A stretch of DNA of 64,000 nucleotides from Candidatus Coatesbacteria bacterium (GTDB lineage Bacteria > JAFGND01). The position numbers and the translations under genes were made by a program. The stretch covers positions 15,889 through 79,888 of the forward strand of contig JAFGND010000025.1 of NCBI GenBank assembly GCA_016927185.1. The letters run 5' to 3'. This document shows, one piece after another, positions 1-64,000 of this stretch (position 1 is the first letter of the stretch; every line of letters begins with the position of its first letter). Below the pieces are notes generated by a model. That model was not told the origin of the DNA. It saw nothing but the letters and a program-made list of their open reading frames with translations, and did no database searches.

Positions 1-985
1 AGGTATAAGAAATGAAGAGGTTTCCGCCTGTAATATTCTTCAACCAGTTAGCAATTACATCTATTATCTGTGTATGTTCCAAAAAACCTACAGCTATGAA
101 TATACCCATAAGAAAGATAGTTGTATCCCAATCATACTTTGTTTTTACATCAAGAAATTCTTCCTTGTCTTTGAAAAACATCCAGAGCATTCCTATGGCT
201 GCCATAACTATGCATATTGTTCCTCCAAGCCATGAGAAGTTTGGATCGAAAAGACTTGAAACAGCTAATCCAAGTATCATTATTACAAGCAATATTGTTG
301 GAATCCAGCTTCTTATAGGCTCTGAAGGTAATTCTCCTATAGGTTTTTTATACTTGTGAAAGAAAAGATATAAAACAGAAAAACCGAAAGCTGCACCTAT
401 TTGAATGGCAAAAAAGATGCTGGGTTTTCCCTTGTACCAGAAAAAGTCATTGAAGTTGATTTTGGCATAAGCACCAAGTATCATTGAAGGGGGATCTCCA
501 ATCAAGGTTGCAGTTCCCTGTAAATTGCTGCAGATTGCCATTGAAATAAGGAATGGAACTGGTGAAACTTCAAGCCTTCTGGCAAGTTCAAATGCAATTG
601 GTGCTAAAATCAAAACTGTTGCTACATTCTCCACAAACATGCTTATGAAGCTTGATATAGCTGATAAAAGCAGTATGGCAATTCCCAGATTGGGAGAGAT
701 TTTTATCAATTTAAGAGATAGCAATACAGGTACTTTCGAGAAAATAAAAGCTTCTGCCAATATCAATGTACCTGCAAAAATTCCAATTACATTCCAGTTG
801 ACTTCCCTTAACATGAAAGGGATTATATCTTTTACAGAGAAATAGGGATCCAGTGAAGTAATCACTATTGCAAGCAAGGCAATGCCCGGGATAATGAAAT
901 AAGTTTTATGCTTGTTTTTTATAATTATCAGGCAGAAGTAAATTGCCAGAAATATTATACTAACAATTATTTGCAGAAAATTCAT
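1..985 (-). CDS. ArsB/NhaD-superfamily (CitMHS-like) ion permease; partial, C-terminus beyond window start
   Basis: Reverse-strand ORF starts at the ATG complementary to 983-985 (MNFLQIIVSIIFLAIYF...) and runs off the window edge. It is polytopic with many hydrophobic helices. Motifs such as 'LGAYAKINFNDFFWYKGKP' resemble the ArsB/NhaD anion-permease fold. It is absent from the ORF track because there is no in-window stop. The + strand ORFs at 12-359 and 525-845 are antisense shadows. Confidence 0.55.
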   Translation of the reverse strand, partial: MNFLQIIVSIIFLAIYFCLIIIKNKHKTYFIIPGIALLAIVITSLDPYFSVKDIIPFMLREVNWNVIGIFAGTLILAEAFIFSKVPVLLSLKLIKISPNLGIAILLLSAISSFISMFVENVATVLILAPIAFELARRLEVSPVPFLISMAICSNLQGTATLIGDPPSMILGAYAKINFNDFFWYKGKPSIFFAIQIGAAFGFSVLYLFFHKYKKPIGELPSEPIRSWIPTILLVIMILGLAVSSLFDPNFSWLGGTICIVMAAIGMLWMFFKDKEEFLDVKTKYDWDTTIFLMGIFIAVGFLEHTQIIDVIANWLKNITGGNLFISYT

Positions 986-1188
986 AATCTATATAAACTC
1001 TCTCAACCAGGTTTTGAAAAAGATTTAAAGCAAAAAATTTACTAAAGTCTTCATTTTATCTGCCAGTCCTTTTAAATTCTGGAACTACTGACATAACTTG
1101 ATTTCTTATGTTTAAAGTCAAGGTAATTATCTTTTGATAAGTATTTGTGGCTTAGATTTAATTTTTTTGGTAAATATTTTCAGGAGTA

Positions 1189-1680
1189 TCAGTTCTGTCC
1201 AAATTCCTGTTCTATTTCATTCGTAATGTCTCTAAAGAAAGAATTTCTGTAACCTGCAGTCCTCCAAATCAATTCACCATCCTTATTAAAAAGGAATACT
1301 GCTGGAACAGCTTTTTGCCCCAGTGCTTCGAAGTCCTTCTCCTTTATCAGATAGCTAGGATATTCTATGCGATTTTGTTCAACCCAGAGCAGCATCTGTC
1401 TTGAATCTTTTTCCATTACTACAGATATTATTGCAATTCTCTGTTTTTTTCTTTTGCAGAGTTTGCTTATCCTGTCAAGATCTAGTAGAAGAGGTTTTGA
1501 AGGTTCATTCCAGGAAGCTGAAAACACAAGTATAATCAGTCTTCCCCTCAGTTGTGCAAGAAAAAAAAGGTCATTGGATCTTATTTCTTTAAGAGGCGTA
1601 AACCAGACATTCTCTATATCATCTGCATAAAGCCTTCCTAATTGAAATGCCAGAACAATTAAAAGAACATGAAGTCGCAT
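1189..1680 (-). CDS. Secreted thioredoxin-fold (TlpA/ResA-like) protein lacking the CXXC active site
   Basis: Signal peptide (MRLHVLLIVLAFQLG). The fold signature 'LIILVFSASWNEPSKP' aligns to the TlpA 'FWASWCGPC' region, but both cysteines are replaced (C to N, C to S). Confidence 0.5.
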   Translation of the reverse strand: MRLHVLLIVLAFQLGRLYADDIENVWFTPLKEIRSNDLFFLAQLRGRLIILVFSASWNEPSKPLLLDLDRISKLCKRKKQRIAIISVVMEKDSRQMLLWVEQNRIEYPSYLIKEKDFEALGQKAVPAVFLFNKDGELIWRTAGYRNSFFRDITNEIEQEFGQN

Positions 1681-1683
1681 AAA

Positions 1684-2847
1684 TTATTCAAGCAATTTGT
1701 CTGGTAAAATGAAATCCTGCAAGGTTTCTTGAAAATATCTATCAGTCATGCTTGCAATGAAGTCTCTTACAATCATGGGATAACTGTTATTTTTCATGTA
1801 ATCAGTGGATCTTCCTTTCAGGAAATGCTTGAATATCTTGCTATCTTTCCTGTGTTCACTGAGATCTTCAAGGAAAACCTCAAACATTATTTTGAAACCT
1901 CTCCCAATCTTTACCTTGGATCTTTTTATATTTGAATGGCTGTATATGAATTCATAATTAAAATCTTTCAGTTTTCTTAGCTCTTCTGAAATATCTTCTT
2001 CAAAGGAAATGGAGTTTTTACCGTAACTGCTTATAACCAGTGATTTTACAAGAGTGTCAATTATACGGGAATTTCTATCACCAAGTTTTATATAACAAGA
2101 TTGCGGTATTGCCTCTCTTTCAATCAAACCTGCTCTTATTGCATCCTCTATATCCTTTCCTATATAAGCAATAGTATCCGAAAACCTTACAACACATCCT
2201 TCGAGCGTTGATGGAGTACATGTTATCTTTTCTCCTTCTGTCTTGAGTCTTGCATATTCCTGCAAATCTTTTTCAGTTTTATTCCTGTCTGGTTCAAGCA
2301 CTTGATTATGAACTTCTCCATCATGACTGACAATTCCATCTCTTACCTGAAAAGTCAGATTCATTCCTTTGCCTTTATTAGAGACATGATCAACTATATG
2401 AAGACCATGAACATTATGATGAAATTCACCTATTCCATTCTCCTTGCATAGTTCTGACAGGAAGTATTCGCCATCATGACCGAAAGGTGTATGTCCGAGA
2501 TCATGCGATAATGCAATTGCTTCAATAAGATCAAGATTCAATCCAAGCAGTTTGCCTATTGTTCTTGATATCTGGGAAACATATGTAGTATGCAATGAAC
2601 GGGTTGCAATATCCTCATCAAGTATATTGGCAAAATAGAAAACCTGGGTTTTCCCCTGATATCTTCTGTATGCTCCACTGTAAAGAATTCTGTCCCTGTC
2701 TTGAGCAAAAGGAGTTCTTGTAAGCTCAATAGCTTCTTCTGTTAATCTCCACGCCTCTTTGTTCCTTGTTGCATAAGGGCTAAGCTGTGATTCTTCCCTT
2801 TCCTCTATTTCTTTCATTAACTTACCTAATATTTCAAATTCCTTCAT
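1684..2847 (-). CDS. dgt: HD-domain dGTP triphosphohydrolase-like phosphohydrolase
   Basis: Motif 'LSHDLGHTPFGHDGE' is the HD metal-binding signature typical of the dGTPase family. Length of 387 aa fits. Confidence 0.7.
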   Translation of the reverse strand: MKEFEILGKLMKEIEEREESQLSPYATRNKEAWRLTEEAIELTRTPFAQDRDRILYSGAYRRYQGKTQVFYFANILDEDIATRSLHTTYVSQISRTIGKLLGLNLDLIEAIALSHDLGHTPFGHDGEYFLSELCKENGIGEFHHNVHGLHIVDHVSNKGKGMNLTFQVRDGIVSHDGEVHNQVLEPDRNKTEKDLQEYARLKTEGEKITCTPSTLEGCVVRFSDTIAYIGKDIEDAIRAGLIEREAIPQSCYIKLGDRNSRIIDTLVKSLVISSYGKNSISFEEDISEELRKLKDFNYEFIYSHSNIKRSKVKIGRGFKIMFEVFLEDLSEHRKDSKIFKHFLKGRSTDYMKNNSYPMIVRDFIASMTDRYFQETLQDFILPDKLLE

Positions 2848-2861
2848 ACTCTTCTCCTGTT

Positions 2862-3416
2862 TTATCTTTCCTTAGCTCCTGCTTTGCGAAGAATTACAGC
2901 TATTTCAGGATTTTCTTCTTCATCAACCATATCAAGAACTGATATTCCGTCGGAGTCTTTTGCGTTGACATTTGCTCCCTTGCTTATCAGGAATTTAACT
3001 AAATCCTTCTTGCCATAAAGTACTGCTATTATCAGGGGAGTCTCTCCATTCTCATTTTTTTCCTCTATATCAACGCCTTTCTCAAGCAAGAGATTTACCA
3101 TATCAATATTACCCATTTCACAGGCAAGATGTACTGGTGTCCTGAATTCATCGTCGGCTTTTTTTACATCTTCACCTTCTTTAATTGATAGTCTTGCTTT
3201 CTTAAGGTCATTTGATTTTATTGCTTCATGAAGTTTGCTTGTTCCTGAAACATCTTTGGTTTTCGAAGTATCCACCGAGTTGTCTTTGTTTGTTTCCTCA
3301 ATATCTTCATTTATATTACTTTTTCTCGTTTTTGTTCCGCAGTTAATGCTGAATATTAGAATGAGTGATAATATTATATAGATAGGCAATTTCATTTGTC
3401 CTCCAGTTTTCAGCAT
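2862..3416 (-). CDS. Secreted/lipoprotein ankyrin-repeat protein
   Basis: Signal peptide with Cys (…IFSINCGTK). At least three ankyrin repeats ('TPVHLACEMGNIDMVNLLLEKGVDIEEKNENGETPLIIAVLYGKKDLVKFLISKGANVNAKDSDG'). Confidence 0.7.
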   Translation of the reverse strand: MLKTGGQMKLPIYIILSLILIFSINCGTKTRKSNINEDIEETNKDNSVDTSKTKDVSGTSKLHEAIKSNDLKKARLSIKEGEDVKKADDEFRTPVHLACEMGNIDMVNLLLEKGVDIEEKNENGETPLIIAVLYGKKDLVKFLISKGANVNAKDSDGISVLDMVDEEENPEIAVILRKAGAKER

Positions 3417-3552
3417 GAATCTGAAATCTGACTGTTTAAGTCAATTATTTATATACAATTAGTTTGTTTGTAATAAACTATCATATTGTAAAACATGATT
3501 GACAAAATAACTTGTTATTTAGAGCATCAAGAAATCTAATTTAGGAGGTTAA

Positions 3553-4236
3553 ATGAAAAAGGCAATAATATCAGTTTTTTTATCATTGATACTTGTTTTA
3601 TCAATGTTTTCATGTGGTGATGATGATGATGATGGAGACAATACTGGAACAGGATCGGGAACTGCCGAAAACTGGATACCTCTCGCTAATGGTAATAAAT
3701 GGACGCTTGAAGGTTCAGTAACTGATAACAGTATTAAAACGACTGTTACATCTGTCACCACCATAATTGGTGATACAACCTTTGCTGATAAAGGTTCTGT
3801 GAAATATGGAGAAAGAAGCAATCATATTGTATCAGTAAGGGAGATGATTAATGATACAATATCAGATACAACAGAGGTTTTCAGGATTTATGCTTCAAAG
3901 ACAGATGATTATTATGAATTCGGATTTGTTGATACAACTGATGAAATTCACTGGGTAAGAATTATTAAATTACCAGCCAAGGTTGATGACAACTGGCAAT
4001 CAGATCCTGATGATAATACTTCGCATGCCCAGACTATGAGATTTGAAGATATATCAACTCCAAAAGGCGACTTCAAGGGATGTGTTGTAATAGATAATTA
4101 TTACAAGAATCAGTATAATGAATATACTTCACCTACAACATGGTACTCAAAGGATATTGGAACAGTAAGGACTCAATTCGAGATAAGGGATGATCTTCCA
4201 ATTATCCTTGATCTTATCGATTATAAATTGTATTAA
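3553..4236 (+). CDS. Hypothetical lipoprotein
   Basis: Strong SD (aggagg) 4 nt upstream. Lipobox 'LSMFSC' followed by a poly-Asp/Gly linker. No recognisable domain. Confidence 0.55.
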   Translation: MKKAIISVFLSLILVLSMFSCGDDDDDGDNTGTGSGTAENWIPLANGNKWTLEGSVTDNSIKTTVTSVTTIIGDTTFADKGSVKYGERSNHIVSVREMINDTISDTTEVFRIYASKTDDYYEFGFVDTTDEIHWVRIIKLPAKVDDNWQSDPDDNTSHAQTMRFEDISTPKGDFKGCVVIDNYYKNQYNEYTSPTTWYSKDIGTVRTQFEIRDDLPIILDLIDYKLY

Positions 4237-4255
4237 AAATTCATAGGAGAGAGCT

Positions 4256-5101
4256 TCATGCTTTCTCCTGCGCATCGTCTGTGCTTATTTTCTTTATATC
4301 AATTTTTCTGTTTTCCTGAAGCCATTTTTCCTGAAACGAGCGTCTTGCTGCATTACTTATCTCTTTAATAAACCAGTAATTGGAGGAACCTCCAACTACT
4401 GCACCGATAGCAGGAATAGCTGCCAGGAGTTTTCTTTTGGTTAGATTAAGTCCTATCTGCTGGGCAAGTTTTCTGATAGTGATGTAAGCTGTTTCCTTGG
4501 AAAGGGTTTTAAGAGTAATTAGTGCAGCAGTTTTTTCCTCTACAGTATTTGCACCAGCAGCAGAGAGAATGGAGAATACAAATTGCTTGTCTTGCTCAGT
4601 TTTTGCCTCGAAACCATAGCATAAGCCTATCCTGTGAATAGTCCTGAGGGCAAGAATAAGTATGGAAGGAACATCTATTCCGATCCCGACGAAACCAGTT
4701 GCTCCTGTTGATGCTCCTTCAAGTGTAGCAATACCAATTGCCCATTTATGGACATCATCAGCCAGTTTGTCACAGGTTTCAAGATTCATGTGTTGCAGTT
4801 CCTCTATATTTTTAACGCCAGCCTTTCTTTTAATAACTTTGCTTCTAGCCAGCCATTTTGAGGAAGCATATCCGAAATCAAGAATACCCTTGATTGCTGA
4901 TTGTGGGATAATACTCTGTACTATTTTTGTGAAGGGTGCAATGATTTCACCTAGCGCCTTGCTGATAACTCCAGGTTCCTCTTTCATCCAGTTATTGATT
5001 TCGCTAATCTGCAATGTTTCATATGGAGTCAAGGATTTCTCACCAGGTCTTATTTCAATTACTTCCACTTCCTCAACTGGCTGTTCCTGTTGGTTTTGCA
5101 T
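4256..5101 (-). CDS. EcsC-family protein (putative)
   Basis: Length, glycine-rich central segment 'GASTGATGFVGIGIDVPS' and overall pattern resemble the EcsC family. Assigned from memory only. Confidence 0.4.
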   Translation of the reverse strand: MQNQQEQPVEEVEVIEIRPGEKSLTPYETLQISEINNWMKEEPGVISKALGEIIAPFTKIVQSIIPQSAIKGILDFGYASSKWLARSKVIKRKAGVKNIEELQHMNLETCDKLADDVHKWAIGIATLEGASTGATGFVGIGIDVPSILILALRTIHRIGLCYGFEAKTEQDKQFVFSILSAAGANTVEEKTAALITLKTLSKETAYITIRKLAQQIGLNLTKRKLLAAIPAIGAVVGGSSNYWFIKEISNAARRSFQEKWLQENRKIDIKKISTDDAQEKA

Positions 5102-5219
5102 ATCACTTCCTTGTTTTTCAAAACAACTACCAGATTGCGAATTTTTGTCAAGCTACTCATTGGAAAAGACTTATCCATTCCTCTTGTCAAAAAAAGCTCA
5201 TTATGGATTGTTGCCTGTC

Positions 5220-6185
5220 ATGAAAAAGGTTCTCATATTGACAACTGGTGGAACAATCATGATGAGCTATGATCATGAAAGTGGCGTTATACCATCAAAA
5301 TCAGGTGCAGAATTGATAGCAAGTGTTCCCCAGGTTTCCGAATATGCACATGTTGATATTTGTGAATTCATGAATATTCCAAGCCCTCATATTACTCCTG
5401 AAAAAATGTTCGATTTGGCAAAGGAAGTAGACAGGCAGATAAAATATTATGACGGGATAATCATTACCCATGGAACTGATACTCTTGAAGAAACTGCATA
5501 CATGCTTGATCTGGTTTGCTCAAGCAGCAAGCCGATTGTATTCACAGCTGCAATGAGATCTAATGATGATATCGGAGTAGACGGGCCGAGAAACCTGCTT
5601 TCATCAGTAAGAACAGTTTGCAGTCCATCAGCAATTGGCAAGGGTGTAATGGTAGTTCTGAATGATACCATATTTGGAGCAAGAGAAGTTACCAAGACTT
5701 GTACAAATAATGTTGCTGCCTTTGAAAGTCCGCAATATGGCCATCTTGGAGTGGTAGATGAAGACAGGATAGTTTTCTACAGGGAAAGTACGGTCAGAGA
5801 CAGGATAATCACTGATTCAATTGATTCAAGAGTAGAGCTAATAAAAATGACAGCAGGAAGTGATTCCAAATTTTTCCATACCTGTATAGATGCTGGCATG
5901 AAAGGTATTGTTGTTGAAGCACTTGGAAGAGGTAATATCCCTCCATCTGCAATCGAGGGAGTTAAGAAAGCACTTGATGCTAAATTGATAATTATAATGG
6001 TATCAAGAACTTATAATGGAAGAGTGCTGGATGTATATGGTTATGAGGGTGGGGGGAAAAAACTGAAAGAGATGGGTGTTATCATGGGAGGAGATTTGAG
6101 AGGTCCGAAAGCAAGGATAAAATTAATGGTTCTTTTAGGCAAGAACGCTTCACGAGAAGAAATAATTTCTACATTTGATGATTAA
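5220..6185 (+). CDS. ansA: L-asparaginase, type I
   Basis: 'MKKVLILTTGGTIMM' (TGGTI threonine motif) and 'ITHGTDTLEETAY'. The track ORF 4662-6185 is a run-through; the real start is the ATG at 5220. The upstream part is an antisense shadow of the 4256-5101 gene. Confidence 0.8.
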   Translation: MKKVLILTTGGTIMMSYDHESGVIPSKSGAELIASVPQVSEYAHVDICEFMNIPSPHITPEKMFDLAKEVDRQIKYYDGIIITHGTDTLEETAYMLDLVCSSSKPIVFTAAMRSNDDIGVDGPRNLLSSVRTVCSPSAIGKGVMVVLNDTIFGAREVTKTCTNNVAAFESPQYGHLGVVDEDRIVFYRESTVRDRIITDSIDSRVELIKMTAGSDSKFFHTCIDAGMKGIVVEALGRGNIPPSAIEGVKKALDAKLIIIMVSRTYNGRVLDVYGYEGGGKKLKEMGVIMGGDLRGPKARIKLMVLLGKNASREEIISTFDD

Positions 6186-6202
6186 ATCAAAGGAGGTAAA
6201 TA

Positions 6203-7348
6203 ATGAAACTAGGAATCTTGACTGGGGGAGGAGATGTTCCTGGACTTAATCCATGTATCAAAGCAGCTGTTGTTCGTGCTCTAGAATCACATATGGATGT
6301 AATAGGTTTCAGGAGAGGCTGGGCTGGACTTCTGAATATTAATCCAGAAAATCCTGATTCTATTCCTGAGAACAGTTTCCCGCTTGTTCAGAACACAGTC
6401 AGGAAAATAGATAGAACAGGGGGAACTTTTCTTCATACATCTCGAACAAATCCCCAGAATGTAAATCCAAGAGAGACACCTGAATTTCTTGAACCCGCAA
6501 ACATTGGGGAAACAAAGGATTTTACAAAACATATATTAAAGAATCTGGAATATATGGGAATAGATGTTCTGATAGCAATAGGGGGAGATGATACGCTTTC
6601 ATATGCAGTAAGATTGAATAATGAAGGTTTTCCAATTGTTGGAATTCCCAAAACAATGGATAATGATGTTTTTGGAACTGATTATTGCATTGGATTTTCT
6701 ACTGCAGTTACCCGTTCAGTTGAAATGATTACTGCCTTGAGAACTTCTGCAGGTTCTCATGAAAGAATAGCAATCATTGAATTGTTCGGGAGAAATTCTG
6801 GTGAGACAAGCCTTATAAGTGCTTATCTTGCTGATGTAAACAGGGCGATAATTTCTGAAGTCCCATTTGATCCGGAAAAACTTGCTAATTTCCTGAAAGA
6901 GGATTATGACAGTAATCCAAGCCATTATGCAATAATGACAATAAGCGAGGGAGCAAGTTTTCTTGGGGGAACAGTAATTGAAGAAGGTGAACCAGATGCC
7001 TACGGTCACAAGAAACTGGGTGGAATTGGCAAAATGACATCCGAAATCATCAGAAAAATTACGAAGAAAGGGATCATTTACCAGACACTTGCCTATCTCA
7101 TGAGATCAGGAGCACCAGACTCACTTGACAGGATGGTTGCAAAAAGCTTTGGAACAATGGCTATTGAAATGGCTTTGAAAGGAAGAACTGGCAAGATGGT
7201 AGCACTTCAGGATGGGAAGTATACCGCTATCTCACTAGAGACAATACAAATGGGTGAGAAAAGGGTAGATGTCAGGGAATTCTATGATATAGACAATTAC
7301 AGACCATTCATAACAACAATGTTTGGAAAACCGATGTTTCTTTATTGA
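6203..7348 (+). CDS. pfkA: 6-phosphofructokinase (PfkA family, ATP- or PPi-dependent)
   Basis: '[13 protein letters not shown]', 'GGDDTLSYA', 'PKTMDNDV' are canonical PFK motifs. SD 'aaaggagg' upstream. Confidence 0.8.
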
Positions 7349-7351
7349 AAC

Positions 7352-7386
7352 AAAAAAGCCGAATAACTAAAATTCGGCTTTCTCTA
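7352..7386. terminator. Rho-independent terminator (bidirectional) after pfkA
   Basis: Perfect 9-bp stem 'aagccgaat'/'attcggctt' (7356-7364 / 7372-7380) with a 7-nt loop. A-run upstream and T-rich run downstream. Confidence 0.6.
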
Positions 7387-7398
7387 TTTCCTTTAATT

Positions 7399-7824
7399 TT
7401 ACTTAACCAGAAATGTCATACTGTCAAGTTTTGCATTATTAATATAGATAGTAACAGACCAGTAGCCAATTTTCATTGGAGCAGAACCTGTTCTAAAAAC
7501 TTTTGAGAATGCAACATCTTGAGTTCCATCCATTTCCACTTTCAAGTCAAGCACTGGTGACCAGTTGTTGCCTGATGCTTGTGACCAGACAAAGCGAATT
7601 ATTGTTCCCTTTGGTAGTGGTTTGACCCACGTCACTCTGCAGTTTAACAATCCAGTGAAATACTGTCCGATATGCCTCGAAGGATTATCAACTATACCTT
7701 CCTGATGTCCCAGTCCCAATTCTATTTTTACTGGGAAGGTTTCCGCCTGAGTCAAGGCATTCAAAGGCATTGCCATCATCAGCAAGCCTAAAAGAATTGT
7801 GATCATAGTAACTTTTTTTAACAT
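7399..7824 (-). CDS. Small secreted protein, paralog A (unknown function)
   Basis: Signal peptide. Shares the conserved core 'CRVTW..PLPKGT.I.F.W....G.W......DGTQDVA.S...R.G..P' with the next gene. Confidence 0.6.
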   Translation of the reverse strand: MLKKVTMITILLGLLMMAMPLNALTQAETFPVKIELGLGHQEGIVDNPSRHIGQYFTGLLNCRVTWVKPLPKGTIIRFVWSQASGNNWSPVLDLKVEMDGTQDVAFSKVFRTGSAPMKIGYWSVTIYINNAKLDSMTFLVK

Positions 7825-7837
7825 TTCTACTCCTTGA

Positions 7838-8413
7838 TTATTTAACAGTAAAGAAAACTTCTTTAACGAGCTTATCGTTTTCGAAAACTGTAACCTTGCA
7901 TTCGCCTCCTGCTATGGGACCTGTTCCCTGTCTGTATATTCTTGAATAAGCAACATCCTGTGTTCCGTCAAGCATGACAGTAGGTGGAGCCAGCAATCTT
8001 ACCCAGCTTCCTCCAGAATTTCTTGTCCATTCGAATTTGATGACTGTGCCTTTTGGAAGAGGAGAAGACCATGTTACTCTGCATATAGCATCTCCAACGA
8101 AATATTTAGAAATTACTGTCGTATAATTACGGATTGTTCCCTGGTTTCCCAAGCCGAACTCCACTTTCTTTGGTTGATGAACATCTGCAGATGGTGTTGG
8201 TGTTGGTGTTGGAGTAGGTGTTGGTGTTGGAGTAGGTGTTGGTTGAGGAGTATCCTTTTTCCCGAACATATCCGTGCACTGGCAAGCTACAGCTGCCAGA
8301 AATAGAATCAATGAAATTACAACTACAATTAATCTTATCTGCTTATGCTTTAGCATTTTACCCCCTTCTTTTAAGTACATTTTGAATGTGATTTCAATGG
8401 TTTTATTAAGCAA
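7838..8413 (-). CDS. Small secreted protein, paralog B, with (Thr-Pro)n linker
   Basis: Signal/TM anchor, 'PQPTPTPTPTPTPTPTPS' linker, then a domain homologous to 7399-7824. Confidence 0.6.
   Translation of the reverse strand: MLNKTIEITFKMYLKEGGKMLKHKQIRLIVVVISLILFLAAVACQCTDMFGKKDTPQPTPTPTPTPTPTPTPTPSADVHQPKKVEFGLGNQGTIRNYTTVISKYFVGDAICRVTWSSPLPKGTVIKFEWTRNSGGSWVRLLAPPTVMLDGTQDVAYSRIYRQGTGPIAGGECKVTVFENDKLVKEVFFTVK
8193..8244 (-). repeat. Coding tandem repeat (ggtgtt/ggagta units) encoding the (TP)n linker
   Basis: Direct tandem repetition visible in the sequence ('ggtgttggtgttggagtaggtgtt' x2). Confidence 0.5.
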
Positions 8414-8590
8414 TTATGTCAAGAAAAAATAATATAAATCTTAATATCGCTCCCTGGAAATCATGGACTAGCTGAAACCCTCACCCCTCTCCTATGAGGT
8501 AGAGAGGGAAGATAATATCTCAATAAAAATAGTCATCCTGAACGAAACATTTCTCGCCAAGAATTTGATTAAAGGGTTTGATACAATATA

Positions 8591-9787
8591 TTAATCAATC
8601 TTCACCAACCTCTTGCATTCCTTCCCAGACTTAACAATATAAATCCCCTGTTTCCATTTACTTGTATCAATAGAGTGCTTGCCTTTGGCAAGGTTCATAA
8701 TAAGCTGACCAGTCAGGGAATAGATAGAAGCAGGGGAGGGGAGAGATAAGGACAAGTGGGTTGAGAATGGGTTGGGATAAGAATAAATCAAGAAAGAAGG
8801 TATTGCATTGGAACCATCAGCCCTATTAAAACCACTTTTATCTGTTGGATTATAGCAAACTGAATAAACATGATCAGTGTGTCCAGTAAACGTGTCTATG
8901 CATGTTCCGTTAGACAAGCGCCATAATTTAATATTATTATCATACCCTCCAGAGAGTCCATATCCATCATCCTTGCTGAAAATCACACTCAGAATTCCAT
9001 TTTCATGTCCATGCATTGTTCTCATACAAGAACCATCAGATAATCTCCAGTATTTGATGGATTTGTCCCTGTATCCGCTTCCTGATAAAGCATATCTGTT
9101 ATCATTACTTATATCAACTGAATATACTGCATCTTCATGCTCATTCATTGTTCTTATGCATGTCCCATCTGAAAATCTCCAGTATTTTAAGGTCCTGTCA
9201 TAACTACCAGAGAGAATGTAAGTACCATCTGAACTAATAGATACTGATGATACATAATTGGAATGTCCAGTTAAGGTTCTGATGCAAGTTCCATCTGACA
9301 ATTTCCAGAGTTTTATTGTATTGTCACAACTTCCTGATGCTGCATAATTACCATCTGGAAAGAATGCAACAGTATTCACCATACTTGCATGTCCTGTCAT
9401 TGTCCTTATGCAACTTCCTGTTGATAAATCCCAGTATTTAACAGTATTGTCCCAGCTTGCAGAAAGAGCTTTTGTTCCATCTGGACTGAATTTAACAGAA
9501 AAGACAGAGCTGGTGTGCCCCTTTAACCTGTTTAAAACGGTTTTTGTTTCCAACTCCCAGTATATTATTACACCTTCCATATCAGCTGAAAGAACATAAC
9601 AACCATCCGGACTTATATCAACACTGCATACTGGCAGGTAATGTTCTCTAAATGTAGCTGTATTAGTTGCTGTTGAAGTATCCCAGTACTTCAAGGTTTT
9701 ATCCCAGCTGCCTGAGATCGCGAATCTTTCTGCGTTTAGATTTGCTGCAATAAATATTAACAAGAACAAGAACAATAAATTTTTCAT
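8591..9787 (-). CDS. Secreted WD40 beta-propeller protein with T9SS-type C-terminal sorting domain
   Basis: Signal peptide. Seven or more 'SxSxDxTxKxW' WD40 blades ('SGSWDKTLKYWD', 'SASWDNTVKYWD', 'SGSCDNTIKLWK'…). C-terminal 'SYPNPFSTHLSLSLPSPASIYSLTGQLIMNLAKGKHSIDTSKWKQGIYIVKSGKECKRLVKID' matches the Por/T9SS CTD pattern (PNPF … GVYIVK). Confidence 0.75.
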   Translation of the reverse strand: MKNLLFLFLLIFIAANLNAERFAISGSWDKTLKYWDTSTATNTATFREHYLPVCSVDISPDGCYVLSADMEGVIIYWELETKTVLNRLKGHTSSVFSVKFSPDGTKALSASWDNTVKYWDLSTGSCIRTMTGHASMVNTVAFFPDGNYAASGSCDNTIKLWKLSDGTCIRTLTGHSNYVSSVSISSDGTYILSGSYDRTLKYWRFSDGTCIRTMNEHEDAVYSVDISNDNRYALSGSGYRDKSIKYWRLSDGSCMRTMHGHENGILSVIFSKDDGYGLSGGYDNNIKLWRLSNGTCIDTFTGHTDHVYSVCYNPTDKSGFNRADGSNAIPSFLIYSYPNPFSTHLSLSLPSPASIYSLTGQLIMNLAKGKHSIDTSKWKQGIYIVKSGKECKRLVKID

Positions 9788-10077
9788 AAAAATCTCCCCT
9801 TAAAAATTACTTGATTACTTTGAATTTAATCTTTCTAAGCCTTTGCATTAATTATTATTCACTAATTGTTTTTTTAGCATGGTTTATTAACAATATGAGT
9901 TGTTGCATTATGTTTAATTCAGAAATAGTATGTAAGATGCTATTTTATGTCAATAGAAAAATCCTTGAGGTTTAATCTAGCCCCTAGACATCATGAACTG
10001 AGTCTGTGAGGAAAATCATTTGTAACAGATCAAAACCAGGACTATAAAAATACTTTATAGATTCTCAAGGAAGCATC

Positions 10078-13000
10078 CTAAAATAAGAATCTCATTACAA
10101 GCTCACCATAATGCCTTGCTGGTATCTCAGGCTTCTTTCTTCCCTGGTAATGCAAAGTTGCGAGCATATTCTGACTGAGTCTGTAATCGATATTAAGCAA
10201 CCACAATTTGGTAAGTCCTCTTTCCTCATCAATAAACAGCTGGACAGGAATATCTTCTGTGTTGGATTTTCTCTCTATCAGGGAAACTTCTGAATGAAGG
10301 TTTGCACCCTTCATGAACCCGTAATCAAGACCAATTGTTGGAGTAAGTCCGGTCAGTATTATGTTCCTTTCGGTTTCCGTCTGCCTTTTTGCGCTGAATG
10401 AAACAAATGGTGTTAGATTCTTTCTTATATCATAAGCAGCTTTGGGAATTATCTCTGTTGTGATTATCCTGAAAAGATAATATTCTGGGATTTCCTCTGT
10501 CTCTCTCTGATAAAACCCTGTCAAATCCAGATGCCATGGAGTGTATTTATCAACCTTTATATATGGAGAGATAGACCATAAGCGATTATATTTAATATAA
10601 CCCAATTCATCGCCACTAAGGGATTTCTCTAACTTTACTGTTACTGCTGGCTGGAAGTCTGTTTTATCAGGAAAAAGAGTTCCTTTTGTCTCTAACATTT
10701 GCCTGCCATTCTTGCAGTTATCCTTCTGGAATTCAGTTATATCAAGAAGAGCGAGGGATGAAATACTTGGATCTGTCTCTTCCTCTGTTATTTCACTGAT
10801 TATGTCTAGTTTCCATAATCTGTCCTGAATGATATTATCTTTCTTGCTTGATGGTGGCATTATAGTAGTATTTGAAGAAAGTGATACACTGCCTCTTTTC
10901 TCTTTATCTCCAACATCAACGAAATATCTTCTATAATCACCATCTTCGTCTGGATAGAATTCACCAGTATTTTCATCCCTGCTATATTGTCCCATTCCTT
11001 CATCAGTCTGTTCGTATCTTGCCTCCCTCATTGTTGCCATTTTTGTGGAGAGTATATAAGATAAATCAATTTGCAGTGATTTTGAATCGGACAAATAAAA
11101 CAATCCAGCTTCAGCAAGATCAGTATAACCACTTTCCCCAGTATCCTTGAAATATTTCTGAACACTATGTACAAATCTCAATCTTGGCTTAAATGATAAT
11201 TCTTCTGCAGCTTCTCCCTGAAAACCTGCTTCCCAGCTTCTCTTGCCAAGCATGTAGCCTTCATCATAAGAAAGCTCACGTCTGTCTGCACTTGCAAAAG
11301 GATAAATAAGCCATTTCTTTTCCTTGCTGAACTCTATCCTGCCCGATGCTTCTTGTTGCCTGTAAGGAAGATTGAGAGTTGTACTGTCAGAGAACTCCTT
11401 TGCCCAGATTAGCGAACCATCAAGTTTCGGTGATATGAATCTATATCTGTATGATGTTTCAAGATCATAGTATTTCCTGTACAGTTCATCTTCCAGATAG
11501 AATTTATCCTGCATGTTTTTAATATACCCAGTTCTTGAGAATATAGTTAAATCCTTGAAAATATCTCCACCAATGTTTCCTTCAATCATTTTCCCATTCC
11601 AGGATGCACCTTCATTGTCTGAAAAGCCATGTCCCTTGAAGAAACCTGATTTCGCTCCAACTCTGTATTTCCTGAGAAATGGTACATTGGCATTCGAAAT
11701 ACCTGAAGTATAAGAACTTAAACTGTCTTCTGGAGTTAGCAGCCATGAAGACTGGAAATCGCTGGTTTCATTGTAAATAAACGGAGAGAATTCAGGTTGA
11801 CGCTTGTGGATTTCTGCTTCAAGGAACAATTGTTTCAAGTTCTCTTCGCCTATTACTATTTTTCCATCACCAGCACCCTTGATCTCTCGTTTGCTGGTTT
11901 CATCAAACAATATATTCTCGTTGAAGGAACTTATTGCAGTTTCAGCAATAAAGGAGAAAAACCTGGATGGATTCAAATCAACTCTAACTTCAGCCATTTC
12001 CCTTCTCTGAGGTGGAGCATATGGAATCATTGCAACATAATTGCCTCTTCCCTCACCTGTATATTCATATGCTGCAATGGAATGACTATATCTGTAATCT
12101 CCCTCTCCTTCGTCAACCTCAGTGAAAATGACTGACCAGTCACCCTTGTGGAAACCTGCATATCTGTAATAATAACTTCCATCAGTCCTGTTTATCCTGA
12201 AATAATCTCCCTTGTTTTCACCTTCATACTTTCCACCTGGAATATAAACCGGTTTCCCTTTTTCATAATTTTTCCTGAAAAAATCAAGATCCTCTTCAGT
12301 GAATTCCTCTCCGTATGTTGAATATGGGCTGTCTTTTTCGCTAATAATGGAGAAGCCCACATGATTCTTTCTTTCCTTATCTATTGGTATGTCAGCACTT
12401 GCGCCTGTCATTATTCTCCTGAATTTGCCAAGTACGTAACTATATTCTACGTAAATCCTTGTATCTGAGTGAATCGGAATCTGCGATGTAAATGTTACTG
12501 ATCCATTGTTATAGTCAATATAATAGTCTTTGCCAACTTCCTTCAGTATTCCATCCACATAGACCTTGATGCTTCCTGAAACAAGGAAAATCTTTTCCTC
12601 TCCGTATTTCCCTCTCAGCTCATAAGGTCCCTGTATTCCTTCATCACCCAGAAATTCAGTTCTCATGAATTCCCCGTTAGTAATTGCATAATTTACTTCT
12701 GCTGAAGCAGGTGTTGCTTTTTCATACTTTTTACCCTCTATACCCTGGAGTTTTCCGGAATAAGCAGTCAGGTGACCTTCATCCCTGTTGATTTCAAGAT
12801 CTTCTATTCTTGCAAGATAATCTCTGTATTTTATCTGGAAGAATATCTTGTCAACTTCTGCAAGTGATGCAGAGGAACCTTCCTCAGAATAGGGAAGCTC
12901 ATTATCCTGCAGATAACCGCTTATTTCAGTCTCATCACCCAGATATCCCTCTATTGCAGCATCAAGTGTCTGCATCATTTCAAGACTTCCTCCTTCAGAC

Positions 13001-13440
13001 AGCCTTACTCCAATAGTCTTGTTTCCCTTTATTGAAATTCTTGCTTCAACTCCTTCACTGTCAGTAGTATCTATTAGTTCGTATTTAATGGATTTAGTAG
13101 AATCCTCTTTCACTTTCTTGAAAAGGGAATATCTTTTCGGTATATCAATCGGCAAAAACTGAAATGTTATCTTAACTGAATCATCTGGTGATGGAGGTAT
13201 CATGAAATGAATGGTTCCCCTGATATAATCTATTGAATAGTCTATATCTTTTTCCAGTAATATATTATCAAGATATACCTGTTCAGTTCCTTTGAAGGCA
13301 ATGTTATCAGTGAATTTCATATTCTGCGTCTTGAAAATCTTGTAAACTGTTATATATGATATGTTTAGCGAATCAGAATAGTTTTCTTCAGCATTCGCTA
13401 AAGCAGCAAAAAATGTGATTATCAGGAAAATTTTTCTCAA
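10078..13440 (-). CDS. Large (1120 aa) secreted/outer-membrane protein, unknown function
   Basis: Cleavable signal peptide (…ALANA/EEN). Rich in aromatic residues. Ends '…VMRFLF' (C-terminal Phe typical of OM beta-barrels). Internal repeated motif 'DY.IDY..G.(I/V).F' occurs twice. Confidence 0.55.
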   Translation of the reverse strand: MRKIFLIITFFAALANAEENYSDSLNISYITVYKIFKTQNMKFTDNIAFKGTEQVYLDNILLEKDIDYSIDYIRGTIHFMIPPSPDDSVKITFQFLPIDIPKRYSLFKKVKEDSTKSIKYELIDTTDSEGVEARISIKGNKTIGVRLSEGGSLEMMQTLDAAIEGYLGDETEISGYLQDNELPYSEEGSSASLAEVDKIFFQIKYRDYLARIEDLEINRDEGHLTAYSGKLQGIEGKKYEKATPASAEVNYAITNGEFMRTEFLGDEGIQGPYELRGKYGEEKIFLVSGSIKVYVDGILKEVGKDYYIDYNNGSVTFTSQIPIHSDTRIYVEYSYVLGKFRRIMTGASADIPIDKERKNHVGFSIISEKDSPYSTYGEEFTEEDLDFFRKNYEKGKPVYIPGGKYEGENKGDYFRINRTDGSYYYRYAGFHKGDWSVIFTEVDEGEGDYRYSHSIAAYEYTGEGRGNYVAMIPYAPPQRREMAEVRVDLNPSRFFSFIAETAISSFNENILFDETSKREIKGAGDGKIVIGEENLKQLFLEAEIHKRQPEFSPFIYNETSDFQSSWLLTPEDSLSSYTSGISNANVPFLRKYRVGAKSGFFKGHGFSDNEGASWNGKMIEGNIGGDIFKDLTIFSRTGYIKNMQDKFYLEDELYRKYYDLETSYRYRFISPKLDGSLIWAKEFSDSTTLNLPYRQQEASGRIEFSKEKKWLIYPFASADRRELSYDEGYMLGKRSWEAGFQGEAAEELSFKPRLRFVHSVQKYFKDTGESGYTDLAEAGLFYLSDSKSLQIDLSYILSTKMATMREARYEQTDEGMGQYSRDENTGEFYPDEDGDYRRYFVDVGDKEKRGSVSLSSNTTIMPPSSKKDNIIQDRLWKLDIISEITEEETDPSISSLALLDITEFQKDNCKNGRQMLETKGTLFPDKTDFQPAVTVKLEKSLSGDELGYIKYNRLWSISPYIKVDKYTPWHLDLTGFYQRETEEIPEYYLFRIITTEIIPKAAYDIRKNLTPFVSFSAKRQTETERNIILTGLTPTIGLDYGFMKGANLHSEVSLIERKSNTEDIPVQLFIDEERGLTKLWLLNIDYRLSQNMLATLHYQGRKKPEIPARHYGELVMRFLF

Positions 13441-14438
13441 AAACGGATTTTCAATAGATACTCAGCAATTCTTACTGCATTAAGAGCAGCTCCAACTCTT
13501 AAATTGTCTCCACAACACAAGAACTGGAATGAATTGCTGTTAAAAGTCTGTCTCAGTCGCCCAACCTGAACCAAATCCTTGCAGGCAACATTCATTGGCA
13601 TAGGATAAATATTAGACTCTGGATCATCAGCTACTTCCAGATAAATGCTTTTCTTCCATTCACTTATAATATCGTTAATGGAAGCTGGTTTTGTTGTTTT
13701 CAGGCTTACAACTATACTGTGCCCTCTTGAAACAGGAACTCTTATGCATGTTGCAAAGATTTTTATTTCTTGAAGATCGAATATTTTTTTTGTTTCATTT
13801 TCTAACTTCCGTTCTTCATCCGAAAAACCTTGTTCATCGAATCTCCCTATGTGAGGTAAAATATTGTCAAATATCCTGTAGGGATAAACTTCATTTGTAA
13901 CTTCCTTGTTATCAACAAATTGCCTGCATTGATTTAAATACTCATTAAGAGCAGACATTCCTGTTCCTGAAACCGCCTGATAAGAAAAGATTTCCAGGCT
14001 TTCAACTCCCCACTTTATAATCGGTTGCAGAACAAGAACTAACTGGATTGTTGTGCAGTTGGGTGTAGCAATATGGGTTGCATTTCCAATGCTTTCCTCG
14101 TTAACACCTGGAACAACAAGAGGAACATTCTTTTCCATCCTGTAAGTACTGCTTTTGTCAATAGTTGTAATATTCGCTCTTATTATTTCTGGAAGGAAAG
14201 TCTTGCTGAGAAAAGGTTTTGCTGCAAAAAATACAAGATCTGTTTTTTTGAAGTCAAAATAATCAAGTTTTCTGACTGAAATCTCGCTTCCCTTGAACTT
14301 GAAATTCCTGCCTTCAGATTTTTCTGAAGCAAACAATGAGAGATTATTGACAGGAAATTTTCTTTCTTCAAGTATTTTGATTAGTTCCTGCCCAACAGCT
14401 CCTGTTGCTCCGACAATAGCAATATTCAAACAACTCAT
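13437..14438 (-). CDS. asd: Aspartate-semialdehyde dehydrogenase
   Basis: 'NIAIVGATGAVGQEL' Rossmann N-terminus. 'ATPNCTTIQL' active-site Cys. Length 333 aa. Confidence 0.85.
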   Translation of the reverse strand: MSCLNIAIVGATGAVGQELIKILEERKFPVNNLSLFASEKSEGRNFKFKGSEISVRKLDYFDFKKTDLVFFAAKPFLSKTFLPEIIRANITTIDKSSTYRMEKNVPLVVPGVNEESIGNATHIATPNCTTIQLVLVLQPIIKWGVESLEIFSYQAVSGTGMSALNEYLNQCRQFVDNKEVTNEVYPYRIFDNILPHIGRFDEQGFSDEERKLENETKKIFDLQEIKIFATCIRVPVSRGHSIVVSLKTTKPASINDIISEWKKSIYLEVADDPESNIYPMPMNVACKDLVQVGRLRQTFNSNSFQFLCCGDNLRVGAALNAVRIAEYLLKIRF

Positions 14439-14540
14439 TGCAAGCCAAAGATTAAGATTTTAATAGATTTGTCAAGCTCAATGCTTTTCTATTGAATATC
14501 CATTACTAATTCTGAATGATTTTCTTCAGTAAATATAACC

Positions 14541-14566
14541 AGAAGCAGCTTTAAAAAACTGCTTCT
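14541..14566 (-). terminator. Possible terminator hairpin downstream of the M14 peptidase gene
   Basis: 8-bp stem agaagcag/ctgcttct with a 10-nt loop, followed in minus orientation by a weak U-tract. Confidence 0.3.
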
Positions 14567-14577
14567 GATATTAATCA

Positions 14578-16338
14578 TCAATTAAGCTTTATAAGCTTGT
14601 CAGTATGCTCTCTGGAGCCTGTCCTAACTTTTATTATATATACTCCATTTTTGAAGGAACTGGTATCAGTCGTTATCAAGTGATTTCCTGCAGTATAAGA
14701 TCTTGATGCGTATGATTTTACAAGTCTTCCTGTAATATCATAAATAAGCACTTCAACATTATCTGTCTGTTTCAGATTGAAGTTAATCTTCAGTTTGTCA
14801 TTGAAAGGATTTGGAGATATCTTTACTCTCTCAGGTAAATGAAAATAGGATTTCTCTTTTGTTTCAAAACCAGTCTTGGTGAAATATAAGTCTATTACCT
14901 TGATTTCTCCTTCTGCAACAGTGAATGTCTGTGACTGAGGAGTGTCTCCAAGTAATATTGCTACAAGGGTATATGTTCCGGGAACAAGCAGATGTTTATA
15001 ACTTCCAAATGAATTAGAGAATACTGCTGAGGCTTTTTCGTTATCAAACAATTCAGCTATCTCTACAAGTACATTTGGTATTGGCTTGCCGTTCAGTTTA
15101 TTATATGTTTTTCCTGTTACCTGTGTCATATTAAGCCCAGCTTTCAGGAATTCCTTTGTTCCCTCGAAAGCATTCTCTATGGTTGGAAGAATATACTCAG
15201 CAGATGGGAAAAATCCACCTTCATCAGAGGAATTCAGTTCTATTGTATATGCATAGGTATGACCAGCTGCATATAACCAGTCATCGCTTCCGCCATAAGT
15301 AGGATATAGCTCATAACCTCTTTGTCCAGTATATCCCATTGTTGTGGCAGCTGCATTTCCAATTTTCCTGAATACTGCATCCTTCTTTGAAGCTTCGCTG
15401 TAACAACTCCAAGGCCACAGAACCAGCTCTCCATATGAATGAAAACTCAATGAAAGTAGTGGCTTTTTGGCAAGAGTGAAACTTCTTATTATCTGGATTT
15501 CAGGTTCACTAAACTGGGATGGACCTCTGTATGTTGGGCTGTTTGGATCAGTATCTCCTGATTCCCACATATATGCATAATTCCTGTTAAGATCAACTCC
15601 ATCTGCTCCATATCCTCCATAAGAATAATCCAGTACTCCGTTCGAATTGTTGTCCCTGAAATCCTTGCGCCACATTTGCTGCTCACTGTCAGTTGAATTG
15701 AAAACAAAATCATAACCATCTGGATTCACAATAGGAAGGAACCATAGCTCATAATTGTCTATCCATTCCTTGTAATCAAGTACGCTGCTGTAACCTTCCA
15801 CAAGTGTGTTCATAATATACATTACGGCTGAAACTGACATAGGTTCCCTTGCATGATGCAATCCCATTATCATGAAAATAGGCTCATCTTCATCAGTCGC
15901 AACATTGTCAGATACTTTTGCTACAAGCATATCAAAGCCTTTGTAATACGTCTGTTTGCCAGGATAACCATTCTTTTTTACCCAGGAATCTCCAGCATCA
16001 AAGTACTTGACTATACCTGGAAATCGCGTCTGGAGACTCATGATCTGTTCATAGACTTCTGAATAATCAAGATAATCAGGATCTATTCCTCCTATCATTT
16101 TCTTTAGTATAGTTCCGGAATAACCCAGTCTTTTGAGTTTCTCTATCTGCACAGGAGTAACAAGTAAATGAGCAGTCTTATTTGGAAGTATTGCTGCTAC
16201 ATCAAAGCCTGCTTTATAGAGTTTTGCTATTAGCTCAGGCGTAATTCCCCTTAATTCATATGTATATAGCGGAGCAGATGAGAAAAGCCCTGCATACATA
16301 ATTAAAATAAAGGTCAGTACAACAAAAAATATTTTCAT
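14578..16338 (-). CDS. M14-family zinc carboxypeptidase with T9SS C-terminal domain
   Basis: Signal peptide. 'GLHHAREPMS' (HxxE zinc motif of M14). C-terminal 'KISPNPFNDKLKINF…VEVLIYDITGRLV…NGVYIIKV' is a classic T9SS CTD. Confidence 0.8.
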   Translation of the reverse strand: MKIFFVVLTFILIMYAGLFSSAPLYTYELRGITPELIAKLYKAGFDVAAILPNKTAHLLVTPVQIEKLKRLGYSGTILKKMIGGIDPDYLDYSEVYEQIMSLQTRFPGIVKYFDAGDSWVKKNGYPGKQTYYKGFDMLVAKVSDNVATDEDEPIFMIMGLHHAREPMSVSAVMYIMNTLVEGYSSVLDYKEWIDNYELWFLPIVNPDGYDFVFNSTDSEQQMWRKDFRDNNSNGVLDYSYGGYGADGVDLNRNYAYMWESGDTDPNSPTYRGPSQFSEPEIQIIRSFTLAKKPLLSLSFHSYGELVLWPWSCYSEASKKDAVFRKIGNAAATTMGYTGQRGYELYPTYGGSDDWLYAAGHTYAYTIELNSSDEGGFFPSAEYILPTIENAFEGTKEFLKAGLNMTQVTGKTYNKLNGKPIPNVLVEIAELFDNEKASAVFSNSFGSYKHLLVPGTYTLVAILLGDTPQSQTFTVAEGEIKVIDLYFTKTGFETKEKSYFHLPERVKISPNPFNDKLKINFNLKQTDNVEVLIYDITGRLVKSYASRSYTAGNHLITTDTSSFKNGVYIIKVRTGSREHTDKLIKLN

Positions 16339-16359
16339 ACAACCTCCTTATAATATTAA

Positions 16360-16382
16360 CCAGCTTTGGAAATAAAAGCTGG
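16360..16382 (-). terminator. Possible intergenic hairpin/terminator between the tandem M14 genes
   Basis: 8-bp stem ccagcttt/aaagctgg with a 7-nt loop. Confidence 0.3.
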
Positions 16383-16396
16383 CTGAAGTTAGTTCA

Positions 16397-18163
16397 TTAA
16401 TTGATTTTCAATGCCTTCTTTATAAATATTTTATCCGCTACTCTGCATCTTAATATATAAACTCCATTACTCATGTTGCTGGAATTAAACCTGACTCCAT
16501 GATTACCAGAAGGATAAGAAGCCTTGACTAGTGTCTTGATAAGTCTTCCAGTCAGATCAAAGACCTCGACTAAAACATCAGATTTTTCACTGAGATTGAA
16601 GCTTATATTAAGCTCATTTCTGAAAGGGTTTGGAGCTAATTTTAAAGCTTCGGGAAGAATTTTTTGTGCAGTCTCGTTATTCTTGAAGCCGGCATAATCA
16701 AAATAAAAGTCTATTTCCTTTATTTCCTTGTCTGCAACAGTGAATGGTATTGTCTGTTTTGGATTAGCTCCATATTCTGCCTCAAGTGTATAATTTCCCG
16801 GAACCAATAAATAACGATATCTTCCGAATTCGTTTGTTTTCCTTGGAGTCCAGTGATTTGGATCATTAAGTTCCCTTATTGTGACTTTTACACCCTTGAT
16901 TGGATTTCCTGTTCCCCTAAGGAATGCTCTTCCAGTAACCTGTGTTGACAAACCATTTACAAAGAAAGCCCTCAAGCCTGACCATACTTTTTTCTGAGTG
17001 GGTTCTATCATTTCTGCTGGTGGAAAAAATCCGCCTTCATTATCTGTATTCATTTCTATTGTATAAGGATATGTACCAAGTTCAGCATATAACCAGTCAT
17101 CACTGGTTCCATAGCATGGATAAAGTTCCACTGCCTGTTCGGGAGTATAACCCATAGGAACTGCTGATTCTCTGCCGATCTTAGACAGAAGAGCTGCTTC
17201 CGTTGATGCAGAATAATAGCATCCCCATGGCCATAATACCAATCCTGAATAAGAATGCAAACTAACTGAAATAACTGGTTTCTTTGATAATGTCAAAGTT
17301 CTTATAACCTGAACCTCAGGTTCACTGAATGGATAAGGTCCGCGATACGTAGCAGAATACTGTGAATTATCACCTCTGCTCCATTCAAAAGAATAGTTCC
17401 TGTTCAAATCAACTCCATCAAGTCCATTGGCGCTACTACCGAAGTCTGCTTTGTGATTATTATTGTTATCTCTCAGATTCTTTCTCTGATTTTTTTCCCT
17501 GTTGTCATGATAATTAAATGATACATTATGACCATCTGGGTTTAACAATGGTACAAACCATATCTCATAAGAATCTACCCAGTTCTTGTATTCCGAGTTT
17601 GTTGCATATTGCTCTATGAGCTGCTGCATTGCATAAACCGAAACCTCAACTGTCATTGCCTCTCTTGCATGATGCAATGCCATGATAAGTAAAACAGGCT
17701 CATCTTCATCGGAATTTACATTATCAGATACCTTGAGTCCCATAATATCATAATCCTGATAATACCATTGATTATATTGCTTGTAATTGTTTGTCTTTAC
17801 CCATGGGTCACCCAGATCATAAAGCTTTGCAATGCCTGGATAATTTGAAGCAAGTCTCTGCATTTCCGTAAGAAGTTCATTATAATCAGTATATGCAGGA
17901 TCAAGCCCCTTGATATTGCTGTTTATCTCTCTCTTTATTACGCCAGAATAGCCAAGCGTTTTCAATTTTTCTATTTCATTCGCAGTAGCGAAAATGTGGG
18001 TGAATTTTCTAGGCATAACAGCTGCAACATCAAAACCTCTTGAAATTAGATCACCATTTTGTGAGCTCGTAAGGCCTTGAATTTCATATACATAAATGGG
18101 TTCGTCTGAGGATGCATAAGAGATAAAAAAGATAATAATACAAAAAGCAATTAATGTTTTCAT
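16397..18163 (-). CDS. M14-family zinc carboxypeptidase with T9SS C-terminal domain (tandem paralog)
   Basis: 'ALHHAREAMT'. C-terminal 'LAPNPFRNELNISF…VLVEVFDLTGRLI…NGVYILRC'. Homologous along its length to 14578-16338. Confidence 0.8.
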   Translation of the reverse strand: MKTLIAFCIIIFFISYASSDEPIYVYEIQGLTSSQNGDLISRGFDVAAVMPRKFTHIFATANEIEKLKTLGYSGVIKREINSNIKGLDPAYTDYNELLTEMQRLASNYPGIAKLYDLGDPWVKTNNYKQYNQWYYQDYDIMGLKVSDNVNSDEDEPVLLIMALHHAREAMTVEVSVYAMQQLIEQYATNSEYKNWVDSYEIWFVPLLNPDGHNVSFNYHDNREKNQRKNLRDNNNNHKADFGSSANGLDGVDLNRNYSFEWSRGDNSQYSATYRGPYPFSEPEVQVIRTLTLSKKPVISVSLHSYSGLVLWPWGCYYSASTEAALLSKIGRESAVPMGYTPEQAVELYPCYGTSDDWLYAELGTYPYTIEMNTDNEGGFFPPAEMIEPTQKKVWSGLRAFFVNGLSTQVTGRAFLRGTGNPIKGVKVTIRELNDPNHWTPRKTNEFGRYRYLLVPGNYTLEAEYGANPKQTIPFTVADKEIKEIDFYFDYAGFKNNETAQKILPEALKLAPNPFRNELNISFNLSEKSDVLVEVFDLTGRLIKTLVKASYPSGNHGVRFNSSNMSNGVYILRCRVADKIFIKKALKIN

Positions 18164-18432
18164 AAATCCTCCCTCGAAATTTTTTACAAAAGTAATATAA
18201 TAATAAACAGCTTTTTTGTCAAGTCGATACTTATAAATAGTTATATTCGTAAGTATAAGTTTTTTAATAAGTTAGGGGAACAGGAATAATTAAATAATGC
18301 GACAGTTTTCTTGTTTTTCTAAATACTTAAATATCAATGATTTAAGGGAACAATATTTCGTGAAAAAAATGAATTATACTAAGTATTATAATTACCTGCT
18401 CCAGAGAATCATTTAAACAGATAAGCATCAAC

Positions 18433-21400
18433 TTAACTTGTAAATCCGAATTTCTTGTCTTTTCCTAATAGCATTGTTGATAGTTTTTCAAAATCAGCTG
18501 ACATTTCAGGGAATTTTTCAGATATTCTCGAAATGGAAATCTCTTCCTTCAACTCCTTAAGCCATGTTCTTGCAGCAGGTTGCATTTTCATTATTATTTC
18601 CCTGAAGAGACTTACCGGAATTACCTGCTTGCCTTTGTTCTGATTGATACTATCCTGAAAAACCTTTTGTATGCATAATTGGTAAGCATTATCCATTTCT
18701 GCAAATGAAAAGCCAATGCTTGCATTAATTGTCTCAGTAACATCCTGCCCTTGAAACTTGCTTTCAAGATATTCCTTTCTTTCACTTTCGTCTGGAAGAG
18801 AGAAATAAACAAAACGATCAATTCTACCTGTAGAAAGAAGTGAAGATGAAACCATATGAGGATTTTTTGTAGTCCCTATAAAGTAAACAAATGTATTTTT
18901 TCCCTGTAGTGCATCAAGTTCAAGCTGGAACTGAGCAATCAATTCATTTGTCGTTTGCTTCTGCCATAATATATCAATGTCATCTACCAGAATCAAGGAA
19001 GGAGACTGTTCTATTGCGGTATTAAATAAATTAGCAATGTTCTTCGAAGCATTACCACTCCATAAATCTAGAAGCTCACTTCCCTTGACTGGTATCAAGG
19101 ATAAATCAGCTTCTCCTGCCAGACAATATGCACAAAAGCTCTTACCTGTACCTGGTGCTCCATAAAACAGGAAGCCTCTTGATAAATCAAGTCCATAATT
19201 CCTGGCTAGCTCCTGTTCTTTCATTGGAAGCAGTACTTCCTGTTTCAGTATTTCTTTCACGGATTTCAATCCGATCATGGTCTTGAAATTCCTGTCAGTT
19301 ACTTTCAATATCTGGAATTTTGCTAATCCTCTTTGCTGATCACTTCCTGCATATATCATTTTCTTGTGTATTCTAGCCTGGTACTTAAGCTCGCATGCGA
19401 GTTCCTGGAATTTATCATTTAGTGATGAAGGATCAATAGCAGCAGAACACGATTCGAACCATCCCCATAATTTGGGTTTTACCAGATTTATTGAATTCTT
19501 GACTGCCTCGAAATCAACAGGTGGGGCTTGAATCCTTGCTGCTGTACTGTCAGGGCGAGTATTCTCTTTTATGACCTTTGCAAATTGAGATTGCGAAGCA
19601 AGATAACATATATTTTCTATTTCCGCACCACTGTAACCTTCAGTCAATTTAGATAATGTCTTCCATTCTTCGTCAGTCAATTGAGGTGGCAATTTGAATT
19701 TATGTTTGAACATATCCAGCCTGGCTTGAATGGTCGGTACCCCAATGTAAATCAATCTGTCAATCCTTCCGGGTCTCAATATTGCCTCATCGATTGCCCA
19801 TGGTCTATTGCTTGCACCTATCACCATTATTTCCTCATCATTCGAGCCGAAACCATCAAGTTCAACGAGGAGCTGGTTTACCATTTCCAGATGAACGCTA
19901 GTTTGTGACCTGTCAACAGATTCTCTCTTACCGCAGAGAATATCAAGCTCATCAAGAAAAACAACGCATGGTGTATGATTCCCTGCAAACTTGAAAAGAT
20001 TCTGTATGTTTCTTGCACCATTTCCAACCCACATATCAACTATTTCTGATACTTTCACATTGATAAGTCCTGCCTGGAATCTTGCTGAAATCGCTTTTGC
20101 AAGCATAGTCTTGCCACATCCCGGAGGACCATAAAGCAGGATTCCCCTGTTTGCCTTCAAGCCATAATGCCTTGCTAGTTGAGGATATTCAAGAGGTGCA
20201 AATATTTCCTGATAAAGAGTTTCTTTTACATCTGCAAGCCCCATTACATCATTGAATGTCACATCATTGACTCGTGAGAGAGAGAAGATTGAAAGCCCTC
20301 TTGACGCACTTCCACTTGATACAGGCATTTTTTTCTTCTGTCTGTAATACCTTTCCATTTCTTCCTTTAATGCCATATATTTACTTTCCAGAACCTCAGA
20401 TTCTATATTTCTGTAGCAATCATCAAACCAGTCTTCCAGCGTAGGCTGGATTTCTTTCTGTGCTTCAAGAAGAAGTGGCATATCTATCAATATCTCTTTT
20501 TCCTGCTGTACAGCTGTTGATAGTGCCTTGCTTGCAGCAATATCAGTTATATTCTGGATTTCCGCTCCACTGTATTGATCTGTTTCCTGTGCCAGCCTCC
20601 TGTAATCAATATTATCTGAAATTGGTCTGTTTTCAAGATTAAGTCTGAATATCTCTGTTCTCATATCTTCATCAGGAACACCTACATAGAACATTCTGTC
20701 CAGTCTTCCTGGTCTTAGTGCTGCTGGATCCAGAGCCCATGGTCTGTTAGTAGCACCAACAATAAGTATTTGCCCCTCGCTTCTGCTGAGATTACCCATT
20801 TCTGCCAGAAATTGATTAACAGCTTTTCTTTGTTCTTCATGCATATTGACTGCCCTGTTAGTAAGGAAGGCATCCAGTTCATCAAGCAGGATCAGAGAAG
20901 GAGCATTTTCTTTTGCAAATTTAAACAGATTAGTGATATTTATTGCTGAGGTTCCCAGCCATACTCCTGAAATATCTGATGATTTCACATCGATGAAATT
21001 CATGCCTGTTTCACCACAAAGTGCTTGCATTATCAGAGATTTTCCACATCCCGGAGGACCATAAAGCAGGATTCCCCTGGTTAGATCAATCTGATAACGC
21101 TTAGCCTGAGCTGGATAACGAAAGGGGAGTACTACTTCCTCATAGAGTCTTTTCTTAAGGTCTTCGAAACCAGCTATCCTTGAAAAGTCCATTCCAGTGA
21201 TTTTCTGGACAGTGAATGTGGATAAACCTTTCTTCAGATCTTCATCATTTAGATACATTTCCTTATGAAAGGTCTGAATAGTCTGAGTGAAGAAACTTCT
21301 TACTAGTGAAACATCCTCTCCTTCCATGAAATTAAGAGAATCAAGTTCTTCTTTTGAAGAGGAGGAATTAATAAAAGCTCTGATTCTTTCTTTAGCAAGA

Positions 21401-22224
21401 TCAGTCTCTATATTAAGCTTATCTGCCCATTTGTAAGTATAAAGATTTATGAAGTGGACTTCATAAACCTCTTTTAAATCAGCGAGAAGTCTGGGTTGTT
21501 CCAGATTTATTGCAGCCGCTTCATTAATAAGCTCCTTGGCTTTTGGAGAGGAAAAAGGTAACATTGCAAGAGCAAAAGCTTCATAAAAATAGAAATTACG
21601 ATTTATTATATTTTCATCATACTTCATGGCAATATCAATACAATTCTTGTAGTCTTTGTCTATCTCGCTTTTCTGGAATCTATTTCTCATTGAATCTATT
21701 GTATATTTGAAATAAAGACATCTTACTGTTTCCCTTGCAATTCTTATATTCTTGGAATTGGGAAGTCCCTGAGAAAGGAACTCCAAACCGAGTTTTGCCC
21801 CGAAATCATAACCATTGAAGCGTTCCTGCATATCAAGCTCTTCATATAAACCAAGAAGCCTGTAACCTAAAACACCCATTTCGGGATAAATGAAACTTTT
21901 CTTGAATTCACCATGCATTTTCCTTAAGGCAATCAAAGCCTCTCCAAATATCTTCTTGGAATAGGTATCCTTTTCGAAATTGGCAAGCCCTCTTACTGCC
22001 TTGTCTTCTTCAATGAAGTTGTTCAAGGCATCATCTGAATAAAAAGTTGCATAATATATTATTACCTGAAGTAACCAGTTCTCAGGAAGAGAGTAATAGT
22101 ATTTGAAAGCTAACTGGAAAGCCATCATCAAGTTGTCTCCCTCGAAAAGGCAATTTATGGCTTCCCGCAAATCATTTTCAAATTGCTTTCTATCAAACTT
22201 TGCAGCAGGTGGTGTTGGTGACAT
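18433..22224 (-). CDS. Triple-AAA+ ATPase (three tandem classic-clade AAA modules) with ~330-aa helical N-terminal domain
   Basis: Walker A in three places ('ILLYGPPGCGKS', 'ILLYGPPGCGKT', 'FLFYGAPGTGKS'). Each is followed by Walker B (LILLDELD / VVFLDELD / LILVDDID) and second-region Arg ('RPGRLDR', 'RPGRIDR', 'STGRIDR'). Confidence 0.8.
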   Translation of the reverse strand: MSPTPPAAKFDRKQFENDLREAINCLFEGDNLMMAFQLAFKYYYSLPENWLLQVIIYYATFYSDDALNNFIEEDKAVRGLANFEKDTYSKKIFGEALIALRKMHGEFKKSFIYPEMGVLGYRLLGLYEELDMQERFNGYDFGAKLGLEFLSQGLPNSKNIRIARETVRCLYFKYTIDSMRNRFQKSEIDKDYKNCIDIAMKYDENIINRNFYFYEAFALAMLPFSSPKAKELINEAAAINLEQPRLLADLKEVYEVHFINLYTYKWADKLNIETDLAKERIRAFINSSSSKEELDSLNFMEGEDVSLVRSFFTQTIQTFHKEMYLNDEDLKKGLSTFTVQKITGMDFSRIAGFEDLKKRLYEEVVLPFRYPAQAKRYQIDLTRGILLYGPPGCGKSLIMQALCGETGMNFIDVKSSDISGVWLGTSAINITNLFKFAKENAPSLILLDELDAFLTNRAVNMHEEQRKAVNQFLAEMGNLSRSEGQILIVGATNRPWALDPAALRPGRLDRMFYVGVPDEDMRTEIFRLNLENRPISDNIDYRRLAQETDQYSGAEIQNITDIAASKALSTAVQQEKEILIDMPLLLEAQKEIQPTLEDWFDDCYRNIESEVLESKYMALKEEMERYYRQKKKMPVSSGSASRGLSIFSLSRVNDVTFNDVMGLADVKETLYQEIFAPLEYPQLARHYGLKANRGILLYGPPGCGKTMLAKAISARFQAGLINVKVSEIVDMWVGNGARNIQNLFKFAGNHTPCVVFLDELDILCGKRESVDRSQTSVHLEMVNQLLVELDGFGSNDEEIMVIGASNRPWAIDEAILRPGRIDRLIYIGVPTIQARLDMFKHKFKLPPQLTDEEWKTLSKLTEGYSGAEIENICYLASQSQFAKVIKENTRPDSTAARIQAPPVDFEAVKNSINLVKPKLWGWFESCSAAIDPSSLNDKFQELACELKYQARIHKKMIYAGSDQQRGLAKFQILKVTDRNFKTMIGLKSVKEILKQEVLLPMKEQELARNYGLDLSRGFLFYGAPGTGKSFCAYCLAGEADLSLIPVKGSELLDLWSGNASKNIANLFNTAIEQSPSLILVDDIDILWQKQTTNELIAQFQLELDALQGKNTFVYFIGTTKNPHMVSSSLLSTGRIDRFVYFSLPDESERKEYLESKFQGQDVTETINASIGFSFAEMDNAYQLCIQKVFQDSINQNKGKQVIPVSLFREIIMKMQPAARTWLKELKEEISISRISEKFPEMSADFEKLSTMLLGKDKKFGFTS
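20114..20149 (-). repeat. 36-nt exact direct repeat (copy 2) inside the AAA gene, encoding 'RGILLYGPPGCG' of module 2
   Basis: Identical to 21044-21079. Confidence 0.8.
21044..21079 (-). repeat. 36-nt exact direct repeat (copy 1) inside the AAA gene, encoding 'RGILLYGPPGCG' of module 1
   Basis: Identical to 20114-20149. Confidence 0.8.
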
Positions 22225-22239
22225 TTCACTCCTTTAAAA

Positions 22240-23595
22240 CTATTTGGTGGTTGAAATCCTTTTTTCCATCAAACTGTCAAATCTTTTTGAGTAATTCTGT
22301 AATAATGCAGGTAATTTAGACAACTCTATATCATTCAGTGGAGGAAAAGAAATCAACCTGTTTTTCAGTGGATTAACATTCCTTCCTCCAACTTTTATCC
22401 TGTAATCCAGGTGAGGACCTGTACTTAATCCTGTTGAACCGACATATCCAATAACTCTTCCTGTTTTTACGAATGTGCCTTTGTTTACTCCTTTTGCAAA
22501 ACTGTTCAAATGTCCATAATAAGTGACAACTCCTGCCATATGCTTTATTGCAATCATGTTTCCGTATCCTCCACTCCTTCCCTTCATGACAACAGTACCT
22601 GATGAAGCTGCTCGAACTGGAGTTCCTTTTTTTGCAACAAAGTCTATTGCAAGGTGAGGTCTGTATCTCTTTAGAATAGGATGCATTCTTCTAATTCTAT
22701 AATTACTGGATATCCTTTTGAATCTTAACGGTATTATTAATGCAATTCTGTGAAGGCACTTTCCTGTTTCAGTATAATACAGACCTTCCCCTGGATCCTT
22801 TTCAAGAATAGGAAGAGAATCATCTTCAGCTACAACTTCTTCCTGTTTCAATGATGAAGGATAAAAAGCCAACTGGTATGTCCTGTCAGTTGTTTCTGCC
22901 TTGCTCCACCATAACTGCTTGAATTCTCTTCTTCCTCCGGGTAAAACCTGTTCAGTTATCAGGAATGAAAAGACAGTCCCTTTTTCTCTGCATTTCTTTG
23001 TTCCTATATATCTTGCCCAGAATTGTATTGCTTGCTTGATAAAAGCTGGATTATTATATTTCTCGGCAAGCATTGGCTGCATTCTTGTTGAGAGAGTGCA
23101 AACCAAGGCTCTTTCCTGAAGCCCTTCCTTCATTGTTACGCACTGCATAAGCCATCCATGAGAAGTCCTGTAACCCCGGTATATCTCCTTGCTTTCTCTT
23201 TGAAGTTCAAGACTGTCAATTGATCCATCAGCATTCTTTGAAAATAATGTTATTTTATCTCCCTTCTGAGATATTCCAACATCCTTGTTCTCCTTGAAAG
23301 CTTCAACCAGGCTATCAATCCTGTTCTCAGGTTGTCCTATTCTCAGAAAAAAGTCGTTCCATGTCTCCCTTGTTTTCACTTCAATTAATTCTGGATAGTA
23401 ACCTGAAGGTTTAATTTTTTCCTCCACCTTCACAGGTTCTTCTTTTTTTTCGCTTTTCCTTGATATTTCAATGAATAATCCTCTTACACTTATAAAAACA
23501 AGGAAAATACCAATAATAAGAATAAAAAGAAGTCCATAAGGCAAGAATCTGTTCCAAATGATGAGGTTTTTCCATATATCCTTAAGGAAATTCAT
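22240..23595 (-). CDS. Membrane-anchored M23/LytM-family metallopeptidase
   Basis: N-terminal TM helix. C-terminal 'GYVGSTGLSTGPHLDYRIKVGGRNVNPL' is the M23 HxH/HLH zinc motif region. Overlaps the upstream gene by 4 nt (atga). Confidence 0.75.
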   Translation of the reverse strand: MNFLKDIWKNLIIWNRFLPYGLLFILIIGIFLVFISVRGLFIEISRKSEKKEEPVKVEEKIKPSGYYPELIEVKTRETWNDFFLRIGQPENRIDSLVEAFKENKDVGISQKGDKITLFSKNADGSIDSLELQRESKEIYRGYRTSHGWLMQCVTMKEGLQERALVCTLSTRMQPMLAEKYNNPAFIKQAIQFWARYIGTKKCREKGTVFSFLITEQVLPGGRREFKQLWWSKAETTDRTYQLAFYPSSLKQEEVVAEDDSLPILEKDPGEGLYYTETGKCLHRIALIIPLRFKRISSNYRIRRMHPILKRYRPHLAIDFVAKKGTPVRAASSGTVVMKGRSGGYGNMIAIKHMAGVVTYYGHLNSFAKGVNKGTFVKTGRVIGYVGSTGLSTGPHLDYRIKVGGRNVNPLKNRLISFPPLNDIELSKLPALLQNYSKRFDSLMEKRISTTK

Positions 23596-25739
23596 TTTAC
23601 TGTTTCTTCTTTTCCTGCAATCATTTCTATAAGCCGTGATATCTGTTTTGAATACTTCGGATCATTTATCAGGAAGTTATAGTATATGGCTTTCATCAAG
23701 TTTTCATTAGCACTTTTTTCCATTTGTAGCATATATTGTGACCATGCCAGGACAGTGTATGCTGGTGTCCATTTACTCCTATGCTTTATTATTTCAGAAG
23801 CAATCTCTGCTGATAATAAATACTGCTTATTGATTAGAGCCAGTTCTGCATGAATAAGCTTAATTGAAGTTAGATCAGGATGCTTGCTAGCGTAAGATGA
23901 CATGAGTTTATATGAATCAAGATAATTTTTTTTCTTGAAAAGCAAACAGGCCTTTACAAACTCTGACTCTTCTGGATTATTCCTGAGTTTTTTGGAGATA
24001 TTTTTTAAAAGAAAAAGCCTTATCTTGCCTACCATGAATTGAGACAATACAAGCAAAGAATCAGCATTTTCAAGACTCATAAGGTACTTGCCTTCTTCTG
24101 TCTTCGGATCAACAAGGAAATAATCAACTTCCGAAACACTATTGAAGTCGCTTATTCCATTTTCATGGAGAACGAATCTTGTCTTGTTACTTAATCCAGG
24201 CAGCGCAGACCAGGAAGCACCCAACTTCTTGTTTCCAACAATCTCTGCAACCTCCCTGCTTGTAGCAAGTTGAGAAAACTGCTGATTGTTATTATTAGCA
24301 GAGATATGAATGACAAGGAAATATGAATTCACCAGGAAAAGAAATCCAGCGAAATATTTGACATAGTTCAGGTTGAGATTGAGTTTTTCTTTTCTCATGA
24401 ACATGAGAATCAATATCGCTGCAATCAAGGATATCAAATCGTGTAAATAGGCTGGTTTAGTGAATTTCAATATCATCATATCCTCGTCATGCATATACAT
24501 CATATATCTTTGTGGAATGAACTCACCAGCAGCAAAAGTGAATCTCAAGAACGTGTAGCAGACAATTGCTAGTATTGGCAAGAGAATCAAGTAATGTAAT
24601 AATGAGAAGTCTGGGTTCTCGAAAATATTCTTTTTCTTCATCACTTTCCACATTTCGATGATTACTATTGGCATGGGAAGCAGAAGCATCATTTCATATC
24701 TTAATGGACAATATGTATTCAGGGAAAGATAGCATGGTATAAGTAAAAGCATCAGGATACTCCATTTTACATATAATCTCAGATTAGCTCCATATTGTTT
24801 TACTGAATAAATTGATGCAATACCTAAAGCCAGATAGCCAAGAATCATTTGAGCAGGAGCTTGCTGGGCAAGTAAAGAAAAAGTTCCTATTCTTCTTAAG
24901 CCATCAATATAATCATATATGGAAGTTATCATTGGTTGGGCTTTTGTTATAGTCAAATATGCATTTTTCCATTCCTGGTAATCAGGCAAAATAAGTATAA
25001 AAAGATATAGAATGAATGTAGCAAATGCTCCAGATAGAAAAAAGACTAACCTGTTCCTTGCTTCTCTTCTACCATTAAATGGCAACAGGAAATCCCATAG
25101 CAAAGAGATGAAAGTCACTAATACTATACTTGAAGCTGCAGCTTTTATTCCCATTGCAGCAAGAACCATCAATGACCCTCCCAGAGATATCAAGTATTTA
25201 TTATTCTTTAGTATAAGGAGCAATCCTGTCATTACTAAGGCAAACATCGGAAATTCAAGAAGCGCTAGCTTGCCATAAGCATAGAATGGTATGCAGAGAA
25301 CGAATATCAAGCAGCCTATAAAAGAATGAAGTTCATCGTTTTCCTTTCTCAATATTGAAAAATAGATGAATATCAGTCCTAATGCAGAGAGAATGCTTAT
25401 CAATCTAGCCGAGAAGAAAGAGACACCTATAACTTTGAAAACAGAATACTGAATTATTGAAAGAAATGATGTCAGATAGAATCTTGGCCAATTCCCCTCA
25501 GGTTTCCATGAGCCGAAATATATCTTGTTGATCGCAGGTGCTGCCCAGAAAGCTTCATCAGAGAAAGGTCCTGCAGACCAGCTCATCCCGAGCAGGGGAT
25601 CCCCCTCTGTTTCATGAAATAAAAGGAAAGCAGATATAATAAGCAGAATAATGAAACATATCTTGACTTTCGGGATTCGTATTTTTCGTTCCTTTACTGT
25701 ACTTGATGAACGCAATGTTTTTGATTTTTTCTTTGCCAT
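23592..25739 (-). CDS. GT-C fold glycosyltransferase (PMT_2 / family 39/83-like) with C-terminal TPR region; TMTC-like architecture
   Basis: About 12 TM helices. First periplasmic loop 'FSDEAFWAAPAINKIYFGSWKPEGNWPRFYLTSF…FSARLISILSALGLIFIYF' fits the PMT_2/ArnT loop-1 'DE' pattern. Last ~150 aa are soluble and TPR-like. Confidence 0.55.
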   Translation of the reverse strand: MAKKKSKTLRSSSTVKERKIRIPKVKICFIILLIISAFLLFHETEGDPLLGMSWSAGPFSDEAFWAAPAINKIYFGSWKPEGNWPRFYLTSFLSIIQYSVFKVIGVSFFSARLISILSALGLIFIYFSILRKENDELHSFIGCLIFVLCIPFYAYGKLALLEFPMFALVMTGLLLILKNNKYLISLGGSLMVLAAMGIKAAASSIVLVTFISLLWDFLLPFNGRREARNRLVFFLSGAFATFILYLFILILPDYQEWKNAYLTITKAQPMITSIYDYIDGLRRIGTFSLLAQQAPAQMILGYLALGIASIYSVKQYGANLRLYVKWSILMLLLIPCYLSLNTYCPLRYEMMLLLPMPIVIIEMWKVMKKKNIFENPDFSLLHYLILLPILAIVCYTFLRFTFAAGEFIPQRYMMYMHDEDMMILKFTKPAYLHDLISLIAAILILMFMRKEKLNLNLNYVKYFAGFLFLVNSYFLVIHISANNNNQQFSQLATSREVAEIVGNKKLGASWSALPGLSNKTRFVLHENGISDFNSVSEVDYFLVDPKTEEGKYLMSLENADSLLVLSQFMVGKIRLFLLKNISKKLRNNPEESEFVKACLLFKKKNYLDSYKLMSSYASKHPDLTSIKLIHAELALINKQYLLSAEIASEIIKHRSKWTPAYTVLAWSQYMLQMEKSANENLMKAIYYNFLINDPKYSKQISRLIEMIAGKEETVK

Positions 25740-25831
25740 TTTTTATTACCCAATCTCATACTCATTATAGAAAAGTCAAAATAAATGTGATTTGACTTGA
25801 CCAAAGCATGAAAAATATATCCCTTGATTAA

Positions 25832-27094
25832 GTGAAAAGGAATGCATTTGTTTTTCTGGCTTTTATAATGATCGCCTGTTCAAGCATGTCTAGCAAAGCC
25901 AGAAATGAAGATCAAAAAACTGACACCAAAGAAGAAATCTCAGAGGAAATGAAAAAAGAAGGTATCCGGAAAGTGCTTACTGGAATAGATGTTCTTGAAA
26001 GAGATTCTTTCAAGATTCTCAAAGGCAAGAGAATAGGTTTGATAACAAATCATTCCGCCCAAAATAGTAATGGAATTAGTACAGTTGAACTGCTTTCCAG
26101 GAATACAAGACTTGTGAAATTGTTCGCTCCAGAACATGGTATAGAAGGAAGTCATGGAAAACCTTTCCCTGGTTCCTGGAATTATGATTATGGTATTCCT
26201 GTCATAAGTTTATACTCAAAGTCAAAAAAACCTTCATCTTCTGATCTGGACGATATTGATGCTTTAGTATTCGATATCCAATCTGCTGGAGCAAGATATT
26301 ATACCTATATAACCACAATGGGATATTGTATGGAAGCAGCTGCAATGCATAACAAGGAATTCATTGTCCTGGACAGACCTAATCCTGCAGGAGGAAATAA
26401 AGTAAGTGGAGCTGTTCCCCTGAAAACAGAATGTAAAAGCTTCATCTGCTATTATTCACTTGCAACTCAGCATGGTATGACTATTGGAGAACTTGCTAAT
26501 ATGTTCAAGGAGGAAAAGAAGTTAAGTCTTGAACTGACAGTCATTCAAATGAAAGGATGGAGTAGAAGCATGACCTATGACAAAACAGGTCTTTCATATA
26601 TACCACCTTCTCCCAATCTCAAGAGACAGGAATCAATTATACCTTATTGCATACTTGGCTTTCTTGAGCATTCAAATATTTCGGTAGGCAGGGGAACTGA
26701 ATATCCGTTTGAAATCTATGGAGCTCCTTTTATTGATGAAAAGAATATGGTAGAAGAACTCAACAACTTCAGATTGAAAGGTGTTGAATTCAAGGAAGCG
26801 ACTTTTATTCCAGAAGGAAGTTTTTACAAAGGAAAACTGTGCAAAGGTTTCAGGATTCATATTTCTGATAAATCTGAATACGAGGGAAATGAAATTGCAA
26901 TGGCAGTATTGGTAACTCTTCACAAGCTGAATAAACATAATTTCAAGCCTTCAAATGCTTTTAACTCAGCATTTGGCTCAAGAAAGATTTCGAATCTGGT
27001 CTTCAGGGATACTGACATAAAGATACTGAAACATCTATTAATGAAACAGAATGAGACCTTTCTTGGCAGGAGAAAAAAATACTTGTTATATTGA
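25832..27094 (+). CDS. namZ: DUF1343-family exo-beta-N-acetylmuramidase (NamZ-like) lipoprotein
   Basis: Lipobox 'IACSS'. Motifs 'LFAPEHG', 'LVFDIQSAGARYYTYITTM', 'IVLDRPNPAGG', 'HGMTIGELA', 'PPSPN', 'VGRGTEYPFE' match the DUF1343 family consensus. Confidence 0.7.
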   Translation: MKRNAFVFLAFIMIACSSMSSKARNEDQKTDTKEEISEEMKKEGIRKVLTGIDVLERDSFKILKGKRIGLITNHSAQNSNGISTVELLSRNTRLVKLFAPEHGIEGSHGKPFPGSWNYDYGIPVISLYSKSKKPSSSDLDDIDALVFDIQSAGARYYTYITTMGYCMEAAAMHNKEFIVLDRPNPAGGNKVSGAVPLKTECKSFICYYSLATQHGMTIGELANMFKEEKKLSLELTVIQMKGWSRSMTYDKTGLSYIPPSPNLKRQESIIPYCILGFLEHSNISVGRGTEYPFEIYGAPFIDEKNMVEELNNFRLKGVEFKEATFIPEGSFYKGKLCKGFRIHISDKSEYEGNEIAMAVLVTLHKLNKHNFKPSNAFNSAFGSRKISNLVFRDTDIKILKHLLMKQNETFLGRRKKYLLY

Positions 27095-27189
27095 GCCTTG
27101 AACTGAATTTTTTTATTTACTTAATATGTCATGAAAATGATATTGTCATGGATAATTAATTAGATATTGTTTGGGGATAAAGGAGAGAT

Positions 27190-28407
27190 ATGGAAAGAAA
27201 TATTTATAAGAAAAGAAGAGATGCTTTATTCAAGCAGCTCCCCAAAGATTCTGTTGCTATAATTCCTTCATTATCGGGTAATCCAGAAAATCAGCCTTAT
27301 GATGCCAGTTTCTATTATCTGACTGGATTAATGCTTAATAATGCAATACTTGTAATGACAAAAGAGAAAAGCGTTGAGAAAGAAACCATATACAGGATGA
27401 AGATAGATCCTGTCTTATCTTTATGGGTATGCTCTCCTCCACCAGATGATGAGCTGAGGGCTAAAAGTGGTATAAAGGACCTGAAGGATTTTAGCTTAGA
27501 TGCTTTATTAGATACATTATACAATGAAGCTGCTAAAGGCATGAAGGATTTCTATCTTCACTATACCCCAAAGAAGCCAAATCTTCCATCTTCTTTATCA
27601 CAAGCACTTGTTGAGAAAATAAGAAGGTATTTGCCTCATATAAACTTGATATGGCTTTCTCCCATAATTTACGAGCTGAGAAGAGTCAAAACTCCTCAAG
27701 AAGTAACTTTATTCAAGGAAGCAATACGCATTACAAAGAATGCAATTGTAAATGTTTTCTCTAGAAGATCGATATATCAGAATGAATGCCAGGTTTATGC
27801 AGATTATAGTGCTTCATTGATAAATGAACTGAACAGAAAAAGTGGCTTCAATGTAATTGTTGCAGCAGGGAAGAATGCAACAATACTGCATTATGATAAC
27901 AATAACTCCCCTATACATAATAATTCAATGGTCTTGATTGATGCAGGATGTGACTATGAAGGTTATAACAGTGATATAACCAGATGTTTTCCAAGAGGGA
28001 AACTATTCCCTGCAAAAGCAAAGCACATATATGAAGCAGTCTTGACAGCACAGGAGCTTATAATAAAATCAATCAAGCCCGGAGTTTCACTTCAGGAGAT
28101 AAATGATAATGCAAAAGATATTATTTTCAGGGTTTACAAAGATGCCAGGATAGTGAAAACACTAGATGAATTAAGCAAGGTCTATTATCATGGTGCAAGT
28201 CACTATTTGGGGCTAGAAGTCCACGATGTTGGTATAAGATCCAGACTTCTGAAACCTGGTTGTGTCCTGACCGTTGAACCTGGTTGTTATGTAGAAAAGC
28301 TTGGAATTGGGATAAGGATTGAAGATGATATCCTTGTCACTTCCTCGGGATATGAAAACCTTTCCTTTTCAATTCCGAAGAAGATAAAGGAGATTGAAGC
28401 ATTATAG
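27190..28407 (+). CDS. pepP: Xaa-Pro aminopeptidase (M24B)
   Basis: 'HGASHYLGLEVHDVG' and 'VLTVEPGCY' are the M24 pita-bread metal-ligand motifs. Confidence 0.75.
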   Translation: MERNIYKKRRDALFKQLPKDSVAIIPSLSGNPENQPYDASFYYLTGLMLNNAILVMTKEKSVEKETIYRMKIDPVLSLWVCSPPPDDELRAKSGIKDLKDFSLDALLDTLYNEAAKGMKDFYLHYTPKKPNLPSSLSQALVEKIRRYLPHINLIWLSPIIYELRRVKTPQEVTLFKEAIRITKNAIVNVFSRRSIYQNECQVYADYSASLINELNRKSGFNVIVAAGKNATILHYDNNNSPIHNNSMVLIDAGCDYEGYNSDITRCFPRGKLFPAKAKHIYEAVLTAQELIIKSIKPGVSLQEINDNAKDIIFRVYKDARIVKTLDELSKVYYHGASHYLGLEVHDVGIRSRLLKPGCVLTVEPGCYVEKLGIGIRIEDDILVTSSGYENLSFSIPKKIKEIEAL

Positions 28408-28410
28408 AAA

Positions 28411-29412
28411 ATGCAATTTAACATAAAACGTGCTTTTTCATTGATAGATTCTTTTACGAGAATAAAAGTTGCAGTTGTTGGTGATCTGATAGCTGATATT
28501 TACTGGAAAGGTACTTTAACAAGATTTTCAAGAGAAGCTCCTGTGCCAATTGTCAAGCTTGATGATGAGATATTAGTTCCCGGAGGAGCTGCCAATACAT
28601 CTGCTAATATAGCAAGCTTGAGTGGAAAATCCTTGTTGATTGGCAGATTTGGCAAGGATAACGAGGGAGACAGGCTAAGGGAAAATCTGAATAAAATAAA
28701 TGGATTGAGCGTTTATCCATTATTCAAGGACAACTTCAAAACCATAACAAAAATCAGGATAAAAGCTGGTAGCTTTCATACAAGACCTGCACAAATCCTC
28801 AGGATAGACAAGGAAAATGCTGAAATTCAGCTAACCGAAGAAGAAAATGAGGAAATAGTGACTGCCTTGAAAGGATGCGACGCAATAATTCTAAGCGATT
28901 ATGGTTATGGTAGTGCTTCCCCTGACTTGCTTTCATATATCAAGAAAAGAACAGGAAATCTGGTTATAATTTCAGTTGACTCAAGATACAGGATTAATGA
29001 ATTCATGGGTGCCAGTCTCTTGACTCCCAACGAAGAGGAAGCTGCTTATGCTTTGAAAGAAGAAAATATCCTTGATAATGATATTATTGCAGCTGGGAAA
29101 AAACTTCTCAGGATTTCTTCTGCACATAACCTGATAATTACAAGAGGACCTTTCGGCATGGCATATTTCTCGAAAAAAACCAGTGAAAAAATCCCTATTT
29201 GCGGAACTACTGATATTGTTGATAATACCGGGGCAGGGGACACTGTAATAGCAGCGGCAACTTTGTCACTAGCTTGTGGTGCTTCTCTGCGTGAGGCTGC
29301 AATAATTGCCAATTGTGCGGCTTCTGTTTCAGTAATGCAGGAAGGTGCAGTAGCAGTAAAACCAACAGTATTAAAAGATGCAGTTGCCCTGTTTTTGAAA
29401 CAGTATTTGTAA
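28411..29412 (+). CDS. D-glycero-beta-D-manno-heptose-7-phosphate kinase (HldE/RfaE kinase domain only; PfkB family)
   Basis: 'KVAVVGDLIADIYWKGTLTRFSREAPVPIV' matches the HldE domain-I N-terminus. 'DNTGAGDT' is the PfkB signature. No adenylyltransferase domain is attached. Confidence 0.7.
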   Translation: MQFNIKRAFSLIDSFTRIKVAVVGDLIADIYWKGTLTRFSREAPVPIVKLDDEILVPGGAANTSANIASLSGKSLLIGRFGKDNEGDRLRENLNKINGLSVYPLFKDNFKTITKIRIKAGSFHTRPAQILRIDKENAEIQLTEEENEEIVTALKGCDAIILSDYGYGSASPDLLSYIKKRTGNLVIISVDSRYRINEFMGASLLTPNEEEAAYALKEENILDNDIIAAGKKLLRISSAHNLIITRGPFGMAYFSKKTSEKIPICGTTDIVDNTGAGDTVIAAATLSLACGASLREAAIIANCAASVSVMQEGAVAVKPTVLKDAVALFLKQYL

Positions 29413-29421
29413 GGATTTCAA

Positions 29422-31635
29422 ATGCAAAAAGGATTGACAGCAGAATATAAAACCTCTTTTTATTTTGCTATTTCATTATCAGTAATATGTTTCTTTTTTT
29501 TTCAGTTTCTCATGGCAGATGATATTACATGGACCAACTGGGGTGAAGATGGAGGAGATTTTCTGGCATGTGCATCTATTCTTGGTATTCCTCACCCAAC
29601 TAGTTATCCATTTTATACACTGCTTCTAAAAGCATTTTTTCTGATATTTCCTTTTGGAAACATAGGCTTCAGGGGAAATTTGCTTTCATCAGTTTTTGCA
29701 TCATCAGGAATATACTTCTTTTATATGATTACATCAAGACTGCTTTCTTTCATTCCGCAGGTGAAGAAAGACAGAAAAGGAGTAATTTATGGATTGCCTT
29801 TGCTTGTATGTATCATACTTGCATTAAGCAGAATTTTCTTGAGCCAGGCAATAATTACTGAAGTATATTCCCTGAATGCACTAATCTTTTTAATGAGTAT
29901 TCATTTCCTTTTAAAATGGGTGTTTGAAAAGAAAACCAATTACTTGATATTTGTATTTTATTTACTGGGATTGGGTTTCAGCCACCATGGCAGCATAATT
30001 TTCTTCATCCCTCTTCTATTGTCTGTTTTGATAAGATTTAAAAAAAGATTAAATGCAAGAATTGCTTTTTTTTCAATATTCATATGGTTGATTGGTCTTA
30101 CTCCTTATCTATATGATCCATTAAGAGCAATCCAGAATCCTCATTTATCGTGGGGTACACCATATTGCTTTTCTAAATTCTATTGGATTATAACTGCTTC
30201 TCAATACAGGTACAGGATGTTCTCAAGACCATTTATGGAAAGTCTAAGAAAATTCCGTTCAAGTTATCATATTGAGCAACAGATTGGATACCTGGGAGTT
30301 TTCATATTCATCTGGACAGCAATTACTTTACTGTCAAGATTCAAGAAAGCAGGGAGAATACGAAGTAATTTCGGGATAATAGTCATGGGATTGTCTTTAT
30401 CATTTCTTGCTAATTTGATTTATTCATTCAATTACAATATTGCGGATATAAATGCTTATTATATACCAGGTTACATTATTGCTTGTATTTTTCTCTGTCT
30501 TGGAACAGGAATACTCATCAAGATATGGCAGGAGAGCTCTATTTTTTATCCAAAATCGTATTTACCTTTGGTAATTACACTGGTTTTATTGACTGCTCCA
30601 CTAATCCTGAACATCAGAAAATGCAATAGCAGGACAAAACAAGATGCAAAGGAATTTACAACAGAAGTATTCAATGCAGCAAAACCAAATGGAGTAATTC
30701 TTAGTGAATATGATGGCAGAACATTCGGGTTATGGTACAAAAGATATGGTCCCTTGAAAGATAAATCCCAGGTTTTCATTATTTATAAGTATCTTTTTAT
30801 ATGGGACTGGTATTTGGAGCATCTTCCAAAAGTAGCTAGCAGGCTTTTATATCCACCAAAATCACCTATTGTTGATGCATATTTATGTGATCTGATAACT
30901 CTTAACATTGGGAGATTGCCTTTGTATATGGTGCGGGAAGATCCAGTCATAAAAACGAACTGGGATCTTGTTAGATTATATGATGCAAAAATGCCTTTAT
31001 ATGAAATAAAAGAAAAAGCCAGACTTCCTGAGGTCAAGTATTCTGCAAAAGAAGATACAATGTTTATTGATATCAGTACATTTGCAAACAGCTGCTATAG
31101 TCAGGATCCATTCAGAATCGGTGATGTAAGTGGTAAACCTAATCATTTCATTGGGCTGGATGAAGGAGAATATAATTATCAAGGCATTCCATTCAAATTC
31201 ATGAAAGCTGTCACTGGCAAGGAGAATAAATTCAACTGCATTTCGACTTGCTTTTTATCAAGAACATCATTTAAAATTCCTCTTGTCCAGAAGAGAAGCA
31301 AGCATCTGGCTTTTGCATTGACTGGAGGTGCTATTGCAAACTATAAAGGAGCTGTCTTGAAACTCAAGGTAATATATAAAGATGGTATGAATGATGACTT
31401 TGTTCTTTACAGTTGCAAAGATATATATGAATATGGATTTAAAAAGTATGGAGCAGAAGCTCCTCCTCTTGAAAAAATAATATGGCAAAATAAAAAGGGA
31501 GCGTTTATTACTGGTTGTGAAATAGATTTGGACAATGAAAGAATTCCAGAGAAACTTGTTATAAGAAATGCTGGAATTGCAAACAACGCAGGAGTTTATC
31601 CAGGAGTGATTATCTTTGCAGTCACACAATATTGA
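29422..31635 (+). CDS. DUF2723-family polytopic membrane protein (TMEM260-like putative GT-C glycosyltransferase)
   Basis: N-terminal 'WGEDGGDFLACASILGIPHPTSYPFYTLL' resembles the DUF2723 signature. About 11 TM helices followed by a ~330-aa soluble C-terminal domain. Confidence 0.55.
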   Translation: MQKGLTAEYKTSFYFAISLSVICFFFFQFLMADDITWTNWGEDGGDFLACASILGIPHPTSYPFYTLLLKAFFLIFPFGNIGFRGNLLSSVFASSGIYFFYMITSRLLSFIPQVKKDRKGVIYGLPLLVCIILALSRIFLSQAIITEVYSLNALIFLMSIHFLLKWVFEKKTNYLIFVFYLLGLGFSHHGSIIFFIPLLLSVLIRFKKRLNARIAFFSIFIWLIGLTPYLYDPLRAIQNPHLSWGTPYCFSKFYWIITASQYRYRMFSRPFMESLRKFRSSYHIEQQIGYLGVFIFIWTAITLLSRFKKAGRIRSNFGIIVMGLSLSFLANLIYSFNYNIADINAYYIPGYIIACIFLCLGTGILIKIWQESSIFYPKSYLPLVITLVLLTAPLILNIRKCNSRTKQDAKEFTTEVFNAAKPNGVILSEYDGRTFGLWYKRYGPLKDKSQVFIIYKYLFIWDWYLEHLPKVASRLLYPPKSPIVDAYLCDLITLNIGRLPLYMVREDPVIKTNWDLVRLYDAKMPLYEIKEKARLPEVKYSAKEDTMFIDISTFANSCYSQDPFRIGDVSGKPNHFIGLDEGEYNYQGIPFKFMKAVTGKENKFNCISTCFLSRTSFKIPLVQKRSKHLAFALTGGAIANYKGAVLKLKVIYKDGMNDDFVLYSCKDIYEYGFKKYGAEAPPLEKIIWQNKKGAFITGCEIDLDNERIPEKLVIRNAGIANNAGVYPGVIIFAVTQY

Positions 31636-32254
31636 TAATTTAATACCTCAGAGAAGATATGGTCAGAAGAAGCATCTTCCTGGTGTACTGATTGGAGTAG
31701 TATTATTGATCATAATCCTGCTTCTTATTGGTTATTTCTTAATAAGAAAAAGATCTTCAACAGAAGAATCAAATGAAAGCAAGAAAGAGGAAAGAAGCAA
31801 GCAAAATGAATCTGTAAAATCTTTGGATAAGAAGAAAGAAGACTATTTGAAAAAAGCATCTTCACCTCTTCCAGCTAAATCTTCAGAACCAATATTCAAT
31901 GTAAAAGTACTTGAGAATTTCTCGAATATTATCAAAATTGAACTTCTGAATGGAACCAAGGTGGTTGGTGTTGTCGGTCGTTTAACCCCGATTGTAAGAA
32001 GGCATGCTCATGGAAAGATTGATATTCTTGCAGTAGGGAACACTCATTCACCTGAATATGTTTACAAGGAAAGTATGGTCATCGACAGGATTGGAAATCC
32101 AGAATATGCAAAAGTGATAGCTGATTTTTTTGGAATCAAGCGTGTTATAACTCAGGGAAACAAGGAACTGCTTGTCGATGTTACAGTCATAATTGGAGAA
32201 GATTTAATCAATATATACCAGAATAATGTTCTCTGGTATCAAACAATCAACTAG
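31616..32254 (+). CDS. Hypothetical single-pass membrane protein
   Basis: One TM (GVLIGVVLLIIILLLIGYFLI), then a K/E/S-rich linker and a ~120-aa C-terminal domain. Overlaps the previous gene by 20 nt. Confidence 0.4.
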   Translation: MQSHNIDNLIPQRRYGQKKHLPGVLIGVVLLIIILLLIGYFLIRKRSSTEESNESKKEERSKQNESVKSLDKKKEDYLKKASSPLPAKSSEPIFNVKVLENFSNIIKIELLNGTKVVGVVGRLTPIVRRHAHGKIDILAVGNTHSPEYVYKESMVIDRIGNPEYAKVIADFFGIKRVITQGNKELLVDVTVIIGEDLINIYQNNVLWYQTIN

Positions 32255-34449
32255 TCACTCTTGAAAAGAATAGATTCGCTGTAATAAGATTCTATAGGTA
32301 CATCACCTTTCATTGCAGGCTTGAATCTATATCTTTTCGCAGCAGATACTGCTTCTGAATCACAAGCAGAATTGCCACTTGATTTCTGGACTTTAACGTC
32401 AGTTACTCTTCCATCTACTCCTATTGTCAATGTAAGCTGAGTAGTACCAGTAAATTTGGTTTTAGAGGCACTAGCAGGATAGCTTGCTTTTGACTTCGAT
32501 ATTAGCTCAGCAGGAACAAGTTTGCCTTTCTTTGCAGGTGTTTCTTTTTTATCTGCCTTTGTAACTTCAACCTTTTTGGTCACGTCTTTTTTCTCTACTT
32601 TATCGGGTTCAGATTTCTCTGTTTTCTTAGCTACTTCAGTTTCTTTTTTCTGAGCTTTCATTGTAACGTTTCTTGTTACGGATTTTCCGTCCTTTACTTC
32701 AATAGCTATGCTTGTTTCTTCATAACCATCAGCTTTTAGAACAAATACCCTTTTTCCTGCTGCAAATTCCTTTGTAAATGTTGTACTGCCAACAAGCTGT
32801 CCCCCTACATAAACTGTTGCAGAAGGAGTTGAGCTTATTGTAACTGTTCCTTTTCCTGAGACGAATTCCACTTCTATATTTTTCGTTTCTTCTGATTTGA
32901 CAACAACAACATCTTCAAAACTCATATCACCATGCTTGGCTTCAAACTTGTATTCACCTGGTGAAAGCTCTATTTTACTAATGTCGGGGAATTTTCCCTT
33001 GGATTCTCCATTAATGAGAATCTCAGCTCCATCTTTGCATTTTGTTATCATTATACTGCCTTTGGCAGCGGCAACATCCTTTACTTTTTCTTCACCTTTT
33101 GTTTCCTCTTCCTTGACTACTTCTTCCTTCTTGGCGGTTTCCTCTGGCTTTTTTGAAAGCATGGGTTTGAAAACGAATACTACAAGAAGCACTATTACAA
33201 TTAATGCACCTGCTGCCCCCGCAATAATTCCAACTGGCAGTCCCTTTTTTCCTTCTTCTTTCGGTTTTGTTTCAATTGGTTTTTCTTCCTTCGGTGGTTT
33301 TTGAGGTTCAGTAGCAATTTTAGGTTTTTCTTCTGCTTTCTTTTCCTTTAAAGGTTCTGCTTTCGCTTTTTCAGTTCCTTTCTTTTTCTGAATTACTTCC
33401 TTTGGTTTAACGGTCTCAGCAGAAACTGGTTTCTTCTCTGCTACCTTTGGTTCTTCTTTTGGTTTCAGGATTTCTTTTGGTTCTTCATGAGGAACTGCTT
33501 TTGGTTTTACGGTTTCCCTTGCTTTTACATCTATCTTTTTCTCTTCCTTGATCACAGGTTTTACTTCAGCAACCTTTTTAGCTTTTTTCTCTGCAGGAGC
33601 TGATTCTTTATGAGGATATTCTATAATCTCTGCTTCGTCGACAGTCCTGGAAACAAGCCTTTCTTCTTTTTCTTTCTGCATTTTTTCAATCTTCTCAGCA
33701 AATTCTGCTCCATCTTCCTCTTTTACAACTTCAATGAATGCTGATTTTACTGCTTCTTTTTCCTCGAGAGTAGCTTGTTTCTGTACTTTCTCCTTTTTCA
33801 ATTCAGTAATCTTGACTTCCTCTTCCTTTTTCTTTCTCTCTTCCTCTATTTCGTCAATTGTTCTCAATGTCTCGTGGGAACCAATAGTATCATTTATTGC
33901 AGTAGCAATGTCTTCAGGTGTAGGAAGATGATCTGAAGTCTCTTCTACCAGATCCTTGTATTCACTTTCTAGCTCATTTTCTGGAATTACTGCACTATCT
34001 CCAAGTTCAGTTCTTAACAGGGCAAGTTTCTGTGCTATCTCCTTATTACTTGGATTATACTTAAGAGCTGCCTCGAAGTTTGATATGGCTTTACCAATTT
34101 CCTTATCTTTTAAAGCTTTTTCAGCACCCTTGATATATCTATCTACAACTAGTTCTCTCTTGAATTTATTTAGTAATCTCTTTACTTTAAGATTTTCCGG
34201 ATCTATTTCAAGAATTTTCTGCAGTTCCTCTATTGCCTGTTTCTTATCTCCTTCAACAAGAAAGCGTTGAGCATTTTCATAATAAGTTCTGATATTAAGC
34301 TCACCTTCGATTTTATCAAGCAATGATTTTACTCTTTCATTAGATGGATCAATCTTCAAGATTTCACGTAATTTGCTTACTGCAAGAGGTCTGTCTTTCT
34401 TGCCAAGAGCTTCCATTGCTTCTCTCAGTAAAAGTTTTATATCAGCCAT
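32251..34449 (-). CDS. TonB-family protein with atypical architecture: N-terminal TPR repeats, K/E/P-rich linker, TM, two PEGA-like beta-sandwich domains, TonB_C domain
   Basis: C-terminal 'GTTQLTLTIGVDGRVTDVKVQKSSGNSACDSEAVSAAKRYRFKPAMKGDVPIES' fits TonB_C. 'KPKEEPKVAEKKPV…' is a Pro/Lys linker. TM 'GIIAGAAGALIVIVLLVVFVF'. N-terminal TPR-like repeats. Confidence 0.65.
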   Translation of the reverse strand: MADIKLLLREAMEALGKKDRPLAVSKLREILKIDPSNERVKSLLDKIEGELNIRTYYENAQRFLVEGDKKQAIEELQKILEIDPENLKVKRLLNKFKRELVVDRYIKGAEKALKDKEIGKAISNFEAALKYNPSNKEIAQKLALLRTELGDSAVIPENELESEYKDLVEETSDHLPTPEDIATAINDTIGSHETLRTIDEIEEERKKKEEEVKITELKKEKVQKQATLEEKEAVKSAFIEVVKEEDGAEFAEKIEKMQKEKEERLVSRTVDEAEIIEYPHKESAPAEKKAKKVAEVKPVIKEEKKIDVKARETVKPKAVPHEEPKEILKPKEEPKVAEKKPVSAETVKPKEVIQKKKGTEKAKAEPLKEKKAEEKPKIATEPQKPPKEEKPIETKPKEEGKKGLPVGIIAGAAGALIVIVLLVVFVFKPMLSKKPEETAKKEEVVKEEETKGEEKVKDVAAAKGSIMITKCKDGAEILINGESKGKFPDISKIELSPGEYKFEAKHGDMSFEDVVVVKSEETKNIEVEFVSGKGTVTISSTPSATVYVGGQLVGSTTFTKEFAAGKRVFVLKADGYEETSIAIEVKDGKSVTRNVTMKAQKKETEVAKKTEKSEPDKVEKKDVTKKVEVTKADKKETPAKKGKLVPAELISKSKASYPASASKTKFTGTTQLTLTIGVDGRVTDVKVQKSSGNSACDSEAVSAAKRYRFKPAMKGDVPIESYYSESILFKSD

Positions 34450-34488
34450 CTTTTTTCACCCCAAATCTGATTTAAAACAGCAAGTTAT

Positions 34489-36039
34489 CTACCTTGTCAA
34501 GCGATAATAAACTGCTGACCATTCTTTATTTTGTTTCTTTTCTTTCAAATCATTTGCCCAGTTTTCCACTTTTTTTGGTATTCGTAATTCAAACCTGTTC
34601 CTTAGATTGTCTATAGCGAAATCATTCGGGACATTGTTATAATAAAGAATATAAGTTTGAGAAGTGCTTGATTCTTGCTTTACTTCCTGATATTTATCTG
34701 CCAGGAATACTTCTTCCTTGTTATCCTTTGTTATCTTGCCTTCTGTATATTGAATTGCTTTCAATATGACTGGCTCTTTCTTGGGGTTGAGTTTTTCGTC
34801 CTGCATGGTTACCAATCTTGTATTTTCTGGAGTTATAAAGAAAGGATTTTTGGTCTTGTTAGTTACATTTATTGCAATTCCCAAAACCCTTCCCTCCTTT
34901 GACTTGAATTCCTCTATACCAGTTAGTGTTACATCTATGCCATAAAAATTGACAACGACCTTCAAGCCAGGCCCCATCTCATCCTGCTTTATTTGCTTTT
35001 TCAGGTATTCGATTTTTTTGTTATTTTGAACATTTGTTGGATCAATATCTTTTGCTATAATCTCGCGAATCCTAAGCTCTTCTTCCTTATTCCCCAGACC
35101 TTGACCATAGAATTTAGCCAAATCATCCAGAACTTTCCTTAAAATCTCTCCTGAAGCTGATAATCTTATTTCAGGATCATCTATATATATCTCAAAGTCC
35201 CTGAATCTGTTTATCAACCTGAAAACTGTTTTCAATTTATCTAAAGTTGCAATCTTTTTTTCTATTTTTTCCTTCGAAGGGCTTTTTGTAATATCAAGAG
35301 GTTCTACATTTTTGTAATTCTCTACAGCTGTCTTATAAAAAGTAGCTAACACTTCTGTCAGTTCCTTTCTTTGCTTGTATCTGCAATAATATCTAATGTA
35401 ATCCATTGCTACTGAGGATCTTTTGAACTGAGATGGGAGGTGATCTCCCTTGTACTTTTCAGCAAGATTTTCCCCAACCTTGAATATGTTCTCAAATGCA
35501 ACAAGTGTTTTTTCAAAACGATTTTCTGAAGGAGGTTGTTCCATTTCCTGCTTGAATTGAATAATAGCATCATCTATATTTTTTCTTAATTCCTCTACTT
35601 GTGCAGCCATTTCTTCAGGAGGCTTTACATCCTTTTTGCCTGAAAAAGCGAGCCATAATACTGTTAATACTATCAAGACACCTAATCCTATTGAGATAGG
35701 TACTGAAATATTTCTCTGTTTAATTGCTATCTCATCCGTATCATCTGACGTCTCTTGAAACAAATCAATCACATCAGATGCTTTTTTCCATTCACTTGAA
35801 CCTGGTTCTTTTACAAGATCATTAGGAGAAATGCGCATTTCAGAAGCCCAGTTTTTCAAAACATCTAGATTTGCTGCCTGGAATTCTCTTCCTCCTATTT
35901 GAACAATGTAAGGTTCAGATGACGTTGAAGTATCTTCTTTTGCTGCTTCTCCCTTACCTGAATTTAATGGATTATTACAAAATGGGCAAATATCTGATAC
36001 CTCATCAGCTATTTCTTTTTTACAATATGGACATTCCAT
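34489..36039 (-). CDS. Zinc-ribbon-domain membrane protein, unknown function
   Basis: 'MECPYCKKEIADEVSDICPFCNNPL' is a CxxC…CxxC ribbon. One TM. C-terminal soluble domain. Confidence 0.5.
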   Translation of the reverse strand: MECPYCKKEIADEVSDICPFCNNPLNSGKGEAAKEDTSTSSEPYIVQIGGREFQAANLDVLKNWASEMRISPNDLVKEPGSSEWKKASDVIDLFQETSDDTDEIAIKQRNISVPISIGLGVLIVLTVLWLAFSGKKDVKPPEEMAAQVEELRKNIDDAIIQFKQEMEQPPSENRFEKTLVAFENIFKVGENLAEKYKGDHLPSQFKRSSVAMDYIRYYCRYKQRKELTEVLATFYKTAVENYKNVEPLDITKSPSKEKIEKKIATLDKLKTVFRLINRFRDFEIYIDDPEIRLSASGEILRKVLDDLAKFYGQGLGNKEEELRIREIIAKDIDPTNVQNNKKIEYLKKQIKQDEMGPGLKVVVNFYGIDVTLTGIEEFKSKEGRVLGIAINVTNKTKNPFFITPENTRLVTMQDEKLNPKKEPVILKAIQYTEGKITKDNKEEVFLADKYQEVKQESSTSQTYILYYNNVPNDFAIDNLRNRFELRIPKKVENWANDLKEKKQNKEWSAVYYRLTR

Positions 36040-36100
36040 CTTTCTCCCCCTATACTCTAATTATATTTATTAAAAGATTTATATCAAATATCACAATATT

Positions 36101-38521
36101 TTACCTCTGATCAAGTTTGGAAAAAATGTCCTTGGTTATCTCTATTTCTTTTGATAACTTGAACTTCCTTGTCATGTTTTTCAGATTTTCAGCAAGATCT
36201 GCAAGGTTTTGAGCAGCTGTTGACAGTTCTTCCATGCTTGAAGTCTGCTCTTCAATCGCTGATGAAACTTGATTCGCACTTGATGCAGTTTCATCTACAA
36301 TACCGGCGATAGAATTTATGTTTTCACTCAAGCTTCTCATATTTGTAAGCTGCTTGTTTGCAGCTTTCAGAATATTATCTATCTCGAGTGCAATAGATTC
36401 AACCTTCTGAGAAATATCTCTCAGGAAATGTATGGAAGACATCATGACATCTTTTCCTTCTTGTAAACGCTGGGCAGATTTCTCAACCTGCCTTTGTGTT
36501 TCTTCAGCGGCAGAAGAGACTTCATTAATAATTGTCTTTATTTCCTCTCCATACTGGGTAGTGTTTTTTGACAAATCCTTCACTTCATCTGCAATTATTG
36601 AAAAACTCCTTCCATGTTCTCCTGCTCTTGCCGCTTCAATGGAAGCATTAAGAGCTAGCAGATTAGTCTGCTTGGAGATGTCAGTAATAATATCTGTGAA
36701 TCTTGATACATTGCTCAGTTTCTTTACAAGATCATCAACCATTTTAGTTATTTCATTGGAAGTTTGATCCATTACTCTAATATGCTCAAGTGACTTCAAG
36801 GCAGATTGTCTTCCCATTTCAGCAAATGAAGCTACATCCTTTGAAGCTCCTCCAGCTTGCTGAGCTTCATTTGATACTTGCTCAGAATAAGTTCTTACTG
36901 AATTAGAAAGGTTTATAATGTCATAAACTCTTTCACTCTGGTTATTTGCTCCAAATGAAATATCCTGAATGGATGAGGCAATTTCCTCAGATGATGCATT
37001 CATTTGTTCACTGGAAGCAGCTAGTTCCTCAGCCATAGCAGATAACTCATTTGAAATATTGAACACTCTTGCCAGCATCAATGACAGGTTTTCAATGAAG
37101 CTATTGAAATCCTCAGCCAGTCTTCCAATCTCATCCTGTGACAGAACAGGGAATCTCTGAGTTAAATCTCCTTCACCAGCTGACATCTCTGAAACAAGAT
37201 TATTTATCTGAAACAAGGGTTTAGATACATTATTCCTGATATATGAACTTAATATCAAACCTGCTCCACCGAATGCCAGAAGGAAAATAATGACAAGAGC
37301 TATCATATTTCTTTGAAAAACCTTGTATTCATTGAAATAATAGACTATTACTCCTTGTGAATTCGGGACATTAAGAGGTTTGCTTCTTCTATGATTTAAT
37401 GTATCCAGACCAGCTGGATATACTACAGCTGGCATAGTAGGTATTTTTAGAAGATATCCCTGTATGTTTATCATCCTTTTTGTTGGCTGAGTATCTTCAA
37501 GATCCCAGTATATTCTTACCATATCTGATATACCTTCAGGTTTTGATGCTTCCTTGCCTTTCAGGAAGTGCTTTACATCATCATGAAAATTACGAGCCAT
37601 TATATCAGAAATATTATCTATGGTTGTCCATAAATTTATCATGGCAAAAATAGTAACCAGACCAAGAGATGTGTTTAAAACTATTATTACGAGTGAAATA
37701 ATCTTCTGTTGCAATGATATCTTGCTTTTTTCTTTCCCGATTATTGAATTGAGCAAAGTGATTATTGACCACATGAGGAATACAAATGGTATAAGGAATA
37801 GCATTTCCCCAAGGAATCCCAGGCGTGGAGCAATAAAAAGCATTATCAACGCTACTGCTGCCATTATTATATGATTTGCAAGGTCATATGAGAATATCTT
37901 TCTCCATTGAAGACTTTCCAAACCATCTTTCAGGGCATGATAACCGAAAACAAATCCGGTATTTACTGCAAGATAAAATACTGCGCCTAAAATATAAAAG
38001 ATTGAACCATAAAGGGTTAAAGTCTGCCCAAACTTATCTATTCTTTGTAATATTGGAAGCTTGAGGAAATTCACGAATTCCTCTGTTCCCTTTGCTGGAT
38101 TGAAGCCAGTAACTATTAAATCTAGAGCGAAAATGCATATTATGAATTGAAGCGGAATAAAAAAAGTTCTCAATAACGGTCTTTTGTTTCTTATTTGATG
38201 GATCAAAGATGAAATCGAGACCACTGCAATAGCCATAGCAGGACCATAAAGAAGATATGTTATGAAGACAGGAAAAAATTCGATTCCGAGAGCTAATCCA
38301 CTTGTAAGCTGAACATCTATAAAACCTGATATTATACATATAAGAAGAAATACAAGATAGACTTTTATTAAATCTGCATTTACAGTTTTTATGACGGCAA
38401 ATAAATCGAAAATATAATAAGCAGCTACTACTATCCCCAGGACTATGACTATAAATGCAAAAGTCCTGAAATATCTTGAATAGGTAGCATTTGTTATGCT
38501 ATCATCAGCATTTTCAGCCAT
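36101..38521 (-). CDS. Methyl-accepting chemotaxis protein with polytopic N-terminal membrane sensor region
   Basis: HAMP-like segment, then the MCP signalling domain 'TNLLALNASIEAARAGEHGRSFSIIADEVKDLS'. About 8 N-terminal TM helices. Confidence 0.8.
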   Translation of the reverse strand: MAENADDSITNATYSRYFRTFAFIVIVLGIVVAAYYIFDLFAVIKTVNADLIKVYLVFLLICIISGFIDVQLTSGLALGIEFFPVFITYLLYGPAMAIAVVSISSLIHQIRNKRPLLRTFFIPLQFIICIFALDLIVTGFNPAKGTEEFVNFLKLPILQRIDKFGQTLTLYGSIFYILGAVFYLAVNTGFVFGYHALKDGLESLQWRKIFSYDLANHIIMAAVALIMLFIAPRLGFLGEMLFLIPFVFLMWSIITLLNSIIGKEKSKISLQQKIISLVIIVLNTSLGLVTIFAMINLWTTIDNISDIMARNFHDDVKHFLKGKEASKPEGISDMVRIYWDLEDTQPTKRMINIQGYLLKIPTMPAVVYPAGLDTLNHRRSKPLNVPNSQGVIVYYFNEYKVFQRNMIALVIIFLLAFGGAGLILSSYIRNNVSKPLFQINNLVSEMSAGEGDLTQRFPVLSQDEIGRLAEDFNSFIENLSLMLARVFNISNELSAMAEELAASSEQMNASSEEIASSIQDISFGANNQSERVYDIINLSNSVRTYSEQVSNEAQQAGGASKDVASFAEMGRQSALKSLEHIRVMDQTSNEITKMVDDLVKKLSNVSRFTDIITDISKQTNLLALNASIEAARAGEHGRSFSIIADEVKDLSKNTTQYGEEIKTIINEVSSAAEETQRQVEKSAQRLQEGKDVMMSSIHFLRDISQKVESIALEIDNILKAANKQLTNMRSLSENINSIAGIVDETASSANQVSSAIEEQTSSMEELSTAAQNLADLAENLKNMTRKFKLSKEIEITKDIFSKLDQR

Positions 38522-38532
38522 CTTAACCTACT

Positions 38533-38700
38533 TTAAAACAAAGTGTATATGAAAGGTAATAAAGGAGAACTCCCGCCTGTTAATATTATCAATACTCCTA
38601 CAAGCAGCATAACTATAACTATCGGAGCTATCCACCAAATTTTATTCTGCCATAGAAATTCAAAGAATTCCTTTATTATGCCAAACTTGCTAACTTTCAT
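38533..38700 (-). CDS. Small (55 aa) membrane protein, DUF5989-like; not in ORF track
   Basis: rc translation MKVSKFGIIKEFFEFLWQNKIWWIAPIVIVMLLVGVLIILTGGSSPLLPFIYTLF*. Start ATG lies inside the last codons of def (…aATGAAAGTtag). Ending '…PFIYTLF' resembles DUF5989 small proteins. Confidence 0.5.
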   Translation of the reverse strand: MKVSKFGIIKEFFEFLWQNKIWWIAPIVIVMLLVGVLIILTGGSSPLLPFIYTLF

Positions 38701-39217
38701 TGCAAACCCCTTGAGCTAGTTTTCTCAGTTTTCTGCTTAAAAGAGTTTTCCTTAAAGGACTTAAGTAATCAACTATTAAAACACCTTCCAGATGATCATT
38801 TTCATGCTGAATTGCTCTTGCATATAAATCAGATACTACCATTTCAAAGTTATTTCCATCTAAATCTGTTGCCTTGACTTTGACGCTCTGTGCTCTCTCA
38901 ATGCTTGCAATTATATCTGGGAAAGATAAACATCCTTCTTCATCCAGATATTTACCTGTTTTTTCAGTAATGGAAGGATTTATGAATACTTTCACTCCTT
39001 CAATTCCTGTAAGGAATTTTTCCTCCAAAACGAATATTTTCAGGTTTTCACCTATTTGTGGAGCGGAAAGGCCAATACCTTTTGCTTTTTTTAGCACTAT
39101 GATCATTTTGTCAACAAGTTCTCTTACTTTGGCATCTAGAGTATCTACTTTCCTGGATTTCTTTCTTAATACAGGATCTCCATAAATTCTTATTCCCTCA
39201 ACAGGTTTATCGCTCAT
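38690..39217 (-). CDS. def: Peptide deformylase
   Basis: 'GIGLSAPQIG', 'EGCLSFPDI', 'QHENDHLEG' are the three PDF motifs. Confidence 0.85.
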   Translation of the reverse strand: MSDKPVEGIRIYGDPVLRKKSRKVDTLDAKVRELVDKMIIVLKKAKGIGLSAPQIGENLKIFVLEEKFLTGIEGVKVFINPSITEKTGKYLDEEGCLSFPDIIASIERAQSVKVKATDLDGNNFEMVVSDLYARAIQHENDHLEGVLIVDYLSPLRKTLLSRKLRKLAQGVCNES

Positions 39218-39633
39218 TTTTCAGATTGATCTTCTAATGAAGTATCGTCAGCACCCCCTTCTGGAATTGATTCCCCAGTTAAAACTCTGTCTATTGCACT
39301 AATCCTGAAGTCTATTCTAGTTTTTTCATTAACTCTTATTGTTATGACATCCTTTTTTACAGCTGCCACTGAACCTATTATACCACCAATTGTCATTATT
39401 TTATCATTCTTCTTGATGGAATTCAACATTGCTTCTCTTTCTTTCTGTTTTTTCTGATTTGGTCTATATATGAGAAAATAAAGAACCAATCCCAGTACTA
39501 TTATAAAACTGAAGGGATTGCCAAATATCATTCCTATTAATCCCCCCGGTTGAGAAGCTGTCATACCAGTCCCGGTTCCTGTTCCTGTTGTAGTTGCTAC
39601 AGTATCAGCTGCTTCCAATAATGCCAAGAACAA
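39214..39633 (-). CDS. yajC: Preprotein translocase subunit YajC (start codon uncertain; Thr/Gly-rich N-terminal extension)
   Basis: 'IIVLGLVLYFLIYRPNQKKQKE…IKKNDKIMTIGGIIG' is a typical YajC TM plus core. 4-nt overlap with def. Confidence 0.75.
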   Translation of the reverse strand: MFLALLEAADTVATTTGTGTGTGMTASQPGGLIGMIFGNPFSFIIVLGLVLYFLIYRPNQKKQKEREAMLNSIKKNDKIMTIGGIIGSVAAVKKDVITIRVNEKTRIDFRISAIDRVLTGESIPEGGADDTSLEDQSEK

Positions 39634-39778
39634 TATATACCTCCTATAAATATTATTTCAAAAAATAGCTATAGAATGCTAATAATTTGTCAAGAGAAAA
39701 GCCTAACTGAGATTCTTGTGTTATTAAATAATATTAAATTCTTGACAAATTAAGCTATTATTAAAGTCTCTCGCATAT

Positions 39779-40453
39779 ATGCCTATTCTTGGGGATTTGT
39801 CAATAAACATTATTCCACAAAACGTATATAGATATCAGGGAATACCTGCAACAGTTACCCCTGAAAAGAAAATTGTTGATTTGTATGAAAAATCTGTCGA
39901 AATCACAATGCAATTATCAAAACCAGTTGCAATATGGCAGAGATTCAAGATAGCTTCATTAAATCAGAAGGGACTAACATTTGGTAAGGAATACTGTTTC
40001 GAAACCTGCTTGTTTTACAGAAGATTTAATCAAGGAAGTGAAATTTTTCTTGCTGTAATGACTATTGGCAACGATATAGAGGATTACATAACCTCGCTTT
40101 TTGACAAAAAAGAATATGCACTTGCCTTATTTCTTGATTCTGCAGCATCAGAAGCTATCGAGTCTGTTGCAAGGGAATTCGAAGAAAAAATAAGGATAAT
40201 GGCAGCAGGGGAAAGCAAGTTTATAAGTCCAAGAGTATCACCAGGTTATGCAGACTGGAAAATCGAAGACCAGAGATTGATTTTCGATCTTTTGGAACCT
40301 TTGGAAATTGGTGTTACATTACTTGATTCATATACAATGATGCCAAGAAAATCAATAAGCCTGGCTATACTGATAGGGAATGAGAGATATAGATTCAATT
40401 CGAACAACGCATGCAGGAATTGTTCCCTGGACTGTCAGTTCAGGAAAGTCTGA
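39779..40453 (+). CDS. Stand-alone methionine-synthase activation-domain-like protein (Met_synt_B12-like)
   Basis: 'FLAVMTIGNDIED', 'FLDSAASEAIESVA', 'VSPGYADWKIEDQRLIFDLLEPLEIGVTLLDSYTMMPRKSISLAILIG' follow the PF02965-like pattern (TiG…SPGYgdW…iGvtLte…P.KSvs). Confidence 0.5.
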   Translation: MPILGDLSINIIPQNVYRYQGIPATVTPEKKIVDLYEKSVEITMQLSKPVAIWQRFKIASLNQKGLTFGKEYCFETCLFYRRFNQGSEIFLAVMTIGNDIEDYITSLFDKKEYALALFLDSAASEAIESVAREFEEKIRIMAAGESKFISPRVSPGYADWKIEDQRLIFDLLEPLEIGVTLLDSYTMMPRKSISLAILIGNERYRFNSNNACRNCSLDCQFRKV

Positions 40454-40454
40454 T

Positions 40455-41576
40455 TTACTGGATATCAAGAACTCTATAGTGACAGTATTCAGGCTCATTC
40501 TTGTCGAAATTATACAAATGAAGCGAACCACCATTGCAGAAATCCCACCAATTGCATTTCTTGCAAATGCCATTACATAAATATTTCCTGTCTCTCATGT
40601 TCTTGTATTCATTTTCCCATATATCCTTGAATCTTCTTTCAAGAACGTTTCCCTGTATGAATCTCTTATCAAGATTGGGGCAAGCTGCTGCGCTGCCATC
40701 ACATAAAATGCTTCCAATAGAAATTCCAGCAAGGCAAGCGAATAATCTTGGTCTGACAATTCCTTCATAAGCGAGACCAAGGAAACCTGCTTCAGCAAAT
40801 TCATAATTACAGTCTGGATGCTTTTCCCTGATGGATTTTATGAATTCGAGAACTTTCAGGAGATTCCTTTTTTGCAGGGAGAATCTTCCGTCTCTGGCTC
40901 GCCCTATCGGATCAACTGGAAGTATACGCCAGTAATCAAGACCTGATTCAGTTATAAACTCGTAAATTTCATACAGGTCATCTATATTGTCATTATGAAC
41001 ACAAGTCAGAATTTCTATTATGTTGAAATAATGAGAGGAAAACGCATCAATAATACCTTCTTTTACTTGCCTGTATGTTCCCTTCTTATTCCTGAGATAA
41101 TCATGTGAGTTCTCGTTTCCATCAAGGCTAATTGAAATTGCCTTGAGATCAGCTTTTTTCAGTTTCTCAATATTCTCTTTATTAAGAAGTGTCCCATTAG
41201 TGACTATCTGAACATAGTAACCTAATCCGCTTAATAACTCTATTATATCGTAAATGTCTTCTCTCACTAAAGGTTCGCCACCAGTAACTGATAAAGGGAA
41301 TTCACTTACCGGAAAATCCTCAGCAATTTCCTTGAAAATCTTCTCAATCTGCAACAGAGTCAATTCTTCATATGGCGTTTTCCAGTTACAAGATGAGCCG
41401 CAATGAATGCAGTTAAGATTACATTTTCTTGTTACTTCAAGGAAAAGATACTGAAGCAAATGATCCTTCCTTATTTCGTCCAGTGCGTTCTTCCATTCGT
41501 AAAGATCTCCAATACGCCTGATTTTTTCTATCAAAGAAATCTTTCTTGATTGGTTTTCATGCATTCCGTTTTTCAA
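40455..41576 (-). CDS. Radical SAM enzyme with C-terminal SPASM domain
   Basis: 'VTRKCNLNCIHCGSS' (CX3CX2C), 'VTGGEPLV'. C-terminal Cys cluster 'CLAGISIGSILCDGSAAACPN…CNGICKKCNWWDFCNGG' is SPASM-type. Confidence 0.75.
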   Translation of the reverse strand: MKNGMHENQSRKISLIEKIRRIGDLYEWKNALDEIRKDHLLQYLFLEVTRKCNLNCIHCGSSCNWKTPYEELTLLQIEKIFKEIAEDFPVSEFPLSVTGGEPLVREDIYDIIELLSGLGYYVQIVTNGTLLNKENIEKLKKADLKAISISLDGNENSHDYLRNKKGTYRQVKEGIIDAFSSHYFNIIEILTCVHNDNIDDLYEIYEFITESGLDYWRILPVDPIGRARDGRFSLQKRNLLKVLEFIKSIREKHPDCNYEFAEAGFLGLAYEGIVRPRLFACLAGISIGSILCDGSAAACPNLDKRFIQGNVLERRFKDIWENEYKNMRDRKYLCNGICKKCNWWDFCNGGSLHLYNFDKNEPEYCHYRVLDIQ

Positions 41577-41600
41577 GATAAATGTCTCTTATTTGTCAAA

Positions 41601-41632
41601 CAAAAAAACCCCTTCATATGAAGGGGTTTTGT
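41601..41632 (-). terminator. Rho-independent terminator after the VWA gene
   Basis: 'aaaaaccccttcatatgaaggggtttt' is a GC-rich perfect stem, followed in minus orientation by tttttgtttg. Confidence 0.7.
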
Positions 41633-41649
41633 TGGGGGAGAGACAAGTA

Positions 41650-43068
41650 TTATCTGGCTCGTTCATTAAATGCGTCTTGCTGCATTGCTTTCTTTATGTG
41701 TCTTCCTGTTTCAGAAGAGGCTGCAGGTGCTGTTCCCATTTGCTCAACCTGAGTTTTTGCTTTTTGACTTGTTGTCATTTGTTCTGCAATTTCTGCATCC
41801 TTTAGTTTTTCCTGGGCTTTCTTTGCTTCTTTATATGCTTGCTCTAATTTTATCCTGGCTGCTGTATTATCACCCTTATCAAGTTCTTCTGCTGCAACAT
41901 AATTCGCTTCACTCAGTTTGTATTTAGTATGGTACTTAAGTACTATACGATTGGCAAGAGGATCCTGACCACCAGCATTTGGATCGATTTTTATGCGTAC
42001 CTTTTTTGCTTCATTGAAAGACCTGTTAAGAGCTGGTGAATTATATTTAAGCTTTATATTTGCCAAATCCTGCATTCCTTTTCCATTCTCAGCTTTTAGT
42101 TCGATAAGATATGCGCTTTTAATTCCCCTCGAAATATCACTTGGAAGTATATAAACTACATTACCAGTTCTTGTAAATCTTGGGTTGCCATAGATTTTTA
42201 TCAAATCTACCCCATCAGGAAGTGTTATCTCTATTCTCAGGTTCTTGGCAACTGTCTGGGAAATCATGTTAAGTTCTTTCAGGAAAACTTCTGCAAGTTG
42301 AATTGGTTCATTTATATAATAATAGTTTCCTCCTGCTTTTTCAGCAATAGAAACCATGAGGTTTTCATTGTAATCAGTACCTACTCCGACAGTGCTTATT
42401 CCCATTCCCTGATAATTCATTTGAGTTGTATATTTGGATATGGCTGAAGGATTTATTACGCCAACATTTGCAAGTCCGTCGCTGAGAAGCAGAAGCTTGT
42501 TAATCCTGCTGTCTGATTTGAATGTTCGAAGCTGATTGTAACCTTCTGTTACACCACCAAACAAATTAGTGTTTCCTGAAGCATGTATCTGGTTTATGCG
42601 TTGTATGATATCATTTCTGTCATTTACATAACTAGCAGGGAGTATAACTTTTATTTGAGTATCATATGTTACTATAGATAAAATATCTTGTTCATTCAAG
42701 TTATTAATAAGCATTTTTGCAGCTTGTTTTACCTGATCCAGTTTTCTGCCCATCATTGAACCAGATTTGTCTATTACAATTGACAGATTTAGTGGTGCTC
42801 GTTTTTCGATATTCTGATTGCAACCCTGTAAGCCAACCAGCAGAAATGCCCTTCCATCATTAGTTACTGGATTACCTAAAAATGTTTGAAGACCAAGAGG
42901 TTTATCAACAGGTGGAGGTGTCCACTCTTCTGTTATAATCAAAGGTTGATTCGGTCTTAGATTTCCATGTTCAATTCTTCCTGGTGCATCTGAGCCTGGT
43001 CTGAATAGAATTAAGAGCAAAACCACTGCTAGAAGAAGCCCGAAAACTGCTATTGTCGACTTGTTCAT
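41650..43068 (-). CDS. Membrane-anchored von Willebrand factor A (VWA) domain protein with C-terminal coiled coil
   Basis: N-terminal TM. 'LNLSIVIDKSGSMMG' (MIDAS DxSxS) and 'LLLSDGLANVG'. K/E/A-rich C-terminal tail. Confidence 0.7.
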   Translation of the reverse strand: MNKSTIAVFGLLLAVVLLLILFRPGSDAPGRIEHGNLRPNQPLIITEEWTPPPVDKPLGLQTFLGNPVTNDGRAFLLVGLQGCNQNIEKRAPLNLSIVIDKSGSMMGRKLDQVKQAAKMLINNLNEQDILSIVTYDTQIKVILPASYVNDRNDIIQRINQIHASGNTNLFGGVTEGYNQLRTFKSDSRINKLLLLSDGLANVGVINPSAISKYTTQMNYQGMGISTVGVGTDYNENLMVSIAEKAGGNYYYINEPIQLAEVFLKELNMISQTVAKNLRIEITLPDGVDLIKIYGNPRFTRTGNVVYILPSDISRGIKSAYLIELKAENGKGMQDLANIKLKYNSPALNRSFNEAKKVRIKIDPNAGGQDPLANRIVLKYHTKYKLSEANYVAAEELDKGDNTAARIKLEQAYKEAKKAQEKLKDAEIAEQMTTSQKAKTQVEQMGTAPAASSETGRHIKKAMQQDAFNERAR

Positions 43069-43295
43069 CTCTACCTCCTTAAATTCCTTTCACAGATACT
43101 TAGTAAAAAAAAATGGATTTATTCCCGAAAAAATATTTCTTTGACAAAAAAAAAATACTATATAGAAAATACAAGAGAATAAGATAACAAAAAAACCAAT
43201 ATACAAGATGTTATGACAGTATAACGTGTTTAACAAAAACCTTGACAGTGTCCCTTGCATCTTCTTACCATGCTGTCGTTGAGTTTTGCAGATAA

Positions 43296-43928
43296 TTGAA
43301 ATCAGGAGTGGATTATATGAAAAAAAGTGATATTATGGGAGTTTTTTTCCTTATACTTGTAATAGTCTTGATTATAATATTTTATAAAGAGATAGGGGAG
43401 ATTACAAAACAACATCCATTCATTCTAGGTTTCATTAAGTTATTCATACTCGGAACTTTTGGGGAAATGATAAAATACAGAATGTCATCCGGTTCCTGGA
43501 AACTAGACAAGATTATTCTGAGGGCATTTATCTGGGGTCTTTATGGGATCTGGTTTACATGGTCATTTGCATATGCTGATTCAGGAACCAAAGGCTTGAT
43601 AAGCAAAAATCTATGGCTGGATGCAGGACCACTTGCTACTGCTTTCTCAACAAGCCTCTGGTTGAATATCCTGGGAGGCTTCGCATATTTCATGATGCTT
43701 ATTCATGAATACCTTAATTTCTGCATCAGGGAAGGAAAACTAATCAACACGATAACATTTGGAGAACAGCTGAACAAGAAAATATGGTTTCAGTTCATTC
43801 CCCTTACATTGTTCATCTGGCTTGTTCTTCACACATTTACGTATATGCTTCCTGAGCAGTTCAGGGTTTTATCTGCAGCTTTACTGGCAATTGTACTTGG
43901 ATTTCTGCTGAGTTTTGGAAAGAAGTAA
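43296..43928 (+). CDS. Hypothetical polytopic membrane protein
   Basis: 5-6 predicted TM helices. No recognised motif. Start could be the internal Met (MKKSDIM). Confidence 0.4.
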   Translation: MKSGVDYMKKSDIMGVFFLILVIVLIIIFYKEIGEITKQHPFILGFIKLFILGTFGEMIKYRMSSGSWKLDKIILRAFIWGLYGIWFTWSFAYADSGTKGLISKNLWLDAGPLATAFSTSLWLNILGGFAYFMMLIHEYLNFCIREGKLINTITFGEQLNKKIWFQFIPLTLFIWLVLHTFTYMLPEQFRVLSAALLAIVLGFLLSFGKK

Positions 43929-45245
43929 TCATATATCGAGAATTAACGGGCTAGATAGCAAATTCTTATAGATTTCTTTTGGTTGATTAAAATATCCAAT
44001 GAAGAGACTGGGAAATTCCTTGTTAAGATTTAATACAAAATGCTTCATTCCAAATGGTTTTTCATAATCTGGCTCAAGCATATTGAAATAATAATCAGGA
44101 TCAATATTCAGGTTCTTCATATGAATCATATTGACTTTAGTTTCTTTCAGAAGAGCTGTTAACTCATCCAGTTCCATCTTTGTATCAGTTATGCCTGGAA
44201 AGATGAGATAATTAATCATTGTGAACAAACCTGCATCAACAGATCTTTTTATGGTTTCTCTTACATCACGGAAGGAATAATTCATTGGTTTGTAATATGT
44301 GTCATATAGCTTTTTTCTTGCACTATTAAGAGAAATTCTTATGGAATCGAGACCAGCTTTTGCCAGGTTATCAATAACCTCAGGCTTGCTGCCATTGGTA
44401 TTTAGATTTATTGTACCCCTGCTGGTTTTCTCCCTTAGAATCCTGGTTGTTTCTATTAACAAGTCAGACTGAAGCAGTGGCTCACCTTCACATCCCTGTC
44501 CAAAACTAACTATTGCATCATCTGCATTTTCAAGATGGGGAAGCATGAGTTCGGTTATTTCAGAAACTTCAGGAACAAATTTTATTCTTTCATGTGATGC
44601 AGGAAATCCGCTTTGAGCAGACTGAAAAGAAAGGCATCCAAGACAGTTGCTGTTGCATGCAGGTGAAGTTGGGATAGGAGCTTCCCAGCGCTTCAGGAAA
44701 AGGTTCTTTGCAGCAAAGCAGTGATAATCAGTTGCACAATTGGCGAGATGCCTGAATAACCTGTTATCCTTGTATTTGGTTTCGAACTGCTCAATATTCC
44801 TTAATAAATCCCTGTCATCGTAATTTTCTGGATACCATTTTGGATTATCCTCTATCTTGAATGCTGCTGCAAAAAGTTTTCCATCCATCTCACCACATGC
44901 AGTGTAAGCCCACATTGGAAGAGGTTTTTCAGAAGCCCTTCCGAAATGGGATAAATATATTCTTATATATCCAGGTGGCAGAAAAGCAGATACCGTGAAA
45001 CATGGTTCCCTTTCATCATGCGGAAGCTTGTATAGATATTCAGGAGTTTTTTTTTCGCTGTCATAACCAATTGCAGGGAAATCCGGTATATAAAACAGTT
45101 TGGTTCCCTCTGGTATCTCAATCCAGCATTCAGGTTTTGGTTTTGAGAATTTGTAAGGAGTGAAACCGACTGCATGAAGAGACTGATGGGAATAAATGTT
45201 TCCTGTTTTATCTGAATACAACAACTTTGGGGATTTGTTTTTCAT
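43929..45245 (-). CDS. Radical SAM protein with ~190-aa N-terminal domain (subfamily unassigned)
   Basis: 'PACNSNCLGCLSF' (CX3CX2C), 'SFGQGCEGEPLL'. Likely start is the ATG at 45243-45245 (MKNKSPK…). The track extends to a GTG at 45254 that sits in the upstream terminator. Confidence 0.65.
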   Translation of the reverse strand: MKNKSPKLLYSDKTGNIYSHQSLHAVGFTPYKFSKPKPECWIEIPEGTKLFYIPDFPAIGYDSEKKTPEYLYKLPHDEREPCFTVSAFLPPGYIRIYLSHFGRASEKPLPMWAYTACGEMDGKLFAAAFKIEDNPKWYPENYDDRDLLRNIEQFETKYKDNRLFRHLANCATDYHCFAAKNLFLKRWEAPIPTSPACNSNCLGCLSFQSAQSGFPASHERIKFVPEVSEITELMLPHLENADDAIVSFGQGCEGEPLLQSDLLIETTRILREKTSRGTINLNTNGSKPEVIDNLAKAGLDSIRISLNSARKKLYDTYYKPMNYSFRDVRETIKRSVDAGLFTMINYLIFPGITDTKMELDELTALLKETKVNMIHMKNLNIDPDYYFNMLEPDYEKPFGMKHFVLNLNKEFPSLFIGYFNQPKEIYKNLLSSPLILDI

Positions 45246-45260
45246 AAAAAACACGGATAT

Positions 45261-45284
45261 CTGTAATATCCGTGAATATGCTTA
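45261..45284 (-). terminator. Rho-independent terminator ending the rpoBC-rpsLG operon
   Basis: Stem cacggatat/atatccgtg with a 6-nt loop, followed in minus orientation by a U-run (gtgtttttt). Confidence 0.6.
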
Positions 45285-45299
45285 AATATTGTGAAAAAT

Positions 45300-45767
45300 C
45301 TATTTGAAATGAGCATAAGCTTTGTTTGCTTCTGCCATCTTGAAGGTATCTTCCTTTTTCTTGATGGAGCCACCTTTGTTATTATAGGCATCCATCAATT
45401 CACCTGCAAGCTTCTTGACCATCGTTCTTTCAGGTCGGTTTTTTGCATAATTTATTATCCATCTTATTGCAAGTGTTCTTCTTCTGTCAGAACGTACTTC
45501 AACAGGAACCTGATATGTAGCTCCACCAACTCTCTTGGAAGCAACTTCCAGAATAGGTTTTACATTGGCAATTGCTTTTTCAAATACCTCGTATCCATCC
45601 TTGCTTGCTTTTTTTGCTACTTCATCTATTGCCGAATACAATATATGCTGGGCAATACTCCTTTTCCCGCGTTGCATCAATGAATTAATGAATTTCGTGC
45701 AAAGAACGGAATTATACTTTGGGTCCGGTTCAATTCTGCGCTTTTCTGGTCTTCTACGTCTTGGCAT
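45300..45767 (-). CDS. rpsG: 30S ribosomal protein S7
   Basis: '[20 protein letters not shown]…' is a canonical S7 N-terminus. Confidence 0.9.
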
Positions 45768-45778
45768 TTAGTTCCCTC

Positions 45779-46159
45779 CTAGGCTTTTTTCTTTGGTTTT
45801 TTGGTTCCGTATTTTGAGCGACCTCTCATTCTTCCGTCAACTCCTGTTGCCTGCTCTGCTCCTCTTATTATATGATACCTTACACCAGGTAAGTCTTTCA
45901 CGCGTCCACCTCTTACTAATACTTGGTAGTGCTCTTGTATTGTATGTCCTTCACCAGGTATGTAAGATGTTACTTCAATACCATTTGTTAACCTTACACG
46001 TGTCACCTTTCTCTGGGCGGAATTGGGTTTTTTCGGAGTTGCAATATAAACTCTTGTGCATACGCCTTTTCTTTGAGGATTTCCTTTCAAAGCTGGTGCC
46101 TTGTTCTTCTTGGTTTTCATCTTGCGTTCATGACGCATAGTTTGATTGATGGTTGGCAA
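45779..46159 (-). CDS. rpsL: 30S ribosomal protein S12
   Basis: '[52 protein letters not shown]' is a canonical S12. Confidence 0.9.
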
Positions 46160-46172
46160 AAATAACCTCCTT

Positions 46173-49100
46173 TTAACCTTTTCTAAGTTGCAATGGATCT
46201 TCCTCAGATTCCAAAGTGTCTAATTCTTCTTCCACTGCTTTTACGTCAAGTGGATTTGTATCAAGATCCCTATATATTCTAATACCAGTTCCTGCTGGAA
46301 TTATATTACCCATAATTATGTTTTCTTTCAATCCTTGCAGTAAATCTATTCTTCCCTGTATGGCTGCATCAGTAAGAACTTTCGTTGTTTCCTGGAAACT
46401 TGCTGCACCCATGAAAGATTCAGTATTGAGAGCTGCTTTTGTTATTCCAAGAAGTATAGGTTCAAATTTTGCAGGTTTTCCTTCTTCCTCTTCAATCTTC
46501 TTGTTTATTTCCTCGAATTCAATCCTGTCAATAAGATTACCCTCAAGAAACTCCGTATCTCCTGAATCTATTATCTTAACCTTTCTGAGCATTTGTCTTA
46601 CAATAACTGCAATATGCTTGTCATTAATATTTACTCCCTGCAATCTATATACTTCTTGAACTGCATTTACCAGGAATTTCTGCACTTCATGTGGTCCCTT
46701 GATTCTGAGTATGTCTCTTGGATCAATCGGGCCTTCACAAAGTTTTTCACCGGCAACAACTTTGTCTCCATCATGTACTCTTACGAACTTGCCTTGTGGT
46801 ATAGAATACTCTCTTGTAGTGCCGTCTTCACCAATAACCTTGATTTTCCTGTATCCGCGGACAAGACGACCAATCTCCACTTTTCCATTAATTTCGGAAA
46901 CTACTGCGGGGAATTTCGGTCTTCTTGCTTCGAACAGTTCTACAACTCTTGGAAGACCACTTGTTATATCCCATACTTTAGAGATTTCCTTAGGAATTCT
47001 TACCAAGGTATCTCCAGGTTCAACCATCTGACCTTCCTTTACAAGCACAAATGCATCATTAGGAATTGTATATTTCCTGTATGTTTCTTTTTCTCCATGA
47101 ACAAGAAGTCCTAATTGAGGTTGCAGACTCTTATCTTTTGATTCAATAATTATTATCTGGCGTTTTCCCTCGAAAACATCCTCTTTGTATGTAAGGTTTT
47201 CAAACATATCAAAATATTCGATTTTTCCTTCCTTGTCAGCAAGGATGTAATCAGCATATGGATCCCAGCGGAAGAGAATTCTTCCCTTCTCAACTAATTC
47301 CTTGTCTTTAACCTCTATTATAGCACCATAAGGAACTTTGTATTCTACCCTTATTTCCTTCTGTTTGTGTTGATCCCTTATTCTTATAAGGCTGTTTCGT
47401 CCAATGACAATCCGTTCTTTCAAGCCAGTCTGATCATTCTTGTGCATTACGCTTTCAACTTGATCAAATTCTACAATTCCATCATTTTTTACTTCAATTT
47501 GTGATTCTGTTGATGCTGAACCAGCTGTACCACCTATATGGAAAGTCCTCAATGTAAGCTGTGTTCCCGGTTCACCAATGGATTGGGCTGCAACAACTCC
47601 TACTGCCTCTCCTATATCAACTATTCTTCCGATTGCCAGATCCTTGCCATAACAGATCTTGCATAATCCCTTCTTGCTGTCACATGTCAGTACTGATCTT
47701 ATCTTGACTATCTGAATATTAGCATCTTCAATACTCTGGGCAATTTCCTCAGTGATTTCCTGTCCTGCTTCGACAAGCAATTCATCAGTTATCGAATGGT
47801 AAATATCTTCCAGTGAATAGCGTCCCGCAATACGTTCAGCAAGGCTTTCTATAACATCCTCGCCTTCCTTTATCGCTTCTATCTCAATCCCCTTGATTGT
47901 ACCACAATCCTCTTCTGTTATTATAACATCTTGTGCTACATCTACAAGACGCCTTGTCAGATATCCAGCATCTGCAGTTTTCAGTGCAGTATCAGCCAGT
48001 CCTTTTCTTGCACCATGACTTCCTATGAAGTATTCAAGAACAGATAAACCTTCCTTGAGGTTGGATTTAATAGGAGTTTCAATGATTTCCCCAACTCCAC
48101 CAGTCATCTTTTTCTGAGGTTTTGCCATAAGCCCTCTCATGCCGGCAAGCTGTTTTATCTGATCCTGACTTCCACGTGCACCTGAATCAAGCATCATATA
48201 TACTGGATTGAAACCTTGATTTGAATCTCTCATTTTTGAAAGCATGGCATCTGATACATCAATTGTTGCTCTTGTCCATAAATCTACTATGATATTATAT
48301 CTTTCACGATCAGTTATTTCCCTGCTATTGTACATCTTCCAGACCTTGTTGACTTCCTTCTCAGTCTTCTGAATGATTTTCTCTTTTTCACCAGGGACTT
48401 CCAAATCATCAATTCCAATAGTAAGACCACCCCATGTTGCATATGTGAAACCCAGATCCTTGAGACTATCCAGAAAAGCCCCTCGTTTGTCAGCAGGGAG
48501 ATATCTAAAAACCTCTCCAACCAGTTTTCTCAAGCCACTTTGACCAAAAAGGGAGGCATGATTTCTCCTTGAACTAACATCATAATATCCAAAATCATCA
48601 GGTACTATGGAATTAAACAATATTCGACCTACTGTTGTATAATCATTCCATTTGGCTGGATTATGAAGATCCTCAGGATTTTTCATCGTATCTTCTTTTA
48701 TCTTGTTAACATTTTTCACTTTTATTCTTGCATGCAAGTCAATTTTACCTGAATCAAATGCTCTTATAACCTCATCTTTTGAATTGAATATCATTCCTTC
48801 GCCCGGAACTCCATTTTTCTCTTTTGTCATATAATATAAACCAAGTACCATATCCTGTCTTGGTCTTGCTATAGGCGTACCATTTGCAGGTGATAGCAGG
48901 TTATAACTGCTTAAGCAAAGCAGTCTGCATTCAAGCTGCGATTCAACAGATAACGGAACATGAATAGCCATCTGATCACCATCAAAGTCTGCATTGAATG
49001 CTTCGCAAACCATGGGAGGTATCTTTATTGCATTTCCTTCTATAAGCCTTGGCTGAAAAGCCTGAACGCTTAACCTGTGAAGTGTTGGAGCGCGATTGAG

Positions 49101-50354
49101 AAGCACTGGATGATCCTCTATTATTTCTTCCAGCAGATCCCAGACTTCCCCTTCATCTTTTTCAGCCATCTTTTTGGCAGACCTGAAAGTATTGGCAATA
49201 TCCTTTTCTTTGAGTTTCTTCATTATGAAAGGTTTGAAAAGCTCTTTTGCCATTGTCTTGGGTAATCCGCATTCACCTATTGAAAGCTCAGGTCCCACAA
49301 CAATTACTGCACGTCCTGAATAATCTACTCTTTTACCAAGAAGATTTAGCCTGAATCTTCCTCGCTTTCCCTTGAGCATATCAGAAAGGCTTTTTAAAGG
49401 TCTTCCGGCACTTCCCAGAATAGGTTTAGAACGTCTTGAATTGTCAAGAAGTGCATCCACTGCTTCCTGTAGCATTCGCTTTTCGTTTCTCAGAATTACT
49501 TCAGGAGCCCGGAGCTTTAATAATTTCTTCAGTCTGTTATTCCTGTTTATTACTCTTCTATATAAATCATTAAGATCTGAAGTTGCGAATCTTCCACCTT
49601 CCAGTGGAACAAGAGGTCTTAATTCTGGAGGGAGTACTGGTAAAACCTCAAGAATCATCCAGTCAAGCTTGTTCTTTCTGCTTGCCCTGAAATCTTCAAT
49701 TATCTCGAGCCTCTTTAAAAGATTAGTCTTTTTCAGCTTGCTTTTCTCTTTTGCGAGAGAATCTCTCAAGGAATCTGCAAGGTCATCCAGATTGATATTT
49801 CTCAATGCATCTCTTAAAGCTTCTGCACCCATTCTGATATCATAACTGCCATTTGGAAATTTTTCCTGGAGTTCTCTGTATTGTTCTTCGTTTATTATAT
49901 CATTAGTTTTGTAATCTGTTTCGCTTGGATCTATTACAATGTAACTCTCATAATAAACTACTCTTTCTATCTCCGAGCTAGTTCTATTCAGAACATGCCC
50001 TATTCTGCATGGAATTGCCTTGAAAAACCAAATATGTGCGACAGGAACAGCCAGGGTTATATGTCCAAGTCTGTCACGTCTTACCTTTGATAGAGTCACT
50101 TCGACTCCACATTTTTCACAAACAACTCCCTTATAGCGTATTCTCTTGTATTTCCCGCAATTGCATTCATAGTCTTTTATTGGTCCGAAGATTTTTTCGC
50201 AAAACAAACCACCAGCTTCAGGTTTGAAAGTCCTGTAATTTATGGTTTCAGGTTTTACTACTTCGCCATATGACCACTGGCGTATTCTGTCAGATGAAGC
50301 CAGCCCTATTCTTATTGCCTCAAAATCCAGTTTTCTTGAAGTTGCCTTTTTCAC
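46173..50354 (-). CDS. rpoC: DNA-directed RNA polymerase beta' subunit
   Basis: Zn-finger '[23 protein letters not shown]', '[14 protein letters not shown]' catalytic loop. 1393 aa. Confidence 0.95.
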
Positions 50355-53300
50355 TATAAAACCTCCTTGGAATCATAGGGGGTTAAAACAGTAGCATGTT
50401 TTCCAGAAAGAACCAACTGATCCTTCTTTATAAGCTGAATATCTATTGCAAGACTCTGAAGCTCTTTCAGCAATACATTAAAGCTTTCCGGCATTCCAGG
50501 AGGATCTGGATTTTCTCCTTTCACTATTGCCTGGAAGATATGAGTTCTTCCCTCCATGTCATCTGATTTTACAGTCAGAAGTTCTTGAAGAGTGAAAGCT
50601 GCTCCGTAAGCTTCCATAGCCCAGACTTCCATTTCTCCGAAACGCTGCCCTCCAAATTGACCTTTTCCTCCCAGTGGTTGCTGGGTAACAAGTGAATAAG
50701 GACCTGTTGAACGGGCATGAACTTTGTCATCAGCAAGATGTGATAATTTCATCATATATATTATGCCAACAGAAACATTCTGCTCAATCTGCTTTCCCGT
50801 CTTGCCATCATACAAAACAAGTCTTCCTTCTTCAGGCATATCAACATCAGGATATGGTGCTATTCCATTGCCCTTATAGCGTAGATCTCTCTTGTTGCTT
50901 TTTGTTATTTCCTTCTTTATATCATCCACTGTTGCACCATTAAAAACGGGAGTTATTGCCCTGTAACCAAGGTTATGCGCAGCCCAGCCAAGAGTTGTTT
51001 CAAGAATTTGCCCAACATTCATTCTGCTTGGTACTCCTAGTGGATTCAGTATAATATCAATAGGAGTTCCATCTTCAAGGAAAGGCATATCTTCTTCAGG
51101 AACTATTATTGAAACTACTCCCTTATTTCCATGCCTTCCTGCCATTTTATCACCTATTGACAGCTGTCTTTTCTTGGCAACATAAACCTTAACAAGTTTT
51201 ACAACTCCTGGAGGAAGAGTATCCCTTCTTTGAAGCTTCTCTTCTTCTGTTCTTTGTTCCTTGTCCAGACTATCAAGAGTCTCTTTTGTTGTTGCATAGA
51301 GTCTGTAAATTCTCTCATTTGTTTCTTCATCAGCAACAATATTCCTGTCTATATCGAGTTTTTCGATTGATACGCTTTTTAAATCGTCTCTTGTGATTAT
51401 TCTTCCAGGAGGAATAATAGGAATTCTGCTATCCATATAATATACTTCATGGCTTTTTTGATTTAGCATCAATTCATGCAGTTTCTTGTTCTTGCTGAAT
51501 ATAATATTAGCTCTTATTTCTGCATACTGCTCTTGTATTTTTTCTTTTTTATCGCGGATTATTTTCTTGTTTTTTGCATCATGAACGTGTCTAGAGAAAA
51601 GCTTAACATCAACAACAACTCCACTTACTCCAGGAGGTACCCTTAGTGAAGCATCCTTCACTTCATCGCCTTTTCCCCTGAAAATTGCCCTCAACAGTTT
51701 TTCTTCGGGAGATAATTCACGTTCACCCTTGGGAGTGACTTTTCCAACAAGAATATCATCTGGCTCAACTTCTGTGCCTATATAAATTATTCCTTCTTCA
51801 TCCAGATTTTTTACTGCTTCTTCGGATACATTCGGAATTTCTCTTGTTATTTCTTCTACTCCCATCTTTGTATCGCGAACCTGTAATTCAAACTCAACTA
51901 TGTGTACACTTGTGAACGCCTCATTCTTAACCATTCTCCTTGAAATGATAATTGCATCTTCATAATTATAACCATACCAGCTCATGAAGGCAGCAAGAAC
52001 ATTCTTACCAAGAGCCAGAACCCCATGATCAGACGCAGGACCATCAGCTAATGGTGTGCCTTTCTTGACTTCATCACCTTCAATAACTACAGGTCTCTGG
52101 TTTATTGATGTATCCTGATTAGAACGCAGAAACTTCTTTAATCTGTATGTTTCTGCAAAAGAATGACCATTATCATCGATAGACTCCAGAACAATTGTAT
52201 CAGCAGTAACTTTTGTAACCACCCCGTCATGTTTTGCAATAATAAGCATTCCTGAATCTTCTGCAACTTTCTGCTCTAGACCTGTACCTACTGCTGGAGC
52301 TTCAGTCATCAATAAAGGAACAGCTTGTCTCTGCATATTTGAACCCATTAATGCCCTGTTTGCATCATCATGTTCCAGGAAGGGGATAAGAGAAGCCGCT
52401 GCTGAAACTACTTGATTACCATCTATATCTATGAAATCCACTTCATTTCTATCTACAACTGCCTGATCCCCTTTTCTTCTTACAATTATCTTCAATTCTT
52501 CAAGTTTGCCGCTTTTCAATTTTGTTCCGAAAGGAGCAATATTGAAATGTGCTTCATCTTCAGCTGAAAGATAAATAATTGCAAGAGGTTGATTTGCTTT
52601 TATTCTTTGCCCAACGCTAATAATAGGTCTTAAATTAATCGGTATTTGAAATGAAGAAGCAAGTTTTGCAATTTTGTCTGAAAATGTTCCCAGATTATAT
52701 GTTTTCAGTTTGCCAGTCTTAAGATTTTTCAATGTTATGCATTCGACACTTATCTCATGAACAGTTTTGTTAATTTTTACCTTGCTAGGTTCAGCTTCTT
52801 CATAAATGTCTATTACTTCACAATCCCATTCTGCTGTCAGCATTACATCCTTTATCTGTCCTCCAATAACCAATCTATATGGAGTTTCAATAAATCCATA
52901 CCTGTTTACTCTTGCGAATGTAGAGAGTGAAGTGATAAGGCCGACATTTGGTCCTTCAGGTGTTTCAATCGGGCATATTCTTCCATAATGAGTGAAATGG
53001 ACATCTCTTACTTCAAATCCAGCTCTTTCTCTAGTTAATCCACCAACTCCCAGGGCACTCAGTCTTCTTTTATTTGTAAGTTCTGACAACGGATTCACCT
53101 GATCCATATACTGAGATAGCTGGCTTGCTCCAAAGAATGAATTTATTGTACTGGATACTATTCTTGTATTCGTAAGATCGTATGGTGTTATCATTTCAAG
53201 GTCTTTTAGAGAAATCTTGTCCTTTATGTTTCTTACCATACGCTCAAGGGCGAGATTGAACTGTTCCTCAAGCAATTCACCTACTGATCTTACCCTCCTA

Positions 53301-54661
53301 TTAGAAAGGTGGTCTATATCATCCATCTGTTCTTTTGAATATTCAAGGTAAAGAAATTTCCTGACTACTCCTATGAAATCCTCTTTGGTAAGAGTCTGAA
53401 CTTCAAGAGGCACTCCAGAAAGAAGTTTTCTATTCAGTTTATATCTTCCTATTTCACCCAGGTCATATCTTTTGGGATTAAAAAAGAGGTGACTGAAAAG
53501 TCTTGCAGCATAATTGATATCACTAGGATATCCAGGTCGCTGCATGTTATAAATCTTGAACAATGCTTCTTCGCGAGTTTCCGTATCGTCTTTCAATAGT
53601 GTATTACAGATAAAGCGGAGAGCTATTTCCTGACCTTCATCGAAATCCTCTGGATTAACTACTTCTATTTCTTTAATATCATACTGTACAAGAAGATCAT
53701 AACTTGCTTTATTCAAGGTTTCTCCTGCCCTTATTATCTTTGGTTTGATTTCCTTTCGTCTCCTTGTAGTTTTCTTCTTCGTTGATTTTTTCCCTGTGTT
53801 TTTGGTTTCTTCAGGTATCTCTTCTTCTTCCTGCTTGAATTCCTTTTCAAGAACTATATCATCAGCGACTGCCATCTTATATAGTTGCTCATTAGAGTAT
53901 TCATCAAGTTTGATACGTTTTGTTTCAAAAAATTCCCTGAATATCTCAAGTTTTGTACTATAGCCTGCTGATTTAAGGAGCACAGTAACAGGTATCTTCC
54001 GCTTTTTATCAATATTTACATAAATTACGTCATTGATGTCGGTAGAGAACTCCAGCCAGCTTCCCCTGTATGGGATTATTTTTGCAGTATAAAGCTTCTT
54101 GCCTGATGGATGTTCCTCTTTATCGAAGAATATTCCAGGAGCTCTGTGAAGCTGATTTACTATTACTCTTTCTGCTCCATTTATGATGAATGTACCCCTG
54201 TCTGTCATCAATGGTAAATCACCGAAATATATATCACTTTCAGAAATATTGAGAACTTTTCTCTGAGAGAGAGTAGTTTCATCTTCCTCTTCAATCTCTG
54301 TTTCTCCAGGTTTCGGTTCTTCTTCCTGTTCAGGTTTGGATTCATATACTACCAGTCTCAACTTAACAGTAAGAGGTGCTGCGTATGATACACCTCTTTC
54401 CTGAGCTTCTATTTCCGAATACTTGGAAACACCAATTGAATACTGGACAAATTCAAGCGAGAAATTTTTTGCAGGGATAGTTATTGGAAAAACCTGGAGA
54501 AAAATTCTCTGTAATCCAATTCTTTTTCTTTTTGAAGGAATAATATCTTGCTGCAAGAACATCTTGTAGGAATTCAGTTGAACTTCAAGCAAATTCGGAA
54601 TCTGACATATCTTTTCGGTTTTGGAAAAATCCTTTATTGGTAGTAGAGTTTTTGAAGTCAT
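50354..54661 (-). CDS. rpoB: DNA-directed RNA polymerase beta subunit (with lineage-specific acidic and Lys-rich insertions)
   Basis: Conserved blocks throughout ('GDKMAGRHGNKGV', 'NPLGVPSRMN', 'GGQRFGEMEVWA'). 1435 aa. Confidence 0.95.
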   Translation of the reverse strand: MTSKTLLPIKDFSKTEKICQIPNLLEVQLNSYKMFLQQDIIPSKRKRIGLQRIFLQVFPITIPAKNFSLEFVQYSIGVSKYSEIEAQERGVSYAAPLTVKLRLVVYESKPEQEEEPKPGETEIEEEDETTLSQRKVLNISESDIYFGDLPLMTDRGTFIINGAERVIVNQLHRAPGIFFDKEEHPSGKKLYTAKIIPYRGSWLEFSTDINDVIYVNIDKKRKIPVTVLLKSAGYSTKLEIFREFFETKRIKLDEYSNEQLYKMAVADDIVLEKEFKQEEEEIPEETKNTGKKSTKKKTTRRRKEIKPKIIRAGETLNKASYDLLVQYDIKEIEVVNPEDFDEGQEIALRFICNTLLKDDTETREEALFKIYNMQRPGYPSDINYAARLFSHLFFNPKRYDLGEIGRYKLNRKLLSGVPLEVQTLTKEDFIGVVRKFLYLEYSKEQMDDIDHLSNRRVRSVGELLEEQFNLALERMVRNIKDKISLKDLEMITPYDLTNTRIVSSTINSFFGASQLSQYMDQVNPLSELTNKRRLSALGVGGLTRERAGFEVRDVHFTHYGRICPIETPEGPNVGLITSLSTFARVNRYGFIETPYRLVIGGQIKDVMLTAEWDCEVIDIYEEAEPSKVKINKTVHEISVECITLKNLKTGKLKTYNLGTFSDKIAKLASSFQIPINLRPIISVGQRIKANQPLAIIYLSAEDEAHFNIAPFGTKLKSGKLEELKIIVRRKGDQAVVDRNEVDFIDIDGNQVVSAAASLIPFLEHDDANRALMGSNMQRQAVPLLMTEAPAVGTGLEQKVAEDSGMLIIAKHDGVVTKVTADTIVLESIDDNGHSFAETYRLKKFLRSNQDTSINQRPVVIEGDEVKKGTPLADGPASDHGVLALGKNVLAAFMSWYGYNYEDAIIISRRMVKNEAFTSVHIVEFELQVRDTKMGVEEITREIPNVSEEAVKNLDEEGIIYIGTEVEPDDILVGKVTPKGERELSPEEKLLRAIFRGKGDEVKDASLRVPPGVSGVVVDVKLFSRHVHDAKNKKIIRDKKEKIQEQYAEIRANIIFSKNKKLHELMLNQKSHEVYYMDSRIPIIPPGRIITRDDLKSVSIEKLDIDRNIVADEETNERIYRLYATTKETLDSLDKEQRTEEEKLQRRDTLPPGVVKLVKVYVAKKRQLSIGDKMAGRHGNKGVVSIIVPEEDMPFLEDGTPIDIILNPLGVPSRMNVGQILETTLGWAAHNLGYRAITPVFNGATVDDIKKEITKSNKRDLRYKGNGIAPYPDVDMPEEGRLVLYDGKTGKQIEQNVSVGIIYMMKLSHLADDKVHARSTGPYSLVTQQPLGGKGQFGGQRFGEMEVWAMEAYGAAFTLQELLTVKSDDMEGRTHIFQAIVKGENPDPPGMPESFNVLLKELQSLAIDIQLIKKDQLVLSGKHATVLTPYDSKEVL

Positions 54662-54766
54662 GGTACCTCACTCTATTTAAATGTTAACGAACGAAATTTA
54701 ATATAAAAACCCCTTTATCCTTTTTAAGGATATCCGGGGTATATCAGTTTCTTTTTTTCTGGGAAA

Positions 54767-55144
54767 TTATTTAATTTCAACCGTTCCGCCAGCAGCCTCA
54801 ATTTTTGTTTTGATTTCGTTAGCTTCGTCCTTTGTTACGGATTCCTTGATAGGATTGGGACAATTATCAACCAGATCCTTTGCTTCTTTCAATCCCAATC
54901 CGGTAATTGCCCTGATTTCCTTGATAACTTGTATTTTATTAGCCCCAAAACCTGTAAGAACTGGTGTAAATTCAGTCTTCTCTTCTGCTGCAGATGCAGT
55001 TGGAGATGCTCCCGGAGCAGCAGCCACCATAGCTGGGGCAGCAGTAACTCCAAATTTCTCTTCAAGAGTTTTAACTAGATCAGCTAATTCAAGTACTGTC
55101 ATCTCCTCTACAAGTTTAATAATCTGTTCTGTTCTCTCTGACAT
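54767..55144 (-). CDS. rplL: 50S ribosomal protein L7/L12
   Basis: '…[17 protein letters not shown]…' Ala/Pro hinge, C-terminal 'EAKDLVDN…[27 protein letters not shown]'. Confidence 0.9.
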
Positions 55145-55171
55145 GGTTCCTCCTTATATACAAGCAACCTT

Positions 55172-55699
55172 TTAGGCTTGCTTCTGTTTACGAATTTCCT
55201 CTATTGTACTTACAAAATTACGCAATACTCCATTCAAGACAAATACTAACTTCGAAATTGGAGATTGCAATCCCGCGACAACCTGCCCAAGCAAGACTTC
55301 TTTTGAAGGCAATCCCGCAATAATATCAATTCCTTTTTCATCAAAATATGCACCATCAATAACTCCACCTTTTACAGCTGGTTTCTCCTCTTTCGAATAG
55401 AATTTCTTGAGAAGAGCACACGGAACAACAGCGTCTTGAGAAGAAATGACTATAGCTGTTGGTCCCTTTAGCAGAGGTATAAGCTGTTTATATTTTGGAT
55501 TTTCTTCAATTGCTTTTTTCAGAAGCGTATTCTTGCTGACATGAATCTTGACTGAATTTGTCTTGAATTCACGCCTCATTGCATTCACTATTTCTACATT
55601 CATTCCCTTGAAGTCAATTATCACAACTCCTTTTGCATCATTAAGGTAATCCTTGAGTGTTGATAATTCACTTTTCTTCCATGCTAGATTGCGAGGCAT
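55172..55699 (-). CDS. rplJ: 50S ribosomal protein L10
   Basis: Position between rplA and rplL, length 175 aa, L10-like sequence. Confidence 0.85.
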   Translation of the reverse strand: MPRNLAWKKSELSTLKDYLNDAKGVVIIDFKGMNVEIVNAMRREFKTNSVKIHVSKNTLLKKAIEENPKYKQLIPLLKGPTAIVISSQDAVVPCALLKKFYSKEEKPAVKGGVIDGAYFDEKGIDIIAGLPSKEVLLGQVVAGLQSPISKLVFVLNGVLRNFVSTIEEIRKQKQA

Positions 55700-55710
55700 A
55701 ATTTCTCCTT

Positions 55711-56412
55711 CTATTTGGTTGCTTCAAGTGTAGTTTGAATATCAACCGGTATCCCGGGTCCCATAGTTGTACAAATATATATTGATTTTACATATTGTCC
55801 CTTTACTGTTGCTGGTCTTGCAGCTATCACGCTTTCAATAAGGACTTTTGCATTTTCCAGTATATCTTCATCCTTGAATGAGGATTTACCTATAGGGCTG
55901 TGAATATTGCCGGTCTTATCTACCTTGTAATTCACTTTTCCTGCCTTTGCATCCTTTACAGCTTGTGATATATTCATGGTTACTGTTCCAGTTTTGGGGC
56001 TTGGCATTAAGCCTCTTGCTCCTAAATGCTTTCCCAGTTTACCTATATGTTTCATCATGTCAGGAGTAGTAACCATTACATCGAAATCTACCCAGCCTTC
56101 AGTTATTTTCTTTATGTAATCCTCGAAACCAATCATGTCAGCTCCAGCCGCCTTTGCTTCATCTTCCTTCTCACTTGATACTATTGCAAGAACTTTAACG
56201 GATTTTCCCAATCCATTTGGAAGAATTACTGAGCCTCTTACCAGCTGATCTGCATGTCTAGGATTAACCCCAAGGCGCATTGACAGCTCAACAGTTTCAT
56301 CAAAGTTGGCTGTTTTTAGTTTCTTGGCTAATTCCAGAGCTTCCTTGAGAGAGTATTTCTTGTCAGTTTCAACCTGTTTAGAAATATTATTGTATCTTTT
56401 TCCATGCTTCAT
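55711..56412 (-). CDS. rplA: 50S ribosomal protein L1
   Basis: 'KFDETVELSMRLGVNPRHADQLVRGSVILPNG' is a canonical L1. Confidence 0.9.
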   Translation of the reverse strand: MKHGKRYNNISKQVETDKKYSLKEALELAKKLKTANFDETVELSMRLGVNPRHADQLVRGSVILPNGLGKSVKVLAIVSSEKEDEAKAAGADMIGFEDYIKKITEGWVDFDVMVTTPDMMKHIGKLGKHLGARGLMPSPKTGTVTMNISQAVKDAKAGKVNYKVDKTGNIHSPIGKSSFKDEDILENAKVLIESVIAARPATVKGQYVKSIYICTTMGPGIPVDIQTTLEATK

Positions 56413-56427
56413 AATTTAATCCTTCTA

Positions 56428-56856
56428 TTAACCTTCAACTACTTCTATACCCATGCTTCTGGCAGTACCTTTTATCATTGTCATGGCACTTTCCAGATCA
56501 GTTGCATTTAAATCAGCCATTTTTTTCTGAGCTATTTCTTTTACCTGTTTGGTCGTAATCTTGGCAACTTTCTTTCTGTTAGGTTCTGCCGAGCCTTTCA
56601 CGATTGAAGCTGCCTTCTTTATCAAATCAGGTGCAGGTGGGGTTTTAGTAACAAATGAGAAGGTTTTGTCATGATATATAGTAATCACTACAGGGATCTT
56701 GAAACCTTCCATATCTTTGGTTCGCTCATTAAACTGTTTGCAGAAATCCATGATTTTTATGCCATGCTGGCCTAATGCAGGTCCAACTGGTGGAGCAGGA
56801 TTAGCCTGTCCAGCCATAACTTGAATCTTTACCTTTGCTGCTTCTCTCTTTGCCAT
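56428..56856 (-). CDS. rplK: 50S ribosomal protein L11
   Basis: '[32 protein letters not shown]' is a canonical L11. Confidence 0.9.
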
Positions 56857-56866
56857 TGCTAGCTCC

Positions 56867-57526
56867 TTAAATTTGCCTTATTTGAACATAATCAAGTTCA
56901 ACAGGTGTAGGTCTTCCAAAAATATTAACAATCACCTTGACTTTTCCTTTTGACTTATTGACTTCAGCTATCTGTCCCTTGAAATCTGCAAAAGGACCAT
57001 CTATTATTTCTACTACATTACCTTCCTCGAAAGTGAAATCAGGTTTTGATTCTTTGCCTTTTTCTTCCTTTTTCCCTCTTGTCAATCCTTCAACTTCCTC
57101 TTTTGTCAGAGGAACAACTCTTCTTTTTATATCTGCAAGCTGTATTGTGGACAAGCTTTTTGCAGCTCTCTTTGTATCTTCGCCAATAAATCCTATTACT
57201 CCACTTATTCCTTTTATATAGTGCCAGGTATCAATATTCAGCTCCATCTGGACGAATACATACCCCGGATACTTTTTCTTGTTTACAGTCTGCTTTTTCC
57301 CTAGTTTGATTGTTGATATTTCAGCCTGAGGTATTATGACATTTGTTATCAAATCCTTGCATACTTTCTGTTTTATTGCAAGATCTATTAGTGACTTGAC
57401 CTTCTCTTCATTCGCTGTATATACCTGAACTGCATACCAATCGAGATTGGGATTATCAGATATTTTTATTTCCTCTTCTGCTTCGTTCTGATAATTATCT
57501 TCAGAATTGCTATAATTTTCATTCAT
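56867..57526 (-). CDS. nusG: Transcription termination/antitermination factor NusG (acidic N-terminal extension)
   Basis: '[14 protein letters not shown]' NGN domain. C-terminal KOW '[24 protein letters not shown]'. Confidence 0.85.
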
Positions 57527-57532
57527 AATAAT

Positions 57533-57763
57533 TTATCCCAGAATAAACTTTATCAAATATGTTATAGGCAAGTCAAATAGTGCGATTATGATTGCGAAAA
57601 TCAAAATCACAACCAGTGTAACTTTTGTCTTACTGATAGTCTCTTCTCTTGATGGCCAGGATACTTTCTTGAGTTCCCCATAGACATCTCTAAAATACTC
57701 TCTTGAGGTTTTTATCCAACCTTGTATCTTTTCAGCATGTCCAGCCATTTTGCCTTCTTTCAT
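57533..57763 (-). CDS. secE: Preprotein translocase subunit SecE
   Basis: 76 aa, single C-terminal TM, conserved 'EYFRDVYGELKKVSWPSREET'. Sits between tRNA-Trp and nusG. Confidence 0.75.
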   Translation of the reverse strand: MKEGKMAGHAEKIQGWIKTSREYFRDVYGELKKVSWPSREETISKTKVTLVVILIFAIIIALFDLPITYLIKFILG

Positions 57764-57769
57764 TTCAGT

Positions 57770-57843
57770 CAGGGCAGGCAGGATTTGAACCCGCGATCTC
57801 AGGATTTGGAGTCCCGCGCTTTAGCCAGCTAAGCTACTGCCCT
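57770..57843 (-). tRNA. tRNA-Trp (anticodon CCA)
   Basis: rc: AGGGCAGTAGCTTAGCTGGCTAAAGCGCGGGACTCCAAATCCTGAGATCGCGGGTTCAAATCCTGCCTGCCCTG. Cloverleaf with anticodon loop CUCCAAA. Confidence 0.85.
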
Positions 57844-57847
57844 AAAA

Positions 57848-58006
57848 CTATTTTGTCTGTTTATGTACAACGTGCTTTCTGCATTTAGGACAGTATTTTT
57901 TGTATTCTGCCTTTTCGGGATGCTTTTTCTTGTTTTTTGTATCAGTATAATTACGCATCTTGCATTCCTTGCATTCCAGCACTATTATTTCGCGTCCCTG
58001 TTTCAT
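57848..58006 (-). CDS. rpmG: 50S ribosomal protein L33 (not in ORF track)
   Basis: rc translation [52 protein letters not shown] (52 aa). CxxC…CxxC zinc-ribbon L33. Confidence 0.85.
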
Positions 58007-58025
58007 ATTAAACTATTCTTTCCTG

Positions 58026-59225
58026 TTAATCTTCTACTGATGATATTACTCCAGCACCAACTGTCTTTCCTCCTTCACGAATGGCAAAATTCAATCCCTG
58101 TTCAAGTGCTATAGGATTTATAAGTTCAATCTTGATAGTAAGGTTGTCACCAGGCATTACGAATTTTGCTTCTTCAGGAAGATGTATGGTTCCTGTTACA
58201 TCTGTTGTTCTGAAATAGAACTGAGGACGATAGCCATCCTTGAAGCTTGAGTGGCGTCCTCCTTCTTCTCTCTTCAGAATGTAGACTTGTGCAGTAAATT
58301 TCGTATGTGGTTTAATGGAACCCGGCTTTGCAAGTACCATTCCTCTTTCTATGTCAGTTTTTTCGATTCCGCGCAGCAATAAACCTACATTATCTCCTGC
58401 TTCTGCCCTGTCAAGGATCTTATGGAACATTTCAACACCAGTTACAACTGTTCTCTTGGTTTCCCTGATACCGATGCGTTCCATTTCGTCGCCTATCTTT
58501 ACTGTACCGCGTTCTACTCTCCCGGTTGCAACTGTTCCACGACCCGGAATTGAGAAAACGTCTTCAACAGGCATTAGGAAAGGTTTGTCGATGTCACGGC
58601 TTGGTGTCGGGACATAGGTATCAACAGCTTCCATAAGCTCTACAACACTAGCGCATTTTTCACAAGTTTTTTCTCCACAACCGCAGTTCAATGCGAGTAG
58701 AGCAGATCCCTTTATTATTGGTACTTCTGAACCAGGGAATTTGTATGAGGTAAGCAGCTCTCTGAGCTCCATTTCAACAAGATCAAGAATTTCGGGATCA
58801 TCAACAAGGTCAACCTTGTTCATATAGACAACAATATAGGGAACTCCAACCTGACGAGCCAAGAGAATATGCTCTCTTGTTTGTGGCATTGGGCCATCTG
58901 CTGCAGATACAACCAATATTGCACCATCCATCTGTGCTGCACCTGTTATCATATTCTTGATATAGTCTGCATGACCTGGGCAGTCAACGTGGGCATAGTG
59001 ACGATTGTCAGTTTCGTACTCAACATGTGCAGTAGCAATAGTAATACCACGTTCGCGTTCTTCCGGAGCATTATCAATGCTATCGAAACTGCGGTACTTT
59101 GCCATTCCTTTTTTGGACAGACAAAGTGTTACTGCAGCTGTCAGCGTTGTCTTACCATGGTCAACATGCCCAATAGTTCCAACATTAACATGTGGTTTAG
59201 TTCTTTCAAATTTCTGTTTTGCCAT
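58026..59225 (-). CDS. tuf: Elongation factor Tu (with a Cys4 insertion in domain 1)
   Basis: '[13 protein letters not shown]', 'DCPGHADY', 'NKVD' GTPase motifs. 399 aa. Confidence 0.95.
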
Positions 59226-59272
59226 TTGGCCCTCCTGCTTAGTTATAAAACTTAAGTATTTTTACTATCTTA

Positions 59273-59345
59273 AGCCCACAATCAGGATTGAACTGATGAC
59301 CTCATCCTTACCAAGGATGTGCTCTACCAACTGAGCTATGTGGGC
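59273..59345 (-). tRNA. tRNA-Thr (anticodon GGU)
   Basis: rc: GCCCACATAGCTCAGTTGGTAGAGCACATCCTTGGTAAGGATGAGGTCATCAGTTCAATCCTGATTGTGGGCT. Confidence 0.85.
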
Positions 59346-59360
59346 GTCCAAATCAAAAAA

Positions 59361-59436
59361 TGGAGCGGGAAACGGGTCTCGAACCCGCGACCCTCAGCTT
59401 GGAAGGCTGATGCTCTACCAACTGAGCTACTCCCGC
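59361..59436 (-). tRNA. tRNA-Gly (anticodon UCC), CCA encoded
   Basis: rc: GCGGGAGTAGCTCAGTTGGTAGAGCATCAGCCTTCCAAGCTGAGGGTCGCGGGTTCGAGACCCGTTTCCCGCTCCA. Confidence 0.85.
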
Positions 59437-59442
59437 GTCACC

Positions 59443-59524
59443 TGGTGAGGGGAGGGATCGAACCTCCGAAGGCGTTGCCAACAGATTTACAGTCTGCCCC
59501 CTTTGACCGCTCGGGAACCTCACC
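59443..59524 (-). tRNA. tRNA-Tyr (anticodon GUA), long variable arm
   Basis: rc: GGTGAGGTTCCCGAGCGGTCAAAGGGGGCAGACTGTAAATCTGTTGGCAACGCCTTCGGAGGTTCGATCCCTCCCCTCACCA. Confidence 0.85.
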
Positions 59525-59531
59525 ATAATAA

Positions 59532-59604
59532 AGCTGGTGAAGGGATTTGAACCCCCGACCAGCTGATTACAAATCAGCTGCTCTACCGACTGAGCTACAC
59601 CAGC
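59532..59604 (-). tRNA. tRNA-Thr (anticodon UGU)
   Basis: rc: GCTGGTGTAGCTCAGTCGGTAGAGCAGCTGATTTGTAATCAGCTGGTCGGGGGTTCAAATCCCTTCACCAGCT. Confidence 0.85.
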
Positions 59605-59667
59605 ATTATTCATAAGCAAGGTGCGCAAACTAGAAATCGCCATGTTTTAGGTCAAGCTATTTTTTTT

Positions 59668-60765
59668 CTATTTTGAAAACATCCTGACTTGTTTCCTGTT
59701 AAGTCGTTCTATGACAGAGACTAACAGGCGCACGACTGATTCTATGTCCTTCCTGTGAACAATACCGGTATTTGAGTGGATATATCTTGCTGGAGTTGCA
59801 ATTACTATTGAGGGAATTCCCCCAAATTCCATGTGAATATTTCCAGTGTCATAACCACCAGTCAAAGAGGTAAGATAGAATGGTATGTCTTCTTCCTCAG
59901 CCACTTTTACTACGAATTCAAGAAGCTTCTGGTTTGGTATCATTGTGCTGTCATAAACCAGCACTGCTGCTCCGTCACCCAGTCTGTCACCCACTGCTCC
60001 TCTTGTTGTGCCTGGGGTGTCTTTTGCAATTGTAACATCAAGTGCAAAGGCTATATCAGGTTTTATCTGGAAGACACTGCTTCTTGCTCCTCTTAAACCA
60101 ACCTCTTCCTGAACTGTTCCGACGCCGAACACTGTTGATGAGTGAGCTATTTTTGCCACTTTTCTCATTATCTGGATAAGCTCAGCTACCCCAACTCTGT
60201 CGTCCCATGCTTTTCCCATGAAAAGGTTGGGATTGCCCATTGTCTTGAATTCACCAACTGGAACTATTGGATCGCCAGGTCTAATTCCCATTTTTTCTAT
60301 AATATCGAAGTCATATGTTCCACCGACATCTATATACATTTCATTCAATGGAATGACATTTTTTCTCTTGTCAGGTTCCAGTATATGTGGGGGAGTAGAG
60401 CCGACAATACCAGGAAATTCACCAAATCTTGAATATACAACGACTTCCATTCCCAGTGCTATATGACCCCACCAGCCACCGATTGGAAGGAATTTAATAA
60501 ATCCTTCTTTTGTTACTTCCTTGACGAAAAATCCTATTTCGTCCATATGAGCAGTTACCATGATTTTAGGAGTGTTGCTTGAGCCCTGACTTCTTGCAAT
60601 AGAACATCCTAATTTGTCAGCCGAGATTTCACAAAGATTTTTCAAGTTATCTTCAAAGATAGTAGCAACTCTGCTTTCATGCCCAGAAATGCCGAATGTA
60701 TTGACCAGACTTCGTAGTAATTCTACCAAGGGATCGCTTGCTGTAGTCACAATATACCTCCCCAA
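59668..60765 (-). CDS. M42-family aminopeptidase (FrvX/CelM/YsdC-like)
   Basis: 'MVTAHMDEIGF', 'AWDDRVGVA', 'VQEEVGLRGA' are M42 metal-ligand blocks. 365 aa. Confidence 0.8.
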   Translation of the reverse strand: MGRYIVTTASDPLVELLRSLVNTFGISGHESRVATIFEDNLKNLCEISADKLGCSIARSQGSSNTPKIMVTAHMDEIGFFVKEVTKEGFIKFLPIGGWWGHIALGMEVVVYSRFGEFPGIVGSTPPHILEPDKRKNVIPLNEMYIDVGGTYDFDIIEKMGIRPGDPIVPVGEFKTMGNPNLFMGKAWDDRVGVAELIQIMRKVAKIAHSSTVFGVGTVQEEVGLRGARSSVFQIKPDIAFALDVTIAKDTPGTTRGAVGDRLGDGAAVLVYDSTMIPNQKLLEFVVKVAEEEDIPFYLTSLTGGYDTGNIHMEFGGIPSIVIATPARYIHSNTGIVHRKDIESVVRLLVSVIERLNRKQVRMFSK

Positions 60766-60981
60766 AAATGTTGTTAACCCGTATTCTAGTTTTGCACAAG
60801 TCCAATTTCAGGACTTTTTTGTCAAATGAAAAGTTAGTATTGATGCATAAATCAAGATAAGAGAAAATTATTGACAGGGGAAGTAACAGGAATTATTCTG
60901 GTTATAGATTAGAAGACTGCAGAATATAATCATAATATAGTCAGTTAAAGATTTTATATAAATTTTTTAAGGAAGAAAAAA

Positions 60982-61449
60982 ATGGAAAAGTCATTTCAAG
61001 AAAGAAATACAAGTTGTTCAATCCTTGCAGCATCTTCAATATACATTTTATTATTTTACTCCATTCTCTTCTCAGCACCTGGGGATTTGATATGGAAATA
61101 TAAAACGAGTAATGGAGTTAAGTCTTCTCCTTGTGTTTCAGATGGAGTTGTTTTTGTTGGAAGTTATGATTATTATCTTTATGCAATAGAAACTTATGGG
61201 TATAAAGGTTTCAATGACAACAAATCAGCATCATATATCCCATCCAAAACCTTCTCAGTTTCTCCCAACCCCTTCTCCAATCGCTTGTCTCTTTCCCTGC
61301 CATCTTCAGGTGTAGTCTATTCCCTGACAGGTCAGCTGATTATGAAACTGGATAAAGGCAAGCATTCTATTGGCACAAGTAAATGGAAACAGGGAGTTTA
61401 TATTGTGAAGTCTGGGAAAGAATGCAAGAGGATTGTGAAGGTCAGGTAG
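60982..61449 (+). CDS. Truncated beta-propeller (single PQQ-like blade) fused to the family-specific T9SS-type C-terminal domain; possible gene remnant
   Basis: TM/signal, then 'GDLIWKYKTSNGVKSSPCVSDGVVFVGSYDYYLYAIE' (one PQQ/beta-propeller blade). Then a CTD about 80% identical to those of the 8591-9787 and 61874-63112 proteins. Confidence 0.5.
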   Translation: MEKSFQERNTSCSILAASSIYILLFYSILFSAPGDLIWKYKTSNGVKSSPCVSDGVVFVGSYDYYLYAIETYGYKGFNDNKSASYIPSKTFSVSPNPFSNRLSLSLPSSGVVYSLTGQLIMKLDKGKHSIGTSKWKQGVYIVKSGKECKRIVKVR

Positions 61450-61500
61450 AAAGAAAAAAAGTTAGTTTGATGTTTTCAATATTCAAGAAGTTAGGGAAAA

Positions 61501-61839
61501 ATGAAAACACTTAAACTTAGGTTTGTTTTTTTATTGCTTATTGGAATGTCAGGAATTCTTTTTGGAAAAACTGTTTATGGGTACTGCAGATGTGAACACT
61601 GGCAATTTGGGTGGTTTTATCCAGCTGGAGTCTATGTTCAATTAGGATCAGCAAATACAACAACTGCTGCTGGAGGATATTATGAATTTAACTGCCCATT
61701 AACTTATGATGATTATACTGTTTATGCATCTTACAATGATGGACAAAATCATTGGAGTGGTTATACTGACTTCTATTATGAAGGAGGAGAACAGAGAGTA
61801 GATATTGATCTTTATTATGATTCAATTAAGAATAAGTAG
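61501..61839 (+). CDS. Small secreted protein (possible CarboxypepD_reg-like beta-sandwich)
   Basis: Signal peptide. 'GGYYEFNCPLTYDDYTVYASYNDG' loosely resembles the carboxypeptidase-regulatory-domain motif. Confidence 0.4.
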   Translation: MKTLKLRFVFLLLIGMSGILFGKTVYGYCRCEHWQFGWFYPAGVYVQLGSANTTTAAGGYYEFNCPLTYDDYTVYASYNDGQNHWSGYTDFYYEGGEQRVDIDLYYDSIKNK

Positions 61840-61873
61840 GTAGAAAAAAACTCATGCAAAACTGGAGCTTACG

Positions 61874-63112
61874 ATGAAAACTGTAAATAAATTTAAGAAA
61901 TCACTACTTAAAGGAGTTACAATGAAAACGACAAACTCGTTAGTTATTATAATATTAGCATTTTCAATAGAATTTATTTCTTCTGAACCAATGTACATTT
62001 TATCATCCAGTTCCGATAGAACAATGAAATACTGGCAGATATCGGATACAAAATGTATAAGATCATTTACTGGTCATGAAGGTAGTGTTCGATTTGTATC
62101 AATCTCTCCAGATAGCAAGTATGCTTTGTCAGGGAGTGGTGATAATACATTGAAGTACTGGAACATTTCAGATGGAGCTTGCATAAGAACATTTACTGGT
62201 CATGATGATGAGGTAAATTCTGTTTCCATTTCACGAGATGGATTATATGCATTATCTGCAAGTAATGATCATACATTGAAATTATGGAGAATATCTGATG
62301 GAGCATGCTTGAGGACTTTTTATGGACACAATAGAGAAGTATGGTCGGTCTGCTTTTCACCTGATGATAGATATGCTTTATCAGGAGGTGATGATATAAA
62401 ATACTGGAATATTTCAGATGGTACCTGTATAAGGACATTAAGGGGACATGCTACTAGCGTAATGTCAGTATGTTTCAAAACTGATGGTCAATTTGTTCTT
62501 TCAGGAAGTGTTGATATGACCTTGAAATATTGGCAGTTATCAGATGGGAAATGTATAAGAACATTTACTGGACATACAGGATCAGTCAATTCAGTCTGTT
62601 TATCTTCAGATAACCTGTATGCTTTATCAGGTAGTTATGATCAGTTGATTAAATACTGGAGAGTATCTGATGGAGAATGCTTGAAAACGCTTGCAGGACA
62701 CATGAATTGTATTTATTCAGTTAACATTTCTTCTGATGGAAAATATGCAGTCTCAGGTGGAGATTATGGATCTCTTAAATACTGGAGTATATCAGAAGGC
62801 AAATTTATTAAATCATTTGAAGGACATGAAGCATCAGTAACATCAGTTAGTTTTTTCTCTCAGGAAACAAGTTTCAAAGATAACAATTCAGCATCACATA
62901 TTCCATCCAAAACCTTCTCAGTTTCCCCCAATCCATTCACTGAAAGACTTACTATTTCCCTGCCATCGTCAGGAGCTATCTATTCCATTACTGGTCAATT
63001 GATTATGAAACTGGATAAAGGAAAACACTCTCTTGATACAAGCAAATGGAAACGGGGAGTTTATATTGTGAAGAGCCTGATGGAATGCAAGAAGATTGTA
63101 AAGGTGAAGTAA
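61874..63112 (+). CDS. Secreted WD40 beta-propeller protein with T9SS-type C-terminal sorting domain
   Basis: Seven or more WD40 blades ('SSSDRTMKYWQ', 'SGSGDNTLKYWN', 'SASNDHTLKLWR'…). C-terminal 'SPNPFTERLTISLPSSGAIYSITGQLIMKLDKGKHSLDTSKWKRGVYIVKSLMECKKIVKVK'. The true start is possibly the internal Met of 'MKTTNSLVIIILAFS'. Confidence 0.75.
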   Translation: MKTVNKFKKSLLKGVTMKTTNSLVIIILAFSIEFISSEPMYILSSSSDRTMKYWQISDTKCIRSFTGHEGSVRFVSISPDSKYALSGSGDNTLKYWNISDGACIRTFTGHDDEVNSVSISRDGLYALSASNDHTLKLWRISDGACLRTFYGHNREVWSVCFSPDDRYALSGGDDIKYWNISDGTCIRTLRGHATSVMSVCFKTDGQFVLSGSVDMTLKYWQLSDGKCIRTFTGHTGSVNSVCLSSDNLYALSGSYDQLIKYWRVSDGECLKTLAGHMNCIYSVNISSDGKYAVSGGDYGSLKYWSISEGKFIKSFEGHEASVTSVSFFSQETSFKDNNSASHIPSKTFSVSPNPFTERLTISLPSSGAIYSITGQLIMKLDKGKHSLDTSKWKRGVYIVKSLMECKKIVKVK

Positions 63113-63141
63113 AGTAAGCTATCTTTTAATCTATTGCTTGG

Positions 63142-63801
63142 TTATGGATTGACTTCAATAGTCTCATGCTTGCCTGTATCAAGCTTGCCATTTTCAGGAT
63201 AGAAATTCTTGTTTCCGATTTCAATCCTTGTAGGTTTCAATGTCCTGTTAGCTGTTTTGTAGTCAGTACTGTTCACTGACCATTTTATCTTGACGAAAGT
63301 GTTTCCCTGTTTCCAGAGAGCAATCAAAAAATTATTTCCTCCAATAATATAAGTATTTGGCTTGCCGTATATTCTGCAGAATTCAGTGAAAATACCTTTT
63401 GCAAGCGAGTAACCAGAAATTCCTGAGTTCCTTGTATCAATAACAGCATATTCGATATAAGCAAGTCCCTTTTTCGTGAAAGTCAGATAAATTCCGGTTG
63501 TCAAGTTGAGAGCTGCCATCTCCTTTGTTGGCACTATCTTATAATCATTCCATTTTGCAAACCTTTTAGATATGAACACGTATCTTTCCGAATTCTGGTC
63601 CTGCTTGATGAGATTGATTTTGCTGACATCAGTTTTCAGAAGCTTTCCGCCAGTTCTTCTCGCAAGTTCCTCAGGTTTTTCTCCCCATCTGAACCCAAAC
63701 CAGTTAGTAATTTCCTGTGCTTCAGCAATTGCTTCTTGTTCTGGTGATATCAGAAACAGCCAGATGGGTATCAATCCCGCAAGCAAATGAATACTTATCA
63801 T
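63142..63801 (-). CDS. Hypothetical secreted protein
   Basis: Signal peptide (MISIHLLAGLIPIWLFLISP). No recognisable motif. Confidence 0.45.
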   Translation of the reverse strand: MISIHLLAGLIPIWLFLISPEQEAIAEAQEITNWFGFRWGEKPEELARRTGGKLLKTDVSKINLIKQDQNSERYVFISKRFAKWNDYKIVPTKEMAALNLTTGIYLTFTKKGLAYIEYAVIDTRNSGISGYSLAKGIFTEFCRIYGKPNTYIIGGNNFLIALWKQGNTFVKIKWSVNSTDYKTANRTLKPTRIEIGNKNFYPENGKLDTGKHETIEVNP

Positions 63802-63822
63802 TTTGTGAGAAAATTCAATTAA

Positions 63823-64000
63823 CTACAAAGAATAATTAAGTGAGAAATTGATATTTCCTCCATTACCAGTGAAGTTTATCTCCTCATCAGCTTCATATAA
63901 ATCAGGCATATACCCGCTTATATCGCCGTATTCGAAGGACTGGAAGGAATGCCCGTATTCAAGTGACAATCCTATATTCTTGTTTACTGCTATATGACCA
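63823..64000 (-). CDS. C-terminal fragment of an unannotated minus-strand ORF (possible OM beta-strand protein); N-terminus beyond window end
   Basis: rc frame reads …GHIAVNKNIGLSLEYGHSFQSFEYGDISGYMPDLYEADEEINFTGNGGNINFSLNYSL*. It is open to the window edge, with an alternating hydrophobic pattern. Confidence 0.3.
   Translation of the reverse strand, partial: GHIAVNKNIGLSLEYGHSFQSFEYGDISGYMPDLYEADEEINFTGNGGNINFSLNYSL

Follow-up and report, generated by a model that had tools for sequence, protein, structure and literature searches.

Two GT-C glycosyltransferase genes 3.7 kb apart on divergent strands in the core genome of a Candidatus Coatesbacteria MAG

Two genes encoding GT-C glycosyltransferases lie 3.7 kb apart on divergent strands in the MAG of an uncultured Candidatus Coatesbacteria organism, which is not a member of Bacteroidota. 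Do these enzymes, together with the genes between them, form one glycosylation system? The stretch of 64,000 nucleotides analyzed here (the window) carries rpoBC, tuf, nusG, asd, def, and pfk and is part of the core genome. An earlier note had assigned five genes to a single glycosylation locus flanked by the two GT-C genes, which it placed within 6 kb of each other on opposite strands. The positions of the five genes and their open reading frame coordinates were confirmed, as was the divergent orientation; however, the five genes form two divergent operons rather than one locus, and each operon is conserved separately.

On the minus strand, the gene for the 715-aa protein (23592–25739; hereafter GT-C715) is co-operonic with the genes of an M23 peptidase and a triple-AAA ATPase. 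It overlaps by 4 bp the gene of the M23 peptidoglycan endopeptidase (22240–23595, minus strand; Peptidase_M23, E = 1.8e-30), which is ShyC/MepM-like and membrane-anchored by one N-terminal TM helix. A 15-bp gap follows before the last gene of the operon, whose product, an ATPase of 1263 aa, has three AAA modules in tandem (18433–22224, minus strand; Pfam AAA on three stretches, Walker A motifs at residues 389, 699, and 1022). The other operon, on the plus strand, contains the genes for PepP (27190–28407), a PfkB kinase (28411–29412), and the 737-aa DUF2723 protein (29422–31635), with gaps of 3 bp (PepP–PfkB) and 9 bp (PfkB–DUF2723). The DUF2723 gene overlaps by 20 bp the gene of p212 (31616–32254, plus strand), a 212-aa single-pass membrane protein (TM helix at residues 25–43) whose sole identity hint is a sub-threshold LytR_C match of 18.9 bits. 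A promoter scan of the 92-bp intergenic region between the operons (25740–25831) gave one minus-strand sigma-70-like match (25791–25764) but as a whole did not rise above shuffled controls.

Each operon was found conserved in a single close relative, and the contigs of both relatives end inside the region. Locus L082 repeats the order GT-C, M23, and AAA, with identities of 37.6%, 55%, and 77%, respectively, and the AAA gene directly after the M23 gene. In loci L089 and L090, PepP, PfkB, and DUF2723 are 66.5%, 53%, and 59.7% identical to the window genes, and PepP in L089 is located directly upstream of the kinase. A metagenome scan returned no close relative.

By its sequence, the 737-aa protein is, as the earlier note had proposed, a genuine GT-C enzyme of the DUF2723/TMEM260 family, and it keeps the catalytic residues. 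It scores 88.4 bits on PF11028 (TMEM260-like; cutoff 24.2 bits; E = 6.3e-25), and all 89 of its 89 homologues carry this domain. It also matches human TMEM260 (PDB 9rql) with E-values of 1.8e-14 as a single sequence and 7.7e-86 as a profile, the latter spanning chain residues 30–598. The Foldseek matches of its AlphaFold2 (AF2) model (pLDDT 78.5) are GT-C enzymes. Comparison with TMEM260 (PDB 9rql, 9rqm, and 9rqn) revealed that (i) both have a GT-C module, which in the 737-aa protein comprises residues 1–415 (29422–30666, plus strand) and carries D43, H58, and Y262, aligned to TMEM260 D52, H67, and Y267 and kept in 48, 48, and 44 of 48 family members, respectively; (ii) both have a Rossmann-like domain, luminal or periplasmic, modeled here as a five-stranded α/β domain (residues ~416–533; 30667–31020, plus strand; pLDDT mostly >90, ~82 at the C-terminal end), whose D431, in the alignment the counterpart of D441, the catalytic base of TMEM260, is kept in 43 of 48 members; (iii) the arginines R264 and R355 of TMEM260 are unmatched in the alignment, with A259 and A345 at their places in the 737-aa protein; (iv) the acceptor-binding TPR “finger” domain and the Asn ladder of TMEM260 are absent, and a ~200-residue β-rich C-terminal domain is present instead (residues ~534–737; 31021–31632, plus strand; AF2 strands within residues 579–734); and (v) the enzyme is bacterial and periplasmic, and its lipid carrier is presumably of the undecaprenyl type, in contrast to the dolichyl carrier of TMEM260. 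The β-rich domain has no Pfam match, and its pLDDT is below 50 over residues 535–616. It is common only to the 737-aa protein, P0021, and L002, most homologues being 510–530 aa long. The roles of D52, H67, Y267, and D441 in human TMEM260, in which these residues are essential, have been described (bioRxiv 10.64898/2026.03.17.711096). A literature search revealed no biochemical data on bacterial DUF2723 proteins; DUF2723 was mentioned only for the human enzyme.

GT-C715 is far more elusive. It has no Pfam or NCBIfam match even at E ≤ 10 and no PDB match by sequence, and a word-indexed search returned only the protein itself. Exhaustive phmmer found 427 relatives, and a PMT_2 match was present in 49 of 53 aligned sequences of the family. 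The family profile matched ArnT (PDB 5ezm) with an E-value of 7.7e-20, the A2 profile spanning ArnT residues 58–452. ArnT was also the top Foldseek match (TMt 0.59–0.60) of the AF2 model (pLDDT 84.6, pTM 0.86). Profile and model identify GT-C715 as a very divergent GT-C enzyme of the ArnT/PMT_2 type with a short TPR-like tail. The label “PMT_2+TPR” given to it earlier failed the Pfam check proposed with it and was recovered only by the indirect route of the relatives, the ArnT profile, and the AF2/Foldseek comparison; that both proteins are GT-C enzymes was borne out, by Pfam for the 737-aa protein and by profile and fold for GT-C715.

The GT-C715 transmembrane module (residues 23–484; 24288–25673, minus strand), delimited by AF2 helices, hydropathy, and the ArnT profile alignment, has ~13 TM helices in the model. 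It keeps the family motifs D47, S55, D61-E62, K199, Y343, P345, R347, and Y348, with D61-E62 in the first periplasmic loop. The module is followed by a small α/β domain, predicted to be periplasmic (residues 489–585; 23985–24275, minus strand), in which AF2 placed strands at residues 505–507, 521–525, 540–543, 562–570, and 573–580 with flanking helices (pLDDT 83–95). The C-terminal tail (residues 589–709; 23613–23975, minus strand) is composed of seven helices in ~3 repeats. Foldseek matched it to the TPR domains 1elw (TMt 0.75), 4cgv, and 1a17 with a probability of 1.00, whereas none of the Pfam TPR models matched it.

ArnT of Cupriavidus metallidurans (GT83; PDB 5ezm and 5f15) is the best solved-structure match of GT-C715 by both profile and fold. 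The two share the DE motif in the first periplasmic loop, the ~13 TM helices, and the C-terminal periplasmic α/β domain. They differ in that their identity is only ~11%, that GT-C715 has a TPR-like tail that ArnT lacks, and that GT-C715 is encoded in the M23/AAA operon described above. The TMTC1–4 proteins (GT105), with which the earlier note had grouped GT-C715, likewise have an extracytoplasmic TPR region C-terminal to a membrane module of the PMT_2 clan, and ArnT is the nearest solved homologue of both (PMC7801869 for the TMTCs). However, human TMTCs match DUF1736 at E < 1e-30 (PMC7801869), and this loop is absent from GT-C715 and its 52 aligned relatives according to Pfam; TMTC1–4 have 11 TM helices rather than ~13; and GT-C715 has only ~3 TPR-like repeats, invisible to the Pfam TPR models. 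That is to say, GT-C715 is TMTC-like in layout only, not by family membership.

The 3 genes in between encode what the earlier note had named. The NamZ-type exo-β-N-acetylmuramidase (25832–27094, plus strand; NamZ_N, 249 bits, E = 3.3e-74; NamZ_C, 127 bits, E = 1.5e-36) is a predicted lipoprotein, whose N-terminus MKRNAFVFLAFIMIAC has a lipobox-like end. The PepP-like protein, an M24 Xaa-Pro aminopeptidase-like protein, matches Peptidase_M24 and AMP_N of Pfam, and PRK10879 with 203 bits, below the 465-bit cutoff. The stand-alone kinase (PfkB in Pfam) matches TIGR02198 with 242.6 bits, which is below the 345-bit equivalog cutoff and far ahead of every other NCBIfam match, and its only PDB match is Burkholderia HldA (4e84, E = 5.3e-29). 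Its sequence indicates that it is probably a heptose-7-phosphate kinase of the HldA/HldE-domain-I type. It stands alone like Burkholderia HldA and differs from that enzyme and from E. coli HldE domain I, both D-glycero-β-D-manno-heptose-7-phosphate kinases, in its sub-equivalog score and in being followed by the DUF2723 gene, where its relatives have HldC. In these relatives (~42% identity), a CTP_transf_like gene (HldC) and then two GT9 genes lie downstream, in clusters that read PfkB-HldC-GT9-GT9-GT2-GT4. Because the relatives sit beside HldC and GT9 heptosyltransferases, the kinase would serve LPS core synthesis and not protein glycosylation. No HldC, GmhA, GmhB, or GT9 gene was found in the window. 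As a nucleotide sugar, ADP-heptose is the substrate of GT9 enzymes, which are of the GT-B type; it is no polyprenyl-phosphate donor of the kind that GT-C enzymes use.

GT-C fold enzymes take their sugar from polyprenyl-phosphate carriers. In three-component extracytoplasmic glycosylation systems (such as GtrABC and ArnC/EF/T; PMC11127046), a GT2 synthase of the polyprenyl-phosphate sugar and a small flippase accompany the GT-C enzyme. By contrast, the window contains the GT-C components only: its open reading frames of at least 150 aa include neither a GT2 synthase of a polyprenyl-phosphate sugar nor a flippase of the GtrA or LPG_synthase_TM type. Distant PMT_2 relatives of GT-C715 are found in polysaccharide-type clusters with GT2, GtrA, GT4, and Polysacc_synt genes, including clusters of just this three-component kind, for example GT2-GT2-GtrA-PMT_2 in L088. 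In the Zixibacteria locus L094, a TMEM260-like+TPR gene, GT4, LPG_synthase_TM, and P0092, of the PMT_2 type, follow one another. P0092 is the closest non-orthologous (outgroup) homologue of GT-C715, and its gene lies two genes from the TMEM260-like gene on the same strand.

Comparative data across loci give limited support to the idea that the placement of the two GT-C genes goes beyond chance. Similar GT-C/DUF2723 pairs are also present in a small number of related phyla: of 80 genome loci scanned, 5 have a second, non-paralogous GT-C next to DUF2723, as does one look-up locus. Another GT-C accounted for 4 of 146 immediate neighbors and 1 of 667 non-immediate neighbors (Fisher p = 0.004). In L083, L018, and L035, DUF2723 is directly followed by a GT-C-like protein, whose family aligns with the GT-C715 family profile (hhalign probability 95–97%). 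In L069, three DUF2723 genes are followed by a PMT_2 fusion protein, and in L030 (Zixibacteriota), a GT-C+TPR gene and DUF2723 are arranged divergently around nadE and ssb. In most paired loci, the partner belongs to a GT-C family other than that of GT-C715, and hhalign of the GT-C715 pair with that family gave a probability of only 5%. Because DUF2723 recurs beside a second GT-C in related phyla, the two enzymes may share one envelope-glycosylation pathway, a reading to which we give slightly less than an even chance; the pairing in a minority of loci and the position of P0092 make functional coupling plausible. The missing donor synthase and flippase in the window count against this reading.

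The adjacency could instead be incidental, with the two enzymes independent and acting on different targets. GT-C715 would then be the GT-C member of a three-component system for glycan modification in the periplasm, with LPS, O-antigen, or a capsule-type polysaccharide as the target, as the clusters of its distant relatives suggest, or else it would act with its M23 and AAA partners on the cell wall while the DUF2723 enzyme modifies something else. The separate, divergently transcribed operons, each conserved alone, the absence of a second GT-C near DUF2723 in 74 of the 80 loci, and the core-genome setting all fit such independence. The enrichment among immediate neighbors, the P0092 locus, and the similar divergent arrangement in Zixibacteriota speak against it, and we consider it a substantial but clearly less than even possibility.

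Two broader readings, which draw in the intervening genes, have much lower probability. That GT-C715 is an ArnT-type modifier of lipid A or the LPS core, the block including the HldA kinase serving LPS decoration, would agree with its best solved match, with the annotation of one relative as 4-amino-4-deoxy-L-arabinose transferase-like, and with an LPS-core heptose kinase 2.7 kb away. We consider it improbable: the protein-specific TMTCs, too, have ArnT as their nearest homologue of solved structure (PMC7801869), so that the match cannot separate the two possibilities; NCBIfam gives no ArnT match; ArnT lacks the TPR-like tail; the operon partners are not LPS genes; and a search of the window for arnA, arnB, arnC, arnD, arnE, and arnF, the lipid-A synteny that the earlier note named as counting against its own proposal, found none. 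That proposal, in which the whole 8-kb block glycosylates T9SS cargo or an S-layer, the kinase supplying the sugar and NamZ and PepP being accessory, is slightly more improbable still. T9SS-type C-terminal domains do occur in the window (Por_Secre_tail, on two M14 peptidases and on a further, small protein), the PepP-PfkB-DUF2723 order is kept in one relative, and the GT-C pairing counts here too. However, the argument was drawn from Bacteroidota, the wrong phylum for this host; NamZ, PepP, and PfkB, like M23, are near DUF2723 in none of the 80 other loci; the kinase family belongs with LPS-core genes, and ADP-heptose is no GT-C donor, as described above; the window has no T9SS machinery gene or donor synthase; and the known modifications of T9SS cargo are C-terminal LPS conjugation and en-bloc O-glycans (PMC10897501), not GT-C mannosylation. 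The T9SS-cargo idea is thus unsupported, and nothing ties the GT-C pair to the intervening genes or to the glycosylation of secreted proteins.

We therefore return to two periplasm-facing GT-C enzymes, encoded in divergent operons, that would act in envelope glycosylation and possibly in a shared pathway, with the intervening genes standing apart; we regard this explanation as about evenly balanced between right and wrong. The split HldA would belong to the ADP-heptose pathway of the LPS core, NamZ would be a peptidoglycan-recycling lipoprotein, and PepP a peptidase, and the donor synthase and flippase would have to be encoded elsewhere in the genome. The 737-aa enzyme would use the inverting mechanism established for human TMEM260 to O-glycosylate Ser/Thr residues on an extended polypeptide outside the cytoplasm, with D43, H58, and Y262 binding the donor in the membrane module and D431 acting as the catalytic base in the Rossmann-like periplasmic domain. 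Acceptor recruitment, the task of the TPR “fingers” in TMEM260, would fall to the β-rich C-terminal domain. GT-C715, presumably co-transcribed with the M23 endopeptidase and the triple-AAA ATPase, would glycosylate an envelope acceptor; its TPR-like tail favors a protein acceptor, and the gene contexts of its relatives favor a glycan over a protein.

The ORF listing reproduced the five-gene map that the earlier note had drawn: GT-C715 (715 aa; 23592–25739, minus strand), NamZ (420 aa; 25832–27094, plus strand), a Peptidase_M24 protein with an AMP_N domain (PepP, 405 aa; 27190–28407, plus strand), a PfkB kinase (333 aa; 28411–29412, plus strand), and a PF11028 "TMEM260-like" protein (DUF2723, 737 aa; 29422–31635, plus strand). 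Pfam directly confirmed 4 of these 5 assignments (NamZ, M24/AMP_N, PfkB, and PF11028). Gene spacing places the genes in two divergent units that lie 92 bp apart. In the minus-strand unit, the GT-C715 gene overlaps that of an M23 endopeptidase (22240–23595) by 4 bp, and the gene for a 1263-aa triple-AAA ATPase follows 15 bp on. In the plus-strand unit, NamZ is followed by PepP after 95 bp, by PfkB after a 3-bp gap, and by DUF2723 after a 9-bp gap, and the DUF2723 gene overlaps by 20 bp that of a 212-aa membrane protein (p212; 31616–32254). A promoter and terminator scan gave counts no higher than those of shuffled controls and was therefore left out of the definition of the transcription units. 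Core genome makes up the remainder of the window, with rpoB/rpoC, nusG, tuf, rpsG, def, asd, and pfk.

Both units recur in relatives. A contig of assembly GCA_964396635.1 (L082) keeps the order GT-C, M23, AAA, with identities to the window of 37.6% for the GT-C (whose gene is contig-truncated and frameshifted), 55% for M23, and 77% for AAA. Two further relatives (L089 and L090) keep the order PepP (66.5%), PfkB (53%), and DUF2723 N-terminus (59.7%). The relatives' contigs end inside the region, so that each displays its own unit only. The two GT-C genes are shown to sit in two separately conserved operons. A NamZ-anchored metagenome scan for close relatives returned a single unrelated high-GC locus with 37% identity and no synteny. 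The GT-C715 orthologue of L082 (L082:1-1848) diverges more than its operon partners and seems to be frameshifted close to the 5' end; judged from this orthologue, the GT-C715 gene would be either evolving fast or decaying. The AAA protein (18433–22224, minus strand) has three tandem classical AAA modules of the CDC48/FtsH clade, a layout that is unusual among bacterial ATPases, preceded by a helical N-terminal region of ~340 aa, and has no TM segment. A simple motif search located Walker A motifs at residues 389, 699, and 1022 and a Walker B "DE" in the first two modules only. In the window and in L082, the genes for the GT-C and M23 always precede that for the AAA protein.

The 737-aa protein is a TMEM260-family GT-C, as the earlier note had proposed. 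It scored 88.4 bits against PF11028 (cutoff 24.2; residues 43–206), a domain present in all 89 homologues found. A profile built from 48 of the family's sequences (A1) matched the human TMEM260 cryo-EM chain 9rql with an E-value of 7.7e-86 over chain residues 30–598, and the single sequence matched the same chain by phmmer (1.8e-14; query residues 41–478). The AlphaFold model (pLDDT 78.5; mostly >90 between residues 11 and ~530) contains around 11 TM helices, with a five-stranded α/β domain at about residues 416–533; the Rossmann-like domain, for the most part at a pLDDT >90, drops to ~82 where it ends. Foldseek retrieved STT3/PglB, ArnT, DPY19, and ALG enzymes. TMEM260 was absent among the matches listed, 9rql having been found by sequence search; the fold search thus supports a general GT-C fold only.

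In human TMEM260, D52, H67, and Y267 are essential and D441 is the catalytic base; D52 and H67 form the sugar-recognition motif, R264 and Y267 belong to the donor-loading loop, R355 lies in TMH10, and C-terminal TPR "fingers" with an Asn ladder recruit the acceptor (bioRxiv 10.64898/2026.03.17.711096). D52 and H67 correspond to D43 and H58 of the 737-aa protein, each conserved in all 48 family members, Y267 corresponds to Y262 (44 of 48), and D441 to D431 (43 of 48). R264 and R355 are without aligned counterparts, A259 (G in 40 of 48) and A345 standing in their places in loops whose alignment is of low confidence. By contrast with the TPR fingers of TMEM260, the 737-aa protein has a beta-rich tail of low pLDDT (residues 534–737) without TPR or other Pfam match; this tail is common to the homologue P0021 and the locus L002 only, and most bacterial DUF2723 homologues end at about 510–530 aa.

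GT-C715 gave no Pfam or NCBIfam match even at E≤10 and no PDB sequence match, and a word-indexed homologue search returned only GT-C715 itself. An exhaustive phmmer search found 427 relatives, the closest (P0091) at 37% identity and the others at 25%–30% over residues ~25–400. In a 53-sequence alignment (A2), PMT_2 was matched by 49 and PMT by 23, and the A2 profile matched ArnT (5ezm) with an E-value of 7.7e-20. The AlphaFold model (pLDDT 84.6, pTM 0.86) comprises a TM module (residues 23–484), a small α/β domain (residues 489–585), and seven C-terminal helices (residues 589–709). Foldseek placed ArnT at the top (5f15/5ezm; TMt 0.59–0.60), and the tail resembled TPR domains (for example, 1elw; TMt 0.75). 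The family residues D47, S55, D61-E62 of the first loop, K199, and Y343-x-P-x-R347-Y348 are all kept, and the enzyme is probably active. The relatives and the predicted structure show this orphan to be a GT-C glycosyltransferase, visible as such by remote methods only. Thus, the label "PMT_2+TPR" given in the earlier note holds as an architecture, borne out by the relatives, the ArnT profile, and the fold, but not as a direct Pfam match.

The same protein had been called TMTC-like, a label that does not hold as family membership. GT-C715 shares the PMT_2-clan membrane module with TMTC1-4, as seen indirectly by way of its relatives, profile, and fold. TMTC1-4 (GT105) carry a DUF1736 loop between TM7 and TM8, and the human proteins match DUF1736 at E<1e-30 (PMC7801869); no DUF1736 loop was found at E≤10 in GT-C715 or among the 53 aligned sequences. 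In TMTC1-4, moreover, a long luminal TPR array comes after 11 TM helices, whereas the GT-C715 model has about 13 TM helices, resembling the 13 of ArnT, then the α/β domain, and then seven helices, equivalent to about 3 TPR-like repeats. In fold and topology, GT-C715 is like ArnT (GT83), according to Foldseek and the A2 profile. The NCBIfam ArnT models gave no match to it at E≤0.01, and none of ArnA, ArnB, ArnC, ArnD, ArnE, and ArnF was present among window ORFs of at least 150 aa. Because the TMTCs, too, have ArnT as their closest homologue of solved structure (PMC7801869), the ArnT match is no argument for a lipid A acceptor.

The kinase scored 242.6 bits against TIGR02198 (equivalog cutoff 345), with ribokinase next at 75 bits; its sole PDB match was Burkholderia HldA (4e84, 5.3e-29), and its stand-alone homologues at about 41% identity number in the thousands. 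In two relatives at ~42% identity (L091 and L092), the kinase gene is followed by CTP_transf_like (HldC), two GT9 heptosyltransferases, GT2, and GT4, and uppS-cdsA-dxr adjoins. On the basis of this context with HldC and GT9, the kinase family is assigned to the predicted split HldA of LPS-core ADP-heptose synthesis. In the window and in a relative at 53%, DUF2723 comes next in place of HldC, and the window contains no HldC, GmhA, GmhB, or GT9. ADP-heptose is the nucleotide sugar of GT9 enzymes and is no GT-C donor; the kinase is therefore no evidence for a GT-C glycosylation system. NamZ, which has a lipoprotein-like signal peptide at its N-terminus, exceeded the cutoffs for both NamZ_N (249.1 bits) and NamZ_C (126.9 bits) and belongs to peptidoglycan turnover. 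In 80 other genomes, none of NamZ, PepP, PfkB, M23, and p212 was found in the 8 kb around DUF2723. In tblastn searches of the window neighbours against the 80 DUF2723 loci, the sole matches were unrelated AAA domains, and a general linkage of NamZ, PepP, and PfkB with DUF2723 was therefore rejected.

The neighbours of DUF2723 in these 80 loci are heterogeneous, the commonest being GlnE (in 19 loci of Ignavibacteria type), the nusG-rplKAJL-rpoB cluster, SSB, and GT2; relatives of Ignavibacterium album or Melioribacter roseus are among the carriers. The A2 HMM gave two weak matches only among their ORFs, one of them a DUF2723 protein. On the contig of the closest DUF2723 homologue (L083), a 722-aa polytopic protein without Pfam match (L083:2313-4481; first-loop motif PLDDSFIYFQYAR) is encoded 2 bp past DUF2723. 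Homologues of this protein, which form the partner family A3, lie directly after DUF2723 in L018 (Eisenbacteria; ~9510–11629) and L035 (Acidobacteriota; ~7230–9348), convergent with it in L024 (L024:2389-3993), and divergent from it in L030 (Zixibacteriota; L030:4389-6191). The L030 protein has C-terminal TPRs detectable by Pfam, and nadE and ssb lie between its gene and DUF2723, much like the arrangement in the window. The A3 and A2 families aligned in hhalign with 95%–97% probability over about 410 columns, which makes A3 another PMT_2-clan GT-C. Across the 80 loci, another GT-C was encoded by 4 of the 146 genes immediately beside DUF2723 versus 1 of the 667 ORFs that were not immediate neighbours (Fisher p = 0.004). 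In addition, the gene for the closest non-orthologous relative of GT-C715 (P0092, Zixibacteria) has, two genes upstream on the same strand, a TMEM260-like+TPR gene that is truncated by the contig end and matches A1 positions 180–519 (E 2.3e-40), with GT4 and LPG_synthase_TM between them. Thus, bacterial TMEM260-like genes tend to adjoin a second GT-C; the tendency is modest but real, and such pairing occurs at only about 6%–7% of loci.

The A3 proteins are invisible to Pfam and share the motifs PLDDSFIYxQYAR and HRY and a conserved C-terminal soluble domain of ~290 aa; their position beside DUF2723 recurs in Eisenbacteria, Acidobacteriota, Zixibacteriota, and unclassified bacteria. The window has no A3 member, and orthology of GT-C715 to A3 was rejected (hhalign probability 5%, versus an E-value of 2.5e-44 against the PMT_2-type set). 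Tandem DUF2723 paralogues, two or three, occur in L004, L069, and L076 (WOR-1, Elusimicrobia, and Terriglobales genomes); in the Elusimicrobia locus (L069), three DUF2723 genes are followed by a PMT_2/MGDG_synth/Glyco_tran_28_C fusion. These arrays suggest diversification of acceptor specificity. In four loci from Bacteroidota and Ignavibacteriota (L049, L050, L063, and L077), nusG-rplK-rplA-rplJ-rplL-rpoB lies just downstream of DUF2723, and in the window the same nusG-rpoB cluster (46173–57526) lies 15–25 kb downstream of it; this proximity is perhaps a relic of an ancient neighbourhood in the core genome.

Other genes of the window include tandem paralogous M14 carboxypeptidases (14578–16338 and 16397–18163, both minus strand), each with CarboxypepD_reg and a T9SS-type Por_Secre_tail. 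Together with one small protein, they are the window's carriers of Por_Secre_tail, which shows that predicted T9SS-style sorting signals exist in a Coatesbacteria genome. Convergent with the DUF2723 operon, and overlapping the p212 gene by 4 bp, is a gene for a 732-aa protein (32251–34449, minus strand) that has TPRs at its N-terminus, a TM helix in the middle, and both a PEGA domain and a TonB C-terminal domain. A 516-aa protein without Pfam match (34489–36039, minus strand) has a zinc-ribbon-like motif (CPYC...CPFC) near its N-terminus and a single TM helix, and its C-terminal region is long and charged. Two WD40 β-propeller proteins (8591–9787, minus strand; 61874–63112, plus strand) and an ankyrin-repeat protein (2862–3416, minus strand) belong to repeat families commoner in eukaryotes. 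A 1120-aa ORF with a TTG start (10078–13440, minus strand) matches DUF2460 only weakly and in part and contains no TM segment. An EcsC-family ORF (4256–5101, minus strand) and a mechanically called asparaginase ORF (4662–6185, plus strand) overlap by 440 bp; since the asparaginase domain does not begin until residue 189, translation probably starts farther downstream than the listing gives.

Both GT-C proteins are shown to have the GT-C fold and to keep the conserved catalytic or donor-binding residues of their own families, and both genes are divergent new members of known GT-C families. The basic cytoplasmic N-terminus, odd TM count, and C-terminal soluble domain would make both enzymes periplasm-facing, and both may use polyprenyl-phosphate-linked sugars whose makers would be encoded elsewhere. 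For the 737-aa enzyme, a TMEM260-like mechanism is most likely: D43, H58, and Y262 of the membrane module would bind the lipid-linked sugar, an extended polypeptide would be placed by the Rossmann-like domain so that D431 could deprotonate a Ser/Thr hydroxyl for inverting transfer, and the beta-rich tail would bind the acceptor in place of the TPR fingers. Were the activity of TMEM260 itself kept, mannose would be transferred from polyprenyl-P-Man to protein Ser/Thr. The 715-aa enzyme may act on an envelope acceptor in the manner of ArnT or PMT; the M23 and AAA partners and the TPR-like tail hint at a protein or cell-wall target, and the contexts of its relatives hint at glycans. The more distant relatives lie in ordinary polysaccharide-type three-component clusters. 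In contrast to such periplasmic systems, in which a GT2 synthase and a flippase lie beside the GT-C, the window lacks both; GT2, GtrA, and LPG_synthase_TM, present near relatives, were not found in it.

Whether the two GT-Cs are coupled in one pathway is nearly an even question, tilting slightly towards separate roles. The proposal that the locus glycosylates T9SS cargo or an S-layer appears very improbable, given the reassignment of the kinase to the LPS core and gene linkage that is not general, and its Bacteroidota framing does not apply, the source organism being Candidatus Coatesbacteria, as identical proteins in the public collection are annotated. A broader conjecture, which we consider unlikely, is an undescribed two-enzyme pathway of periplasmic protein O-glycosylation in diderm candidate phyla close to the FCB group, namely Coatesbacteria, Zixibacteria, Eisenbacteria, and some Acidobacteriota. 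Initiation on Ser/Thr would fall to a TMEM260-type GT-C, whereupon another GT-C, of the PMT_2 clan and often TPR-tailed, would extend the glycan or broaden the targets, the pathway being wired in Coatesbacteria to M23 and triple-AAA remodelling and to a heptose kinase.

To our knowledge, GT-C protein O-mannosylation is established in eukaryotes and, in bacteria, essentially in Actinobacteria alone (PMT/GT39), and the TMEM260 literature that we know of names bacterial homologues as "distant homologs" only. It was reportedly not until 2023 that TMEM260 was identified as an O-mannosyltransferase, and the structure followed in 2026 (bioRxiv 10.64898/2026.03.17.711096). Our literature search on bacterial DUF2723 found mention only in a paper on human TMEM260, and the bacterial branch of either GT-C family is not known to have a characterised function. 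The present analysis corrects the taxonomy, establishes the 715-aa orphan as a GT-C, matches the 737-aa protein to TMEM260 residue by residue, and reassigns the kinase to the LPS core. A bacterial homologue with the catalytic base and donor-binding residues, together with occasional GT-C pairing, constitutes a testable lead, modest in that it comes from an uncultured organism, that acceptor and sugar are conjectural, and that the pairing is seen in only a minority of genomes. This lead concerns the role of bacterial DUF2723 proteins and the origin of the metazoan enzyme; if true, the two-enzyme pathway would be a bacterial counterpart, and a possible evolutionary source, of metazoan TMEM260/TMTC O-mannosylation.

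Follow-up and report, generated by a model that had tools for sequence, protein, structure and literature searches.

Background

Do five adjacent genes in the metagenome-assembled genome of a Candidatus Coatesbacteria bacterium, two of them coding for radical SAM (rSAM) enzymes, make up one system, or are they simply neighbours? A preliminary description, made from the DNA letters, had read them as a single functional cluster around a rSAM/SPASM maturase, with the caveats that the second rSAM enzyme might be unrelated and the clustering coincidental. We have followed up this proposal within a 64-kb stretch of one contig (the window), and we think that the region is probably a mosaic in which five chromosomal genes function independently of one another, each with the role proposed for it below. 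The cluster as such would then be ordinary; the two rSAM families that it brings to light are of general interest.

The locus and its transcription units

All five genes (A to E) appear in the open reading frame (ORF) listing as earlier described, within 5.5 kb, bounded by yajC-def on one side and by the rpoBC-rpsLG operon on the other. The locus tags are JXA60_02845 for A and JXA60_02860 for D, the remaining genes lying between and after them, and start codons were corrected in two of the five (B and D). The features are as follows.

38690 to 39633, minus strand: flanking yajC and def (peptide deformylase); YajC 83.7 bits, Pep_deformylase 156.9 bits
39779 to 40453, plus strand: A (JXA60_02845), 224 aa, homologue of the MetH activation domain that stands alone, similar to TM0269 and ending in a CxxCxxxC tail
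40455 to 41564, minus strand: B (MBN1232278.1), 369 aa, radical SAM/SPASM enzyme, outer shell of the TIGR04133 family
41605 to 41630, minus strand: intrinsic-terminator hairpin between C and B, 11-bp stem, T-run followed by TTGACA
41650 to 43068, minus strand: C (MBN1232279.1), 472 aa, signal-anchored VWA protein with MIDAS motif, C-terminal beta-domain and charged tail
43069 to 43316, no strand: divergent C/D intergenic region, with promoter-like sites for D and a Shine-Dalgarno sequence for both genes
43317 to 43928, plus strand: D (JXA60_02860), 203 aa, annotated as hypothetical, polytopic membrane protein of no assigned family
43929 to 45245, minus strand: E (MBN1232281.1), 438 aa, uncharacterised and very large radical SAM family
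45252 to 45274, minus strand: hairpin terminator 3' of rpsG, 10-bp stem followed by TTTTTT, abutting the start codon of E
45300 to 46159, minus strand: flanking rpsG and rpsL, 3' of rpoC and rpoB; Ribosomal_S7 208.6 bits, S12 126.4 bits

Pfam confirms the identities of rpsG, rpsL, rpoC and rpoB, and Pfam and PDB matches uphold the domain assignments first given to the five genes. Base composition is uniform across the region and no flanking repeats were found around it. Of the approximately 50 genes in the window, two code for rSAM enzymes; since radical-SAM genes are numerous in anaerobes, finding two of them at most four genes apart would be unremarkable. It can also be observed that fusA is missing from its usual position after rpsG.

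A is indeed convergent to the rSAM/SPASM gene, with one nucleotide between the two stop codons, and D and E are convergent and abutting. The hairpin between C and B folds at -18.2 kcal/mol (z=-4.1), and none of 200 shuffled sequences folds equally well. The one behind rpsG folds at -12.6 kcal/mol (z=-6.3), and the second rSAM gene starts directly after this terminator of the rpoBC-rpsLG operon, 2 nt past its T-run, as had been noticed. On the divergent side, D has a promoter-like TTGACA-18-TACCAT at 43242-43271 and an AGGAG before its ATG, and AGGAGG precedes the start of C. From the two terminators, the convergent A/B and D/E pairs and the orientation of the genes taken together, we deduce that A to E are transcribed as four or five separate units.

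Do the five genes travel together?

We compared 85 loci with relatives of B, 80 with relatives of A and six independent contexts of E. By tblastn, relatives of A, C and D are absent from all 85 B loci, where E gives three weak cross-hits only, through the rSAM core and on the B homologue itself; relatives of B, C, D and E are likewise absent from all 80 A loci, and none of the other four genes has a relative in the six E contexts. The association of the rSAM/SPASM gene with the Met_synt_B12-like gene, which the preliminary description had singled out for comparison across genomes, was thus seen at 0/85 B loci and 0/80 A loci. Together with the terminators and the convergent orientation, this lack of co-occurrence goes against the idea of one functional cluster around the maturase, and on these comparative grounds the two caveats that accompanied that idea were well judged. 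One sister genome, whose B is 89% identical, keeps the VWA-B order and the convergent A, but it is too closely related for function to be separated from inheritance. Between 45 and 88% identity the databases contain no relative of B, a gap that leaves room for a link between C and B specific to this lineage.

One could still imagine all five genes in one maturation pathway, with two cooperating rSAM enzymes, A as a SAM-binding helper, and the VWA and membrane proteins as substrate or export partners. The adjacency of five genes within so short a stretch invites this reading, as do the binding of SAM by A, which is expected from homology, and the presence of a B12-binding rSAM gene near a relative of A in 6/80 loci. 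We nevertheless find it extremely improbable: no gene pair recurs over the 85, 80 and six contexts, B and E are both without a B12-binding domain, and orientation and terminators imply four or five transcription units.

The radical SAM/SPASM enzyme and its missing partner

The NCBI gene call and an exact-sequence look-up place the start of B at the ATG at 41564; the TTG at 41576 chosen by the ORF tool (B at 40455-41576) is probably too long. Pfam finds Radical_SAM (PF04055, 90.6 bits) and SPASM (PF13186, 32.1 bits). The cysteines of the CX3CX2C core (C52, C56 and C59) do not vary across 28 sequences, nor do C281, G294, C299, C338, C341, C347, H353 and C365, among them the SPASM cysteines. A B12-binding domain (PF02310) was found by Pfam in neither B nor E, which places both outside the Class B radical SAM enzymes. 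The best NCBIfam model for B is TIGR04133, which matches over the full length, SPASM cysteines included, at 297.3 bits (next model, 144.7 bits). This is below the curated cut-off of 425 bits, which the Bacteroidales proteins pass (472 and 525 bits); relatives outside Bacteroidales that carry the partner described below score 287, 299, 314 and 351 bits. We take B to be a radical SAM/SPASM enzyme that modifies peptides or proteins, from a broad TIGR04133-like clade. The preliminary description had named an anaerobic sulfatase maturase, with a sulfatase elsewhere, as an identity of B that would speak against the cluster. This is not what we see, as TIGR03942 does not figure among the best 25 NCBIfam models for B (the lowest at 69 bits) and reaches about 75 bits in relatives of B against a cut-off of 349. 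A sulfatase was not found among the window ORFs of at least 120 aa scanned with Pfam, which were all but a few long ones that overlap other genes.

At 52 of 84 loci the gene for the B relative adjoins one for a small exported protein that bears a Tyr-Gly-(Val/Ile/Pro)-Pro motif; such a protein was seen in 3 of 52 control windows. The partners at three loci (L084, L078 and L055) match TIGR04134, and at about 29 of the 84 loci the partner gene is upstream in the same orientation. True partners carry the motif 28-76 residues from the N-terminus, amid proline-rich linkers, its third residue being V, I or P and never N. No such exported or lipoprotein YG-x-P partner adjoins B or occurs anywhere in the window. 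The absence of a visible precursor peptide, remarked upon at the outset, also withstood an inspection of every ORF from 20 aa upwards across 39600-41700 and 43069-43316, none of which resembles a precursor, so that the region does not qualify as a RiPP cluster; the preliminary description rightly allowed that a precursor may lie elsewhere.

We picture the reaction of B from four observations, namely its CX3CX2C motif, its SPASM cysteines, its position in the family and the kind of partner that its relatives have. Its [4Fe-4S] cluster would cleave SAM reductively to give a 5'-deoxyadenosyl radical, and this radical, acting ahead of export, would attack the Tyr-Gly-(Val/Ile/Pro)-Pro motif that a small exported protein carries close to its N-terminus. 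Since this motif has no cysteine, a thioether chemistry of the sactionine type seems unlikely. With the usual adjacent partner absent here, B may be an orphan, or its substrate would be a protein whose gene lies in another part of the genome.

The VWA protein and the membrane protein

C belongs to the VWA family (PF00092, 70.9 bits in Pfam) and was correctly recognised as a MIDAS-containing VWA membrane protein. Its DxSxS motif reads DKSGS (residues 100-104), a single hydrophobic anchor spans residues 4-22 at the N-terminus, and its structural matches are PDB 8S05 (E=5e-16) and the VWA2 of 5A8J. Could C be the substrate of B, as the preliminary description offered by way of example? The case is weak: the only Tyr-Gly motif of C is the YGNP at residue 293, situated in the beta-domain after the VWA fold and aligned opposite YPGPP of 8S05.

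A more elaborate version of this proposal would make C and B a lineage-specific pair, B having been retargeted from small YG proteins to the upstream exported VWA protein, which it would modify while still in the cytoplasm, much as anSME modifies sulfatases. C and B do share a strand, with C directly 5', where the approximately 29 loci have the partner; C is exported or anchored, it carries one Y-G-x-P motif (IYGNPRF), the one further Coatesbacteria contig has C and B in this order too, and the canonical partner was not found within 64 kb. We regard such a pair as very unlikely all the same. The strong terminator (followed by TTGACA) separates C from B, a VWA gene is near 0/85 other B homologues, and YGNP lies 270 residues from the signal anchor, in a beta-domain that is also conserved among VWA proteins lacking an rSAM neighbour. 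Its third residue is N, where true partners have V, I or P much closer to the N-terminus, and by a rough estimate a 472-aa protein has a chance of about 4% of matching YG.P anyway. As part of the mosaic, C would be a generic secreted or anchored VWA/MIDAS protein of adhesion type, with its own terminator.

The true start of D is the ATG at 43317, in agreement with the NCBI call. D has no match in Pfam or NCBIfam even at E<=10 and forms a singleton cluster. It had been described as a protein with six transmembrane segments; this is upheld as regards membrane helices, whose number is only approximate, since hydropathy indicates four strong and about two weaker helices and the single-sequence AF2 model, all-helical with 6-7 helices, is of low confidence (pLDDT 66.8). 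D is presumably an unrelated membrane protein.

The second radical SAM enzyme

Three parts make up E: a beta-rich domain at the N-terminus (residues ~10-135), a linker of helices in which HCFAAKN is conserved, and the rSAM core. Pfam recognises Radical_SAM only (residues 194-360), and the first ~190 residues have no Pfam match at E<=10, just as the preliminary description could not assign them. More than 7990 homologues belong to the family, with identities of about 50% across 95% of the length, and this level of identity holds between phyla, with many invariant residues. In the AF2 model (pLDDT 85.6) the N-terminal domain is predicted to be all-beta, and Foldseek retrieves rSAM cores only (TM 0.3-0.4) and no solved relative of that domain. 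The nearest solved relatives are the cores of NifB, BlsE and MoaA. None of the 19 NCBIfam hits is a subfamily model for E, nor is there a NifB model among them, and the window has no nif genes. E is not an RlmN/Cfr protein either, an assignment once considered for it (24.6 bits with TIGR00048, whose cut-off is 290). Its homologues have dnaA as a neighbour, stand between Exo_endo_phos and YhdP, follow era, or have unrelated genes around them. We think of E as a stand-alone enzyme, whose expression probably relies either on a promoter within rpsG or on transcription that runs through the rpsG terminator.

Could E instead modify a component of translation (rRNA, tRNA or a ribosomal protein), with low expression by read-through from rpsL-rpsG? 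Such a role would be compatible with our main explanation for the other four genes. The start of E is so close to the rpsG terminator that a separate promoter would not fit between them, the homologue at L180 overlaps era by 4 nt in the order rnc-rSAM-era-E, with rpsU convergent, the one at L001 lies 3 kb from rnc-rSAM-era, and the high conservation of the family between phyla fits as well. However, four of seven contexts have no translation-related neighbours, L001 and L180 may share ancestry and are perhaps not independent, an RNA-binding domain is not recognisable in E, nor does E match a known RNA-modifying rSAM family, and its nearest solved relatives are of the NifB, BlsE and MoaA kind, so that we hold this reading to be unlikely. 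It is unlikely, too, that E is a widespread housekeeping rSAM enzyme of the translation apparatus, in which the NifB-like H-C-F motif may bind an auxiliary cluster, and which here stands where fusA would be expected, after an attenuating terminator of rpsL-rpsG, and is translationally coupled to era in another lineage.

Comparison with known systems

For B, the closest known system is TIGR04133/TIGR04134, the 'radical SAM/SPASM protein with lipoprotein' system, whose two families are uncharacterised hypothetical equivalogs in NCBIfam. B scores as high as the relatives outside Bacteroidales that carry the YG-motif partner, but it stays below the 425-bit cut-off, and no exported or lipoprotein YG partner adjoins it: an unrelated convergent gene lies 3' and the VWA gene, behind its terminator, 5'. 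With the solved maturases CteB (5WGG), SkfB (6EFN), SuiB (5V1Q), anSME (4K37) and PqqE (6C8V), B has in common the rSAM core and the SPASM auxiliary-cluster domain. The profile of the B family matches them with E-values from 1e-25 (CteB, the best in PDB at E=1.1e-25) to 4e-13 (PqqE). B differs from CteB in having no N-terminal RRE domain, the alignment beginning at CteB residue 83, and, as read from the alignments, from the solved maturases in lacking the fourth Cys of CX2CX5CX3C, an invariant His following instead.

E has its best match, in sequence (E=3.2e-6) and in fold (Foldseek E=5e-8), in NifB (PDB 6Y1X), and the alignment starts at the conserved H-C-F upstream of CX3CX2C. The similarity nevertheless amounts to only 29 bits and a TM of 0.38, and the ~135-residue beta-rich N-terminal domain of E has no solved counterpart.

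A matches Met_synt_B12 (PF02965) at 28.1 bits, above the cut-off of 25, and PDB 1J6R, the T. maritima TM0269 protein (a stand-alone reactivation protein for split MetH), over residues 35-195 (E=1.4e-13). According to a passage of PMC7857596 that cites Huang et al. 2007, TM0269 is needed for reactivation of T. maritima MetH. A is equal to it in size and also stands alone, but the 64-kb window contains no MetH or corrinoid gene. Relatives of A (4305, mostly of 200-250 aa) adjoin split-MetH parts, although most of them stand beside MttB-family methyltransferases and corrinoid proteins rather than MetH: B12-binding proteins are found in 36/80 loci, MttB in 32/80, S-methyl_trans in 15/80 and Pterin_bind in 12/80. 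A and its closer relatives, the proteins compared here, have a conserved C-terminal CxxCx3-4C tail, with C212 and C215 invariant and C219 at least 90% conserved in the family. Judged by its sequence, A is a TM0269-type stand-alone corrinoid-reactivation protein, and it would serve as a SAM-binding reactivation module for corrinoid-dependent methyltransferases, here away from its usual partners.

Gene models and transcription units

The preliminary description had proposed that five adjacent genes, here called A to E, make up a single cluster around a radical SAM (rSAM)/SPASM maturase, and every element of that five-gene inventory was found again by Pfam, hydropathy and ORF checks. The genes are the following (annotations of B to E from exact-sequence look-ups):

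39779-40453 (+), A, JXA60_02845, Met_synt_B12 protein, MetH-activation-like
40455-41564 (-), B, 369 aa, MBN1232278.1, annotated "radical SAM protein" (rSAM/SPASM)
41650-43068 (-), C, 472 aa, annotated "VWA domain-containing protein"
43317-43928 (+), D, 203 aa, JXA60_02860, annotated "hypothetical protein" (membrane protein)
43929-45245 (-), E, 438 aa, annotated "radical SAM protein" (second rSAM)

A and E are 100% identical to proteins of a Candidatus Coatesbacteria MAG. Since the look-ups confirm the models of B to E, the longer TTG or GTG starts called by the ORF tool for B, D and E are probably over-extensions; an AGGAG precedes the ATG of D at 43317, and the GTG of E is the final triplet of a hairpin stem. 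Pfam matched Radical_SAM and SPASM in B, VWA in C and Radical_SAM alone in E (residues 194-360); A is barely over the Met_synt_B12 threshold (28.1 bits vs 25), and the search with D gave no match. C carries a DKSGS MIDAS motif and, at its N-terminus, a single hydrophobic anchor; the hydropathy of D indicates four strong hydrophobic helices and about two weaker ones (its structure prediction without an alignment is a poor model, with pLDDT 66.8 and pTM 0.41). The absence of a precursor peptide also held, as inspection of the three intergenic regions found no precursor-like ORF of at least 20 aa.

The region is flanked by yajC-def and by rpsG-rpsL-rpoC-rpoB. The C/B gap holds a stable hairpin and T-run (41630-41605, -18.2 kcal/mol, z=-4.1), with TTGACA directly after it, and the rpsG/E gap a second hairpin (45274-45252, -12.6 kcal/mol, z=-6.3), which confirms that E comes directly after the rpsG terminator. 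A/B and D/E are convergent, with gaps of 0-1 nt, and C/D is divergent. Given these hairpins and orientations, the five genes make up four or five separate units of transcription. The possibility of an island that is mobile or was acquired horizontally was rejected on the uniform G+C across the region (0.34-0.39) and on a search for bracketing repeats, which found none.

The str operon itself (45245-46159) runs rpsL-rpsG, terminator and then E, with fusA missing from its usual place; tuf stands apart from it, at 58026-59225, amid tRNA genes.

Other features of the window

Two tandem M14 zinc carboxypeptidases (14578-16338 and 16397-18163) each carry CarboxypepD_reg and Por_Secre_tail, the latter being a type IX secretion C-terminal sorting domain that is also found in a third protein at 60982-61449. 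In 18433-25739 three genes follow one another on the same strand, for a 1263-aa protein that contains three AAA ATPase modules, for an M23 peptidase and for a 715-aa protein without a Pfam match. The 737-aa product of 29422-31635 is a membrane protein and has a TMEM260-like (protein O-mannosyltransferase-like) domain. Eukaryote-like repeat proteins occur at 2862-3416, 8591-9787 and 61874-63112 (one ankyrin-repeat, two WD40 beta-propeller). The start of the 507-aa ORF at 4662-6185 (+) is called too far upstream: the asparaginase domains begin at residue 189, the 5' part runs over a well-supported EcsC gene on the opposite strand (4256-5101), and the same asparaginase is 321 aa long in a metagenome gene call.

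Does the five-gene arrangement recur?

Homologues of B were collected by an alignment-based scan, built on a 10-sequence alignment, of one genome per GTDB species (80 loci, 34-43% identity), and the set was extended by five metagenome contexts. In these 85 loci, with flanks of up to 8 kb, tblastn detected no relatives of A, C or D near the B homologue, and E gave only three weak cross-hits, all of them to the homologue's own rSAM core. Conversely, no relatives of B, C, D or E were found near relatives of A in 80 metagenome loci, and six further contexts of E homologues had nothing in common with the window. The suggested check for co-occurrence of the rSAM/SPASM gene with the Met_synt_B12-like gene thus gives none of 85 B loci and none of 80 A loci. 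The same arrangement occurs on just one other contig, from a sister Coatesbacteria, whose B is 89% identical and too close to inform; B relatives at 45-88% identity were absent from the databases. The reading of A to E as one functional system accordingly finds no support around the homologues of B, A or E.

A, a predicted corrinoid reactivation module

A word-indexed protein search with A returned only A itself; 4305 relatives came out of an exhaustive HMMER search, and almost all of them are stand-alone proteins of 200-250 aa. Among solved structures the nearest is TM0269 of T. maritima (1J6R, E=1.4e-13), described in PMC7857596, which cites Huang et al. 2007, as a separate protein that is required for reactivation of TM0268, the split methionine synthase (see also bioRxiv 10.1101/192971). 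Around 80 relatives of A (loci L098-L177, neighbour assignments checked by Pfam on representatives) we find corrinoid (B12-binding) proteins in 36 loci and MttB-family methyltransferases in 32, typically directly downstream, together with homocysteine S-methyltransferase (15), pterin-binding methyltransferase (12), URO-D/MtaA-like proteins (9) and B12-binding rSAM (6). The similarity to TM0269 and these neighbourhoods identify A as a predicted SAM-dependent corrinoid reactivation module; its usual partners were not found in the window.

Stand-alone Met_synt_B12 proteins as a group stand mostly beside MttB and corrinoid proteins, and not beside split MetH alone, and a C-terminal CxxCx3-4C tail is conserved among them (A, alignment A4).

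E, a large rSAM family with an N-terminal domain of its own

More than 7990 homologues of E were detected. The listed ones, among them proteins named Desulfofervidus and "Deltaproteobacteria", show about 50% identity over 95% of the length, so that the 190 N-terminal residues, which the preliminary description could not assign, are part of the family; neither a solved relative of this domain nor a subfamily for the enzyme emerged. In the alignment the motifs LP-WAY-A-G and W-P-x2-Y-DD are invariant in the N-terminal part, as are C173, H178-C179 ("HCFAAKN"), the CX3CX2C of residues 200-207 and SFGQGCEGEP with C255. The AlphaFold2 model made with the alignment (pLDDT 85.6) has a beta-rich domain (10-135), helices (150-186) and the rSAM barrel. 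Foldseek against the PDB retrieved rSAM cores only (NifB, LipA, HydE, PflA and MoaA, TM 0.3-0.4) and no match for the N-terminal domain; the sequence search gave NifB at 29 bits, with an alignment that starts at the H-C-F motif, followed by BlsE and MoaA, and no subfamily HMM fits. E thus belongs to a large and highly conserved rSAM family without assigned function, whose N-terminal domain has no solved relative.

E is not an RNA-modifying enzyme of the RlmN type, a family named in the preliminary description: the RlmN model scores it at only 24.6 bits. A broader role related to translation is faintly hinted at by the position of E after the rpsG terminator and by one homologue locus (L180:4102-6287), where the order is rnc-rSAM(Radical_SAM_C)-era-E, with rpsU convergent, and E shares 4 nt with the 3' end of era; in another locus (L001) rnc-rSAM-era lies 3 kb from the E homologue. 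However, four of the seven contexts give no support to such a role. Besides the era arrangement, the six homologue contexts comprise one between HK/RR and dnaA, one between Exo_endo_phos and YhdP, and three unrelated neighbourhoods.

A scan of viral contigs for E relatives gave one locus, L181 (IMG/VR contig GVMAG-S-404869-56_000001), in which the rSAM has ordinary bacterial neighbours (peroxiredoxin, aminotransferase, DUF1599, MauE/DoxX, NlpC/P60); filed as a giant-virus MAG, this is probably a mis-binned bacterial contig.

B and the putative substrate of its family

The best NCBIfam model for B is by far TIGR04133 "rSAM_w_lipo", with 297 bits, short of the curated cut-off of 425; AhbD comes second at 145. 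A viperin-type identity (PADLOC, 71 bits) was discarded as generic and non-specific in view of the TIGR04133 score. A literature search on TIGR04133 and TIGR04134 found nothing relevant.

Beside the B homologue, 52 of 84 loci have an ORF for an exported protein on the same strand (directly upstream in 29, downstream in 26), and control windows 3 kb away have one in 3 of 52. These partners have a signal peptide, lipobox or TM anchor and, 28-76 residues from the N-terminus, a motif Y-G-[V/I/P]-P-x-P that is often repeated; the density of this motif is 0.7-1.1 per kb beside the rSAM gene vs 0.03 per kb farther off. Examples within L009-L095 are L017:1873-3100 (a partner of 42 aa, MKRK...AVYGPPPSEFTK), L026, L028:7442-7975 and L084:7551-7982. 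Bacteroidales partners match the TIGR04134 lipoproteins (95.5, 76.6 and 40.1 bits) and stand beside rSAMs of 472-525 bits, whereas no model recognises the partners found in MAGs labelled Clostridia, Peregrinibacteria, Gammaproteobacteria and Pseudomonadota, and the rSAMs there score 287-351 bits, a range that includes B. Because its score falls among those of the non-Bacteroidales, partner-bearing rSAMs, B is assigned, by profile score, to the outer shell of a TIGR04133-like family, which is spread over many lineages, in MAGs labelled Bacteroidales, Clostridia, Myxococcota, spirochaetes, candidate-phyla bacteria and others. Co-location suggests that the exported Tyr-Gly-motif protein is the putative substrate of these enzymes.

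TIGR04134 captures the Bacteroidales form of the partner only.

No canonical partner was found beside B or within the 64 kb window. The VWA protein C, in the upstream position relative to B, had been put forward as a possible substrate; we think it a poor candidate, because a terminator stands between the two genes, because VWA genes are absent near other members of the B family, and because its single YGNP (residue 293) sits in a beta-domain common to VWA proteins, where it aligns to YPGPP in PDB 8S05.

Conclusion

This part of the chromosome is ordinary: it holds one member of a known family (A), two of named but uncharacterised families (B and E), a generic VWA protein (C) and a membrane protein without known family (D). 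As a cluster it is of no importance, and it should not be treated as a RiPP or maturase locus. The B and E families are testable in cultivable relatives and neither hangs on this window. For the TIGR04133-like family the Tyr-Gly-(Val/Ile/Pro)-Pro pairing gives a concrete substrate hypothesis, and the B-family profile, compared with solved structures, matches CteB best (1e-25), then BlsE, SkfB, GDGT-MAS, anSME and SuiB, the best matches being SPASM enzymes that modify peptides or proteins.
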